This document shows positions 1 through 51,712 of a stretch of DNA of 51,712 bases, one piece after another. The DNA lies in IMG/VR virus record IMGVR_UViG_3300037608_000248, positions 1 through 51,712 of that record, one strand, 5' to 3'. The position numbers were made by a program, and so were the translations under genes. The number at the start of each line of letters is the position of its first letter. Positions within the stretch are counted from its first letter, which is position 1. The notes under the pieces are model-generated. The model did no database searches and had not been told where the DNA came from. It saw only the letters and a list, made by a program, of their open reading frames with translations. This DNA is from a virus. Taxonomy: Duplodnaviria > Caudoviricetes.

Positions 1-312
1 CTTTATGTTAAATCCACAAAACATACAATAAGTTCCAGGATATTCTCTGGTGCTACCGTAACCAGAAAACTCATCGCCACTTAAAGTAAAGCAAAGATGC
101 TGTTCTTGTTCGGAGAAATCTAGAATATAAGTGTTAAGTTCATCACCATTTTTTATAAAATTTAATTTTAATGATTTCAAAACATCAATAAGTATTTCTA
201 TATCTATCAATTTTATTAAAGAGTTTTTAATGTCTTCAAAATAAGGTATAAATATTCTTTTAAAAACTATCCTTTCTATTATCGTGAGCTTTGATGCTTG
301 CTTCAATGACAT
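1..312 (-). CDS. Hypothetical AT-rich protein, truncated at window edge
   Basis: Read by hand: ATG at 312, MSLKQASKLTIIERIVFKRIFIPYFEDIK..., open to base 1; purine-rich RBS upstream. Confidence 0.6.
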   Translation of the reverse strand, partial: MSLKQASKLTIIERIVFKRIFIPYFEDIKNSLIKLIDIEILIDVLKSLKLNFIKNGDELNTYILDFSEQEQHLCFTLSGDEFSGYGSTREYPGTYCMFCGFNIK

Positions 313-340
313 CTCCCACCCTTTTTACCCTTTTTTTTAC

Positions 341-550
341 CTATTTCAAATTCCCCATCTTTTCAATGTAGAACAGGGCCTGATATTGCTTTGCCTTGAT
401 GTCTTGTCGTAGCTGGTCACGATCAGGCCCCGGTTCCATTAGGTTAACCTTACGCTTAAGTGAAGCGATCTGTTCAGAAAGTGCTTGGGTTTCCTGAATG
501 AGATCTAATATATTTTCAGTTGGTTTGGTCATCTCATTTTCTCTAATCAC
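341..550 (-). CDS. Small coiled-coil hypothetical protein
   Basis: 69-aa ORF overlapping the end of the RM gene; true start may be MTKPT. Confidence 0.55.
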   Translation of the reverse strand: MIRENEMTKPTENILDLIQETQALSEQIASLKRKVNLMEPGPDRDQLRQDIKAKQYQALFYIEKMGNLK

Positions 551-3245
551 TCTCTACCAATTTTTGATACCGCTTCATTAAATCTGCAACTCTTTCGGCT
601 TCGGTGGTGAAGCCTGGGCCACCGTAGGCGGCGACAACAGCCCTATCAAGATTGTTGTGGGCCTTTGTTAATTCGGGTGGCGTTGTTAGAGGATCATAAA
701 GATCGGCCAATGAACTTTCCGGATAAAGATCCCTTGCATCAAGCACCTGCTGCGCCGCTGATTCAATAGCCCCTTTTTGTTTCCCTGTTGGCTCCGGCCA
801 GGGGAAGTTGTTATAAACCAAGGTGTTAGAGTAACGATAATCGCTTTTTAGGCGACCACAAACTGTTTTTACCCATATCATATGAATGGATGAGGTAATT
901 ATACCAAAATGATAAAGAGTAGCCCCGGGTAGTGTAAAAAGTGCATTGCTTGCGATAATTTTGTTATTAACAAAACCGATTGGTATATACTTTCTGTTTT
1001 GTGATGAAGTGCAAGGTATTGCTATATAATCACAATCGGGCTGCCTTATTTCTCCAAACAGTGCTGGAGTTGCTGCTAATCGCTGGGTGGCTTCTCGCTT
1101 ACTTGAATCCCTGTGTAACCGCACCTTTTCTATTATTTCAAGAAGTTTTGCAGATTTTTTAATTTCAGTTGGGCTAGCTTTTACTAACCAAATGCACCAT
1201 CTATTAGTTTTATGGATATAGTCTGATCCGCTTATGAATTTTCGAATGTATTGCTCTAACCCTGGATTTTCACTAACGATACTCTTCTTAATGTCTTCCT
1301 CTATTATTAAATGGCCACCATCGTTAGGCATGCTTCCAAAAAACATCTCAGGAACGTCGCAAAGAGGTTTAGATCTATTAGAGATAAATATATTCGGCGC
1401 ATCAACTAAATAAGGATTTATATTATTTGCTGCAACAAACTCTTCACCTTGAGTAAATATGGTCTTTGTCCTGCTATCGGTGTAAGCACGAAAACCGACA
1501 ATCACACAATGCACAGCAGCTTTACCTCTTGCTTCGTTATCCCATCTAAATGTGCGATAGGCAAAGCGTATGTCGATGGCATATTGTTCAATTAAGGGTT
1601 TCCATAAAATTGGCACTTGCAAGCCTTGTGAAATTGAATTTGTGGAAACGAAGGCAATTTCAATCTTTGTTGAATGGATATAATTAGCTGCTTTAAAATA
1701 CCAAGACGTTACATAGTCAAGATTATTAAAGCTTTTAATTGTGCCAAATACGGTGGCGATATCTTCCTTCTGATTTGAATTCATTAATCTCGCACCGACA
1801 AAAGGTGGATTGCCCAGGATATAGTTCAGCTGGTTTTTCGGCACAACATTTTCCCAATCAATCCTTAATGCATTACCATGAACAATTGTGGCTGAATGAT
1901 CTAAAGGTAACCTGGCAAAATAGAGGCCAAAATGTTCACTCACCAGCATGTTCATCTGGTGATCAATTAACCACATGCCGACAACGGCAATCTGGCAGGG
2001 GAACTCTTCATATTCGATGCCGTAAAACTGGTCCACATTGACTTTACAGTATTCTGTAATATCCATGACCATCTGGCCGCCGGTATCGATAAGCATTTTT
2101 AGTAATTCTAATTCCAGCAGGCGCAGCTCTTTGTAAGCGATAATCAGGAAGTTACCGCAGCCGCAAGCCGGATCAAGAAAGGTTAGCTTACTGAGTTTTT
2201 CGTGGAAGAATTGAAGCTGTTTGCTGTTGCCTTTTACCCGTTCGAATTCCTCCCACAGTTCATCTAAGAATAGCGGCTTTATAACCTTCATGATGTTTTC
2301 TTCGCTGGTGTAGTGTGCGCCCAGGGCGCGGCGTTCCTCCGGATTCATAACCCCTTGGAACATGGCGCCGAAGATAGCAGGCGAAATATAGCCCCAATCA
2401 AAAGTGCAGCACTCTAAAAGAATGGTGCGCATTTTGCGGTTGAAATCAGCAAAAGGTAGGCGTTCTCGGAAGAGGGTGCCATCAATATATGCAAACCTTT
2501 TGAGCTCTTCCGGTAACATGGTTTGCTTGTCCCGCTCTTCTTGTGGTGTATCGAGTAATTCAAAAAGGCGGGCTATTCTCGACGATAAATCTGAGCCGTC
2601 TTCTTTCGAGTTGTTGATGTAGTCGAAGAAAATGTTTTTCTCAAAGATGCCAGTATCATCGGCAAAGAGGCAAAAGAGCAAGCGGACCAGGTAAACCTCA
2701 AGCGCGTGGCCGGTATAGCCGTGGTCGCGCAGAATATCATGCAGCCTGGCCATCTTTTCTGCAGCTTTAACATCTACTTCTTTGCTTACATTGGTAATGG
2801 TGGTCGCTTTATAACCAGCCAGATCGGCAAAGAGTTTAACGTTTTTATGAAGTTGAGAGGTTTTGAAGTTCCATATCTGGCCAGTGCTGAGGCGGTATAG
2901 GCGGATGTTTTGAAAATCACAAACCATTATATAATCGGGCAAGTCTTCATTTTCGAGATGGAAAGCATAATCTTTTGCCTGGGTGTAAGCACGATCTAAG
3001 CTTTTACCGGCAGATTTCATTTCTACAAGGATAACGCCTTTCCAAATCAGATCAATATAACCTGAGCGGTCAGCGCTCATCGGTACCTTTGTTTCGAAAG
3101 TGCCAACTCGTTTGCGATCAATGCCGAAAACACCAAAAAAGTCATTTAGAAAACTTTGGGCTTCTGAGGCTTCGTCGGTTGCATCTTTCCATTTTTTTGA
3201 GAAGGCTAAGGCATTTGCTTTAATGTCTATCCAGGGGAGTGGCAC
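543..3245 (-). CDS. MmeI-like (type IIL/IIG) fused restriction endonuclease-adenine methyltransferase
   Basis: N-terminal E..EAQSF.NDFF..FG and IDLIWKG..LVEMKS nuclease; GAHYTS, LDPACGCGNFL (motif I), GNPPF (motif IV); C-terminal RLKSDYRYSN..VYNNFPWP. Confidence 0.9.
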   Translation of the reverse strand: MPLPWIDIKANALAFSKKWKDATDEASEAQSFLNDFFGVFGIDRKRVGTFETKVPMSADRSGYIDLIWKGVILVEMKSAGKSLDRAYTQAKDYAFHLENEDLPDYIMVCDFQNIRLYRLSTGQIWNFKTSQLHKNVKLFADLAGYKATTITNVSKEVDVKAAEKMARLHDILRDHGYTGHALEVYLVRLLFCLFADDTGIFEKNIFFDYINNSKEDGSDLSSRIARLFELLDTPQEERDKQTMLPEELKRFAYIDGTLFRERLPFADFNRKMRTILLECCTFDWGYISPAIFGAMFQGVMNPEERRALGAHYTSEENIMKVIKPLFLDELWEEFERVKGNSKQLQFFHEKLSKLTFLDPACGCGNFLIIAYKELRLLELELLKMLIDTGGQMVMDITEYCKVNVDQFYGIEYEEFPCQIAVVGMWLIDHQMNMLVSEHFGLYFARLPLDHSATIVHGNALRIDWENVVPKNQLNYILGNPPFVGARLMNSNQKEDIATVFGTIKSFNNLDYVTSWYFKAANYIHSTKIEIAFVSTNSISQGLQVPILWKPLIEQYAIDIRFAYRTFRWDNEARGKAAVHCVIVGFRAYTDSRTKTIFTQGEEFVAANNINPYLVDAPNIFISNRSKPLCDVPEMFFGSMPNDGGHLIIEEDIKKSIVSENPGLEQYIRKFISGSDYIHKTNRWCIWLVKASPTEIKKSAKLLEIIEKVRLHRDSSKREATQRLAATPALFGEIRQPDCDYIAIPCTSSQNRKYIPIGFVNNKIIASNALFTLPGATLYHFGIITSSIHMIWVKTVCGRLKSDYRYSNTLVYNNFPWPEPTGKQKGAIESAAQQVLDARDLYPESSLADLYDPLTTPPELTKAHNNLDRAVVAAYGGPGFTTEAERVADLMKRYQKLVESD

Positions 3246-3277
3246 AGTTTCAGCTCCTACTCAATTTTAAGTATTGT

Positions 3278-3775
3278 TCATTCACCGTATATAACTTTTT
3301 TGGCAGTTGAGCTTAAAACATCAACCAAGATATCCTTAAAAATACCATAAGTTTCACTGCCTACCTTTAGCATAATCTTTTTAAACTTAGTTGCCTCAAG
3401 CTGGGTTTTAGGGTTATCAGAAACTAAGTATTCAATTGAATTCTGTAAGGTTTCTTTTTCTTCATCCGTTAAACTATCAAGTTCTAAGGCAAGCTCTTTT
3501 GCCGCTTTCACTTTTTCGTTGGTCCACGGATAAGGTTGTCCGCATTCGATACAAAAAGAAGGAGCCTCTAACGTCTGAGTAGATAAACACACAATACCAT
3601 CTACGTGATATTCGCCTCTTATGTCATTTTCGCAATTTGGGCATTTAGTAATCGTTTTAGCGCCACATTTTTTACAGTAGTTTTGACGGAATTGAGGGTT
3701 TTTACTATAAGATTCATTTGTTACATGTCCGTTCAAACATATCTGTGCTATGTCATAATAACCCACCGAAATCAC
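3278..3775 (-). CDS. DUF2321-like zinc-ribbon protein
   Basis: YDIAQICLNGH, CKKCG, CPNC, PSFCIECGQPYPW pattern. Confidence 0.75.
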   Translation of the reverse strand: MISVGYYDIAQICLNGHVTNESYSKNPQFRQNYCKKCGAKTITKCPNCENDIRGEYHVDGIVCLSTQTLEAPSFCIECGQPYPWTNEKVKAAKELALELDSLTDEEKETLQNSIEYLVSDNPKTQLEATKFKKIMLKVGSETYGIFKDILVDVLSSTAKKVIYGE

Positions 3776-3809
3776 TCCTGATCATTTATTTTTTATTATC
3801 CAATCGAGC

Positions 3810-4517
3810 TTAATCTCTTTTATATTTGTGAAAAGGAATAACTTTATCGGCTTCTAACAGATCTTCTGTTACGGATACACTGACATCGCTTTTATTAGAC
3901 ACTCCGGAATATGAATCTTTGCATCGAATAGCATCATACATTTCAGGCGATATCTCTTCTGGAAGATCATCAATTACTTCATAGAAATCCTTTGCGTTAA
4001 AAAGAGGGCAAAGATCGGCCCGGGAAATGTAGAGACAGTTTTCAAATAGCTGCTTGATGTGTTGTTTGTCGATTGTCCAGTTACCGTTTGAGTTTAAATA
4101 GCTGTAAGTCAGCCAATGCCGGGTGGGATTGATGATCCGGATCTGCTTGCATCTTGTTAACTTACGTTCGACGAAGTCAGCCCGGCCCATGTATTTATCA
4201 CCATAAGGTTGGCAATGAGCTTCCTGGTGGAGTAGATTAACTGCTTGTTTCCAACAGTTATAAATGTTACCTATTTTATAAATATCTCTGCTGCTGTAGG
4301 GTTTGCCGCCAACAGTTAAAACAGAACTCTTCCAGCCGCATACTATTTTATAGAGTTGTTCAAAATCCGGAAAGCTTGAGATATCATAAGCGCAGGTATA
4401 TATGGCTTCTTTGCCTTCACCTGCCACACTGTGGCTGTCAGCACGTCTAGCCAGGGTGACCGCAAGGTCATGATTGGGAGAAGTGCTGTAAGAGAATTTA
4501 AGAGAAATCATGGTCAC
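3810..4517 (-). CDS. Hypothetical protein, translationally coupled to 4514-4888
   Basis: 235-aa ORF; GTGA start/stop overlap with the upstream gene. Confidence 0.75.
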   Translation of the reverse strand: MTMISLKFSYSTSPNHDLAVTLARRADSHSVAGEGKEAIYTCAYDISSFPDFEQLYKIVCGWKSSVLTVGGKPYSSRDIYKIGNIYNCWKQAVNLLHQEAHCQPYGDKYMGRADFVERKLTRCKQIRIINPTRHWLTYSYLNSNGNWTIDKQHIKQLFENCLYISRADLCPLFNAKDFYEVIDDLPEEISPEMYDAIRCKDSYSGVSNKSDVSVSVTEDLLEADKVIPFHKYKRD

Positions 4518-4888
4518 CTATCCTCTATTAACTCTTTAGCTTCCTTGAGTTGCTCAAGGCGTTTTGCTTCTTCGCTAATTTGAACAAGCAGCTCATTTGA
4601 TCTGGATTGTTCTTCCTCTGTGAGATTATCTTTCTCGGATAGATCAGTATATTCGCTTATTAAAGTAGCTATTATTTCTTCAGATTCTTTAACCATTCCC
4701 TCCATAACGGCAGCAGAGGTTTCATTGAAAGAATCAGAAGCTATCTGTTCAAATGTCCGGTAGTCGTAACTGCTCATTCTTTTTGTTTCGTTGATATAAA
4801 AAACAACAACAATGACTGCTATAATTACCACCGATCCAATAATTGCATAAGTAATATAATTAGGGGAATTTTTTGGGCTTTCAGTCAC
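4514..4888 (-). CDS. Single-pass membrane protein homologous to an internal tape measure segment (putative superinfection exclusion / TMP mimic)
   Basis: AGGAGG RBS; TM helix aa ~11-31; aa 40-58 match TMP aa 514-532 at 15/19; aa 83-93 match TMP 561-571 at 8/11. Function is inferred. Confidence 0.8.
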   Translation of the reverse strand: MTESPKNSPNYITYAIIGSVVIIAVIVVVFYINETKRMSSYDYRTFEQIASDSFNETSAAVMEGMVKESEEIIATLISEYTDLSEKDNLTEEEQSRSNELLVQISEEAKRLEQLKEAKELIEDR

Positions 4889-4974
4889 AATAATCCTCCT
4901 TGTAAATTGGCTTAAAATGCAAACCTATAATTATTTACTATCGATTCTGCCAAACTTAGTTATTGGGATACATC

Positions 4975-5388
4975 TCAGCCTCTGTTGTAAATCCATGAAC
5001 ATGTGCCGATAAACTCTTCGGTTACATCGAAATGCTCTGCCAGCTCGTGGATGCTTCTATGCCCGGCCAGAACAGCCCTGTATAGTAGGTGCCGGGGAAC
5101 AAGGTAGTTTGCTGCCCAGCGAAGGGCCAGCTTGTCATATTTGTTATAAACAATGCGGTCTGTTTGGGCAAAAGCCATCATATTCCTGGCGCAGGTAAAA
5201 TGATGGCCAAGCTCTTCAGCTAAGATGCAGCGTAATAACTTGCGGCTTTTCCGGGTTTTTTCGTGGAGTAAGATCATCGGTTGCTCGCCCGGGCGCGAGT
5301 CGTATAAACCAAGCAGGGGGGCCGGAAGGTAAGCAAATTTGACCCCGATACCTTCAGCTGCTGCTATTTTGAATAAGCAGTCGGGCAT
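4975..5388 (-). CDS. ImmA/IrrE-family metallopeptidase (anti-repressor protease)
   Basis: LAEELGHH motif, A..WAANYLVP, C-terminal ELAEHFDVT HTH; same arm as an ImmR-like repressor. Confidence 0.85.
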   Translation of the reverse strand: MPDCLFKIAAAEGIGVKFAYLPAPLLGLYDSRPGEQPMILLHEKTRKSRKLLRCILAEELGHHFTCARNMMAFAQTDRIVYNKYDKLALRWAANYLVPRHLLYRAVLAGHRSIHELAEHFDVTEEFIGTCSWIYNRG

Positions 5389-5419
5389 AGAATATACCTT
5401 TCAATCAGTGTCCTTTAAT

Positions 5420-6346
5420 CTAAAGTATTTCATTTAGATGCCATGAAGTTTTTTCTTTATTCAGGGCGTGGTTAATAATGGTTGATTTGCTCAATAGTAA
5501 TTTCGATTCGATGTCTAAGGCATTGCCTGCTTTCTTAATAACACCGTATAGAGCTTTTCCACTGATAATTGAATCATCATTTAGTATGGCTTCAAATGTG
5601 CCTCGACGAATGTTAATCCCGGTAATTCGGCCTGAAGTTATAGTGTCCTCTGAGACAATTTCTTCGATATTTACTAGGTTACTGATTATTTTGGGTATTT
5701 CTTCGTGCTTGATATCCCATGTATAAAACCCAGAATAGCTGTTATCCCATTTAATGCTAACGTTTATTTTATTCTTGTTGATATACTCTAAAAAGTTTTT
5801 ATAGCTAATTATTGCCCTGGAGCCTAAGTCCGCGGCTTGTTGTAAGATAATATCTGGATCGTTTCCAGCATGCAGCAAGTCATAAATTCTAGTCATGGTG
5901 CTAGTGATTAGGGGTTCACTGATAGACAGTTGATCATCGTGGTAATTTTCAAGCTCTATGCCAAGCGACCCTTCGAAGCTCCTTTTAAAATATAATTGGG
6001 TTTGATCTATTACATGCGTGGGTATTCTGCCCATTTTAGCAGGTGTTTTGCTTAACGATAGAGCGATTACATTTGTCATCAATTGAAACTGGGATAAGAT
6101 ATCTGAAAGAACATTGATTGACACCTTGTTATCAAGCACTGTATTGCCTGATAAAACGAATATGAACTTATCTTTGTCCTTTAGCTCAAATAGCCTTTTT
6201 CTTTCTTCTTTAAGCTCATCAAGTCTATTTTCAATAGACATGCGAGATAGATCCATTATGTCTGATTCGTTCTTAGGGATGGAAGACAAAATATTAATGG
6301 TGTCATTAATTTTTCTTTCAATTGCAACCAGGGGCGAATTATCCAT
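5420..6346 (-). CDS. Hypothetical protein, partner of the nucleotidyltransferase-like gene
   Basis: 308-aa AT-rich ORF overlapping 6339-6830 by 8 nt. Confidence 0.75.
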   Translation of the reverse strand: MDNSPLVAIERKINDTINILSSIPKNESDIMDLSRMSIENRLDELKEERKRLFELKDKDKFIFVLSGNTVLDNKVSINVLSDILSQFQLMTNVIALSLSKTPAKMGRIPTHVIDQTQLYFKRSFEGSLGIELENYHDDQLSISEPLITSTMTRIYDLLHAGNDPDIILQQAADLGSRAIISYKNFLEYINKNKINVSIKWDNSYSGFYTWDIKHEEIPKIISNLVNIEEIVSEDTITSGRITGINIRRGTFEAILNDDSIISGKALYGVIKKAGNALDIESKLLLSKSTIINHALNKEKTSWHLNEIL

Positions 6347-6830
6347 TGTTAAGCCCTCCCAAGCCCTTGATTACTTCGTCTTGGCCCATAACAATTATTC
6401 CTTTGGGAACATCTTTTCTATCGTAGCCAAATTGCCCGCGTAGATAGTTTCTGTGGTTTATTTCATCGTTACTTGATTGCTTGTCTATCATTGTACTACA
6501 TAAAACATCACAGTAATAGCCTTTGCAGCAAGATATTAATTGATAAAAATTATTTTTTTGTTCAGGTGTCAGCTGCAAATTCCTGTTATAAAATATAGCA
6601 ACATCTACATCATTAGGGTTAATTTTATTAGTCGTGAAGCTACCATCAAGCCATAATTCGACTGGTACGGCTATTTGTGATAACATGCTTAGCCATTCAA
6701 AGGATTTGAGATAAACTATTGGCCTTTTTTGCGAGAAAGCAAACTGGTCCACGAATTGAGAGTAAAATTCCTCGTGAGTATAATTGTGCAGCCCAGGCGG
6801 CAAATAACCATTGTTATTAAATTCGATCAT
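6339..6830 (-). CDS. DUF6932-like, pol-beta-superfamily nucleotidyltransferase
   Basis: FNNNGYLPPGLH N-terminus; WLDGSFTTNK.NPNDVD (GS...DxD) motif. Confidence 0.7.
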   Translation of the reverse strand: MIEFNNNGYLPPGLHNYTHEEFYSQFVDQFAFSQKRPIVYLKSFEWLSMLSQIAVPVELWLDGSFTTNKINPNDVDVAIFYNRNLQLTPEQKNNFYQLISCCKGYYCDVLCSTMIDKQSSNDEINHRNYLRGQFGYDRKDVPKGIIVMGQDEVIKGLGGLNNG

Positions 6831-6858
6831 AAATTGACCTCAACTTAATAATTGCTTC

Positions 6859-6888
6859 TCACCCTTTCCCCTTCTTCATCTCTTCCCG
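6859..6888 (-). repeat. Duplicated 3' end of the repressor gene
   Basis: accctttccccttcttcat identical at 6861-6879 and 8154-8172; reads REEMKKGKG* vs repressor REDMKKGKG*. Confidence 0.8.
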
Positions 6889-6926
6889 GGGTCTTGCGGG
6901 TCATTACTCTTATAGCTATTGCTTAA

Positions 6927-7382
6927 TTATTCAGTTTCGAAGGGTGACTCTTCTGTAACCCTATTTAACATCATTTCCGTTGACCTATACAGAGTATCCA
7001 AACCACTTTCGAAATTACTTAACGAAGATTGATAGTCTTTTTCTTCGTAAGCGTTGATACCTTCTTCGAGCAGATCAATTCCCGCTAAAAACCTTCCGTA
7101 TAGATCTCTTAGCATATCTGGTGGTTCCTTGCTTCTCGCATTCTCTATTTGCAATTTTAGGTGATCGATATCCGCTTCTGCTTCATCTGAAGAAGGGAGA
7201 GATATCTCTTCTAACAAAGCAAGTAATCCATATTCCTTTGATGACAAGAAATTAAAAGCTTCAACCCATTCGTCAAGAGCTTCTTCTTCGGTGTTGTTCG
7301 TCTTAGAATCACTACAACCGATCACAAGAAGGATTAGGATCATTAAAAATAATAATGATGCTGTTCTTCGCAATTTGAACAC
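6927..7382 (-). CDS. Acidic lipoprotein
   Basis: Basic N-terminus, hydrophobic stretch, lipobox LVIG-C; very acidic helical body. Confidence 0.8.
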   Translation of the reverse strand: MFKLRRTASLLFLMILILLVIGCSDSKTNNTEEEALDEWVEAFNFLSSKEYGLLALLEEISLPSSDEAEADIDHLKLQIENARSKEPPDMLRDLYGRFLAGIDLLEEGINAYEEKDYQSSLSNFESGLDTLYRSTEMMLNRVTEESPFETE

Positions 7383-7443
7383 CTCGTTGCTGACTGGACG
7401 GTGATTCGTTCATGCCCGTCCTTTCAGCGTTTTTAAAATTATG

Positions 7444-7472
7444 TTGACTAATGTCAATTCATTTAGTAAACT
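7444..7472 (+). promoter_or_regulatory. Putative sigmaA promoter driving the repeat RNA
   Basis: TTGACT-17bp-TAAACT; overlaps palindrome TTGAC-TAAT-GTCAA, whose other half gives a leftward TTGACA. Confidence 0.55.
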
Positions 7473-7481
7473 GTAATTGCG

Positions 7482-7613
7482 ATAAACTCCCGTTGGTTGC
7501 ACTGCAACCTTCGGTAACAATTAACTCCCTGCGGTTGCAATGTTCAACCGTAGGCACAATTAACTCCAAGGGGTTGCGCCTTAATCGGGCTCAACCCCTT
7601 GTCCTTTCTTTTG
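7482..7613 (+). ncRNA. Putative small RNA of three A(A/T)TAACTCC-like + GGTTG/CAACC hairpin units
   Basis: Hairpins at 7490-7514, 7528-7554 and 7567-7601; G-U pairs favour the + strand; pyrimidine/U tail after the last stem. Confidence 0.55.
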
Positions 7614-8129
7614 ATGAACCCAGCAGTCATCTAAAAAGGTGCCTTCTAAAGAGATGTATTTATCGGCAACCACTTTTAGGTGGTAACATTTTTTAAAATA
7701 TGCGATTTCAACCTTGCGACCACTATCTTTAACCGCCTGAACAGCTTTAGCAAAGTCTCCATCGCCGCTAACTAATATGGCTATGTCATAATGATCCAAA
7801 AAGGCTTTTGTCACCATATCTACTGCAAGGGCAATGTCTACGCCTTTTTCAACCATGCGCCCTTCATTTCGCTGTTCCAGTCTGCCAAGTTCAACCTGAA
7901 AATCGTCAATACGATACAGCTTCGCAAAAAACTTTTGCTGATCCTTATATCTTGAAGGATCACTGCTTTGATCTATAGGGGCATTATAATAATAAGTTCT
8001 TACCAGTTCTCGGGTATCGCCAACTAAGGTTTTTACAAATTTATCAAAATCTAAATCAGTGCGGCCCATAGCATTTTTTATGCCGTAGTATAAATTAGAA
8101 CCATCAATAAATACCATAACTCGCTTCAT
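7581..8129 (-). CDS. NYN domain (LabA/DUF88, PIN-like) ribonuclease
   Basis: VFIDGSNLY, EKGVDIALAVDM, LVSGDGDF, GRKVE motifs. Confidence 0.92.
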   Translation of the reverse strand: MKRVMVFIDGSNLYYGIKNAMGRTDLDFDKFVKTLVGDTRELVRTYYYNAPIDQSSDPSRYKDQQKFFAKLYRIDDFQVELGRLEQRNEGRMVEKGVDIALAVDMVTKAFLDHYDIAILVSGDGDFAKAVQAVKDSGRKVEIAYFKKCYHLKVVADKYISLEGTFLDDCWVHQKKGQGVEPD

Positions 8130-8151
8130 ATGATACCCCCTTTTTAAATGC

Positions 8152-8478
8152 TTACCCTTTCCCCTTCTTCATATCCTCTCGGGCCCTTTTCAGTATAGCC
8201 TCTATCTCATCAAGCACATCCTCAGTGATACCTTCGGCGCCGTTTAGTGAGTGCGCTGCCTGGACTGTGGGCTGGGTGCGGTAGTCTGACCTCCCAAGCA
8301 AATAATCGGTGGAGACGTTGAAGTAGTTTGCGAGTTTAATCAGTATTTCATAATCTGGCTGTCGTTTGCCAGCTTCATATGCAGTATATGCAGGTCTAGT
8401 TATCCCCAAAAAGGTTGCAACTTCTTCTTGAGTGTATTCTTTTTCGTTACGTAGTTCCTTCAATCTTATAGGCAGCAT
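8152..8478 (-). CDS. XRE/ImmR-like phage repressor
   Basis: RLKELR..TQEEVA..LGITRPAYTAYEAGKRQPD..LA.YFNVSTDYLLGR HTH; divergent from cro. Confidence 0.9.
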   Translation of the reverse strand: MLPIRLKELRNEKEYTQEEVATFLGITRPAYTAYEAGKRQPDYEILIKLANYFNVSTDYLLGRSDYRTQPTVQAAHSLNGAEGITEDVLDEIEAILKRAREDMKKGKG

Positions 8479-8502
8479 ATTCTCTCCTTATTCACTACAT
8501 AT

Positions 8503-8531
8503 ATTTTACAGTAACAAATTGCTACCGTAAA
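8503..8531 (-). promoter_or_regulatory. Leftward (repressor) promoter
   Basis: Minus strand TTTACG-17bp-TAAAAT with an operator in the spacer. Confidence 0.6.
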
Positions 8532-8617
8532 TAATAGTAACGAAAAGAAACAAATTATTAATATTATGCTTGACAAGGTAACGTTACGTTACTATAATAT
8601 GAGTAACGATACGTTAC
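8511..8617. promoter_or_regulatory. Operator array GTAAC-N5-GTTAC (genetic switch)
   Basis: Sites at 8511-8525, 8537-8551 (degenerate), 8578-8592 and 8603-8617 (perfect); another degenerate copy at 8833-8847. Confidence 0.8.
8570..8598 (+). promoter_or_regulatory. Consensus sigmaA lytic promoter
   Basis: TTGACA-17bp-TATAAT; the spacer is an operator. Confidence 0.9.
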
Positions 8618-8633
8618 GGGAGTTGATGATACC

Positions 8634-8870
8634 ATGCCAATACCTAGAAATTGGTTGAAAGTAAAAAGGCTTAAGCTTGGCCTCAAACAAAAGGATGTTG
8701 CGGAAGCAGCAGGCATTCAAAGGGCATATTATACAATGATTGAGAGTGGTGTTCGCGATCCAAGTGTAGATGTTGCAAAAAAAATATCCGATGTTATTGG
8801 TTTCGAATGGCCAATTTTTTTTGAAGAATGTAGTAACGATATGACACTATGCAGCGGAGCAGATGCCTAA
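8634..8870 (+). CDS. Cro-like HTH regulator
   Basis: LKQKDVAEAAGIQRAYYTMIESGVRDPS HTH. Confidence 0.88.
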   Translation: MPIPRNWLKVKRLKLGLKQKDVAEAAGIQRAYYTMIESGVRDPSVDVAKKISDVIGFEWPIFFEECSNDMTLCSGADA

Positions 8871-9079
8871 CTCAGTGTGTATTTCCAAATGAGCTGCATA
8901 GGATATAGAGAGGGAGGCCAGTGACATGAAGGAAGATTCGCTCACTGGACAACCATCTAAAGATTAACAAGATTAGGACGCTTGAATTGAAGGTTGGCAT
9001 GGAGGTTAATGCTTTACACCTTTAAGGGTGTAAAGTCTTACTCCCCAAGTTTAGGAAGCAAAACAAAGGAGGCAATAGC

Positions 9080-9772
9080 ATGACCCAAATGAAGCTCTGG
9101 CAACAACCGTTTGTATATGAAGGCCGCGATGTTAGGATTATCAGTCTTAATGGTCAACCATGGTTCGTGGCGGCTGATGTTTGCAGTGTGCTGGATATTT
9201 CCAAGCATCGCGATGCCGTTTCTCGTCTCGATGAAGATGAAAGGGGGTCGGTATTAGTGGACACCCCTGGCGGGCAACAACAAATGGCAGCAATTAGTGA
9301 GGCAGGATTATACTCACTGATTATGGTGAGCCGGAAACCAGAAGCAAAAGCATTCAAACGCTGGGTTACTCACGAAGTGTTGCCGGAAATACGCAAAACT
9401 GGTGGCTACTATTTGCCTAAGACTCTGCCCGATGCTTTACGCCTGGCCGCTGATCTTGCAGAAGAAAATGAAACACTAAAACCCAAAGCCGAAATGCACG
9501 ATCTCTTCTTGGCCGCCGATAATGCCCAGCCGATGAAAGAAGTGGCCGATGCCGTTGGTGTAGGCCGTAACACCCTCTTTAAACTGCTCCGCGAAAAGAA
9601 GATTCTTACCAGCCAGAACATTCCCTACCGCCGCTATCTTGACCGCGGCTATTTCAAAGTAATTGAAAAAACTATTGAGATGGGCGGCCAGGTAATCAAC
9701 AAGCCGCAAACCTTAGTGACGCCTAAGGGCATTGATTACATAGGCCGGATTATCCGGGATAAAAGCGCTTAA
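9080..9772 (+). CDS. Phage antirepressor (BRO-N + KilAC/ANT)
   Basis: PWFVAADVC, SEAGLYSLI..SRKPEAKAFKRWVTHEVLP.IRKTG; C-terminal GRNTLFKLLR..TLVTPKG. Confidence 0.92.
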   Translation: MTQMKLWQQPFVYEGRDVRIISLNGQPWFVAADVCSVLDISKHRDAVSRLDEDERGSVLVDTPGGQQQMAAISEAGLYSLIMVSRKPEAKAFKRWVTHEVLPEIRKTGGYYLPKTLPDALRLAADLAEENETLKPKAEMHDLFLAADNAQPMKEVADAVGVGRNTLFKLLREKKILTSQNIPYRRYLDRGYFKVIEKTIEMGGQVINKPQTLVTPKGIDYIGRIIRDKSA

Positions 9773-9802
9773 ATTTAGTTTTCAAAGAACAGGAGGTGCA
9801 CC

Positions 9803-10009
9803 ATGTCAGATCAGCCATATCTCTTGAGAGTGCCCGAGGCGGCTAAACTGCTGGGTTTAAAAAAGTCGAAAGTGTATGACATGGCCAAGCAAAACCTGAT
9901 CCCTGCGGTTAGGTTTGGCCGGTATGTTCGAATACCCCGCAAAGACTTGGAACAATGGGTAAATGAGCAGGTAGACGGAAACAGGCAAAGATGGTCGAGT
10001 TCTCTTTAG
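9803..10009 (+). CDS. Excisionase-like HTH_17 protein
   Basis: LLRVPEAAKLLG..KSKVYD....IPAVRFGRYVRIP. Confidence 0.85.
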   Translation: MSDQPYLLRVPEAAKLLGLKKSKVYDMAKQNLIPAVRFGRYVRIPRKDLEQWVNEQVDGNRQRWSSSL

Positions 10010-10040
10010 TCTATTAAACCACTGAAAGGAGGTAAAAGCC

Positions 10041-10577
10041 ATGTATAAAGAGGCAAGAAAGAGGGCCAAACTCAGCATAGAAGAAGCTGCGCCAAGGCTA
10101 CATATTGCAACCAGAACGCTTTGCAACTATGAATCCGGTGCTTCAATGGCTTCCCCTGAAACAGCTCTGGCCATGAGTCGGGAATATAACTCGCCGGCAC
10201 TGACAATGCTTTATTGCCGTAAGGAGTGTGCTATCGGCAAGGCCTATGCTTACGAGATACTAAATAACGTCGATCTGCATCCTGCTGCGATCATCAATAA
10301 ATACCGTCAGGAAAACAGAGAAGCTAATGAAGCCATTGAGCAGCTGGCAATTGTAATGCTCAACAAGACCACCAGGTGTAGCTGCACGCCTGAAGAGTTG
10401 GCGCAGATTCACCGCCTGGCCCTGGAACTGCTTGACCTGCAGCACGTGATCGAAACTTTAAAGCTCAGGCTGTGGGATTACTGTGAAGTTGATCAGCTGG
10501 TTAAAGAACACAACAGCAAATGCCTGAAAAAGAGATATTACGACCCGGGTAAGACTGATCTGCAGCTGGCTGGTTAA
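10041..10577 (+). CDS. XRE-HTH regulatory protein with helical C-terminus
   Basis: ARKRAKLSIEEAA..L.IA.RTL.NYESG; YC...CAIG. Confidence 0.75.
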   Translation: MYKEARKRAKLSIEEAAPRLHIATRTLCNYESGASMASPETALAMSREYNSPALTMLYCRKECAIGKAYAYEILNNVDLHPAAIINKYRQENREANEAIEQLAIVMLNKTTRCSCTPEELAQIHRLALELLDLQHVIETLKLRLWDYCEVDQLVKEHNSKCLKKRYYDPGKTDLQLAG

Positions 10578-10670
10578 GGAAGCTAAAGACAGGCAGTGTT
10601 AATTATGGCTTATGCCGGCAAGAATTACAGTTTTAAAGCCTGGCTGAAAGAACAGAAAGAAGGGTTGAAG

Positions 10671-11027
10671 ATGGAAACTGCAGTTGACTACGAGAAAGTG
10701 TATAAGGCAGACCGCAAAAGGTTCGGCACCAGGGTGGTAGTGCTTGAGCCCGGTCACTTAAGACTTAGCCAAAGAAACCTGGTTCATCTATATCGGCATA
10801 GCCCTGATGGTTTTGAATGGGGCTATGGTGGCAGTGGGCCGGCAGACCTGGCCTTAAGCATTCTGGTTGATGCTGTAGGCACAGATTTGGCAGAAGAGCA
10901 CTACCAGGCATTTAAAGGCGCGTTTCTGGCCACGCATTCACGCGATGGCTTTGAGATTAAGTTAAGCGAAATATTAGGGTTTATCTATGGAAATGGAGGT
11001 GAACAGTTATGCCAGGAGGCAAAGTAA
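10671..11027 (+). CDS. DUF6166-like protein
   Basis: HSPDGFEWGYGGSGPADLAL motif; start reassigned to ATG 10671. Confidence 0.7.
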   Translation: METAVDYEKVYKADRKRFGTRVVVLEPGHLRLSQRNLVHLYRHSPDGFEWGYGGSGPADLALSILVDAVGTDLAEEHYQAFKGAFLATHSRDGFEIKLSEILGFIYGNGGEQLCQEAK

Positions 11028-11176
11028 TTCAACTTGGCAGCTGCAGTATCTGCCGCAGGCCAGCAAGGGGCAATTATTGCAAGAAGCACGAGCCGTTTTA
11101 CCTGTTCTGGAATAAGAAGAACGCCCTCAAAAAGAAGGCGCTCATAGGAAATTCTCACAGCCCTATTATAGCATAA
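11009..11176 (+). CDS. Small Cys/His protein (55 aa)
   Basis: Read by hand: GGAGGTG RBS, MPGGKVIQLGSCSICRR..YCKKH.. Confidence 0.6.
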   Translation: MPGGKVIQLGSCSICRRPARGNYCKKHEPFYLFWNKKNALKKKALIGNSHSPIIA

Positions 11177-11193
11177 ACAGATCGGGGCGGCAA
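11112..11193 (-). ncRNA. Putative antisense promoter plus ~45-nt terminated RNA
   Basis: Minus strand TTGCCG-17-TATAAT with extended TG; GAGCGCCTTC/GAGGGCGTTC stem followed by TTCTT. Confidence 0.5.
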
Positions 11194-11340
11194 ATAGTTG
11201 TAAAGCGGCCGGGGCTTAACCTCCCCTTGAAATCCCGGCCGCCTAAAATTTCGGGGGCGGCAGGGTGTGGCTGGTTCAACCCCTTCTCTGGCCGGACATC
11301 CGGCCCCCGGTAAATATAAGTTCAGAAAGGATTTATACAA

Positions 11341-11475
11341 ATGCAAAAACTACTATCAAAACTATTTGACCAGGAAACGCTTGAGTGGCTCGATGCCATA
11401 GGCTCTGGCCTGCTCTTCATGTTTGTATTCGGCGTGCTATACCTGTTTATGGCCAGCCTGCAGGGGGCTCAATAA
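11341..11475 (+). CDS. Small membrane protein (44 aa)
   Basis: Read by hand: MQKLLSKLFDQETLEWLDAIGSGLLFMFVFGVLYLFMASLQGAQ; AGAAAGGA RBS; TAATG coupling. Confidence 0.6.
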   Translation: MQKLLSKLFDQETLEWLDAIGSGLLFMFVFGVLYLFMASLQGAQ

Positions 11476-11867
11476 TGGAAAACTTTTATATCTACAAAAC
11501 TGTTGATGGAGTCGTTTACAAGGTGGAAATACAACCCAAGCTACATGCCAACAACGGCAGACTGGCTTTGATGCTCTCAGACTTAGAAGACAGGCAGCCG
11601 GTGGCCATGATCACCTTAAACTGTCCCGAGATTAAGCTTGGCCCTACCGAGTTGGTTGTTAAAAGTTATGCTGAAAATGAGGGTATGGCTGAGTTTTTAC
11701 TTAAAAACAAACTGATCAGAAACAATGGTACAAGGACTGACGGCTATCCGGAAGGTGCGCGTATTGTGGAGATGACCGAAAAGTTGAGCAGCCTTATCGA
11801 TCAAACAAGACTTAAAGATCCCTATTGCGTGCATGGCAAGGTGCGAGGAAAGCTTGCCACAGGCTAA
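11475..11867 (+). CDS. Hypothetical protein (DUF4313-like)
   Basis: NNGRLAL.L....PVA.ITLN..NEG..EFL.KNKL; start reassigned to ATG 11475. Confidence 0.6.
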   Translation: MENFYIYKTVDGVVYKVEIQPKLHANNGRLALMLSDLEDRQPVAMITLNCPEIKLGPTELVVKSYAENEGMAEFLLKNKLIRNNGTRTDGYPEGARIVEMTEKLSSLIDQTRLKDPYCVHGKVRGKLATG

Positions 11868-11905
11868 GGCTATAACAATAAGCATATAGACGGGAGGAGA
11901 ATAGA

Positions 11906-13864
11906 TTGAAACTAATTACCTTAAAACTTCATAACTTTAAAGGCATTAAATCTTTCACCTTTGATGCCCAGGGCGAAAACGTATCTGTAATGGGTGATAA
12001 CGCTACTGGTAAAACAACCGTATTTGATGCGTTCACCTGGTTACTGTTTGACAAGGATAGTATAAACCGCAAAGATTTCGAAATAAAAACCCTAGATAAA
12101 AACAACCAGGTCCAGCATGGGCTGGATCACTCAGTAGAGGGTGCCTTTGAAGTCAACGGTAAAGTGGTAGTTCTCAAAAAAGTCTACTCTGAGAAGTGGA
12201 CACAGAAGAGGGGCTTTTCTAAAAAACAATTCACCGGACATACAGTAGATCACTTTATCAATAGTGTCCCTGCTACAGCCCGTGAATACGGTACTTACGT
12301 TTCTGAAATGGCTAATGAAAACATATTCAGGCTATTAACAGACCCTAAGTACTTCAATGAGCAAATGCATTGGCAAGACCGGCGCAAGCTCTTAATCGAG
12401 TTGTGCGGTGATACCACAGATGAAGAAGTAATTGAGTCCAACGATAAACTATCAAAGCTGAAAGAAATATTGGGCGATCACAAAATAGACGATTATAAAA
12501 AGTTAGTTGCTGCCCAGAAAAATGAAATCAATAAAGAACTGGAAAAACTGCCAGTCCGGATTGATGAAGTCGACCAGGGACTGCCTGATATTTCAGCGAT
12601 AGATAGTAAGACACAACTGGCCTTGATAAAAGAACTTGACTTAGAGATTGATCAGAAGGAAGAAAAGAGGCGCAGTATAGCTTCTGGCGGTGGTATTGCT
12701 GAGTTAAAGGCAGAGCTGGCTGATCTTAATAACAGCATGTATGAGCTTAAGAACCGGCTGCGTGAAGAAGAAGATGCAAAGATAGAACCGCTTAGGGTTG
12801 AAAAAAGAAAGTTAACAGGCGAAAAGTCACGGATAGAAACTGAAATACGTGAAATAGAATTTAAAACTACCGCATGGGAGGTTCATGCTAAATCAGCACA
12901 GGCTGAAATTACAAGCATGCGTGACAAATGGCATACAGAAGATGCAAAAGTCTTTGAGTTTGAAGATAAAGATATTTGTCCTACCTGTGGCCAGTCACTG
13001 CCTGCAGACCAGGTTAAGGAAGCCAGGGATAAGGCAATGGCAGATTTCAACCAGGAGAAGGCTGAAAGACTTAACACTATAAGCACCAGGGGTAAAGAAG
13101 CTAAAGCAAGGCTCGATAAATACGAGGCTGAAATAGCTGAACAAAAATCAAAACTGGAAGCACTTACAACAGAACTTAGTCATGTAACGGCAGCCATAGA
13201 AGAACTGCCGACTGAACCTCAAGCTACAGATATATCTACCAACCCGGAATACCAGGCACTTGCTGAGCAGAAGAAGGCGCTTGAGGCAAAGATAGCTGAC
13301 AGGAATGAAGCAAATACGGATCTCCTGACAACCATTGAAAATGAAATTGCAGAATTAAAAGGCCAGGCGCGGGAAGCCGAATTAGAACTGTCCAAGATTG
13401 ACCAACACAAAAAGGGCCAGAAGCGCATCAAGGAATTGGAAGCACGAGAGAAGGAACTGGCCGGACAGTATGAACAGCTTGAGCAGGAGCTGTTTTTGAT
13501 GGAAGAGTTTGATCGCAGTAAGGCTGCTCTATTGGATGAAAAAATCAACAGCCACTTTAAAATGGCCAAATTCAAACTTTCCCGGGAGCAAATCAACGAG
13601 GGCATTAGAGAATGTTGCGATACCCTCTATGATGGCGTTCCTTACCCGAACCTGAACAACGGTTCCAAGATTAATGTAGGGCTCGACATTATTAACACTC
13701 TAGCAGAACACTACGAGTTTAGCCCTCCCATATTTATAGATAACAAGGAAGCTGTCACCAAGCTGATAGATGTCAACGCTCAGATTATCGCCCTGGTTGT
13801 TAGTGAGAGAGACAAGAAACTGCGGATTGAAACTGCAGAGAAGCAAATTAAGGAGGCTGTGTAA
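11906..13864 (+). CDS. SMC/Rad50-like AAA ATPase
   Basis: Walker A GDNATGKTT, long coiled coil with CPTCG zinc hook, LNNG signature, PIFIDN.E. Confidence 0.88.
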   Translation: MKLITLKLHNFKGIKSFTFDAQGENVSVMGDNATGKTTVFDAFTWLLFDKDSINRKDFEIKTLDKNNQVQHGLDHSVEGAFEVNGKVVVLKKVYSEKWTQKRGFSKKQFTGHTVDHFINSVPATAREYGTYVSEMANENIFRLLTDPKYFNEQMHWQDRRKLLIELCGDTTDEEVIESNDKLSKLKEILGDHKIDDYKKLVAAQKNEINKELEKLPVRIDEVDQGLPDISAIDSKTQLALIKELDLEIDQKEEKRRSIASGGGIAELKAELADLNNSMYELKNRLREEEDAKIEPLRVEKRKLTGEKSRIETEIREIEFKTTAWEVHAKSAQAEITSMRDKWHTEDAKVFEFEDKDICPTCGQSLPADQVKEARDKAMADFNQEKAERLNTISTRGKEAKARLDKYEAEIAEQKSKLEALTTELSHVTAAIEELPTEPQATDISTNPEYQALAEQKKALEAKIADRNEANTDLLTTIENEIAELKGQAREAELELSKIDQHKKGQKRIKELEAREKELAGQYEQLEQELFLMEEFDRSKAALLDEKINSHFKMAKFKLSREQINEGIRECCDTLYDGVPYPNLNNGSKINVGLDIINTLAEHYEFSPPIFIDNKEAVTKLIDVNAQIIALVVSERDKKLRIETAEKQIKEAV

Positions 13865-13867
13865 ATT

Positions 13868-14887
13868 ATGGCAGAAGCCAAGAAGAAAGAAACAGAAGTT
13901 GCTGTCTCGGAAGAATCACTGTCTACCCGGTTTATGAATAAAGTAATAGCTGAGTTTACCGGTGGAGTTGGTGAACCTGCATTAACCAATTTTCAGAAAA
14001 GGTTGGCCCAGAATTACTTCATTGCCATCGATGCTGCGTTAAAGAAGGCAGAAGTAGGGCGCATGAAAAAAGATGCTGAATACCGGGACCAGCTTGCTAT
14101 CACCTGGAACAATGTAAATATGGAACAGCTGGCCAGAAATGTAGTAGCTGCTGCCAGGATCGGCTTAGACCCGGCATTATCAAACCATGTAGCAATGACA
14201 GCGTTTAAAAATAACAACCTGAGCAAATACGATATTGTTTTTATCGACGGCTACAGGGGCGTGGAACTAAAGGCTATCAAGTATGGTTTATGTGTTCCAG
14301 ATAGTGTTGTTGTGGAACTAGTCTACTCTACCGACACCTTTAAGCCGATTAAGAAAGACATCCGCAATGAGGTAGAAACCTACGAGTTTACTATTAACAA
14401 TCCCTTCGACAGGGGCGAGATTGTAGGCGGCTTCTATTACCACATCTATTCTAATAATAAAACCAAAAACAAGCTCGTATTTTGGTCCATAGACGAAATC
14501 TTGAAGCGCAAACCCAAATATGCATCAGTTGAATTCTGGGGCGGCGAAAAAGACGAGTACAAAAACGGCAAGAAGACCGGCAAGAAAGTCCAGGTAGAGG
14601 GCTGGTATAAGGAAATGTGCTACAAGACTATCTACCGGGCGGCCTTCTCAGATATTACCATCGACAGTCAGAAGATTGATGATGACTATCTGAAGCTGAA
14701 ACACCTTGAACAGACCTATGATGATGCGATGGTAGATCAGGAAGTCTTAGAAAACGCCAATGTCACGGTAATTGACATCGATGCAACGCCTCAGGAAGAG
14801 CAGGTCGAACAAAATGATGTTGTCATACAGCCGCAGGTTGATACCACTGAAGAAGGGCAGCAAACTTTAGGAGGCCCCGGATTTTGA
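13868..14887 (+). CDS. RecT-family ssDNA annealing recombinase
   Basis: GLDP, GYRG, ELVYSTD.F, W..EM..KT motifs; position between ATPase and MBL hydrolase. Confidence 0.8.
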   Translation: MAEAKKKETEVAVSEESLSTRFMNKVIAEFTGGVGEPALTNFQKRLAQNYFIAIDAALKKAEVGRMKKDAEYRDQLAITWNNVNMEQLARNVVAAARIGLDPALSNHVAMTAFKNNNLSKYDIVFIDGYRGVELKAIKYGLCVPDSVVVELVYSTDTFKPIKKDIRNEVETYEFTINNPFDRGEIVGGFYYHIYSNNKTKNKLVFWSIDEILKRKPKYASVEFWGGEKDEYKNGKKTGKKVQVEGWYKEMCYKTIYRAAFSDITIDSQKIDDDYLKLKHLEQTYDDAMVDQEVLENANVTVIDIDATPQEEQVEQNDVVIQPQVDTTEEGQQTLGGPGF

Positions 14888-15591
14888 TTAAGATTACCGC
14901 ACTCGCAAGTTCGAGCAAGGGAAACTGTTATCACATCGATGATGGCAGTTTCCCCCTGCTCATTGAATGCGGCATATCCTACAAAAAGATTCAGCAGGGT
15001 ATTGGTTTTAAAATGTCTTCACTTAAAGGTTGTCTTGTTAGTCATGAACACATGGACCACTGCAAGGCTTCTCCTGAACTGATGAAGGCCGGTATAGATA
15101 TTTACACCGGGCAGGGAACGATAGATGCCAGAGGCTATAGCGGCCACCGTATTAAAGCCGTCGAAGCTCTAAAGCAGTTTACGGTAGGTTCCTGGACAAT
15201 ACTGCCTTTTGATGTAGAACACGATGCTGCAGAACCTTTAGGGTTTTTACTTCAGAATTCTCTGGGAGACAGGCTGCTTTATGCTACAGACACTTACTAC
15301 CTTAAATACAGGTTTGAGCGGGTAAATTATTTGATGCTTGAATGCAACTACGATGAAGCGCTGCTTAATAATAATGTTCTAAATGGTGATATTCACCCGT
15401 CAATGAAAAAGAGAATCAGAAGATCTCACTTCAGCCTGGATAACGTCAAGGGATTTTTGAGGGCTAATGATTTAAGCGGTATTCGTGAGATCTGGCTGAT
15501 TCACCTGTCAGAACAAAACAGCAACACTGAGAGGTTCAAGAAAGAGATTCAGCAGTTAACCGGCAAACCTGTAATAGTGCCGGGGGAATAA
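14884..15591 (+). CDS. MBL-fold metallo-hydrolase (exonuclease)
   Basis: ASSSKGNCY, SHEHMDH, HDA, ATDT, ECNYD, SH.S, LIHLS. Confidence 0.9.
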   Translation: MIKITALASSSKGNCYHIDDGSFPLLIECGISYKKIQQGIGFKMSSLKGCLVSHEHMDHCKASPELMKAGIDIYTGQGTIDARGYSGHRIKAVEALKQFTVGSWTILPFDVEHDAAEPLGFLLQNSLGDRLLYATDTYYLKYRFERVNYLMLECNYDEALLNNNVLNGDIHPSMKKRIRRSHFSLDNVKGFLRANDLSGIREIWLIHLSEQNSNTERFKKEIQQLTGKPVIVPGE

Positions 15592-15605
15592 GGAGGAAAA
15601 GACAA

Positions 15606-15938
15606 ATGGCAGCGACACAAAAGGCAAGACACTTGGCGGCTCAAGCTTGGTGCAAAGATAAAACCAAACATATTGAAATGGATTCTGATTTAGCAGAAGC
15701 TTTTGCGGAAATATTAGATCCTTATATTTTAGACAATTACGTGCTTGAAAAGATAATTTGTCCCATAATGAGTGGCCCGGTACAAGTGCCTTTAAATACA
15801 AGTTGTGGAACTGGTTACCAGCTATTTAAAGCTCATTGCCAAACAGAACAGTGCGCTTGGTTTCAGCATGGTCGGTGCGCTGTATATTCACTGTCAAGCA
15901 CAACCGGGATGATGTTTGATGTATTGGTGAAAGGGTAA
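15606..15938 (+). CDS. Hypothetical protein, Cys-rich C-terminus
   Basis: AGGAGG RBS; 110 aa. Confidence 0.7.
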   Translation: MAATQKARHLAAQAWCKDKTKHIEMDSDLAEAFAEILDPYILDNYVLEKIICPIMSGPVQVPLNTSCGTGYQLFKAHCQTEQCAWFQHGRCAVYSLSSTTGMMFDVLVKG

Positions 15939-15947
15939 ATAACCTTT

Positions 15948-16028
15948 GGCGGGGTAGCTCGAAAGGTAGAGCACCGAAGCATGCGCTGACACGTCCGGAG
16001 GATGCAGGTTCGAATCCTGCCCCCGCCA
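15948..16028 (+). tRNA. tRNA-like RNA with aberrant anticodon arm (identity undetermined)
   Basis: Acceptor GGCGGGG/CCCCGCC-A, D arm GCTC/GAGC, T arm GCAGG-TTCGAAT-CCTGC; anticodon arm 25 nt instead of 17; no encoded CCA. Confidence 0.7.
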
Positions 16029-16049
16029 AATTAGAAAAGTGAGGCGGAA

Positions 16050-16325
16050 ATGATGGTTTCTATTAAGGGATGGGCCTTTAAAGAAAATCAAGACGAACTG
16101 GCAAAAGAACGTTTTGGCCGCTATCAGGAAATTAAGGACGATCCGGGCATTACGGTTGAGTCGGTAAGGTCTGCATACGCTGAGACGCTATACAACGGAA
16201 CGATAGAAAATCCAGAACGTACTGCTCTTGACATATTGTTGATTTGCGATCGCGGTAATACCTGTTTTGGCGGTGCAGTAGCTATTGAAAAGGGTAGGTT
16301 TTCGGCCACAGTTTTTACTGATTAA
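16050..16325 (+). CDS. Hypothetical protein
   Basis: 91-aa ORF with GAGG RBS. Confidence 0.65.
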   Translation: MMVSIKGWAFKENQDELAKERFGRYQEIKDDPGITVESVRSAYAETLYNGTIENPERTALDILLICDRGNTCFGGAVAIEKGRFSATVFTD

Positions 16326-16340
16326 AACATGTAAATCTTT

Positions 16341-16448
16341 GGCGGGGTGGCAGGTTGCGGCTGGCCCTCGCTCGCTGCAGAGAGCAGTAAGCAATGCGCG
16401 GCCTGACAGCAACGATTGCTTTGACCAGCTGGGCAGCCGGCCCCGCCA
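16341..16448 (+). ncRNA. Putative structured RNA closed by the same GGCGGGG/CCCCGCC-A stem
   Basis: Nested stems CGGCTG-GCCC/GGG-CAGCCG, GCTGC/GCAGT and AAGCAAT/ATTGCTT in an intergenic gap. Confidence 0.5.
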
Positions 16449-16469
16449 GATTATATAGGAGGTAGCATC

Positions 16470-17123
16470 TTGAAATTTAACGCGGAAATTGACCATGTGC
16501 GAACTCTTAAAAAAGGAGCAAAGATAGTGCTTGCTCTTGATGATGAAAATGCTGATTACATGATGAGCCATATTCAGAATTTCAGGAAGCTACCGCTTAC
16601 TGTTGAGCTGCTGGTGGACTGTGACGAACAGAAGAAGCGTTTGGCCATGATCAATGAAGAGCAGCGCAAGAAGATCTATGCAATTTTTAATGATATTGCT
16701 GATCATACCGGCAACATCACTGAAGCAGTAAAAGAAGCTATGAAGCAGATGTTTACTGAAAATAGCGGTTATGAAATGTTTTCGCTCTCAAACTGCAGCC
16801 GGGAACTGGCCAGAGACTTTATCGAATTCTTGATCGGCTGGTGTTTTGAGAACGGGGTGCCGCTGGTTGATCACCCGAAAGAATATTTTGAGGATATCGA
16901 AGTATACCTGCGTCTATGCATTGAAAAGAAGATCTGCTGTATCTGTGGCAAGCCTGCGGAGGTTCACCACTGGAACGCGATCGGCATGGGCCGGGACCGC
17001 AAAACCTACGATGATAGCGATCATAAGAAAATGGCACTGTGCAGAACCCACCATGATGAGATTGAAACCATCGGCCGTGATGCTTTCGAGCAAAAATATC
17101 ACGTTACGGGGGTGCTGGTATGA
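16470..17123 (+). CDS. Putative HNHc nuclease (DUF968-like)
   Basis: EQRKKIYA, A..FIEFLI, CCICGK.AEVHH..AIGMGRDR, ALCRTHH.E. Confidence 0.8.
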   Translation: MKFNAEIDHVRTLKKGAKIVLALDDENADYMMSHIQNFRKLPLTVELLVDCDEQKKRLAMINEEQRKKIYAIFNDIADHTGNITEAVKEAMKQMFTENSGYEMFSLSNCSRELARDFIEFLIGWCFENGVPLVDHPKEYFEDIEVYLRLCIEKKICCICGKPAEVHHWNAIGMGRDRKTYDDSDHKKMALCRTHHDEIETIGRDAFEQKYHVTGVLV

Positions 17124-17449
17124 GCTACGACTACACTATAGAAACACGGTTAATTCATAAAATGTGCCAAGAGTTTCTCGACAATTTTGGCTGGATAGTC
17201 ACACATATAAGGTTCGGTTCATACGGAAATACCCTCGAGGATCATAAGGACTTCTTTTGTATTGCAGAGCGTGAAGGCGCAACAAAAAAACTATATTGCT
17301 GTTCAAGTCAAGAACGCATTTATGGCTATACCGAATCAATACCTGGTATTGGATGCTACAGAATAGAAGACCCAGCAAGGGAATTGACGCCAGAAAGCAT
17401 AGAGGAAAATATGCCAGCTTTTAAGAGGGTTCAACATAGCGACCTGTAA
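17120..17449 (+). CDS. Hypothetical protein
   Basis: ATGA-coupled 109-aa ORF. Confidence 0.6.
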   Translation: MSYDYTIETRLIHKMCQEFLDNFGWIVTHIRFGSYGNTLEDHKDFFCIAEREGATKKLYCCSSQERIYGYTESIPGIGCYRIEDPARELTPESIEENMPAFKRVQHSDL

Positions 17450-17595
17450 TGCTTACGACGAAAGCCAGGTTAAGGACAAGCTCTGCATCAGCTGCCACAG
17501 GCCGATCGGCGGCTACGACTTCGAAGAGATTAAAACTTTTGCCCGGTTCGGCCAGATTTTGTTCATACATAAAGACTGTAAGGAGGTTACGTATC

Positions 17596-17760
17596 ATGTC
17601 AGAACGCCTGTGTTTAACAAAAGATAATTGCATTCATAAAGACGGGTTATTTTGCTCCAGCGATTCTAATTTTGGTGATTACACCATGGAGATAGTGGGT
17701 AAGGACGGCGATGATTGCCTGGTGCAGTTTCATTGTGATAAGCGGGAGGCGGGTGCATAA
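17596..17760 (+). CDS. Small Cys-rich hypothetical protein
   Basis: AAGGAGG RBS before ATG 17596 (MSERLCL...). Confidence 0.6.
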   Translation: MSERLCLTKDNCIHKDGLFCSSDSNFGDYTMEIVGKDGDDCLVQFHCDKREAGA

Positions 17761-17927
17761 TGCCAGGCGAAACCGTGTGGATTTACGATGACAATGACGG
17801 TTACTGGGAGTGCAAGAACTGTTCCCTGGCTTGGGTTTTTGACTATGACGGTCCGGAAGAAAATCAGGTAAATTTCTGCCCAAAGTGCGGCTTTAAGATT
17901 GTTAAATATTTAAGGGGCGGCGAATGA
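17760..17927 (+). CDS. Small zinc-ribbon protein (55 aa)
   Basis: Read by hand: WECKNC...NFCPKCG; coupled on both sides. Confidence 0.7.
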   Translation: MPGETVWIYDDNDGYWECKNCSLAWVFDYDGPEENQVNFCPKCGFKIVKYLRGGE

Positions 17928-18613
17928 TGGCTGAGAAACCAATTTTAATGTCAACGCCGATGGTTCAGGCAATACTCGATGATAGAAAGGGACAGACAAG
18001 GAGGCTCGATGGTCTTAAGGATGTCAACGAAAATCCAGATATATGGTTTCCGACTAGAATCGGCACGCTGCACCTTGGCCCGAGGAAGAAATTAGTATGC
18101 AAGTACGGAGCGGTATTTATACATAGAAATCAAGAACCGGGGCCTATTTGCAGAACGATTGCCCGATACCAGCCCGGCGACATTCTATGGGTGCGGGAAA
18201 CTTGGTGCGAGCTGTATGTTGTTGATGCGCTTGGCTACACACATTACGACCAGCCGATGCATTACTATGCAGCCGATGGCTATCCCGATATTACTCTTTA
18301 CGATGCAGATGGGTTTGAATTGGACGATCAGAGAATTAAATGGAAACCGTCAATCCACATGCCCCGTGAAGTCGCCCGGATATTCTTAAAAATTACAGGT
18401 GTCAGGGTGGAACGGGTGCAGGATATAACAGAAAATGATGCAGTGGCCGAAGGAACAACCAATTATCTTATGGCAGGAGGTAGACAACACGAAGAAATGT
18501 CTATGCGCGCTCAGTTCTCAATGCTCTGGGATTCCCTGAATGTTAAACGTGGTTATGGGTGGGAAGTTAACCCATGGGTATGGGTTTATGAATTCGAACG
18601 GGTGGAGGCGTAA
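17924..18613 (+). CDS. Conserved phage protein (ASCH/PUA-like)
   Basis: PIL.STPMVQAIL..RK.QTRR, GD.LWVRETW, WKPSIHMP, NPWVWV.EF. Confidence 0.75.
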   Translation: MMAEKPILMSTPMVQAILDDRKGQTRRLDGLKDVNENPDIWFPTRIGTLHLGPRKKLVCKYGAVFIHRNQEPGPICRTIARYQPGDILWVRETWCELYVVDALGYTHYDQPMHYYAADGYPDITLYDADGFELDDQRIKWKPSIHMPREVARIFLKITGVRVERVQDITENDAVAEGTTNYLMAGGRQHEEMSMRAQFSMLWDSLNVKRGYGWEVNPWVWVYEFERVEA

Positions 18614-18616
18614 TAG

Positions 18617-18793
18617 ATGCAGGCAATCGAGTTAACCGATCTGGAAAAAGATTGTTTGAAAGTTTACCGAACATTTCATTCGATGGCGGTTGACCTTTAT
18701 TCTTTTAAAAAAGATATAGAAGAAGCTGAAAAAATTAGCAACGAAATGCGAACGTTTTTGGATGAATTTGAACGGGTGGAGGTTGGAGTGTAA
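18617..18793 (+). CDS. Hypothetical protein (58 aa)
   Basis: Read by hand: GGAGG RBS, MQAIELTDLEK...EFERVEVGV. Confidence 0.6.
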   Translation: MQAIELTDLEKDCLKVYRTFHSMAVDLYSFKKDIEEAEKISNEMRTFLDEFERVEVGV

Positions 18794-19554
18794 TGGGAAC
18801 TACTAAAATAAATTGGGCTAACAAGGTATGGAATCCAATTACCGGCTGCACGAAAATAAGCGAGGGCTGCGAGAACTGCTACGCAGCACGTATGGCCAAG
18901 CGCCTGGCCGGGCGATTCGGCTATCCGGCAGATGATCCTTTTAGGCCGGGAGTGGTTCACGAAGATAAGCTGGCGGAACCATTGAACTGGAAGAAGCCTT
19001 CACGGGTATTTGTATGCAGCATGGGTGATATATTTCATGAACACGTGAGCGCCATAACAACAGTTAATATATTTCAAGTCATGCAGGCAGCAAAACACCA
19101 CACATTTATATTGCTAACCAAAAGGCCCGAAATAGCCGAACAAAGAATAGCCGGCATGGATTTTTGCAATTACATAAAGTGGCCGCTTCCGAATGTTTGG
19201 CTTGGCGTTACAGCAGAAAACCAGCAGCGGGCGGATGAACGGATCCCGATACTGCTACAGATACCGGCGGCAGTGCGGTTTGTAAGTGTTGAGCCGATGC
19301 TGGGCCCGGTGGATATTTATGATTATATGTATGTGGTTGGGACTGTTGATCCGCCAGTCTTGGGAAGGGGTTTAGATTGGGTTATCTGTGGAGGAGAAAC
19401 AGGCCCGGGAGCAAGGTTAATGCTGGCTGACTGGGCAAAGAGCCTGAGAGCTCAGTGCGTGGCTGCAGGAGTGCCATACTTTTTAAAGAAAACTGCTGAC
19501 GGAGGCCGCTTGCTCGACGGCCAAGAATGGAACCAATACCCGGAGGTGGTTTAA
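18793..19554 (+). CDS. DUF5131 / phage Gp37-Gp68 family protein
   Basis: WNPITGCTKISEGCENCYA, FVCSMGD.FH, LTKRP, SVEPMLG, WVICGGETG. Confidence 0.9.
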   Translation: MGTTKINWANKVWNPITGCTKISEGCENCYAARMAKRLAGRFGYPADDPFRPGVVHEDKLAEPLNWKKPSRVFVCSMGDIFHEHVSAITTVNIFQVMQAAKHHTFILLTKRPEIAEQRIAGMDFCNYIKWPLPNVWLGVTAENQQRADERIPILLQIPAAVRFVSVEPMLGPVDIYDYMYVVGTVDPPVLGRGLDWVICGGETGPGARLMLADWAKSLRAQCVAAGVPYFLKKTADGGRLLDGQEWNQYPEVV

Positions 19555-19556
19555 TA

Positions 19557-19775
19557 GTGACCAAATATAAAGACTACGACGGTAGCATAGTATTTGTTTC
19601 GCCTGGCATATCGAGCGGCACTGTATGGATGTCAGTTAAGCTAAAGCCCGGCAAAAACGGCACCAGGCGGGTTAAAAGTAAATTCCTCCCGCTTAGGGAG
19701 AGTAAAGACCTGGCTCAGATAGATCTGGACCGCTGGGCTAACGAGCGTAAGTTGGAGGTGGTAATGGATGTCTAA
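19557..19775 (+). CDS. Hypothetical protein
   Basis: GGAGGTG RBS before GTG 19557. Confidence 0.6.
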   Translation: MTKYKDYDGSIVFVSPGISSGTVWMSVKLKPGKNGTRRVKSKFLPLRESKDLAQIDLDRWANERKLEVVMDV

Positions 19776-20040
19776 CCGCGAGGAAGTAATCAGTAATCTA
19801 TTTATGGTAGGTAAACTATATATTGCTTTGGAAGGTGGCCCCCGGTTTAACTTTGAATGGCAGCCGGGCCAAGTGCGGGGAGTTATAAGCGCCTGGGAAG
19901 CCGGAGTATCAGCATATGACATTGCCAGAGAACACGATCGGGACCCTGACGAAGTGGCCGTGTTGATTATGGACCTCCGCCGGCGAAGGGTTATTAAGAA
20001 CAGACCTGGTGGGTTGTGGGGAAAAGGAAAAGCAGCATAG
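19768..20040 (+). CDS. Hypothetical HTH-like phage protein
   Basis: YIALE...F.W...W..G.S..DIA...RDPDEVA.LIMD. Confidence 0.65.
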   Translation: MSNREEVISNLFMVGKLYIALEGGPRFNFEWQPGQVRGVISAWEAGVSAYDIAREHDRDPDEVAVLIMDLRRRRVIKNRPGGLWGKGKAA

Positions 20041-20063
20041 ATAGTTTTAGGGAGGGCAACTGA

Positions 20064-20915
20064 ATGCCGCGAAAAGAAGGGTTAGACTATTTTCCAATTG
20101 ATATAGATATGGATGGAGACGATAAGGTTGAGCTGATCGAAGCCAAGCACGGCATTGTAGGGTTTGGCCTGATTGTTAAACTCCTGATGCGTATTTACCG
20201 TAACGGGTACTATTATTATTGGACTGAAAAAGAGCAGCTGCTATTTAGTAAGCGAGTAGGGCTACCCGTTGAAAAGGTTATTGCCATTGTAGGGGATGCA
20301 GCCGAATGGGAATTTTTTGATAAGGATATGCTGGAAGGTTACAGCATACTCACATCTAAGGGTATTCAGAAGAGATATTTAGAAGCATCAAAGCGGCGGC
20401 AATCTGTCGAAATTAACAGTAATTACCTGTTATTAGGTGAACACTGCCTTAATGATTACATTAACGTGGTAATTGTAGACATTAACCCGGTAAATGTAAA
20501 CATTGAAAAACAAAGAAGAGAAGAGAAGAGTACAGTAAAAGAAAGTAGAGTAAGTACTATAGACATCAAAGATGTCGTCGCGGCCTATCACGACAACTGC
20601 CCCTCTTTGCCAAAAATTATAAAGCTCTCTGACAGACGAAAAAGGTTAATGCATGCCCGGATAAGAGACAACCCGAACCTTGAGGCATTTATACAGCTGT
20701 TTATAAGGGCTGAAACCAGTGATTTTCTGTCCGGCAGAAGTGGCCGGTGGACTGGCTGTAACATAGACTGGCTGCTGAACGAAAACAACATGATTAAGGT
20801 GCTTGAGGGCAGTTATGACAATAAAGCCAGCCCTGCTTCGAAGCACAGTCAAAATGTTGAAAATGCTTTGCGCCTGGTTGAAAAATATCGACAGGAGGAG
20901 GCTCAGGTTACATGA
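20064..20915 (+). CDS. Replication initiator (DUF4373 / Lin1244-like)
   Basis: KEGLDYFP.D, GYYY.W, ILTSKGIQKRY; C-terminal DWLL...N..KVLEG.YD. Confidence 0.85.
   Translation: MPRKEGLDYFPIDIDMDGDDKVELIEAKHGIVGFGLIVKLLMRIYRNGYYYYWTEKEQLLFSKRVGLPVEKVIAIVGDAAEWEFFDKDMLEGYSILTSKGIQKRYLEASKRRQSVEINSNYLLLGEHCLNDYINVVIVDINPVNVNIEKQRREEKSTVKESRVSTIDIKDVVAAYHDNCPSLPKIIKLSDRRKRLMHARIRDNPNLEAFIQLFIRAETSDFLSGRSGRWTGCNIDWLLNENNMIKVLEGSYDNKASPASKHSQNVENALRLVEKYRQEEAQVT
20454..20556. repeat. Putative replication origin (iteron-like repeats + purine-rich tract)
   Basis: 21-bp spaced units gattacattaacgtggtaatt / gtagacattaacccggtaaat / gtaaacattg, then an A/G-rich run inside the initiator gene. Confidence 0.6.
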
Positions 20916-21436
20916 CAAAGCATGAAGCATCAAAATTACTTGCAACAATAGCTGCGGCATACCCAAGTTTTGAGTCAAATGACTACAAGGTCAAAGTCTG
21001 GGGTGAAATGCTGGATGACCTCAGCTACGAAGTAGTTAATGCCGCTGCAAAGAAATGCATAGTTGAAAACACCTTCCCGCCTTCGATAGCAGAACTGCGC
21101 AAAGCTGCCTTTGACCTGCTGCAGCCAGAAGCGGTTGCGGCCCCTGAAGCCTGGGGCCAAGTGATCAGGGCAGTGCACAACTATGGATTTGCTCGCCAGA
21201 AAGATGCGTTGAACTCTTTACCGCCCGATGTGGCTGAAGTGGTTCGCTGGATGGGTTGGCGGGAAATATGTCACAGTGAAAATCTTGATGTTGTGCGAGG
21301 CCAGTTTATTAAACTATTCGAAACGCAGCGAAAGCGTGAACAGCAGCTTAAAGTATTACCTCAAGATCTTAAAGCTATAGTTACCCGAGCTAGTGAAAAG
21401 CTTCTGTTAAAACCTGCTCAAGGAGGTAGTGACTGA
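20912..21436 (+). CDS. Helicase loader/inhibitor (G39P-like)
   Basis: MTK.EA.KLL..I.AAYP, W..ML.D..Y, FPPSIAE, EAWG.V. Confidence 0.8.
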   Translation: MTKHEASKLLATIAAAYPSFESNDYKVKVWGEMLDDLSYEVVNAAAKKCIVENTFPPSIAELRKAAFDLLQPEAVAAPEAWGQVIRAVHNYGFARQKDALNSLPPDVAEVVRWMGWREICHSENLDVVRGQFIKLFETQRKREQQLKVLPQDLKAIVTRASEKLLLKPAQGGSD

Positions 21437-21930
21437 TGAACGCTACAAAGAAAAACAATGTGCGCCCACTCCATAACCTGGCCGATAACGAAGGCGTAGT
21501 GCCGGATAGCTTTGAACAGCAGATGGCAGATCTCGGGGTGCCGATAGAAAAGGTAAACCAGAAAACAGCTAAGGTATTATCTGACTGGATTACGCCAGTA
21601 AATAAAGGGGGGCGCCAGAATCAAGACTTATCGCTGCGGAAACAGCATGTATCGATTAACCGCAAGTGGGCGCGAAAGATAGCCGAAAGCGAAGACGCTG
21701 TGAGGGTGCGGATTGCCCTGCGCGTAATTGACTATGATGGCAAACCGGCATTATTTATCAAGCCCGATTCATCAGGATTTAATCTCAAACAACCAGCTGT
21801 AGAAACTCACGCCTGGCAGTTTAGCATGTCGCCAACTCTACGACAGGCAATAGAAAAACACGGTCTTAAATATGGTTCTTACTCGCTTAGTGTAATAAAG
21901 GGTGGTTACCTGGCGGTGCACGATGGTTAA
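21436..21930 (+). CDS. Hypothetical protein
   Basis: AGGAGG RBS, 164 aa. Confidence 0.65.
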   Translation: MNATKKNNVRPLHNLADNEGVVPDSFEQQMADLGVPIEKVNQKTAKVLSDWITPVNKGGRQNQDLSLRKQHVSINRKWARKIAESEDAVRVRIALRVIDYDGKPALFIKPDSSGFNLKQPAVETHAWQFSMSPTLRQAIEKHGLKYGSYSLSVIKGGYLAVHDG

Positions 21931-22252
21931 AACGATCGTCCAGTTGTCTCACGGTGAGCTTCAGCGCCAGGCCAAAGAATACCTTCAGTGGAAGGGTTGG
22001 GAGGTGTTCCACCATCAGGCCGGTCTGGGTACTTACCCGGGTTTTTCAGACCTCTCAGCAATAAATAATGGCCGGACAATCTACATTGAGGTTAAGGCCG
22101 GAAAAGACAGGCTGAGTAAAGCGCAACGGGAGTTTAAAGAGAAGGTCGAGGCCCAAGGCGGCGTATTTATCGAATATAGAACACTGGAAGATCTATTGCT
22201 GTTTATGAAGTGTTTCGAGAAAGAAAGGAGTGCAATAAATGCCAACAGTTGA
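21923..22252 (+). CDS. VRR-NUC domain nuclease
   Basis: PG.SDL....G..IYIEVK...RLS..Q..F. Confidence 0.85.
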   Translation: MVKTIVQLSHGELQRQAKEYLQWKGWEVFHHQAGLGTYPGFSDLSAINNGRTIYIEVKAGKDRLSKAQREFKEKVEAQGGVFIEYRTLEDLLLFMKCFEKERSAINANS

Positions 22253-22445
22253 AGCGGTTTTTGTTAAAGGGGTTCCCTGCTGCCCGAGCTGCATGTCTCC
22301 CGGGACTAAATACAATGATTATGGTGTGGCAGAACAGGGTTTTTGGTTTTCGTTCATATGCCAGGCCTGCTCTACGAAAAGTAGTAAGCAAAACATTAAA
22401 TATTATACAGATGGCCAGTTTAACAGGTTGAGTGCGGCATCATAA
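22239..22445 (+). CDS. Small zinc-binding protein
   Basis: CPSC..CQAC; AAGGAG RBS. Confidence 0.6.
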   Translation: MPTVEAVFVKGVPCCPSCMSPGTKYNDYGVAEQGFWFSFICQACSTKSSKQNIKYYTDGQFNRLSAAS

Positions 22446-22461
22446 ACCAGGGAGGCAACCG

Positions 22462-22833
22462 ATGTATTCAATCAAGCAATTCGAAGAACTAAGAGATGAA
22501 TTTTTAATTAAAGAAGCGTTATTGACCTGCACTAAAGAAAAAGAATATACGGCCGGTGACCAGGATAGGCTTATTAACCTGCGCGAGATAGCAGCACTTG
22601 AGGGGCGCTCTACAGCCCAGGTAGCCATGACACTATTACTTAACCAGCTGCAGCGGATAAATATGGCGGTGAAAACCAGTGAATATGACTGGAGCTGGAG
22701 AACCTCTGATGGCCGGGAAGGGTTGAAACAAAAGATAGCTGATGGCAGGGTATACTTACACTTGCTGGCGGCCTGCTTTGATGAAGAGGTTGCCGCTGAA
22801 AAGGGAGGAATGCACACTGATAGAGAGAAATAG
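22462..22833 (+). CDS. Hypothetical helical phage protein
   Basis: GGGAGG RBS; K.KEY...DRL.N...KIAD...YL.LL pattern, possibly MazG-like. Confidence 0.6.
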   Translation: MYSIKQFEELRDEFLIKEALLTCTKEKEYTAGDQDRLINLREIAALEGRSTAQVAMTLLLNQLQRINMAVKTSEYDWSWRTSDGREGLKQKIADGRVYLHLLAACFDEEVAAEKGGMHTDREK

Positions 22834-22969
22834 TAAGCAAGATATCAAAGAAGTGCTGGATAAGGTTACCCAGGCGCTGCAGGACCTTCGTTTCGGTGAA
22901 GTGATTATCAAGGTCCAGGGCGGCAAGGTGATCTTTGTTGACCGGCACGAGAGGGAGCGGGTGGGGTAG
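22817..22969 (+). CDS. YezD/DUF2292-family protein (probable CTG start)
   Basis: L..LRFGEV.IKVQ.GKV..VDR.ER; GGAGG RBS 8 nt before CTG. Confidence 0.7.
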   Translation: MIERNSKQDIKEVLDKVTQALQDLRFGEVIIKVQGGKVIFVDRHERERVG

Positions 22970-22970
22970 A

Positions 22971-23675
22971 ATGTCGTTCTTGCCAGGTGTGCCCGAAGTT
23001 GGAACAACTGAATCCACACAGTTTTGGTCGATGTTTTGGTTAACTACTTATGCAGGAATAATTTCAGCATTAGTTACTGGAATTGTAGTTGGGTTAATAT
23101 TATGGAGATTTCAACAAAGTGCAGATAAAAAACGAGTTGCTGAAAGCACAAAGGATTCAATAGAAAATGAATTAGATTTAATTGTTTATGAGGCAAAGCG
23201 TATATTAAAAATACACAGGTTTGATGGAAAGCTTACCACCTCATTTCCTGATGCATCAATAATTTGTGAAAAAGTAAGGCTTATCAATAAAAAGATAAAA
23301 GGAATTACTATCGATTCTGACGATGTGTGGATAACCGCGAAAAAAACACCTAATTTATTTAATGCCGTTGAAAATAGTGCTAGAGATTTTGATTTATATA
23401 TATCCCATGAAGCAAGAGTATTTAACAATAAGCGCAAAGCAATATTTACTAATGATAAAAATGCGCATTTATATTGTTCATGCAAGGTTATGGATTGGAA
23501 AGAAGAAGATATAATACCACATTTAGGCGTAGGAACTAGTGATAATATTCCAGAATGGATAAATGATTTTTTTGAACAGATCTCTATGAAAGACAGATTT
23601 CAGGAATTGAAAAAAAGTTTCACTGAAAGCAATAAAGAATATATTGCTGCAGTAGAAGCATTATCAAAACTATAA
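22971..23675 (+). CDS. AT-rich membrane-anchored hypothetical protein (moron-like)
   Basis: N-terminal TM helix; visibly lower GC than neighbours. Confidence 0.7.
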   Translation: MSFLPGVPEVGTTESTQFWSMFWLTTYAGIISALVTGIVVGLILWRFQQSADKKRVAESTKDSIENELDLIVYEAKRILKIHRFDGKLTTSFPDASIICEKVRLINKKIKGITIDSDDVWITAKKTPNLFNAVENSARDFDLYISHEARVFNNKRKAIFTNDKNAHLYCSCKVMDWKEEDIIPHLGVGTSDNIPEWINDFFEQISMKDRFQELKKSFTESNKEYIAAVEALSKL

Positions 23676-23714
23676 AAAAAAGATATAGATAAAAGACTGG
23701 CTAAGCAAAAACGC

Positions 23715-23750
23715 GATGCCGACTCACCCGATAAGGGCAGGGTCGGCATC
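23715..23750 (+). terminator. Stem-loop / possible terminator
   Basis: GATGCCGAC...GTCGGCATC inverted repeat. Confidence 0.45.
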
Positions 23751-23772
23751 TCTCATTTTGGAGGTGAAGCGA

Positions 23773-24177
23773 ATGTTAAATCAGGTAATTTTAATCGGAA
23801 GACTCACCAGAGAACCAGAGCTTAGATACACCCCCGGCAACGGGGTACCAGTGGCAACCTTTACCCTGGCTTGCGAAAGGCCATTTACTAACAGCGAGGG
23901 AGAACGTGAAGCAGACTTTATCAAGGTAGTCACCTGGCGAAAGTTAGCAGAAAACTGCGCTCAATATCTGGTGAAAGGTTCTCTTGCTGCCGTAACCGGA
24001 AGGCTGCAAATAAGAAGCTATGACAGCGAAGGGGACCGAAAATGGATATCAGAAGTGGTTGCCGACAATGTAAGGTTTTTAGATAATCGCAGGCAGCAGG
24101 AAGATGAAGCAGTTGGCTCAGTAGAGCATATGCTTAACTCAGGCACAGAGATAAACCCAGACGATGTTCCATTTTAA
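23773..24177 (+). CDS. ssb: Single-stranded DNA-binding protein
   Basis: [30 protein letters not shown], acidic DDVPF tail. Confidence 0.95.
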
Positions 24178-24197
24178 GAGATAGAGGAGGGATAACC

Positions 24198-24668
24198 CTG
24201 AAAGAGAAACTCAATGATGGCGAGTTTAGGTTTGTTGAGAAACTGTTATATAGCTACCGGGAGCAAGACCTGGCTATAAAAGTACTTCAAGAACAGTTGG
24301 AAGAAAAACTTGAATTATTGCTACCATCACCCAAAAGCGCTTCATTGAGCCATGAGGGTGGAGGGCGAGGCTTCGACGATGAGACCGGGGACTGCAGCGA
24401 ACCAGAAAAATGGACCATTATAAGAGACGATAACTTATACATAAGACACCTAAGAAGAGAGATTGAAAAACGGGCAGTGCACCGGGATGCCGTAAAGGTG
24501 GCTAGGGAAAGACTTGATGATACCGAAGAGCAATTCATCACCTTGTTTTATGATCAGAACCGAACAGTCAGAGATTGTAAGCGGATTATGAGCTATGAGA
24601 AATCAAAGATATATGATTTGCGGCAAAAAGTAGTTTATAAAGTAGCATGTTATGTAGGGCTATTATAG
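24198..24668 (+). CDS. RinA/ArpU-like late transcriptional activator (probable CTG start)
   Basis: GAGGAGG RBS then CTG in frame with ORF 24297; EKLLYSY; C-terminal sigma4-like HTH; last gene before the terminase region. Confidence 0.7.
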   Translation: MKEKLNDGEFRFVEKLLYSYREQDLAIKVLQEQLEEKLELLLPSPKSASLSHEGGGRGFDDETGDCSEPEKWTIIRDDNLYIRHLRREIEKRAVHRDAVKVARERLDDTEEQFITLFYDQNRTVRDCKRIMSYEKSKIYDLRQKVVYKVACYVGLL

Positions 24669-24678
24669 TTAAATAAAC

Positions 24679-24727
24679 AAATCGCGGAAAAATCGCGGAA
24701 ATTTTCCATGCTGAAAGGGTGTATAGT
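24679..24727 (+). promoter_or_regulatory. Putative late promoter with activator-binding direct repeat
   Basis: AAATCGCGGAA x2 (24679-24700); TATAGT at 24722 with no good -35. Confidence 0.6.
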
Positions 24728-24780
24728 AGTATTGATAAAGTTATGACCAAAGTTTCATCTACAACCTCCTTTCTTGTTAA

Positions 24781-24808
24781 GAGGGCACCTTCGGCAGCGG
24801 GTGCCCTC
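24781..24808 (+). other. Stem-loop in late leader
   Basis: GAGGGCACC..GGTGCCCTC. Confidence 0.5.
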
Positions 24809-24884
24809 AATGCATTATGGCAAAGAAGGTAGATAGTAGCTCTGGCCATGGTCACTAATAAATATAGGCAGGCAGGTGAATCTC

Positions 24885-25052
24885 TTGAACTACTGGCTAC
24901 TAATTGAATCAGATGGCCAAGAGATAAATATAGACTTTGGTAATTGTGAAGCTTCGCGTGGTGCAGTTATCGCTGGACTGAGACAGGCTAAAGATATCAA
25001 GTTAAGAGCCTTAGACGAAGATGACAAGAAAATATGGATAAGAGAAATATAG
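24885..25052 (+). CDS. Hypothetical protein (55 aa)
   Basis: Read by hand: AGGTG RBS, TTG start, MNYWLLIESDGQE... Confidence 0.5.
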   Translation: MNYWLLIESDGQEINIDFGNCEASRGAVIAGLRQAKDIKLRALDEDDKKIWIREI

Positions 25053-25093
25053 AAATCAAAAATGCTAAGCGCTATGGTGGTGGGTGACATGAA

Positions 25094-25981
25094 ATGGCTA
25101 AACGCAGTCCAGAACGCAGCAAGGCATATGAGTTATATAAGGCGCATAATGGAGATATTCAGATCAGGGAGATTGCAAGGCAGTTAGATGTCCCCGAAAA
25201 GACTATAAGTGGTTGGAAGTGTAAGGATAAATGGGAGCTCCAGCTTACCGGAGTATATAAGCCGGTCAAGCGGAGTACTCCAAAACAGAAAAGAAAAAAA
25301 CGCAGTACTCCGGTTGAAGTATCGGAAGAAACTAAACTGACCGAAAAGCAGCGGCTCTTCTGTTTGTATTATGTAAAAAATTACAATGCAACGCAGGCAG
25401 CCTTAAAGGCAGGGTATAGCAGCGATAGTGCGCACGTGATTGGCTCTGACAACTTAAGGAATCCTAAAATAGCAGCTGAGATACGCCGCGTGAAAGGTTC
25501 ACTGGTTGAAGACCTGCATTTTGATGCTCAAGACGTTTTGATGGAGTATGCCAAAATAGCTTTTAGCAACATAGGGGAGTATGTTGAGTTCGGGCAAAAG
25601 GAAGTTCCAGTAATTCAAGAAGGCAAGATAGTTAAAGACCCGGATACCGGAGAACCTATAACCTACGAAAAAAGCTTTGTAAGTCTCCGGGAAAGCAAGA
25701 CATTAGACGGCTCCATAATTACCGAAGTATCCCAGGGCCGTGAAGGAATAAAAATTAAATTTGCTGACAAGATGAAAGCGCTTGAAAAACTGGAGCGCTA
25801 TTTTGATTTATTGCCGGATGTATGGAAGCGCAAGCTCGAGGAAGAAAAGCTTGAGATAGAGAAGCGCAAAATAGAAAGTGGTGATCCAGCAGTAGAGGGA
25901 GCTAAGACCAGGGAGAGCGTGAATAGTTTTGTAGGTGCCTTAGGAATGGCGGCAGAGGAAGTCTGGGAAAATGAGAAATAG
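25094..25981 (+). CDS. Terminase small subunit with N-terminal HTH
   Basis: LTEKQRLFCLYY..NATQAA.KAGYS; K.KALE.L. Confidence 0.92.
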   Translation: MAKRSPERSKAYELYKAHNGDIQIREIARQLDVPEKTISGWKCKDKWELQLTGVYKPVKRSTPKQKRKKRSTPVEVSEETKLTEKQRLFCLYYVKNYNATQAALKAGYSSDSAHVIGSDNLRNPKIAAEIRRVKGSLVEDLHFDAQDVLMEYAKIAFSNIGEYVEFGQKEVPVIQEGKIVKDPDTGEPITYEKSFVSLRESKTLDGSIITEVSQGREGIKIKFADKMKALEKLERYFDLLPDVWKRKLEEEKLEIEKRKIESGDPAVEGAKTRESVNSFVGALGMAAEEVWENEK

Positions 25982-27299
25982 AATAGCAGCCCAGCCTTTT
26001 AAATTTCAACCATTCTCTATACAGCAGAAAAGAGCTTTAACCTGGTGGCACCCAAAAAGCCCCCACTCTGATAAGGACATTATCATCTGTGACGGGGCAA
26101 TAAGAAGTGGTAAGACAGTATCGGAATTAATTAGCTTTACCATGTGGTCAATGTCTACATTCGAGAATGAAACCTTTATCCTGGCCGGTAAGACAATGGG
26201 AGCTTTGAAGCGGAACGTTTTGAACCCACTGTTCAAGATACTTACTGCCCAGGGTATTAAATACCGCTACATTCGCTCGACTGACGAACCGCGGGTAGAG
26301 ATAGGCTCTAATATTTATTACATCTTTGGTGCAAACAACGAGCTGGCCCAGGACAAGATACAGGGTTTAACGGCAGCCGGCGCATACGCAGATGAAGTGC
26401 CGCTGTTTCCACGAAGCTTTGTGGAGCAGATGATCGGCCGCTGTTCTGTAGACGGCGCCAAGATATTTTTAAACGGTAACCCTCTGGGGCCAAAGCACTG
26501 GTTCAAGACAGAATTCATTGATAAGGCTGTAGAAAAGCGTATCCTATACCTCCATTTCACGATGGATGACAACCTCACCTTAGCCGAAAAGGTGAAGGAA
26601 CGTTATAGGCGCATGTTCACCGGGGTATTTTACCAGCGCTATATCAAGGGCCTCTGGGTAATGGCTGAAGGCCTTATTTACGATATGTTCAGGGAAGAAG
26701 AACATACCATTGAGTCAAGCGACCTGCCAAGCATTAAAGCCAGCTGGGTTGGCATCGATTACGGGACCGCAAACCCTACAGTATACCTGTTAGTAGGTTT
26801 AGGCACAGATCAATGCCTGTATGTATTCGATGAGTACCGCTGGGATAGCCGTAAAACTGGCCGGCAAAAAACAGATAAAGAGTATTCCCATGATTATATA
26901 GGCTGGGTTAACAGCAACAAAGGAATTCCAAAATATACTTTTTTCGATCCAAGTGCCAAATCCTTTGGCTTGCAGCTACACCGGGACGGCGTAAAGGGTG
27001 TTGTCCCGGCTAAGAATGCGGTAATAGATGGTGTTCGCGCTGTATCGTCTCTCTTCGGAGCAAAAAGGTTATATATCGTAAAAGATAAATGCCAGGGTTT
27101 GGTTGAGGAACTACAAGATTATGTCTGGGATGAGAAAGCCCAGGAACGCGGGGAAGATAAACCGCTTAAAGCAAATGACCATGGCCCGGATGCGCTTAGA
27201 TACGTAATACTATCTATTCGGCCAGTTTGGCATAAATGGATTGAAGAACAGAGAGACGAAAAAATAAAGCCCGGTTTGTTGCCGGAAAACATTGCTTAG
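25971..27299 (+). CDS. Terminase large subunit (PBSX family)
   Basis: DGAIRSGKT, AYADE, NP.GP.HW, GIDYG..NP, DPSA, NDHGPDALRY. Confidence 0.95.
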   Translation: MRNRIAAQPFKFQPFSIQQKRALTWWHPKSPHSDKDIIICDGAIRSGKTVSELISFTMWSMSTFENETFILAGKTMGALKRNVLNPLFKILTAQGIKYRYIRSTDEPRVEIGSNIYYIFGANNELAQDKIQGLTAAGAYADEVPLFPRSFVEQMIGRCSVDGAKIFLNGNPLGPKHWFKTEFIDKAVEKRILYLHFTMDDNLTLAEKVKERYRRMFTGVFYQRYIKGLWVMAEGLIYDMFREEEHTIESSDLPSIKASWVGIDYGTANPTVYLLVGLGTDQCLYVFDEYRWDSRKTGRQKTDKEYSHDYIGWVNSNKGIPKYTFFDPSAKSFGLQLHRDGVKGVVPAKNAVIDGVRAVSSLFGAKRLYIVKDKCQGLVEELQDYVWDEKAQERGEDKPLKANDHGPDALRYVILSIRPVWHKWIEEQRDEKIKPGLLPENIA

Positions 27300-27314
27300 C
27301 CTGGAGGTTAGCTT

Positions 27315-28787
27315 ATGATCCTCGACACCATAAGGAAACAGAACTCATTTCCGCCAGCAGAATGGCAGAGCTGGTATAAGTTATTTGAAGAACTGGCTGT
27401 CTGGTATTCAGGCGATCCTCTCAGACTGGCCACTTACTACTTAAATCAGTTCCAGCCAACAGAAATAGGTTACTTCTGGTCCTCCATTAGAGAAGAGGAA
27501 TCCCGTGAATCAGTTCATCTGCCTATCGCCGGAGACGTTGCGCAAATGAGCGCCAGCTTGTTATTCAGTGAAACGCCGGAATTCCAGTTCGATAGCAAAT
27601 CAGAGCCCGGCAAAAGGATTCAGGGGACCATTGACGATAATGGTTTCATAAACATGCTGCTCGAAGGCTCTGAAATGGCAGCCGCACTATCAGGGCTTTT
27701 TATTAAGCTTGACTACGATCCTGTCTTGTCTGAGTTTCCTCTTTTGACACTCAGGACACCGGCCAATGCTTTTCCGGAGTTTAGATCGGGCAGGTTGACG
27801 GCTGTAACCTTCCACCGGGAAGTTAAGAGAGAATCGGGTGGCGCTATATTCAGGCTGTTTGAAGACCGCAGAATTGAAAACGGGAAACTAAATATAACCT
27901 ACAAGCTATTTAAAGGGTCAGTTAATAAGTTTGGAGTAGAACTGCCGATCGACCATATAAGCGAGACCGCTGCCTTAAATCTACAGGATGAAGTTCTTGA
28001 TATTCCTGTGTTGGGAGTTGTCTATATCCCGAATAAGCGACCCAACAGGTTGGTTCCAGGATCAGCTATTGGCGAATCAGATTACCGGGAATGTATCGGA
28101 CTTATGGATTCACTCGATTTCACCTGGAGCAGCTGGATGAGAGATATCGAATTAGGCTTAGGCCAGATCATAGTAGACGAAGGGCTTACTTCGGAAGGGA
28201 AATTCAGTAAGCTTCAAAGGGCTTTTGTAAGACTAAATATGGACAATATTCGCTTAACTGAAGGGAAATATGAACCGATTAAGCCGGTGCAATTTAAACT
28301 GCGCGTTGAAGAACATATGAAGACCTGCGATCAACTAACCCGGCAGATCGTTGGCATGTGTGGGTATGCCCCTCAGTCATTCGGCTTGGTAGAATACGGC
28401 CAGCAACGAGACAGCGGAACAGCGTTAAGGATCAGGGAGCGTAAAAGCTTGCTAACCAGGCAGAAGAAAGAACGCTACTGGATACCAGAGCTATCGAGAC
28501 TGTTTAAACAGCTGCAGTTATTTGATGCAGTAAAACGCGGCACTAAATACGAACCAGAGGTAGTGACTATCGTCCCACAGGATTCAATTATCCAGGATGA
28601 AACCGAGAAGTCGGAAGTGGTTCGCAATCTTGACCAGGCTAAAGCAGCCTCAACTTACATCAAGGTCAAGATGGTTCATCCAGACTGGTCGGAAGAAGAT
28701 ATCGAAAAAGAGGTAACCAGAATCCGAAAAGAACAGGGTTTAGGTTATGAGGATAACCCGTTTGAAAGTTTAGGCAAAGAAGAATAA
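27315..28787 (+). CDS. Portal protein (SPP1/A118-like)
   Basis: Follows terminase; LF.E.P, YIPN, G.SD, SGTAL..R motifs. Confidence 0.88.
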   Translation: MILDTIRKQNSFPPAEWQSWYKLFEELAVWYSGDPLRLATYYLNQFQPTEIGYFWSSIREEESRESVHLPIAGDVAQMSASLLFSETPEFQFDSKSEPGKRIQGTIDDNGFINMLLEGSEMAAALSGLFIKLDYDPVLSEFPLLTLRTPANAFPEFRSGRLTAVTFHREVKRESGGAIFRLFEDRRIENGKLNITYKLFKGSVNKFGVELPIDHISETAALNLQDEVLDIPVLGVVYIPNKRPNRLVPGSAIGESDYRECIGLMDSLDFTWSSWMRDIELGLGQIIVDEGLTSEGKFSKLQRAFVRLNMDNIRLTEGKYEPIKPVQFKLRVEEHMKTCDQLTRQIVGMCGYAPQSFGLVEYGQQRDSGTALRIRERKSLLTRQKKERYWIPELSRLFKQLQLFDAVKRGTKYEPEVVTIVPQDSIIQDETEKSEVVRNLDQAKAASTYIKVKMVHPDWSEEDIEKEVTRIRKEQGLGYEDNPFESLGKEE

Positions 28788-28802
28788 ACAGGGGGTAACG
28801 AT

Positions 28803-29213
28803 ATGGAGGGGTTTCAGACATACGAATGGGAAACACAGTTTGAAATAGATTATCGCATGGCCATAGTTGAGTTATCTCAGGATATTGCCAATAACTTAGC
28901 TTTGTTTGAGGATATTGCCAAAAAGAGTGAGCGCGATTACTCAGGGCTAAAAGAAAGCATGCGTAAGCTCCAGAGAAAGCACAAAGGCTTATCGGCACCA
29001 TCGATGTATGAAGAGGCAAACAGTTTTATCGCTGAGGCACTCAATTCATACTTAAAGGGTATCGATTTAATCATTAAGGCAACAGCGGTAAAAGATTCTC
29101 AGGGCACTTACCGGGCGGCCAGAAATATTATCGAAGGCAATAACTTTATCTGTATTGCCAAGAACAGAATGTGGGAAGCTATTGAAAGCAGGGTAGCAGA
29201 GGCGGTGCATTAA
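28803..29213 (+). CDS. Hypothetical helical protein
   Basis: 136-aa ORF with RBS. Confidence 0.65.
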   Translation: MEGFQTYEWETQFEIDYRMAIVELSQDIANNLALFEDIAKKSERDYSGLKESMRKLQRKHKGLSAPSMYEEANSFIAEALNSYLKGIDLIIKATAVKDSQGTYRAARNIIEGNNFICIAKNRMWEAIESRVAEAVH

Positions 29214-29214
29214 A

Positions 29215-29580
29215 GTGATTAACGTTAACAGCTTCGAGCGTTTAGCCAAGCCACTTACCGAGGCAGCTGAAGAGCTAACCGTCTCAATTGCAGGAGCTTT
29301 GAAGGATCTGTATTTAAACCTCTCTGAGGATCCGGACAGGATTAACTCTTACCGCAGAGCTTATGAGGCAAAAGTTATTAAAGCGGTTAAGAAGTGGCAG
29401 AAGGCCCGGCAGGAGTGGGTAAAAGATTATATGCCCCTTGCGTATCAGTTAGGTTTAAAGCATGGACAGGCTGAGATAAGCGCTCTAAGGAAGTTGGGTG
29501 TTGAAATACCGGAACCAACCGAGAATGTAAATGACACGGTGCCTTTCATAAGGTTAGGCGGGAGCGCGGCACCGTTTTAA
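29215..29580 (+). CDS. Probable N-terminal part of split minor capsid protein
   Basis: Helical, ..AY..G.. pattern typical of MuF/minor capsid N-regions; 13 nt upstream of next ORF. Confidence 0.55.
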   Translation: MINVNSFERLAKPLTEAAEELTVSIAGALKDLYLNLSEDPDRINSYRRAYEAKVIKAVKKWQKARQEWVKDYMPLAYQLGLKHGQAEISALRKLGVEIPEPTENVNDTVPFIRLGGSAAPF

Positions 29581-29593
29581 TGAGGTGTAGGCA

Positions 29594-31129
29594 GTGGCTA
29601 CTCATGAAACCATAGCGGGACTGTTTCAGGCAGCTGCTGATAACACTTTAGGCAAGACTGACCTGCAGATATTGAGGGTAGCAGACGATGAGTTCAGAAG
29701 GGCAGCAGTAACAGCCGGTAGTGCGGTATTCAAAGAAAGCGAAATACTAACCAGGCAGACGATAGCCCAAAAGCAGCTTGATGAATTCGCCAAGCAGGGT
29801 ATAACGGCGATCACTTATTCAGATGGCCGGAAAATGCCGGTTACAAGCTATGCTGAGATGGTAGGCCGGACAATGAGTGGCCATGCGGCAATTCAGGCGA
29901 ACATCAACCACTACAGCCAGCACGGCTTTGATTTGCTGCTGGTTAGCGCACACTTTGGGGCTTGCCAGTTATGCACACCCTGGGAGGGCCGCGTATTAAG
30001 CCAGAGTGGGCAGGATCTGAAATATCCCAGCCTCCAAGGAGCGATAGCAGCCGGACTATTTCACCCGAACTGCAATCATAACGTCGCTCCCTGGCGTGAA
30101 GGCTTACCAATTCCAGAGGTCAGATTAGACCCGGAACAGCAGAAATTAATTGATGAACACGGTTACGATAAGGCCCAGCAAATAACCTATCAGGCCCAAC
30201 AGCGTCAGAGAGAGATTGAGCGCAAAATAAGAGAGTGGAAGTTAAGAGAAGCTACAGCTGTAGATTCAATTGCCAAGGCTAAGGCAGCAGAGAAGGTAAA
30301 GGCCTGGCAGGCTGCTCAAAGAAGCCATATAGCCAACAACACTTTCTTAAGGCGTGATTATGTCAGGGAAGGGGTAAAGGGAATATCCGGAGCCCCGCAG
30401 GCCGTTGCCAAGGCAGGCTATGTTCCTGCTAAAACACTGGATGAGGCTGTAAAGTATGCACTTCAATACATTGACAATTTTGAAATGGTTGGAGTAGGAT
30501 TAAATCAGCTAAACGAGATTAACCGTAGTTTTTACGTAACAAGGGCAAATTATGATTTTAAAACCGGAAAGTTAGCTTACTTGCCGCGTAAACACGCTAA
30601 CCATACTCCTGCAGCACACCAGTCCCAAAGGTTTACCGGTGACAGCAAGGCGCTATATTTCAAAAAAACTATGCTATCAAGTCCGAACAAGGCCCATAGA
30701 AGTGAAATGACAGCCTGGGCGCAAGTTCAGCCAAATAACATTAGCAGATTAAGGGCGCAAATTAGTGATCCGGCTAATGCGAACATCAAATCATACCTGG
30801 AAGATAAGCTAAGAAAAGCAGAAGTAGCCAGCAGGTGGTCGATGTCTGGATCAGCCAAAGAAGGGGACTACCTGTTTGCTGTTGCATCGCATGAGAACGG
30901 TCACGCGATTATGAGTAAATACGGTTTGACGGAAAAATGGAATACTTCTTTGGTGGCAAACCAGGTAGATGTTTTAGATCTTTATAGGGTATCTGAATAT
31001 GCTGCTACTAATAATTCGGAACTGTTTGCTGAAGTAACTTCTGCTGTTGCCCAGGGCAGAAGCAGCGATGTCCCGAAAAACATACTGGCAGCTTACCGTG
31101 AAACGATTGGTAGTATAGGAGGGAACTAA
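29594..31129 (+). CDS. Minor capsid (MuF-like) protein with C-terminal zincin-like metallopeptidase domain
   Basis: SYAEM..RT, VSAH.GAC.LC.PWEGR, GLFHPNC.H, QR.IER.IR.WK; C-terminal HENGH...SEYAATNNSELFAE. Confidence 0.85.
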   Translation: MATHETIAGLFQAAADNTLGKTDLQILRVADDEFRRAAVTAGSAVFKESEILTRQTIAQKQLDEFAKQGITAITYSDGRKMPVTSYAEMVGRTMSGHAAIQANINHYSQHGFDLLLVSAHFGACQLCTPWEGRVLSQSGQDLKYPSLQGAIAAGLFHPNCNHNVAPWREGLPIPEVRLDPEQQKLIDEHGYDKAQQITYQAQQRQREIERKIREWKLREATAVDSIAKAKAAEKVKAWQAAQRSHIANNTFLRRDYVREGVKGISGAPQAVAKAGYVPAKTLDEAVKYALQYIDNFEMVGVGLNQLNEINRSFYVTRANYDFKTGKLAYLPRKHANHTPAAHQSQRFTGDSKALYFKKTMLSSPNKAHRSEMTAWAQVQPNNISRLRAQISDPANANIKSYLEDKLRKAEVASRWSMSGSAKEGDYLFAVASHENGHAIMSKYGLTEKWNTSLVANQVDVLDLYRVSEYAATNNSELFAEVTSAVAQGRSSDVPKNILAAYRETIGSIGGN

Positions 31130-31130
31130 C

Positions 31131-31295
31131 GTGCAGTCAACTCAATGCCTGGAATGCAAACACTATGAAGGGCAGCACGCTTGCAAGGCCTTTCCGGTTA
31201 AGATACCTGAAGAAATAATGACCGGTATTCACGATCACACTAAACCCTATGAGGGTGACAATGGCATTCGTTTTGAGAGCCGGGAGGCAATCTGA
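31131..31295 (+). CDS. Small Cys/His protein (54 aa), putative immunity partner
   Basis: Read by hand: QCLECKH..ACKAFP..IP..I..G.HDH..PY.GDNGIRFE; AGGAGG RBS. Confidence 0.75.
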   Translation: MQSTQCLECKHYEGQHACKAFPVKIPEEIMTGIHDHTKPYEGDNGIRFESREAI

Positions 31296-31414
31296 TGGAG
31301 CAGCAGCCAAACTTATTACAAAATATCGGGCAGCTGCTACAGAGCATAGGCTGCTTAATAATGTGTATTGTAATACTGATACCCTTGATGTTCATATTAT
31401 TTAGTTTGTTTTAA
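31295..31414 (+). CDS. Small membrane protein (39 aa)
   Basis: Read by hand: MEQQPNLLQNIGQLLQSIGCLIMCIVILIPLMFILFSLF; TGATG coupling. Confidence 0.55.
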   Translation: MEQQPNLLQNIGQLLQSIGCLIMCIVILIPLMFILFSLF

Positions 31415-31444
31415 ACTTAAATAGCAAAGCCTTTAAGCAAAACG

Positions 31445-31471
31445 GATCGTCCTTAAATAGGGCGGTTTTTT
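31445..31471 (+). terminator. Intrinsic terminator
   Basis: GATCGTCCT/AGGGCGGTT stem + T run. Confidence 0.6.
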
Positions 31472-31499
31472 ATATGAAAGCTTTTTTAAGGGGTGCCTG

Positions 31500-32108
31500 G
31501 TGTTGATACCTAAAATATTGCATTTTATCTGGGTTGGAGGAAATCCGAACCCGTTTGTGAAGAACATCGAAACCTATAAGAAGTTTAATCCAGATTGGGC
31601 AATACAACTGTGGACAGATGGGAACTTGCCGAAGCTACAGAATAAAAATATATATAACAGCATACCAGTGCCCACAACTAAAGCCGATCTGTTAAGGTTG
31701 GAAATACTGTATCAATACGGCGGTGTTTATGCTGATATCGATAGTGTTTGTCTTAAGCCACTCAATAAGATGGTAGCCGGGCATGAAATGTTCTTTGCGT
31801 CTCATACTATTAAGGAAAAAAAGGTTGAGATAAACTGTATCGGTGTTACAGCTGGACATCCTGCTATAAAAGACCTGCTGGACGGCCTGCCGGAATATTG
31901 GTCCGAGCTGGTTGAATCCAAAAAAGGGAAGCTGAGTGTCTACTGTCTCTATACTTATTTACGGAAAAGAATCGGAGAATGTGCATTGTTACCGCTTGAA
32001 TATAATTGCTCAAAGAACTATGCAACAGAAAATACTTTCATCCTTCAGCATAACGTGCATACGTTCAAAGACTCTGTTAACGCAAATAATAAGTTTAGGG
32101 TGATATAA
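31500..32108 (+). CDS. Glycosyltransferase (GT32 / DXD sugar-binding family)
   Basis: IPKILHFIWVGG, NPDW, ADLLRLEILYQYGGVYADID. Confidence 0.92.
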   Translation: MLIPKILHFIWVGGNPNPFVKNIETYKKFNPDWAIQLWTDGNLPKLQNKNIYNSIPVPTTKADLLRLEILYQYGGVYADIDSVCLKPLNKMVAGHEMFFASHTIKEKKVEINCIGVTAGHPAIKDLLDGLPEYWSELVESKKGKLSVYCLYTYLRKRIGECALLPLEYNCSKNYATENTFILQHNVHTFKDSVNANNKFRVI

Positions 32109-32780
32109 ATGATTGACGTTATTTACTTAGCAGCCGGCCAGGGCAAGAGAGCTAAGCTTGGATATCCGAAGCAGTATGCCAGACTCGGTGGAAAGCCGAT
32201 CATGGTCCACGGGCTGGAAGTGCTGCAACAGATGCCGGAAATAGGCAGAATCATTATTGTTTGCCAGTATGATGAGTTAAACCCTAAGTATGTAGGGGAT
32301 ATCCTTCCCTATGTAAGTCCAAAGAAAGAGCCGTTGTTAATTCAGGGTGGCGATACCCGGCAACAGTCAGTTGCCAATGCTCTGAAGCACGTAACAACCG
32401 AGCATGTGCTTATCACCGAGGCTGTAAGACCGTTTATAACAGCAGAACTGATCAGGACAGTCATCAACACAGATGGAGACTTTGTAACGCCCTGGATAAG
32501 CCCGCTGTCAACAGCATTAACCAGGGACGGCGAATATATAGACCGTGACAGCGTTGGCCAGGTGCAGATGCCCCAAAAATATAAAACTAAACTATTAAGG
32601 TATGCGCACCAACTAACCTACTTGGACAATACAACAGATGATGCAGCTCTGGTTATTCAGACTACAGAGTTAAAGCCTTTGCTGGTGCCAGGCATTGAAG
32701 AAAATATCAAGATCACCACACCACTGGATCTGGTGATTGCAGAAGCAATATACCAAATGCGGCAGAACGGGAGGGAATAA
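32109..32780 (+). CDS. IspD/TarI-family cytidylyltransferase
   Basis: LAAGQGKR..PKQY, GGDTRQQSV, EAVRPF, QMPQ, TDDA, NIKITTP.DL. Confidence 0.92.
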   Translation: MIDVIYLAAGQGKRAKLGYPKQYARLGGKPIMVHGLEVLQQMPEIGRIIIVCQYDELNPKYVGDILPYVSPKKEPLLIQGGDTRQQSVANALKHVTTEHVLITEAVRPFITAELIRTVINTDGDFVTPWISPLSTALTRDGEYIDRDSVGQVQMPQKYKTKLLRYAHQLTYLDNTTDDAALVIQTTELKPLLVPGIEENIKITTPLDLVIAEAIYQMRQNGRE

Positions 32781-32785
32781 GTGAA

Positions 32786-33004
32786 ATGGAAATAGCCCGT
32801 ATAGAAATCAGCGATTCTGATTACGAGAAATTAACTCCCGAAGTGATGAAAGAAATCGAAAACAGACTCAATGAAAGAATTAGCGCTGCATGGCAAGAAG
32901 AGTTAAAACGGCTTGAAAACCACATGCTTTACGGCGCTAAACCAAGCATAAAGAACCCTCGGGGAATTATTCCGTCAGGTATTATCTCGTCAGGGGTGAG
33001 TTAA
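32786..33004 (+). CDS. Hypothetical protein
   Basis: 72-aa ORF with GGAGG RBS. Confidence 0.6.
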   Translation: MEIARIEISDSDYEKLTPEVMKEIENRLNERISAAWQEELKRLENHMLYGAKPSIKNPRGIIPSGIISSGVS

Positions 33005-33005
33005 A

Positions 33006-33644
33006 GTGTGGCCTATCATAACCGGTTCCAGCAGGGGCATAGGAGCGGCCATAGCAAGGGAATTTTGCAGACGTGGTCATCTATATTATGGCTTTTCGCG
33101 CTGGAATGATGTAGATGTATCAGATTATAGCTCTGTTAAGAGAGAATTTGAAGGTTTCTACCATCCTGAACAACACCTGCCGGAGGTATTAATCAACAAC
33201 GCCGGAATAGTAGAACTCGGAAGTGTGCTTGAACTCACTCCTGAAGACTGGGAAAAACAATTCGCCGTAAATTTACACGGCGTTTTTTATTGCTGTAAGG
33301 AGTACGTGAAACTATTACGGGCAAAGGATAAGCCCGGCAAAATTATAAACATTGCCTCTACTTCGGGCATGCTAACACCAAGGCCAGGCCGGTCAGCGTA
33401 TGCGGCCAGCAAGGCTGCTGTGATAAGCTTCAGCCTTAGCCTGGCAGAAGAGTTAAGGCCTTACGGTATAAAGGTATACTGTGTGGCTCCCGGGGCCTGC
33501 AATACAGACTTACGAAAAGCAATTTACCCGGATGATAACTTTGATAACATGATGCAGCCGGCAGATTTAGCCAGGTTTGTAGTCGATATAGCAGAGGGTG
33601 GAGAAATGTTAGACAACCAGGTATTGATAGCGAGGGGGCTGTAA
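33006..33644 (+). CDS. SDR-family oxidoreductase (putative pentulose-5-phosphate reductase)
   Basis: TGSSRGIG, NNAG, YAASK catalytic motif; adjacent to TarI-like gene. Confidence 0.9.
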   Translation: MWPIITGSSRGIGAAIAREFCRRGHLYYGFSRWNDVDVSDYSSVKREFEGFYHPEQHLPEVLINNAGIVELGSVLELTPEDWEKQFAVNLHGVFYCCKEYVKLLRAKDKPGKIINIASTSGMLTPRPGRSAYAASKAAVISFSLSLAEELRPYGIKVYCVAPGACNTDLRKAIYPDDNFDNMMQPADLARFVVDIAEGGEMLDNQVLIARGL

Positions 33645-33645
33645 C

Positions 33646-33801
33646 GTGATACAGGACATCTATGATGAGATTAACCGCGGCTGCCCTACCTGCAAACAAG
33701 ATGAAGGAGGGCAACACGAGCCAAACTGCCCTCTTGTGGAAAATTTTAAAAATGCTTTTAGCAAGGGGCGATCCGATGAATACAGATGTCACAGTCTTTA
33801 A
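33646..33801 (+). CDS. Small Cys/His hypothetical protein (51 aa)
   Basis: Read by hand: GTG start after GAGGGGG; CPTC...H.PNCP. Confidence 0.4.
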   Translation: MIQDIYDEINRGCPTCKQDEGGQHEPNCPLVENFKNAFSKGRSDEYRCHSL

Positions 33802-34894
33802 TCGTAAGCATTTCCCGGTAGAAGTTGAGGGTTATACGTTTATGCCTGGTAAACTGACTAAGATCCGGATAGAAACCAATTCAATGAAATTCAGGAATAT
33901 CCGGACCACATCAGGCTTACGAGTTAACCGCGAAAATAATGAAAAATACATGCCTCTTGCTGGTGAAGCTGTAAATATGGTTTTTGATGACCGTAACCAG
34001 CACGCAGGACACGCTTACAGGCACGCAATAGAGGCTTTAGCTGACCCTATGCTTGCAGGGTTGCGTAAATTAGGCGTAAATGCCGACTATGCATCAAGGC
34101 CGACCGTAAATCTTAATGTGAGGTTTTTCAGCAGCTACCGGATAAATCAACAGGGCAAGGTAGAAGTGGGCCCCAATGATGTATTTTACAGCCATGGTAT
34201 TGGTGATAAAAACTACTGGCTGGCTAATAAAATAGAAGACTTTAGATGTGCCATGGTGCCCGGCCCAGCCTGGAAAGAGCGGATTGAGGCCGGAGGCTAC
34301 CAGGGAGAAGTATTCGTTACCGGTTATACCAAGCTGGACCCGGTGTTCTGGGGTGAATACGAAAAACAAAAAAGAGATAAGCCTTATGTTGTCTGGGCAC
34401 CTACTCATGGTTACAACTACAGGCACAAGGGCAGGAGCAGTTATCCCTGGTGTGTTGATCTGATCAATGAAATCCCCGGTGAATATGAAACCTGTTTGGC
34501 AATGCACCCTACCAGCCGGCTAAACGCAAGACAGAAGCACGACGTGACCTTACAGGAGCTGGTTGATGCCGATGTAGTGATCGCAGATGCCGGGAGCACA
34601 CTATATGAAGCCTGGATACTTGGAAAGCCGGTTATATTCCCGGACTGGCTATGCAAAAATGATGTCCTGGCTCATTTTAAAAGTGACCCGGGCAATTTAG
34701 AGTATCGAATTTACAATGAGGGGATTGGGTATCATGCGAAAGATATGGCGCACTTGGTAGAGCTGATAGATGTAGCTCTGGACAAGGGCATGCAGCAGCA
34801 GGAGCAGGATTTTGTTGAAAGCATCTGCCCGAAGCATACAAGAGGAAAGGCCGGAGATAACTGTGCTGCTGTTTTAAAGGGGTTGATTGAGTGA
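33776..34894 (+). CDS. TagB/TagF-like CDP-alditol phosphotransferase (GT-B fold)
   Basis: SHG..DK.Y, VTGYTKLD, WAPTH, HP, ADVVIAD.GS.LYEA..LGKPVIF; AAGGGG RBS before ATG 33776. Confidence 0.8.
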   Translation: MNTDVTVFNRKHFPVEVEGYTFMPGKLTKIRIETNSMKFRNIRTTSGLRVNRENNEKYMPLAGEAVNMVFDDRNQHAGHAYRHAIEALADPMLAGLRKLGVNADYASRPTVNLNVRFFSSYRINQQGKVEVGPNDVFYSHGIGDKNYWLANKIEDFRCAMVPGPAWKERIEAGGYQGEVFVTGYTKLDPVFWGEYEKQKRDKPYVVWAPTHGYNYRHKGRSSYPWCVDLINEIPGEYETCLAMHPTSRLNARQKHDVTLQELVDADVVIADAGSTLYEAWILGKPVIFPDWLCKNDVLAHFKSDPGNLEYRIYNEGIGYHAKDMAHLVELIDVALDKGMQQQEQDFVESICPKHTRGKAGDNCAAVLKGLIE

Positions 34895-34964
34895 TGCTCA
34901 AATGGATATCACAAAAATTAAGGTGTTGGAAGGAAGTTTGGACATTACCAGCATAAAAAACAAT

Positions 34965-34989
34965 AAACCATCCCTCGAGGGTGGTTTTT
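34965..34989 (+). terminator. Intrinsic terminator
   Basis: AAACCATCC/GGGTGGTTT + T run. Confidence 0.6.
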
Positions 34990-35134
34990 AAATATAGACC
35001 TACTATTGAGACCAGCAATAACAGGCATTGCTGGTTTTATCTTTTAAGCCTGGAATGCGCCAACGAGAGGCGCGGTATAAATGCCGGTTGCGGCTACGAT
35101 GCCGCGGTAAAAATTAATCGGAAAGGTGATTAAA

Positions 35135-35836
35135 ATGAAAAGATTATTTTCCATGTTTAACGATTTTCCAGTATGGGCTTGTTTTACTGATGGCGGTGGA
35201 TCCAATGATGGTGGCGCGGGCGATGATGGCAAAGATGACGGCAAAGGCTCTGGAGACAATAACGCGAACGACGGCGGTCAACAGTCGGATGGCTCCAGTA
35301 AAGATGATAAGCCGTTTGCAACGTTTCCAAACAAGGAGGCGTTTGATGCCAGGATAGCCAGGTCTACAAAAACTGAGCTTGAGTCTATGGCCAAAGAACT
35401 CGGTTTTGATGGTGTGGATGCGATGAAAAGCGCAGCTGCTAAAGCAAAGGAAATTGAAGACGCAAACAAGACTGAACTGGAAAAGGAACGCGAGGCCAGA
35501 CAAAAAGCAGAGAGCACGAGTCAGGCTGCTCTTGATAAGGCAAATACACGGCTTATTAACGCTGAACTTAAGGTATTTGCCTCTCAAGCTGGTTATGCGG
35601 ACCCGTCTGATGCCGTGGCATTGGTTAATCGATCTGATTTAAAGGTTGATGATGACGGCAATGTTACGGGAGCAAAGGAAGCGGTGGAAGCATTGATTGC
35701 AGCCAAACCGCACTTAAAGGGCTCAAAAGACACAAATTCAAGCGCTACTGGCGATTCAAGCCAGGGTGGAGAAACGGAAACAAAAGGAGGCTTCAATGAG
35801 GCTTTCCGTGCTGCCGTATTTGGTGGCAGAAAATAA
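35135..35836 (+). CDS. Capsid scaffolding protein
   Basis: Gly/Asp-rich N-terminus, KTELEK coiled coil, KPHL; directly before capsid. Confidence 0.85.
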   Translation: MKRLFSMFNDFPVWACFTDGGGSNDGGAGDDGKDDGKGSGDNNANDGGQQSDGSSKDDKPFATFPNKEAFDARIARSTKTELESMAKELGFDGVDAMKSAAAKAKEIEDANKTELEKEREARQKAESTSQAALDKANTRLINAELKVFASQAGYADPSDAVALVNRSDLKVDDDGNVTGAKEAVEALIAAKPHLKGSKDTNSSATGDSSQGGETETKGGFNEAFRAAVFGGRK

Positions 35837-35864
35837 AAACAACCTTTTAAGGAGAGTGATTTAA

Positions 35865-36860
35865 ATGACTTACATTCCTCGTAGTGGCACTGAAGCTTTA
35901 ATGCCAGAAGAATGGCAGAAGGAAATCGTTCAGGTTCTGCCTGAGCAAAGCTCTGTAATGACCCTGGCTTATCGCGCACCTGATATGAGCCGGGCACAAA
36001 AAAGGATTCCGGTGCTTTCGGTTCTGCCGACTGCTTATTTCCTGAACCCTGGACCGACCCAGAGAAGCGATGCAACTGATATCGCTCGCAAGCGGCTGAC
36101 TCGCCAGCTTTGGGAGAATAAATACCTCGATGCTGAAGAGCTGGCTGTAATTGTGGCCGTTCCTGAAGCGGTCGTAGAAGACGTTGACTATGACCTTTGG
36201 AACGAGGTTAAGCCGAAGCTGGTAGAAGCGTTCGGTCTGGCATTTGACCAGGCTGTATTCTACGGTGTTAATGCTCCGGCGGCTTGGCCCACTAACCTGC
36301 TTACTGGTGCAGAATCGGCTGGCAACCTGGTTGTTCCCGGTTCGCTTGGCTCAGAAACTGACATCTATGATGAGATTTTGGGCGAAGGCGGCGTGATTTC
36401 CAAGGTTGAAGAAGATGGTTTTATGGTGAGCGGTCACGTTGCTGCTCTTACTATGAGGGCAAAACTTCGTGGCCTGCGCGATGAAAATGGTGTGCCGATC
36501 TTTAAATCTCTCTACAAAGAGGGCGTGCAGGGTGCTACCCGGTATGAGTTAGACGGCGAACAGGTTGTTTTTCCGCGTAATGGTTCAATGATTCCTGAAA
36601 TCGGCCAGCTTATTTCCGGTGACTGGCGCCAGCTGATTTGGGCGCTGCGTAAAGATATCACCTGGAAGATTCTGACCGAGGCAGTTATTCAGGATCCGAC
36701 CACTGGAGAAATCCTGTATAACCTTGCACAGCAGGATATGGTGGGCTTAAGGGCTGTCATGCGCATCGCATGGCAGGTGCCTAACCCGGTAAACCGTATC
36801 AAGGAAGATGCTTCAGAACGCTATCCCTTTGCTGTTTACGGCCAGCAGACTGGCAGCTAA
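35865..36860 (+). CDS. Major capsid protein (HK97 fold)
   Basis: L.PEE...EI, AEELAVIV.VPE, FDQAVFYG, LRDENG.PIF, NLAQQDMV.LR..MR. Confidence 0.93.
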   Translation: MTYIPRSGTEALMPEEWQKEIVQVLPEQSSVMTLAYRAPDMSRAQKRIPVLSVLPTAYFLNPGPTQRSDATDIARKRLTRQLWENKYLDAEELAVIVAVPEAVVEDVDYDLWNEVKPKLVEAFGLAFDQAVFYGVNAPAAWPTNLLTGAESAGNLVVPGSLGSETDIYDEILGEGGVISKVEEDGFMVSGHVAALTMRAKLRGLRDENGVPIFKSLYKEGVQGATRYELDGEQVVFPRNGSMIPEIGQLISGDWRQLIWALRKDITWKILTEAVIQDPTTGEILYNLAQQDMVGLRAVMRIAWQVPNPVNRIKEDASERYPFAVYGQQTGS

Positions 36861-36892
36861 GCGATAGATAGACAGAAAGTGTAAGCATGTAA

Positions 36893-36917
36893 AGTGGGGC
36901 CTTAAACGGGCCCCACT
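36893..36917 (+). terminator. Stem-loop after capsid gene
   Basis: AGTGGGGCC/GGCCCCACT. Confidence 0.55.
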
Positions 36918-36940
36918 ACTAATTTAAAGTTGGTGATAAA

Positions 36941-37336
36941 ATGCCAAAAAAACCGCAGGTAAGGGTAAGAATGAAGGGTTCAACTAACTGGCTGGTGCGT
37001 CCTGGTGACGAAATCAGTGTTGAGGAAAAGCTGGGATACAGGTGGATAAGATCCGGCCTGGCAGAACTGGCAGAACCAGCTGAAAAGATGGAAACTTTAC
37101 CGGAAATAGATATCTCACTTGAACAGCTAAGAGACCTGGCACGGCTGCACGATCTACCTATAAGGGGAACAAAGGCCGAGCTGGCCCAGCGACTGACCGA
37201 AGCCGGGGTTGTAATTAACCCGGTAGAAGAGCCGGTAGAACCTGAGCTTACAGCGGAACTTGAAACAGAGCTCAAATCTACAGTAGAAACGGAATACGAA
37301 TCCGAAGAGGAAACAATTAACCCGGAGCTGAGCTGA
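36941..37336 (+). CDS. Head-associated protein with SAP/Rho-N-like motif
   Basis: SLEQLRDLAR..DLPIRGTKAELAQRL; acidic tail. Confidence 0.7.
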   Translation: MPKKPQVRVRMKGSTNWLVRPGDEISVEEKLGYRWIRSGLAELAEPAEKMETLPEIDISLEQLRDLARLHDLPIRGTKAELAQRLTEAGVVINPVEEPVEPELTAELETELKSTVETEYESEEETINPELS

Positions 37337-37337
37337 T

Positions 37338-37730
37338 ATGTATATAACCAGTGCACAGTATAAGGATATAACAACCAGGCCGGAAGCAGAAGCGACGGAA
37401 GCCAGGATTAAAAAAGCTTCACTTTTGCTTGACGCACGGATCGGCCATTATGAGCGCAATGCCGAAGGCTGGAAGTTAGATCTCGACGGACTGACTAACC
37501 ATCAGAAGCTTGCTGTACGCGACTGGACAGCCTGGATGATAGCATACCTTTTTGACAACAATGACCAGGCTCCAACGACAGCCAGTATATCCCTGGGCCG
37601 TTTTTCTGTAACAGAGCACGGCCAGAAGGGCAAAACCATTCCCGAAGAGCTGAACTGGTCCGATATGATGCTTGAGGATTCCGGGCTTATTAACCGTCAC
37701 GGCAAACTAACACATAGGACGGTGGTGTAG
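37338..37730 (+). CDS. Head-tail adaptor
   Basis: MYIT..Y, I..AS..LD, S.SLGRFSV, L..SGL; position. Confidence 0.75.
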   Translation: MYITSAQYKDITTRPEAEATEARIKKASLLLDARIGHYERNAEGWKLDLDGLTNHQKLAVRDWTAWMIAYLFDNNDQAPTTASISLGRFSVTEHGQKGKTIPEELNWSDMMLEDSGLINRHGKLTHRTVV

Positions 37731-37733
37731 CCG

Positions 37734-38078
37734 GTGCACAAGCAACTCAAGAAGCTAATGACCCATAAGGCCACCGTGCGCAAGCTGGGCCGGAATATGG
37801 AAGGCGACTGGACTACGCTTGCCACTTACACCAACATTCCCTGTTTCTTTCAGTGGGGCAATAAGGTTGTAAGGGACAAGCGGGGTGAAGAGGTAACTGC
37901 TTCTGCTATCGTCTTTATGTATCCCGATGCGCCTATTACCGACAGTGGAGACGATATCTACTGGGAAATTGAGCAAACACATCCCTACAGCCGGAACAAG
38001 GCTACCATGATCCGCATAGACCCGATAGATGATCCCAGGACAGGAATCACGCACCATAAGGAGGTCGCTATCCAGTAA
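37734..38078 (+). CDS. Head closure / stopper protein
   Basis: Beta-rich 114 aa ending HHKEV; position. Confidence 0.65.
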   Translation: MHKQLKKLMTHKATVRKLGRNMEGDWTTLATYTNIPCFFQWGNKVVRDKRGEEVTASAIVFMYPDAPITDSGDDIYWEIEQTHPYSRNKATMIRIDPIDDPRTGITHHKEVAIQ

Positions 38079-38350
38079 TGTATTGCCCATTGTGGAGTAT
38101 CGCAAACAAAAAGCAATCCAAGTGCATTGAAAAAGAATGCGGAATGGTTGCCCTCTGCAGGCCGGAATTAATATCCGATTTGAGGCCCTATGATGAGTGT
38201 CCGAACGGCCATAAGGAAGCAGCTGTTGTGACAAGCCCGGATACGCTTGAAGGTTATATAGAAATGGTATGCCTGGCTGAAGACTGTAATGAACGCTGGC
38301 TTGTACCGGAAGGTGATAATAATGAGTTGGAAAACCTGGCGAGGTCCTGA
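38078..38350 (+). CDS. Cys-rich hypothetical protein
   Basis: Multiple Cys pairs; coupled start. Confidence 0.55.
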   Translation: MYCPLWSIANKKQSKCIEKECGMVALCRPELISDLRPYDECPNGHKEAAVVTSPDTLEGYIEMVCLAEDCNERWLVPEGDNNELENLARS

Positions 38351-38693
38351 GGTAAGTACGAAAATGGACGGTGCAAACAGAAGGGCTGTCCAGAATACCG
38401 GTGCAGTTATTTTGGCGGCAGCTAATAACGAAGTTCCGTTAAGAGATGCTTTCCTTCTAAGATCCGGCAAGGTGTTTATGGCACCAGGCGGCAGGCCTGA
38501 GGGATGTGTTAGTTTCGGTGGTGGAGACGGTACTGGGATGGCAAGGATTCCATATGCCCGGCGCTGGCATGAAAACAATGCCAACTTCCAGCGCGGCAGA
38601 AAAATGCGTTACCTGGCAGATCCCTTTAACCGTTTAGCAGGACCAACACTGCAAAAAGAGTTAGCCAGGGAGGGAGGCGATGCGCTGAGATGA
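38322..38693 (+). CDS. Tail completion protein (HK97 gp10-like)
   Basis: VP.....L.RSG, PYARRWHE, YL..P. Confidence 0.78.
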   Translation: MSWKTWRGPEVSTKMDGANRRAVQNTGAVILAAANNEVPLRDAFLLRSGKVFMAPGGRPEGCVSFGGGDGTGMARIPYARRWHENNANFQRGRKMRYLADPFNRLAGPTLQKELAREGGDALR

Positions 38694-39085
38694 TAGCAAC
38701 CGAAATAGCGGCATATCTAACTGCCAAAGGCTATACAACAAGCTCTGCTGTAACTGTAGACTATCAGCCGGATTCGCCTGACAACCTGGTAACCCTCCAC
38801 AATGAATCGGCGCCTGTTTTGCCCGAATCACACGCGCTGGCGGTAGATTTATGCGGGCTTCAGGTGCTTGTAAGAAATGAATCTAATTCTGCAGCCAGGG
38901 CTAAGGCTATCGCAATACATAAAGAGTTGGTTGGTCTAAGCAGAACCTTAAGCGGCCAAAGTGTTACAGATTTTTATGTAGTTACCAGTCCGGCCTCTAT
39001 AGGTCGTGACAGCAAAAATAGGGCTGAATGGTCAGCCCACTATTCATATCGCTTGTTATCAACAGGCGATAAACAAAGAAGTTAA
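38690..39085 (+). CDS. Tail terminator
   Basis: PDSPD, LQVLVR, P..IGRD..NR.EWS. Confidence 0.8.
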   Translation: MIATEIAAYLTAKGYTTSSAVTVDYQPDSPDNLVTLHNESAPVLPESHALAVDLCGLQVLVRNESNSAARAKAIAIHKELVGLSRTLSGQSVTDFYVVTSPASIGRDSKNRAEWSAHYSYRLLSTGDKQRS

Positions 39086-39099
39086 GGAGTGTGAAATAA

Positions 39100-39510
39100 A
39101 TGGAAGAAAAATTTGCCGGTTTTGTGGTAAAGGTTGACGATGTTACTGTAGCCAAGGTTACTAGTCTTACCATGAACAACCTTACTATTTCAGAAGCAGA
39201 TATTACCGGATCGGAAGATGTGGTAAATGGCGGTGATATTTTGGCCCAGAAATTTGCGTCGCTAGCTGTTAATGAGGTTGCAAACGTTGAAGGTATTGTC
39301 TGGGTGGGAGATGCAGGTCAATCCGATCTAAAAACTGCTGCCAGGCAGGGTGCAACAGTAGAGGTCAGTGCAGTGAATGCACAAGGCAACGGTGCCAGCC
39401 TCGAAGGCTTTTTCACTGGCTACCAGGAATCTCGCGGCACTGGAGACGTGGCTAAATTTAGCTCAGCATTCAGAGTAAACGAAAACACACCCATTGTGAA
39501 CGGCAGCTAA
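39100..39510 (+). CDS. Tail tube (major tail) protein
   Basis: Beta-rich 136 aa, DIT..ED, G.F.T; position. Confidence 0.75.
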   Translation: MEEKFAGFVVKVDDVTVAKVTSLTMNNLTISEADITGSEDVVNGGDILAQKFASLAVNEVANVEGIVWVGDAGQSDLKTAARQGATVEVSAVNAQGNGASLEGFFTGYQESRGTGDVAKFSSAFRVNENTPIVNGS

Positions 39511-39534
39511 TAGACTCAGGAGGGGTATTTATTA

Positions 39535-39990
39535 ATGGACGATAAAGCTAAACGATCTGCTGAAAATATGGCCAGACTTAATCAGGCGCACAAAGAAATG
39601 ATTGGCGAACAAGAACAACAGTTAATCGTCGACTTTGATGCTGCTTATGATGAGTGGAAGGCTAAAGACAAGCCGCTCATGGTCAGGTTTAAGGGAAAAA
39701 TATATCCCGTTCCCAGGAGACAACCATTTGCGTATTCTCTTTTTATTTCAAGACACACAAAAAGACAGTACGACCATGAGCTGCGAAAAGAGGTCCCAAG
39801 GCTTTTTGTGCCAGACGACAAGGCAGAAGAATACGTCCGTCTAATGTTTGGTGAAAAGTTTCTCCGGGCTATGCAGCAAAGCGATGTAGAGGTTGATTTT
39901 GTAATGGATAGAATAGCACCTGAAATCCATAAGCAATGGCAGTATGAACAAGCTACAGAAGGAAAAAACGCACAGACCCCAGGCTCATAA
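39535..39990 (+). CDS. Tail assembly chaperone (gpG-like)
   Basis: Between tube and TMP; ends at a slippery site. Confidence 0.8.
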   Translation: MDDKAKRSAENMARLNQAHKEMIGEQEQQLIVDFDAAYDEWKAKDKPLMVRFKGKIYPVPRRQPFAYSLFISRHTKRQYDHELRKEVPRLFVPDDKAEEYVRLMFGEKFLRAMQQSDVEVDFVMDRIAPEIHKQWQYEQATEGKNAQTPGS

Positions 39991-40208
39991 TCTGGGCTTG
40001 GGGTGCCCTTGAAGCGGACTTCTGGCAGTATTACCGGATAGATTTGAATGAACTGGCGTTTAACAGCTCTATGAGCATGCGCCGGTTTTCTGTTTTATTA
40101 GGCGGTCTTCCCACAGAATCAGCGTTTGCCAGATGGCTCAGGAATAAGAAGAACAGGGATATGGCAGAGATCAGCATAATCGATGACGAGATTTTCAGGC
40201 GGGGCTAA
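39963..40208 (+). CDS. -1 frameshift extension of tail assembly chaperone (gpGT-like)
   Basis: A_AAA_AAC at 39963-39969, 12-bp hairpin 39976-40004; -1 frame KRTDPRLIIWAWGALEADFWQYYRIDL...F..LLGGLP.ES to TAA 40208. Confidence 0.88.
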   Translation, partial: KKRTDPRLIIWAWGALEADFWQYYRIDLNELAFNSSMSMRRFSVLLGGLPTESAFARWLRNKKNRDMAEISIIDDEIFRRG

Positions 40209-40224
40209 GGTAGGTGATATATAG

Positions 40225-43209
40225 TTGGCATTTAACATAGGCGAGGTATCAGCATCCATAACGGGCGATAACATGCCTTTTATGCGTTCAATTAATGAAA
40301 CCCACCGTGCAGGTGACAACTGGGCTACACAGATGGGCGGTAATTTGCAGCAAGTCGGTGGCCAGATGCGCACCCTGGGAAGCACTGCTTCAATGTACCT
40401 AACAGCCCCAATCTTAGGTGTAGGTGTAGCTTCCGGCAAGATGTTCATGGACTTTGAGAAGTCTATGAGCGAAGTAACCGGATTGGTAGGTGTATCAAAA
40501 GAGCAGGTTTCACAATGGAGCGATGAATTGCTAAGCCTTGGCCCAGCCCTTGGTAAAACACCCCAGGAGTTAGCCGACGCGCTTTATTTCGTTACTTCAG
40601 CCGGTTTACGTGGTGCAGAAGCCATGGAAGTCTTAGAGATGTCAGCTAAAGCCTCTGCTGCCGGGTTGGGTGAAACTAAAGTAATTGCTGACCTGGTAAC
40701 CTCTGCAATGAACGCATACGGCTCTGAGAACCTGTCTGCAGCCCAGGCAACAGATATTTTAGTAGGGGCTGTCAGAGAAGGTAAGGCAGAAGCCGCAGAG
40801 ATGGCCGCTTCAATGGGCCAGGTGCTTCCTATTTCCTCAGCCATGGGCGTTGAATTCTGGGAAGTAGCGGCAGCAGCGGCAGCCATGACCCGGACCGGAA
40901 CAGACGCGGCTACGGCTAACATGCAGCTGAAGAATATCATGATGGGCTTACTTAAGCCATCGGAACAGGCCAATAAAGCGCTTGAATCAATGGGCACTTC
41001 TGCCGGCGAGTTGAGGCAGAAGATCAAAGATGATGGCTTGCTTGCCACACTCATGCACTTAAAAGATCTCACCAACGAGTATGGCGAAGACATTATGGCT
41101 CAGGTGTTCCCGAATATTCGTTCTCTATTGGGTGTTCTCGATTTAATGGGCGAGAACATGGAAGACAACATAGAGCTGTTTGGCCGTATGGAAGACACCA
41201 CCGGTTTACTGGAAAAAGCTTTTGAATCAGCAGCTGAAACAGCCCGTTTTAAGTGGAATCAGGCAATCGCGGAATCACAGGCCTCACTTATTACATTGGG
41301 TGAAGCTGTAATGACTGCAGCTATACCTGTTATGCAAGAACTGGTTGGCGTTATCAAGAGTTTAACTGAATGGTTTAAAGGCTTAGATGAAGAGCAACAG
41401 CAGAATATTATCCGCTGGGCTGGAATAACCGCGGCCATAGGGCCGGTTCTTGTAGTCTCAGGCACTCTTATTAGCAGTTTGGGGACCATTTTGAAGCTGT
41501 TTGGCGGCTTAGGGTCTGCGTTAATTGGTCTGCCGGGTATGTTTACCAAAACAGCTACGGGTATGGCAAGCGTTTCAACCGCATCGGTTGGTTACAGCAG
41601 CGGTATGGCCGCTGTAGGAGCAGGTACGAAAACTACAACGGGCCTTTTGGGTGGTCTTAGCACTAAACTATCTGCCCTGGGTGCAGCAGGTGGCCCTATC
41701 TTGGGTGTAGCAGCTGCCCTGGGTATAGCAGCGGTCTACTGGAACGAGTACACCAAGGCAATGAGCTATGACTACCGCACTTTTGAACAGGTGGCCAGCG
41801 ATGTCTTTAACAATGTATCAAACCAGTTCTTAACCGGTTATGCCTCGATGATAGACGCTCAGGAAAATGCACAAAAAGCAATGCTTGAATCACAGATTGC
41901 CTTCCTGGAAGAAAAGGAATCGCTTACGGAAGAAGAGATCCAGCAGCTTGAAGACTTGCGCACTACAATGCTGGTGGTCGAAGAAGAAGCAGCGGAAAAG
42001 CGCAAAGCATTACTACTCATTAAAGAAAAAGAACTTACCGATGCAATTATTGATGAAACTATCAGATCTCACGACGAAATAACTGCTCTGTTTGATGAGC
42101 ATAAGCAACAGAAGATGGATGATCTTGCTGAATGGCAGGCTGAAGAGCTACAGAAAATTATAGATCATCATGCAGCAATGGGGACTGTTGGAAGCGATGC
42201 CTTTTGGGCTGATATGGCCAGGTTGGAAGGGGAACATGGAGAAAGGCTTGCTCTTATTAATGCACAGCTGGGAGAAATACTCGCTGAATATGCCGAAGAG
42301 CTTGCAAAAATCGGCCTTGTTTACGATGAAGAACTTGGCAAACTAATTCCTATACAGGAAAAATACCACAGAGAACTTGGCAGCAAGTTACAGACTGACA
42401 TGGCTGAAATGAAAACCCAGTACGGGGTACTCAGCCGGCGCAATGTAGCTGAATACCGGAGAGGCATAGAAGACGAAACGCCAGCTACTGAAACAGCAGC
42501 CAAAAATACTGGAACCAGAAGCAGGACAGCTCTCAAAGAAGGCTCTGACGATACCTATTCACTTGGTGTTGACTTTGCTGAGGGTTTCAGAGGTGGGATT
42601 TCTTCTAAAATAGGTGACCTGGTTGGCACCGCTATTAAACTTGTGTCTGATGCTTACAATGCCGCTAAAAACTGGCTGGAGGCAAGATCACCTTCTCAGA
42701 AAACTTGGAGACTTGGTGAAGACTGGGGCGCAGGACTTGCAGGCGGGATTAACGCCTCAGAGAGTCTTGTTCGCAGCACAGCAGAAGGAATAGCCTCTTC
42801 AGCCGTGCAGCCTTTAATTGGAGTAGGCCAGCAGATGTCTGACATGGTTAATAGCTGGTGGGATATCCCCTCTTCTAAATCTTCAGGGGGCTCTTCTGGT
42901 AGCTGGTGGGATCTTGATTTCGGCAAGAAGTCTTCGACTGGCAACTGGTGGAACCTTGAGTTTGACCGGGGTGGTATTGTTCCCGGTCCGATTGGTGCAG
43001 CGCAGCTTGCTTTGGTTCACGGTGGGGAAACAATACTGCCTACTCATAAAACGGGCAATCAGCTTGCCCAGGGAGTGAGCTTTAACCTGGAAGGCTTGTT
43101 TGCCGGTGCGAATATCACGATAGGCTCAGACCAGGACGCTAAAAACTTAGCCCGTGAAATATACAGGCTTGCTGATATCCAGGCACGATCGGAAGGGGTG
43201 ATAATGTGA
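40225..43209 (+). CDS. Tape measure protein (TP901-type core)
   Basis: 994 aa, helical; T.PI.G.G, FE..M..V, A..LY...SAG; hydrophobic central segments; SPS; GG.V.GP..A.VHGGE.ILP. Confidence 0.95.
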   Translation: MAFNIGEVSASITGDNMPFMRSINETHRAGDNWATQMGGNLQQVGGQMRTLGSTASMYLTAPILGVGVASGKMFMDFEKSMSEVTGLVGVSKEQVSQWSDELLSLGPALGKTPQELADALYFVTSAGLRGAEAMEVLEMSAKASAAGLGETKVIADLVTSAMNAYGSENLSAAQATDILVGAVREGKAEAAEMAASMGQVLPISSAMGVEFWEVAAAAAAMTRTGTDAATANMQLKNIMMGLLKPSEQANKALESMGTSAGELRQKIKDDGLLATLMHLKDLTNEYGEDIMAQVFPNIRSLLGVLDLMGENMEDNIELFGRMEDTTGLLEKAFESAAETARFKWNQAIAESQASLITLGEAVMTAAIPVMQELVGVIKSLTEWFKGLDEEQQQNIIRWAGITAAIGPVLVVSGTLISSLGTILKLFGGLGSALIGLPGMFTKTATGMASVSTASVGYSSGMAAVGAGTKTTTGLLGGLSTKLSALGAAGGPILGVAAALGIAAVYWNEYTKAMSYDYRTFEQVASDVFNNVSNQFLTGYASMIDAQENAQKAMLESQIAFLEEKESLTEEEIQQLEDLRTTMLVVEEEAAEKRKALLLIKEKELTDAIIDETIRSHDEITALFDEHKQQKMDDLAEWQAEELQKIIDHHAAMGTVGSDAFWADMARLEGEHGERLALINAQLGEILAEYAEELAKIGLVYDEELGKLIPIQEKYHRELGSKLQTDMAEMKTQYGVLSRRNVAEYRRGIEDETPATETAAKNTGTRSRTALKEGSDDTYSLGVDFAEGFRGGISSKIGDLVGTAIKLVSDAYNAAKNWLEARSPSQKTWRLGEDWGAGLAGGINASESLVRSTAEGIASSAVQPLIGVGQQMSDMVNSWWDIPSSKSSGGSSGSWWDLDFGKKSSTGNWWNLEFDRGGIVPGPIGAAQLALVHGGETILPTHKTGNQLAQGVSFNLEGLFAGANITIGSDQDAKNLAREIYRLADIQARSEGVIM

Positions 43210-43790
43210 TAACTCTCGGAGGCAAAACTGAAACTGAATTGGGCTTTAAAATTCTCTCTTCCAACACATTAATACCGGGATTGCCGGACACACGCGACTA
43301 TACCATGGTAATACCAGGCCGTCATGGTGCCTATGATTTCGGGGCAGACCTTCAGCCCAAAGGATTCCTTTTTAATTGCTGGTTTCCACTGGGGCTTGAT
43401 AGTGCAGCAATTGAAGCAGCCATACTTGCCTTAAACGCATACCTGCTCGACAATTGGGGCAGGCCGCGCACTCTTGAGCTGGTATATGATTGGCAGCCTG
43501 ACAAACATTATAACGTGCGCTATTCGGGCGGGCAGGGGATAGACCCCTCGCAGGCTATGGCCCGGCGTAAATTTACCCTGCCGCTTATAGCCTTCGATCC
43601 GCATGCATTTGGGGAAGAATTAGAGGTGGAATACCTGCTGGAAGATTCCCCTGTCAGCCCGTGGTATGAGGTTGTTAGTAGTCTTAACGTGCCCATTACC
43701 ATCATTTTGGATAATGAAGGGTTGAACACTTTGAGCGGTTTCAGCTTTAAAACCTTTGACGATATATTCGATTGGAGCGTGTATGACTAA
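43206..43790 (+). CDS. Distal tail protein (Dit), N-terminal part
   Basis: IPGRHGAYDFG, L.L.YD..PDK.Y..RY.G, F.LPL.AFDP.A. Confidence 0.85.
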   Translation: MITLGGKTETELGFKILSSNTLIPGLPDTRDYTMVIPGRHGAYDFGADLQPKGFLFNCWFPLGLDSAAIEAAILALNAYLLDNWGRPRTLELVYDWQPDKHYNVRYSGGQGIDPSQAMARRKFTLPLIAFDPHAFGEELEVEYLLEDSPVSPWYEVVSSLNVPITIILDNEGLNTLSGFSFKTFDDIFDWSVYD

Positions 43791-43942
43791 TGAAAGGATT
43801 AATGAAACACGAAGGACGTGTACTGGCCACCGTGATCAGGGCAGACGGAACTGTCGAGGATTACGGGGTAGTCGCTGGACCTATATTGCAAGTCTGGTGG
43901 AGCAAACTTAAAAGGATGGTGAAAAAGTTATGGCAACAGTAG
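43790..43942 (+). CDS. Small tail-region protein (50 aa)
   Basis: Read by hand: A.VIRADG.VED.G; coupled start. Confidence 0.55.
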   Translation: MKGLMKHEGRVLATVIRADGTVEDYGVVAGPILQVWWSKLKRMVKKLWQQ

Positions 43943-44307
43943 TGAAGATACCCGCAACTGGCAGGGCGATTGCCTCAAATCGCATAAAGGGGATTGGAAC
44001 AGAGCCAAAAAATATCGGCTGGGGTACTGGCACAACACCTCCGGTAGATGGTGATACAGGCTTAGAAGTAGAAGCCGCAGAAAGCAGGGTAGTTGGCGCC
44101 AGCAGCGTGCAGACCACGACTACCACAAACGATACTTATAGGGTTGTTGGCACACTAACCAGTGCAAGTAACCAGACTATTTCAGAAGCTGCACTGTTTA
44201 ATGATGCTGGCAATTTGTATGAACGAGGAACCTTTGCCGGCATTGCTTTGGAAAACGGCGACTCTATACAGTTAACGATTGAAAGCCAGGCGGTAGCTCC
44301 GTCTTAA
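43930..44307 (+). CDS. Tail/baseplate structural protein
   Basis: IGWGTG......DT.L..E, ISEAALF, F..I.L..GDSIQ.T. Confidence 0.7.
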   Translation: MATVVKIPATGRAIASNRIKGIGTEPKNIGWGTGTTPPVDGDTGLEVEAAESRVVGASSVQTTTTTNDTYRVVGTLTSASNQTISEAALFNDAGNLYERGTFAGIALENGDSIQLTIESQAVAPS

Positions 44308-44323
44308 AGGAGGGCTGATATAA

Positions 44324-45232
44324 ATGAGTTATTTAATACCAGTAGCAGGCCCCTTAGCATCACCTCACGCCCAGCTGGTTAGTGGTTGTGATACAGCAGT
44401 AGATACCGAATGCGAGGTAGGTAACTTAACGGCGTTCACTGAGCCCGGAGAGGGCAAAGTGGGTGTGGTTGTATTTTGTGTTGATGAGTTCAGGAGCAAG
44501 AATCCGGCAGACTATGAAGTACTGACCTATACTGCAAAGAACGCCGGGACTGATGAGCTTGAAGGTCTGGTAAGCCGGGTAGGAACGCCCAGAAGCTGGC
44601 CCGCCGGTACTTACGCGGCCAGTTACGGGACAGGCTGGGCGTGGGATCAGGTTTGGGCGGCAATAATAGCCTTGGTCGGTGATATATCCGACCATACGAG
44701 CAACACAACTACTGCACATGGCGCAGTATCGACAGCTACAGCGTCTAAGCTTTTAATTCGTGACGCTAACGGCAGGGCAAAGGTGGCATCATCAAGCGAT
44801 GGAACCGATATTGCCCTTGTTTCGCAGACAAGCGATAAGTTGCCCCTTGCGGGGGGAACCATGACAGGGCCGATTGATTTTAATGGCCAGAAAGCACAAA
44901 AGGTTATTATCGAAGATTACGCTGAGACTTTGTCTACCGGAACATGGGATAGTGCGACCCAAACCTTAGATTTAAGCACTGCTAACAACCATTATCGGGA
45001 TATAACGGCCGCCGTAACAAGCTTGTCTTTTACCAATCCAAGGGCGGGTGCGCACTCTTTTACTTTGATTTTGGCGCAGGGCGCAACTTTAAGGGCAGTT
45101 ACATGGCCCGTATCGATTGCATGGGCAGGAGGTTTTGCTCCTTCAATGGCAATTAATAAAACCTATTGGATTACCTTTGTCACCTTAAACGGTGGCACAA
45201 CATGGACAGGGTTTTTGGCAGGGGTGGTATAA
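44324..45232 (+). CDS. Tail fibre-like protein
   Basis: LPLAGGTMTG fibre repeat, RDANGR, C-terminal VTWP..I.W.GG..P..TF.T.NGGTTW. Confidence 0.75.
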   Translation: MSYLIPVAGPLASPHAQLVSGCDTAVDTECEVGNLTAFTEPGEGKVGVVVFCVDEFRSKNPADYEVLTYTAKNAGTDELEGLVSRVGTPRSWPAGTYAASYGTGWAWDQVWAAIIALVGDISDHTSNTTTAHGAVSTATASKLLIRDANGRAKVASSSDGTDIALVSQTSDKLPLAGGTMTGPIDFNGQKAQKVIIEDYAETLSTGTWDSATQTLDLSTANNHYRDITAAVTSLSFTNPRAGAHSFTLILAQGATLRAVTWPVSIAWAGGFAPSMAINKTYWITFVTLNGGTTWTGFLAGVV

Positions 45233-45873
45233 TGCTGGCGACAAGAATGAGAATGTTTACAGAAACTTTGGTCATAGATGATTTTGAGCGAGGCAACATA
45301 ACACCATATAGTGGTGATACAGCTGGCTACCAAATATCAACAGAGGTATCGAGGAGAGGGCTTTATTCGATTAAGGCTATAAGTGCCTCCACTGCAACAG
45401 ACCGAATAGTTGCCACAACTGGGCTTGATGCATATTTCCCCAGAGGTTTTTGTTGTAATGCTTTTATGTATTTACATTCAAATTTCAATTTAATGACCAG
45501 TGATGCGGGTTTTATTTTCGGAGGTCAAGATACTGATAATAATTTTGTTATCAGGTTTAATCCATCAACTAACGATTGGCGAATTGTCCGTAGGCAAAGC
45601 GCAACGAATACCGTAATAGCGACCAAAACCGTAAATCGTAGTGTTTACCCGAAAGACGAATGGCTAAAAATAGAGGTTAAATGGTATAACAACGGAGATA
45701 TTGCCGTTGCCTTGTATCAAGAAGATGGAACATTTATAAACGACATAGAAGCCAATGACAATCAGTTTGCTAACAACGTAGGTGTCGGTTTTTATGCCAG
45801 TTCAGGTTCAACAACCGCAGCAGCGAGGCGGTGTTATTTTGATGACATTTTGCTTGCTAAGCACCCGCTATAA
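45232..45873 (+). CDS. Putative receptor-binding beta-sandwich protein
   Basis: DDFE..., aromatic beta-rich, YFDDI end; AT-rich; start reassigned to ATG 45232. Confidence 0.6.
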   Translation: MLATRMRMFTETLVIDDFERGNITPYSGDTAGYQISTEVSRRGLYSIKAISASTATDRIVATTGLDAYFPRGFCCNAFMYLHSNFNLMTSDAGFIFGGQDTDNNFVIRFNPSTNDWRIVRRQSATNTVIATKTVNRSVYPKDEWLKIEVKWYNNGDIAVALYQEDGTFINDIEANDNQFANNVGVGFYASSGSTTAAARRCYFDDILLAKHPL

Positions 45874-45884
45874 GGAGGGTTAAC

Positions 45885-46241
45885 ATGATACAGGTTAAAG
45901 ACGGCAAAGTTGTTCAAACTTTACTACCGCAAGTCGGGGTGCTATCAGACGGCAGGACGGTATCGGGCTATCATGTTTTACCTGCCGACATTTTAAGGGC
46001 AGAGGGCTGGCGTGATGAGATTGATATTAAGCCCGAACTCAAGGACGGCGAAATATTGGTTTTTGATAGCTACAATATTAAAAAAGATTTAGTTGAAGTG
46101 ATTTACAGGATTGAAGCAATGCCTGAACCAGTTAAGAGTGAAACAGAAAAGTTGAGAGAAGAAATGGACACGCTGAAAGCAGTTTTGGCACAGAAGGAAA
46201 TATTGACGAAGGCAGAGCTGGAACCGGTAAAGGTGGGATAA
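45885..46241 (+). CDS. Hypothetical protein, possible fibre chaperone
   Basis: AGGAGG RBS; C-terminal coiled coil. Confidence 0.65.
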   Translation: MIQVKDGKVVQTLLPQVGVLSDGRTVSGYHVLPADILRAEGWRDEIDIKPELKDGEILVFDSYNIKKDLVEVIYRIEAMPEPVKSETEKLREEMDTLKAVLAQKEILTKAELEPVKVG

Positions 46242-46242
46242 T

Positions 46243-46863
46243 ATGTGGGGTCCATACGATAGAACAGCTTATGACCGGGGTGGTTCTGCCGGTGCAATCT
46301 ACAATCAATTGCTTTCAGCTGCCTATGAGCTTACAGGATCATTGGCCACGACGTTAGTTTATCTGCTGACCCTTTCTGCTACTTACGTGCTAAAAGGCTA
46401 TCGTTTGAGACTCAGGCCGGGCAAATTACTACGGGCAACATATATAATGCGCGGCGGTATGGTGCGCTCCATTGGCAAAAAACTTACCGCAGCAGTTGTT
46501 TACACGGGTGATATTTCAATGCAGCGGTTGTTTCATCGCACCTTATCGGCAACCTATATGCTCACTGGCAAGATTACAAAGCGCATGTATGTCAACTTAT
46601 TGGCAACCACTGTCTGGGTAGCATCACGATTCAGGCTACAGAGAGTATATGGTTGGGATTACTCCGGGATTTTTGCGCCAGGCGACAGAATTAAGGTGGA
46701 CCGTGATAGACTGACCGTAACCCTTAATGGCAGCAACGTAATGCACCTGGTAGACGGAGATCTGCCATTCTTTGCCCCGGGTCCGAATGCGCTGACCTAC
46801 GAAGATAGCGAGGGAACACGCCAGGTGCGAATCAGGGTATCGTGGCGCGGAAGGTGGCTGTAG
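46243..46863 (+). CDS. Tail protein with ~20-aa repeats and Dit-like C-terminal domain
   Basis: L(S/R/T)AxY..xG repeats; PGD.I.VD....TVTLNG.N....GD...F.PG.N.L.Y...WR.RWL. Confidence 0.7.
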   Translation: MWGPYDRTAYDRGGSAGAIYNQLLSAAYELTGSLATTLVYLLTLSATYVLKGYRLRLRPGKLLRATYIMRGGMVRSIGKKLTAAVVYTGDISMQRLFHRTLSATYMLTGKITKRMYVNLLATTVWVASRFRLQRVYGWDYSGIFAPGDRIKVDRDRLTVTLNGSNVMHLVDGDLPFFAPGPNALTYEDSEGTRQVRIRVSWRGRWL

Positions 46864-46866
46864 CAG

Positions 46867-48834
46867 ATGAATCTTAAATACCCAGTATTATATGATATCG
46901 ATATGAAAAAGCTGGCCATTTTAGAGCGGGCTATGAAGATAAGTTATACACAGAAGTATAATGGCCTTTGGGTGGCCGGTTTTGAACTACCTGCAGACGA
47001 TCCTAAAAACGCACTATGCCAGGCTATGCGTTATGTTGAGATATTCGATAGTACGCGAATTGATCTATTCCGGATCACCAACAAGGAGACACGGCGAACT
47101 TCAAGCGCCATTACTATTGCCTACCAGCTGGAGCATGTAATTATCACCTTGATAGACAGCATCTTATACCGGTATCACCAAATAGGTGGCCTCGGTATCT
47201 ACACCCATGATGTATTGCAGTATATATTAGGGTGGCAGGATACCGCTCACTGGCAGCTTGGTAATGTGTCTTTCGATAGGCAATTTGAATACTCCTGGGA
47301 AAACGAGAATCTACTGGCTGCTGTAATGAGCGTACCTAAACCTATAGACGAAGAATTAAGGTGGACTTGGAATACAGTTAATTATCCGTGGACGCTTAAC
47401 CTGGTCCCGGCCAGCAACACGCGAGGGCCGGAAGTTAGAGCAGGCCGGAATATGCGTGAAATGGTCTTTACGGAAGATCCATCTCATTTGACTACAAGAC
47501 TATATGCACTTGGCCAAGGGGAAGGGGTAAACCAGTTAGGTATTGAAGACGTTAACCCCACAGGGGAAGCTTATGTCGATGCAGATACTATACCGACCTA
47601 TGGAGTTATAGCAAGACCGTGGGTAGATCGTCGCTACGAGCACGCAGAAAATTTATTTGAAGCAGCTAAAAAAATGCTTAAACAACTCAAGCAACCCCGT
47701 ATAGAAGTATCAGTATCCGCGGCAGACTTGAAAAACATATCAGGAGTTGAAGCAGATAGATTTATAATTGGCAGGCCGGTAACTATAGTGGATGCCGATT
47801 TAGGTATTGATTACGACAGCAGGGTAGTTGAGTTGTCTAAAAGTGATGTATTTGGTGAACCTGATCGTATTGATATCACTATTGCCAATCAACCACAGGA
47901 CATTGCCGGGACGATAGCAGACCTGGCGAACCGCAGCCGGATTAACGAGGTATACAGCCAGGGTGCAACTAATATTGACAGTCACCAGCTGGCAGACAAT
48001 TGTGATTCCAGTAACCCGATGCGGATTAAGTTTCATATACCGACAGAGGCAGTATTTATCAATAAGATACTACTTAATTATGATATATCGGCTTTTCGGG
48101 CATACTCTAAGGGAGCAGCTTCCGGGGGTGGCAGCAGTCAAACCAGTTCCAGCGGTGGAGGATCTACCGTAACGAGCTCCAGCGGTGGGGGCAGCACGCA
48201 AACCAGCAGCTCAGGCGGTGGGCAGACATCGAGTTCGAGTGGTGGCCACAGCCATACTGTGAGCGGCCAGACTGCGCAATCAAGCGGTGCGCATGTTCAC
48301 CTGGTTTATGGTAGAGGTGCCGCGGTCAACAGCGGCAGTCAAATTGGCTCAGGCACGGCTCATTATCATAGAGTGACATTAGGTGATTCCAGTACCCATA
48401 TCGGCAATGCGACTTCTGGTGGTAATCACACGCATAATATCACCGGTACAACATCAAGTACTATAAGCGACCATAGCCACACAGTGAGCAACCACAATCA
48501 TTCTGTGACCATACCGAGTCATACGCATAGCGTAAATGTTCCGAGCCACAGTCACAGTGTTACGATACCAAACCATACACATGATATTATTTACGGTATC
48601 TATTCAGGACCAACTCCTACGGCAGTGACTGTAGCAGTAGACGGAAATATTGTGCCGGATCTTGATTTAAACGAGACTGAGGTTAGTATATTAGCTTATC
48701 TCAACCGTGATGCAGGGGGTAAAATTACAAGAGGATTCCATGAGGTAACAATTACTCCAAATGATTTGGGCCGGGCTAATGTTGTGATCCATATTCAACA
48801 GTTCATTCAAAGCAAAGGTGAGGTAAGAATATAA
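46867..48834 (+). CDS. Tal / tail spike (prophage endopeptidase-like hub) with HxH repeats
   Basis: TRLYALG.GEG.NQL, GRNM, YSQGATN; C-terminal SSGGGS and HSHSV..P repeats. Confidence 0.88.
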   Translation: MNLKYPVLYDIDMKKLAILERAMKISYTQKYNGLWVAGFELPADDPKNALCQAMRYVEIFDSTRIDLFRITNKETRRTSSAITIAYQLEHVIITLIDSILYRYHQIGGLGIYTHDVLQYILGWQDTAHWQLGNVSFDRQFEYSWENENLLAAVMSVPKPIDEELRWTWNTVNYPWTLNLVPASNTRGPEVRAGRNMREMVFTEDPSHLTTRLYALGQGEGVNQLGIEDVNPTGEAYVDADTIPTYGVIARPWVDRRYEHAENLFEAAKKMLKQLKQPRIEVSVSAADLKNISGVEADRFIIGRPVTIVDADLGIDYDSRVVELSKSDVFGEPDRIDITIANQPQDIAGTIADLANRSRINEVYSQGATNIDSHQLADNCDSSNPMRIKFHIPTEAVFINKILLNYDISAFRAYSKGAASGGGSSQTSSSGGGSTVTSSSGGGSTQTSSSGGGQTSSSSGGHSHTVSGQTAQSSGAHVHLVYGRGAAVNSGSQIGSGTAHYHRVTLGDSSTHIGNATSGGNHTHNITGTTSSTISDHSHTVSNHNHSVTIPSHTHSVNVPSHSHSVTIPNHTHDIIYGIYSGPTPTAVTVAVDGNIVPDLDLNETEVSILAYLNRDAGGKITRGFHEVTITPNDLGRANVVIHIQQFIQSKGEVRI

Positions 48835-49391
48835 TGATCTATTTTGCTAAGCTATGGACAACCAACCTGCGTTACAGGTGGAGCAACTGGCGCCACAGGA
48901 CATCCCCTAGGACAACAAGTATCAGAGCAGACCTTAAACCAGCTAATCCGGAGAACCTTAAAGCTGCAGCAGAAGAGCTCTATCGCAACTTTGAGTATAC
49001 CCCAGACGGTCTGTTAAGGCTGTTTGATAGTATCGATACCCCGGCAGGCAGCTGGGAAAGAGCTTTCAACCCGGGTCCTCTTAGAGATGATTGTGACGGG
49101 TTCCACGGGGCGCTTTACTGGTCAGCACATAAGCAGATGTTCTGTTATCTGCTTACACTAGTAACGGCCAATATTGTCGATTCGCACACCTTGTTGTGCA
49201 TTGAGCACGAGGGTAGGCACTATTTTGTGGACTACACGCACTGCAGCAGCGGGTTTATAAGTTTTGATACCATGGTAACCGCTATTATTCAGCATCGCCG
49301 AATGAATAAGGTAATCTTGTTGGAAAGCTCTGTTTGGAGCAGCAGCGGTTGGAAATCGCTATTTAATCAGGAGGGTAATTATGGAGGGTAA
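48834..49391 (+). CDS. Putative transglutaminase/papain-like Cys protein
   Basis: F.Y.PD, DDCDGF, HT.C, VDY: candidate Cys-His-Asp triad. Confidence 0.55.
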   Translation: MIYFAKLWTTNLRYRWSNWRHRTSPRTTSIRADLKPANPENLKAAAEELYRNFEYTPDGLLRLFDSIDTPAGSWERAFNPGPLRDDCDGFHGALYWSAHKQMFCYLLTLVTANIVDSHTLLCIEHEGRHYFVDYTHCSSGFISFDTMVTAIIQHRRMNKVILLESSVWSSSGWKSLFNQEGNYGG

Positions 49392-49629
49392 GGTTATCGG
49401 CAAGGTAACAGATGAAGAAAAAGAACAACTGAAAGATTTTAAACGCCGGGACGATGCTATTTATAAATTAATTGAGAAGTTGGTGGCACAGCAGCATAAG
49501 CTTGAAGCAGATCAAGACCAGTGGTTCGAAGCTATCAGAGAAAAGTATGGTATTAAGCCTGAGACCGCTATCACTATTAAGCACGATACCGGCAAAATTT
49601 ACGAAATACCGCAGAATAGTAAACAATAG
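49381..49629 (+). CDS. Hypothetical protein
   Basis: GGAGG RBS; 82 aa. Confidence 0.65.
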   Translation: MEGKVIGKVTDEEKEQLKDFKRRDDAIYKLIEKLVAQQHKLEADQDQWFEAIREKYGIKPETAITIKHDTGKIYEIPQNSKQ

Positions 49630-49647
49630 TGGAAAGGAGCTGATTGT

Positions 49648-50076
49648 GTGGCAGCAGATGAACCAGTAAAAATCGAGGCAGAGATACCCGATAGAGTATG
49701 GGAATTATATTTTTCACCGCAGGGGGTAATTCCACGATTGGAAAAGACTATGAACAAACTATGCCAAAAACTCGACGCTGTTGCCACAGGGTTAGACCAG
49801 ACCCGGCGCGACATGGTCAAATACAATGAACTAAGACCCGAAATCCAAAAATGGGCTGAAGCACAAACTAAGCATCAGAAATATTGTGAAAGCGTGCAGA
49901 CAAAGAAGGCAGCGGTTGAATCAACTAACGCTAATTGGGAAGAAAGAATTGAAGCCGAGCGCATAAAGGCCCGGGACGAAGCCTGGAATAGATCCAGGGT
50001 TATCATCGGCATAGTTGGTTTGGTGTTAGCCGGGCTGGGCTTTATTCTTGGTCAAGTGTGGCCAATGTTTTTTTAG
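49648..50076 (+). CDS. Coiled-coil protein with C-terminal TM helix (holin-accessory / XhlA-like)
   Basis: C-terminal hydrophobic helix; position before endolysin. Confidence 0.6.
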   Translation: MAADEPVKIEAEIPDRVWELYFSPQGVIPRLEKTMNKLCQKLDAVATGLDQTRRDMVKYNELRPEIQKWAEAQTKHQKYCESVQTKKAAVESTNANWEERIEAERIKARDEAWNRSRVIIGIVGLVLAGLGFILGQVWPMFF

Positions 50077-50105
50077 AGGGTGGTTAGCATAAACTGGTTA
50101 CTACT

Positions 50106-50129
50106 GCCGGCAGGAATGCTGGTTTTTTT
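50106..50129 (+). terminator. Intrinsic terminator
   Basis: GCCGGCA-GGAA-TGCTGGT + T run. Confidence 0.65.
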
Positions 50130-50204
50130 GTGCGTAAAAACGGTGTTTGATCACATAGAGAAAGGATTTCGAGGTTGGGTTGACCATGACAAGGAGGGAT
50201 AAGC

Positions 50205-51047
50205 GTGATTAACCTCATTGAAGAACTAAAGAAACAGGGCAAGCGAATAACCAGCCCGTTTGGGTGGCGAAGCGGCGGTGTTAGCGGCAATACTACCTAC
50301 AAAGAAGGCATGCACCGCGGCACCGATATGGGCGGCTATAAGTGCGGCGAAGCTTTTGCCTTTCCGTTCCCGGTCATTATAACGGCAGTGAGAACTTCCG
50401 GCATGGGCTCTTGGGGTAATACTTTGTGCGTATCGCCAGAGGCAGACCCAAACCACACCATACTGGTTGCTCACCTGCAAAGTATACGCGCCAAAGTAGG
50501 CCAGTGCTATGATGCCTGGCAAGAGGTTGCAAAGGTAGGTGGCACCACTCATACGGGGGTCAGGTATGACTGCCACCCCCACATTGAGGTGCAGACCCAT
50601 GACAACAACTGGACATCAGCAACACCCTGGCGGGGAACTCCGATTAATCCGAAGTATTACTGGTTAGATCTTGAGCCAGCCAAACCATCAACCAGGTTTG
50701 CTGTAGGCAATATAATCCGTAGCATTGTCAAGGGTAACGTTAATATCAGGCAGCAACCAGGCACTGGCCACGCAGTAGCCGGCCAGATATCAGCGGGCGA
50801 AGAGGTGCAGATCAGGGATCACAAAGATAATGGTATTAAGGCCAGCGGTTACGCCTGGTGGAAGATCGACCAGGGCTGGGTAGCAGAAGATTTTTTCGAG
50901 CTGCTATTGTTCCCGGATCCGGATCCTGTCATGCCGCCTGAGCTTGAGAAGTCGGAAGCACCCGGCAGCGAATTGCCATCCGGGTTAATTGAGCTGTTAA
51001 GAATGCTTTATGAAATGCTTAAAACTATTTTTGGAAAGGAGGGATAA
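50205..51047 (+). CDS. Endolysin: M23 peptidase + SH3b-like domain
   Basis: ITSPFGWR, HRGTD (HxxxD), AHL, HPH.E (HxH); VNIRQQPG..GWV. Confidence 0.88.
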   Translation: MINLIEELKKQGKRITSPFGWRSGGVSGNTTYKEGMHRGTDMGGYKCGEAFAFPFPVIITAVRTSGMGSWGNTLCVSPEADPNHTILVAHLQSIRAKVGQCYDAWQEVAKVGGTTHTGVRYDCHPHIEVQTHDNNWTSATPWRGTPINPKYYWLDLEPAKPSTRFAVGNIIRSIVKGNVNIRQQPGTGHAVAGQISAGEEVQIRDHKDNGIKASGYAWWKIDQGWVAEDFFELLLFPDPDPVMPPELEKSEAPGSELPSGLIELLRMLYEMLKTIFGKEG

Positions 51048-51048
51048 T

Positions 51049-51315
51049 ATGAGAGGTTTCATAGCTTTACTTATTGTGCTGGCCCTGTTGCTTATTGCCG
51101 TTCCAGCATCGGCCAACAGCAGCTACACCTACACGGTTAAACACCATGTAGAGGTGCAGCTCGATGGGGAGTTTGACTTCAACTCAACTATCGTGACGCC
51201 TGCCCAGGGCAACGTTGATGTGTCGCTGGCTGGCGAAGGTGTAGCATCACTGCTAAGCATTTTAGAAATCATTGAACAGGATCAAGTTTCAAGCAACTGG
51301 TTTGACCTATTTTAG
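51049..51315 (+). CDS. Secreted hypothetical protein
   Basis: Signal peptide ending ASA; GGAGG RBS. Confidence 0.6.
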   Translation: MRGFIALLIVLALLLIAVPASANSSYTYTVKHHVEVQLDGEFDFNSTIVTPAQGNVDVSLAGEGVASLLSILEIIEQDQVSSNWFDLF

Positions 51316-51385
51316 CTTATTTTAACACCAAAGGAGTCGCGAGAGTGAGTGTTATTATGCGCAGGTATTACTTAACCTGAAGGAG

Positions 51386-51712
51386 ATGAATGCTATGACA
51401 GAATTATTAAGCTTCCTTGCTAGCTGGTGGGGGCTTGTTGCTTTGGTTGTAATTTTTACGCTTAAACTGGTTTTCGATTACGACAACACGGTGAAGATGA
51501 TCCGAGGCCTGATTTTCCTGGCCGAAGAAAAAGCAAAAAATGAGGTATTGAAAACCGGTGAAGAGAAATTCCAGTGGGTTGTAGCAAACGGCTATCAATA
51601 TCTGCCGGCTACTTTAAAACTATTTTTGAGTGAAGAGTTATTTGCAAAACTGGTTCAGCATATTTTTAACCGCATCAAAGAATGGGCAGAAGCAGAACAA
51701 CTAATTGCGTAG
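51386..51712 (+). CDS. Putative holin
   Basis: N-terminal TM helix, AEE....G.EK...V pattern; follows endolysin. Confidence 0.7.
   Translation: MNAMTELLSFLASWWGLVALVVIFTLKLVFDYDNTVKMIRGLIFLAEEKAKNEVLKTGEEKFQWVVANGYQYLPATLKLFLSEELFAKLVQHIFNRIKEWAEAEQLIA

Follow-up and report, generated by a model that had tools for sequence, protein, structure and literature searches.

Why does a provirus carry, in its lysogeny arm, a gene for a small membrane protein that resembles part of the same phage's tape measure protein (TMP)? The question arises from a DNA stretch of 51,712 nt (the window) taken from an IMG/VR virus record that belongs to the provirus class and is 87% complete; no integrase was seen within the window, and the gene content points to a Bacillota-like host. 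The 124-residue product, called here the mini-protein or mini, is encoded by a gene that is not an assembly artefact because contigs from other sequencing runs agree over it: contigs from four runs contain no variant letters in this region, and a single contig, of run X3, covers positions 4500-5053, including the whole gene. The analysis of the mini-protein indicates that it is a genuine and unusual feature, for which a role in defence by means of a copy of the phage's own TMP is proposed from its sequence. The features considered are collected in Table 1.

Table 1. Positions in the window of the mini gene, its neighbours and the tape measure gene.
Feature	Position	Strand	Remarks
MmeI type IIG restriction enzyme	543-3245	-	Intact-looking
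DUF2321 protein	3278-3775	-	
Cys-containing gene, 235 aa	3810..4517	-	phrog_16260 on aa 6-108; overlaps mini stop
Mini gene, 124-aa TMP-mimic (proposed) membrane protein	4514..4888	-	GTG start, TGA stop
Mini second block, aa 83-93	4610..4642	-	Predicted turn of helical hairpin; 8/11 as in own TMP
Mini core block, aa 40-58, D-Y-R-T-F-E-Q motif	4715..4771	-	15/19 identical to own TMP
Mini membrane helix, aa 12-31	4796..4855	-	Family-specific
Mini ribosome-binding site AAGGAGG	4895..4901	-	From sequence; 6 nt ahead of GTG
ImmA-like protease	4975-5388	-	Mini gene directly after
PDC-M63A/B	6339-6830 and 5420-6346	-	PADLOC E 5e-27 and 1e-14
Predicted lipoprotein, 151 aa	6927-7382	-	No family match
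NYN nuclease	7581-8129	-	Resembles HEC-09
cI-like HTH protein	8152-8478	-	
Repressor-strand arm	543..8478	-	Unbroken minus-strand run, cI-like gene to MmeI
Tape measure protein, 994 aa	40225..43209	+	PF10145, TIGR01760
Last hydrophobic helix of TMP, aa 481-507	41665..41745	+	Directly before copied segment
TMP segment homologous to mini, aa 495-606	41707..42042	+	Cores 41764-41820 and 41905-41937

The similarity between the mini-protein and the TMP is confirmed. In a local alignment, residues 21-122 of the mini-protein were colinear with residues 495-606 of the TMP and 45 of the 101 aligned residues were identical, and a BLASTP comparison gave an E value of 6e-11. An initial annotation of this DNA had proposed a pairwise alignment with shuffle statistics as a check; the real Smith-Waterman score was 143, and none of 2000 shuffles came near it (mean 41, sd 6.3, maximum 74). 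The two matching blocks described in that annotation were recovered, with 15/19 identical residues between mini 40-58 and TMP 514-532 and 8/11 between mini 83-93 and TMP 561-571, but the true match is longer and takes in nearly the whole mini-protein. The codons that it quoted were correct, the mini gene has its own ribosome-binding site, and in both proteins a hydrophobic helix precedes the match, with a Kyte-Doolittle peak of 2.9 in the mini-protein and 1.8 in the TMP. Taken by itself, the second block carries little weight: a K-x-x-LTEEE pattern also drew an unrelated chance match (L002). Both sequences are equally acidic, with net charges of -13 (mini) and -12 (TMP segment). When 250 six-frame segments from the window were compared, the only paralogous pairs were mini/TMP and the HTH domains of cI and Cro.

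A codon-position analysis of two ungapped mini/TMP blocks revealed identity at 20/29 and 13/28 first positions, 20/29 and 16/28 second positions and 7/29 and 5/28 third positions. The same codon was used at 16 of the 44 identical residues with degenerate codons, where 18.1 +/- 3.1 are expected at saturation, and Ser51 of the mini-protein is encoded by TCT versus AGC in the TMP. Third positions are thus randomised while first and second positions have been kept, and therefore selection has acted on the mini-protein at the protein level. When neutral drift to the observed third-position identity was simulated in 2000 runs, about 8% amino-acid identity was left, the frame stayed open in less than 1% of the runs and the core identity of 14/16 was reached in none. 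The earlier view that the similarity was kept at the protein level, and does not come from a recent DNA duplication, is upheld by both codon-position pattern and codon usage. Readings of the gene as a recent duplication, a product of gene conversion or a pseudogene are ruled out by the codon positions, and a recent or decaying copy of the own TMP is thereby excluded; capture from a distant TMP is excluded by the mini family described below and not by the codon pattern alone.

A profile made from the mini-protein and three TMP segments has been searched over 1.84 billion representative proteins (E<=0.001). The 10 matches comprised five TMP-sized proteins (P0002 and P0005-P0008), four small proteins and P0011 (2368 residues, with vWA and repeats), which was discarded as a chance match. 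The small proteins were the window mini, P0009, P0010 and P0012, thus adding three more mini lineages; P0013 is a cluster mate of P0009, and P0010 lies on a contig of 1 kb and could be incomplete. Word-based searches also gave two close TMPs, and L010 supplied one more TMP of this group. Among 2741 local targets, a TMP profile built without the window sequence found the mini-protein (E 1.5e-12) and a profile of the other mini ectodomains found the window TMP (E 4.7e-11).

The mini-protein is homologous to the post-membrane module of the PF10145/TIGR01760 group of TMPs, and itself has no TMP family match, with 124 residues and a gene in the lysogeny arm outside the tail operon. The minis constitute a gene family and not a decayed fragment because they share a membrane helix of their own (window mini 9-11/22 identical to the other minis versus 1-3/13 to TMPs) and a 4-residue deletion that is common to the four lineages and was found in 0/8 TMPs examined. 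In the tree, which is unrooted, the four minis fall on one side with a support of 84/89 (not starred). Outside the core, the minis are about 25% identical to TMPs, and P0009 and P0012 carry an N-terminal zinc ribbon; this zinc-ribbon/TM N-module is widespread among phage proteins of unknown function. The C-terminal module of these TMPs sits behind differing N-terminal domains, PF10145 or PF20155, and extends more than 200 residues past the point where the minis end, which according to the TMP model is in the middle of a helix. Since the module continues past this mid-helix end, we infer that the minis arose from TMPs, although the tree is unrooted.

Other searches were carried out for further members. 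Word-index protein searches returned the mini-protein itself as the only match, and one of them, which scored its best 8000 candidates, missed the known minis and is thus insensitive. No relative with more than 50% identity was found outside the mini's own cluster, and 50,697 phage records contained no match to the mini or to the TMP C-module. Scans of IMG/VR confirmed no mini locus, 12 + 2 pattern matches being attributed to chance by HMM, and a scan of 20 of the 64 parts of the metagenome collection gave L002 as the only match, by chance. No TMP C-module relative was confirmed in the GTDB genomes. Fragments of related phages are represented by L001/L003, L004 and L010; the three related-phage records searched contained no mini, and a TMP match was found in L010 only. 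The ESM Atlas gave no usable match for the mini-protein or the downstream 235-aa protein, a Foldseek comparison with BFVD returned no match at E<=0.001, and a profile search of the PDB gave weak coiled-coil-type matches alone (best E 0.006), with no solved relative of the TMP segment.

The structure model of the mini-protein (mean pLDDT 77, from a four-row alignment) consists of a membrane helix at residues 9-37, a break at S-Y-D-Y-R-T and a hairpin of two helices, 46-84 and 91-123. The D-Y-R-T-F-E-Q motif of the core block is located at the predicted helix break and N-cap. The model of the TMP, low in confidence overall (mean pLDDT 47), breaks at the same two motifs. In all eight TMPs examined or aligned, a hydrophobic region and a Gly/Ala-rich linker are present, with the last hydrophobic helix immediately ahead of the motif, and one strong TM helix is predicted in each of the four minis. 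The TMP linker of the window (41530-41665), also Gly/Ala-rich, is nearer to that of the distant P0006 than to that of the close P0003, a pattern suggestive of an exchange of segments between these TMPs.

Regarding the topology, the available part of a study on phage TP901-1 places both ends of its TMP outside and the stretch between the hydrophobic regions inside, as a prediction (PMC5099701), and by analogy the last TMP helix is predicted to run from inside to outside. The three other minis have 3-5 Lys/Arg residues before the helix and 1-2 after it, and from these Lys-rich N-flanks, together with the zinc ribbon present in two of them, an N-in/C-out orientation is predicted. The window mini has 1 Lys/Arg before the helix and 3 after it and leans to N-out/C-in; its topology is uncertain because these flank charges are opposite to those of its relatives.

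The comparison of alleles in the core revealed a closer match to the phage's own TMP. At residues 40-55, the window mini is identical to its own TMP at 14/16 positions and to two close TMPs at 14 and 11, versus 6-11/16 for five TMPs of other lineages and 5-11/16 for the three other minis, so that the core indeed matches the own TMP better than other lineages. Past residue 58 there is no preference, with 16/66 identities to the own TMP, 11-16 to other TMPs and 16-18/62 to the other minis. At sites at which none of the three other minis has the residue of the window mini, the residue of the own TMP is present at 6/12 in the block and at 3/42 elsewhere (Fisher p 0.002, post hoc, with a core block chosen after seeing the data). 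In the core-block tree the window mini falls among the TMPs and the other three minis group together (92/96). Ancestral retention could explain part of the core match because in this block the window TMP is the best match for P0009 and P0010 as well and an AU test did not reject the mini clade there (p 0.295). The data, which come from one mini/TMP pair in one genome, hint that the mini core tracks the allele of its own TMP.

The mini gene is located on the repressor strand, as had been annotated; its neighbours are defence genes, and the cI-like gene is 3.3 kb away. A search of the minus strand directly upstream gave no consensus promoter, and for this reason read-through would supply the mini-protein in the lysogen. 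The TGA of the mini gene and the GTG of the following gene overlap at 4514-4517, and the 235-aa protein encoded there, for which no relatives were found in IMG/VR or phage records, is a possible partner. PDC-M63A/B is a two-gene candidate defence system composed of a DUF6932 nucleotidyltransferase-like protein and a 308-aa partner. The 151-aa predicted lipoprotein holds, in the lysogeny arm, a position like that of the exclusion lipoprotein Ltp and is a second exclusion candidate. On the plus strand, a sugar cluster (31500-34894) located between the minor capsid and scaffold/capsid genes includes genes for a DXD glycosyltransferase, an IspD-like cytidylyltransferase, a short-chain dehydrogenase and a weakly TarB-like protein, and could have a part in decorating the virion or the surface of the host. 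The tail assembly chaperone gene (39535-40210, plus strand) contains, ahead of its stop and near 39961-39969, a slippery site made of an A-run, which fits the usual -1 frameshift expected for such genes.

Named superinfection-exclusion families include HK97 gp15/YebO-like proteins and T4 Imm, and HK97 gp15 occupies a moron position in the tail operon. Profiles of these families gave no match for the window mini, P0009, P0010 or P0012. Between P0009 and a RefSeq 'immunity to superinfection' protein, the match is limited to the zinc ribbon (E 0.04). A zinc-ribbon protein with the annotation 'immunity to superinfection' is encoded directly before the TMP gene in Pseudomonas phage YMC11/02/R656 (L027:2740-3327), and its match with P0009 is confined to the zinc ribbon. 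The window mini shares with superinfection-exclusion proteins a small size and a membrane anchor.

The likeness to known systems has been evaluated from the available parts of the sources cited. Ltp of Streptococcus thermophilus phage TP-J34 is membrane-tethered, encoded in the lysogeny module and acidic in its outer part, and it prevents the injection of DNA, the TMP being its proposed target (PMC3952083). Like the ltp gene, the mini gene has a lysogeny-module position, on the repressor strand. However, Ltp is a lipoprotein with repeat domains for which binding to a positively charged end of the TMP has been proposed (PMC3952083), whereas the mini-protein has a TM helix and is homologous to an acidic TMP segment. 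It has no Cys among its 124 residues, and thus no lipoprotein anchor, and an uncleaved-type TM helix; no match to Ltp repeat domains was found in Pfam, PHROG or NCBIfam at E<=0.01. HK97 gp15 is a small exclusion protein predicted in the inner membrane, and sensitivity to it follows the tail tube/TMP genes (via PMC10883804); it has no sequence match to the mini-protein, and the part of the source available mentions no TMP homology for it (PMC10883804). Tab of Pseudomonas phage JBD26 is a prophage defence against TMPs close to its own, but it acts on tail assembly, is encoded between the terminase genes and needs an anti-Tab; the excerpt on Tab mentions no TMP origin (PMC10884400). In the window, the terminase genes (25094-27299) overlap with no gene between them, and the mini gene is 20 kb away.

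The membrane-bound SNIPE probably engages TMPs during genome injection (PMC13190303); it is a nuclease with DUF4041, whereas the mini-protein is TMP-derived and without a catalytic domain match. The nearest defence by look-alike is P-FimU of F10-like Pseudomonas prophages, a protein encoded by the prophage that becomes part of an envelope structure on which infection depends and has been diversified by phage-phage competition (PMC12952977). P-FimU copies a host pilin and blocks adsorption, whereas the template of the mini-protein is a virion protein of the phage itself. By analogy, the mini-protein would work like Ltp or gp15, yet by sequence or position it is outside Ltp, gp15, Imm and Tab. 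No TMP-derived exclusion protein was found in the literature covered, which consisted mostly of papers outside subscription journals, without supplements.

We consider superinfection exclusion by mimicry of the TMP at the membrane, directed against phages sharing the TMP module, to have slightly better than even prospects. The initial annotation had suggested a membrane-anchored TMP decoy that blocks DNA entry or, alternatively, poisons tail assembly. The exclusion part is partly supported by the protein-level conservation, the separate membrane family, the defence-gene strand and the core match; tail-assembly poisoning is disfavoured because the mini-protein is membrane-anchored and an outward TMP-like part is predicted in three relatives. 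Competition for the host membrane factor of the TMP, a mechanism that the annotation had missed, is equally good. Exclusion aimed at TMPs has precedents in Ltp (PMC3952083) and in HK97 gp15 (cited in PMC10883804), and the association of the lambda TMP with ManYZ is a precedent for the pairing of a TMP with a host membrane factor (PMC13190303).

In such an exclusion mechanism, the repressor-strand transcript would supply the mini-protein in the lysogen, and the protein would sit N-in/C-out in the membrane, like the last helix of the TMP hairpin. Upon ejection of the TMP by a related phage, the D-x-R-T-F-E-Q turn and the helical hairpin of the mini-protein would engage, with about the same probability, either as a truncated dominant-negative subunit in the TMP oligomer or by occupying the host membrane factor. 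Specificity would be set by the core allele, so that heteroimmune phages with the same tail module would be excluded even with other N-terminal domains. A block at the surface would have no cost for the prophage, and heteroimmune phages with the tail module in common would be stopped by it.

Other explanations have been weighed against exclusion. Shared ancestry without a present link, in which the same helical module is kept by both proteins and the mini-protein now has a function unrelated to phage entry, is unlikely but deserves real consideration, because the minis are a separate old family with about 25% identity to TMPs beyond the core, all rows show some conservation of the core, plain descent is not rejected by the AU test and the N-module is widespread in phage proteins. 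Against it are the excess of own-TMP residues in the block (6/12 versus 3/42 elsewhere, Fisher p 0.002, post hoc) and the defence-gene surroundings. The mimic could also be a counter-defence decoy that soaks up a TMP-recognising host sensor, allowing the induced prophage or incoming kin to escape. TMP-recognising SNIPE acts at the membrane (PMC13190303), Avs18 binds a central helical TMP segment of ~130 residues (PMC13581612), a decoy would likewise track the own TMP allele, and the charge bias of the window mini permits a cytoplasmic C-part. We regard such a decoy as distinctly improbable, given a gene that lies on the repressor strand with defence genes, outside the early lytic and late operons, and the outward-facing domain predicted in three relatives.

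The overlap of stop and start codons at 4514-4517 and the location in a defence cluster would suit a two-gene abortive system in which an incoming TMP, once sensed by the mimic, leads to activation of the 235-aa protein by the mimic through which it is translationally coupled. Such overlaps are common in operons, the 235-aa neighbour has no effector or PADLOC match and none of its relatives was found in IMG/VR or phage records for a co-occurrence analysis, which makes this system very unlikely. Highly improbable, too, is a poison of tail assembly that binds new TMP or its chaperone in the cytoplasm: prophage-expressed Tab has an action that maps to the TMP's C-terminal part (PMC10884400), but the mini-protein has a membrane anchor and relatives with a predicted outward face, and such a poison would hit the own TMP best, hence the need of Tab for a late-operon anti-Tab. 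That the mini gene is a decayed or recently captured TMP fragment without function is scarcely credible. The mini-protein corresponds to a longer TMP module cut short, and no relative above 50% identity was found outside its own cluster, but the gene has its own ribosome-binding site, start and stop, a distinct and stronger TM helix, characters shared with three other minis and a codon-position pattern that is incompatible with drift.

Beyond the exclusion proposed for this phage, a more general process may be tentatively considered, although it is rather less than probable: that temperate phages repeatedly turn a piece of the ejection machine into an immunity gene, in the form of a truncated, membrane-anchored TMP paralogue that would act as an allele-specific dominant-negative subunit of the entry channel and would be kept matched to the cognate TMP by selection. 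If this is true, each mimic would mark a TMP segment that drives channel assembly or host-factor binding. As to how the TMP crosses the membrane and forms a DNA channel, the mini-protein may point to the key residues, namely the turn with D-x-R-T-F-E-Q that follows the TMP's last membrane helix. A natural copy of 124 residues is a small, expressible probe of this TMP segment. If the mini-protein does exclude phages, it would represent immunity by self-mimicry, with a target range that would be readable from the sequence alone.
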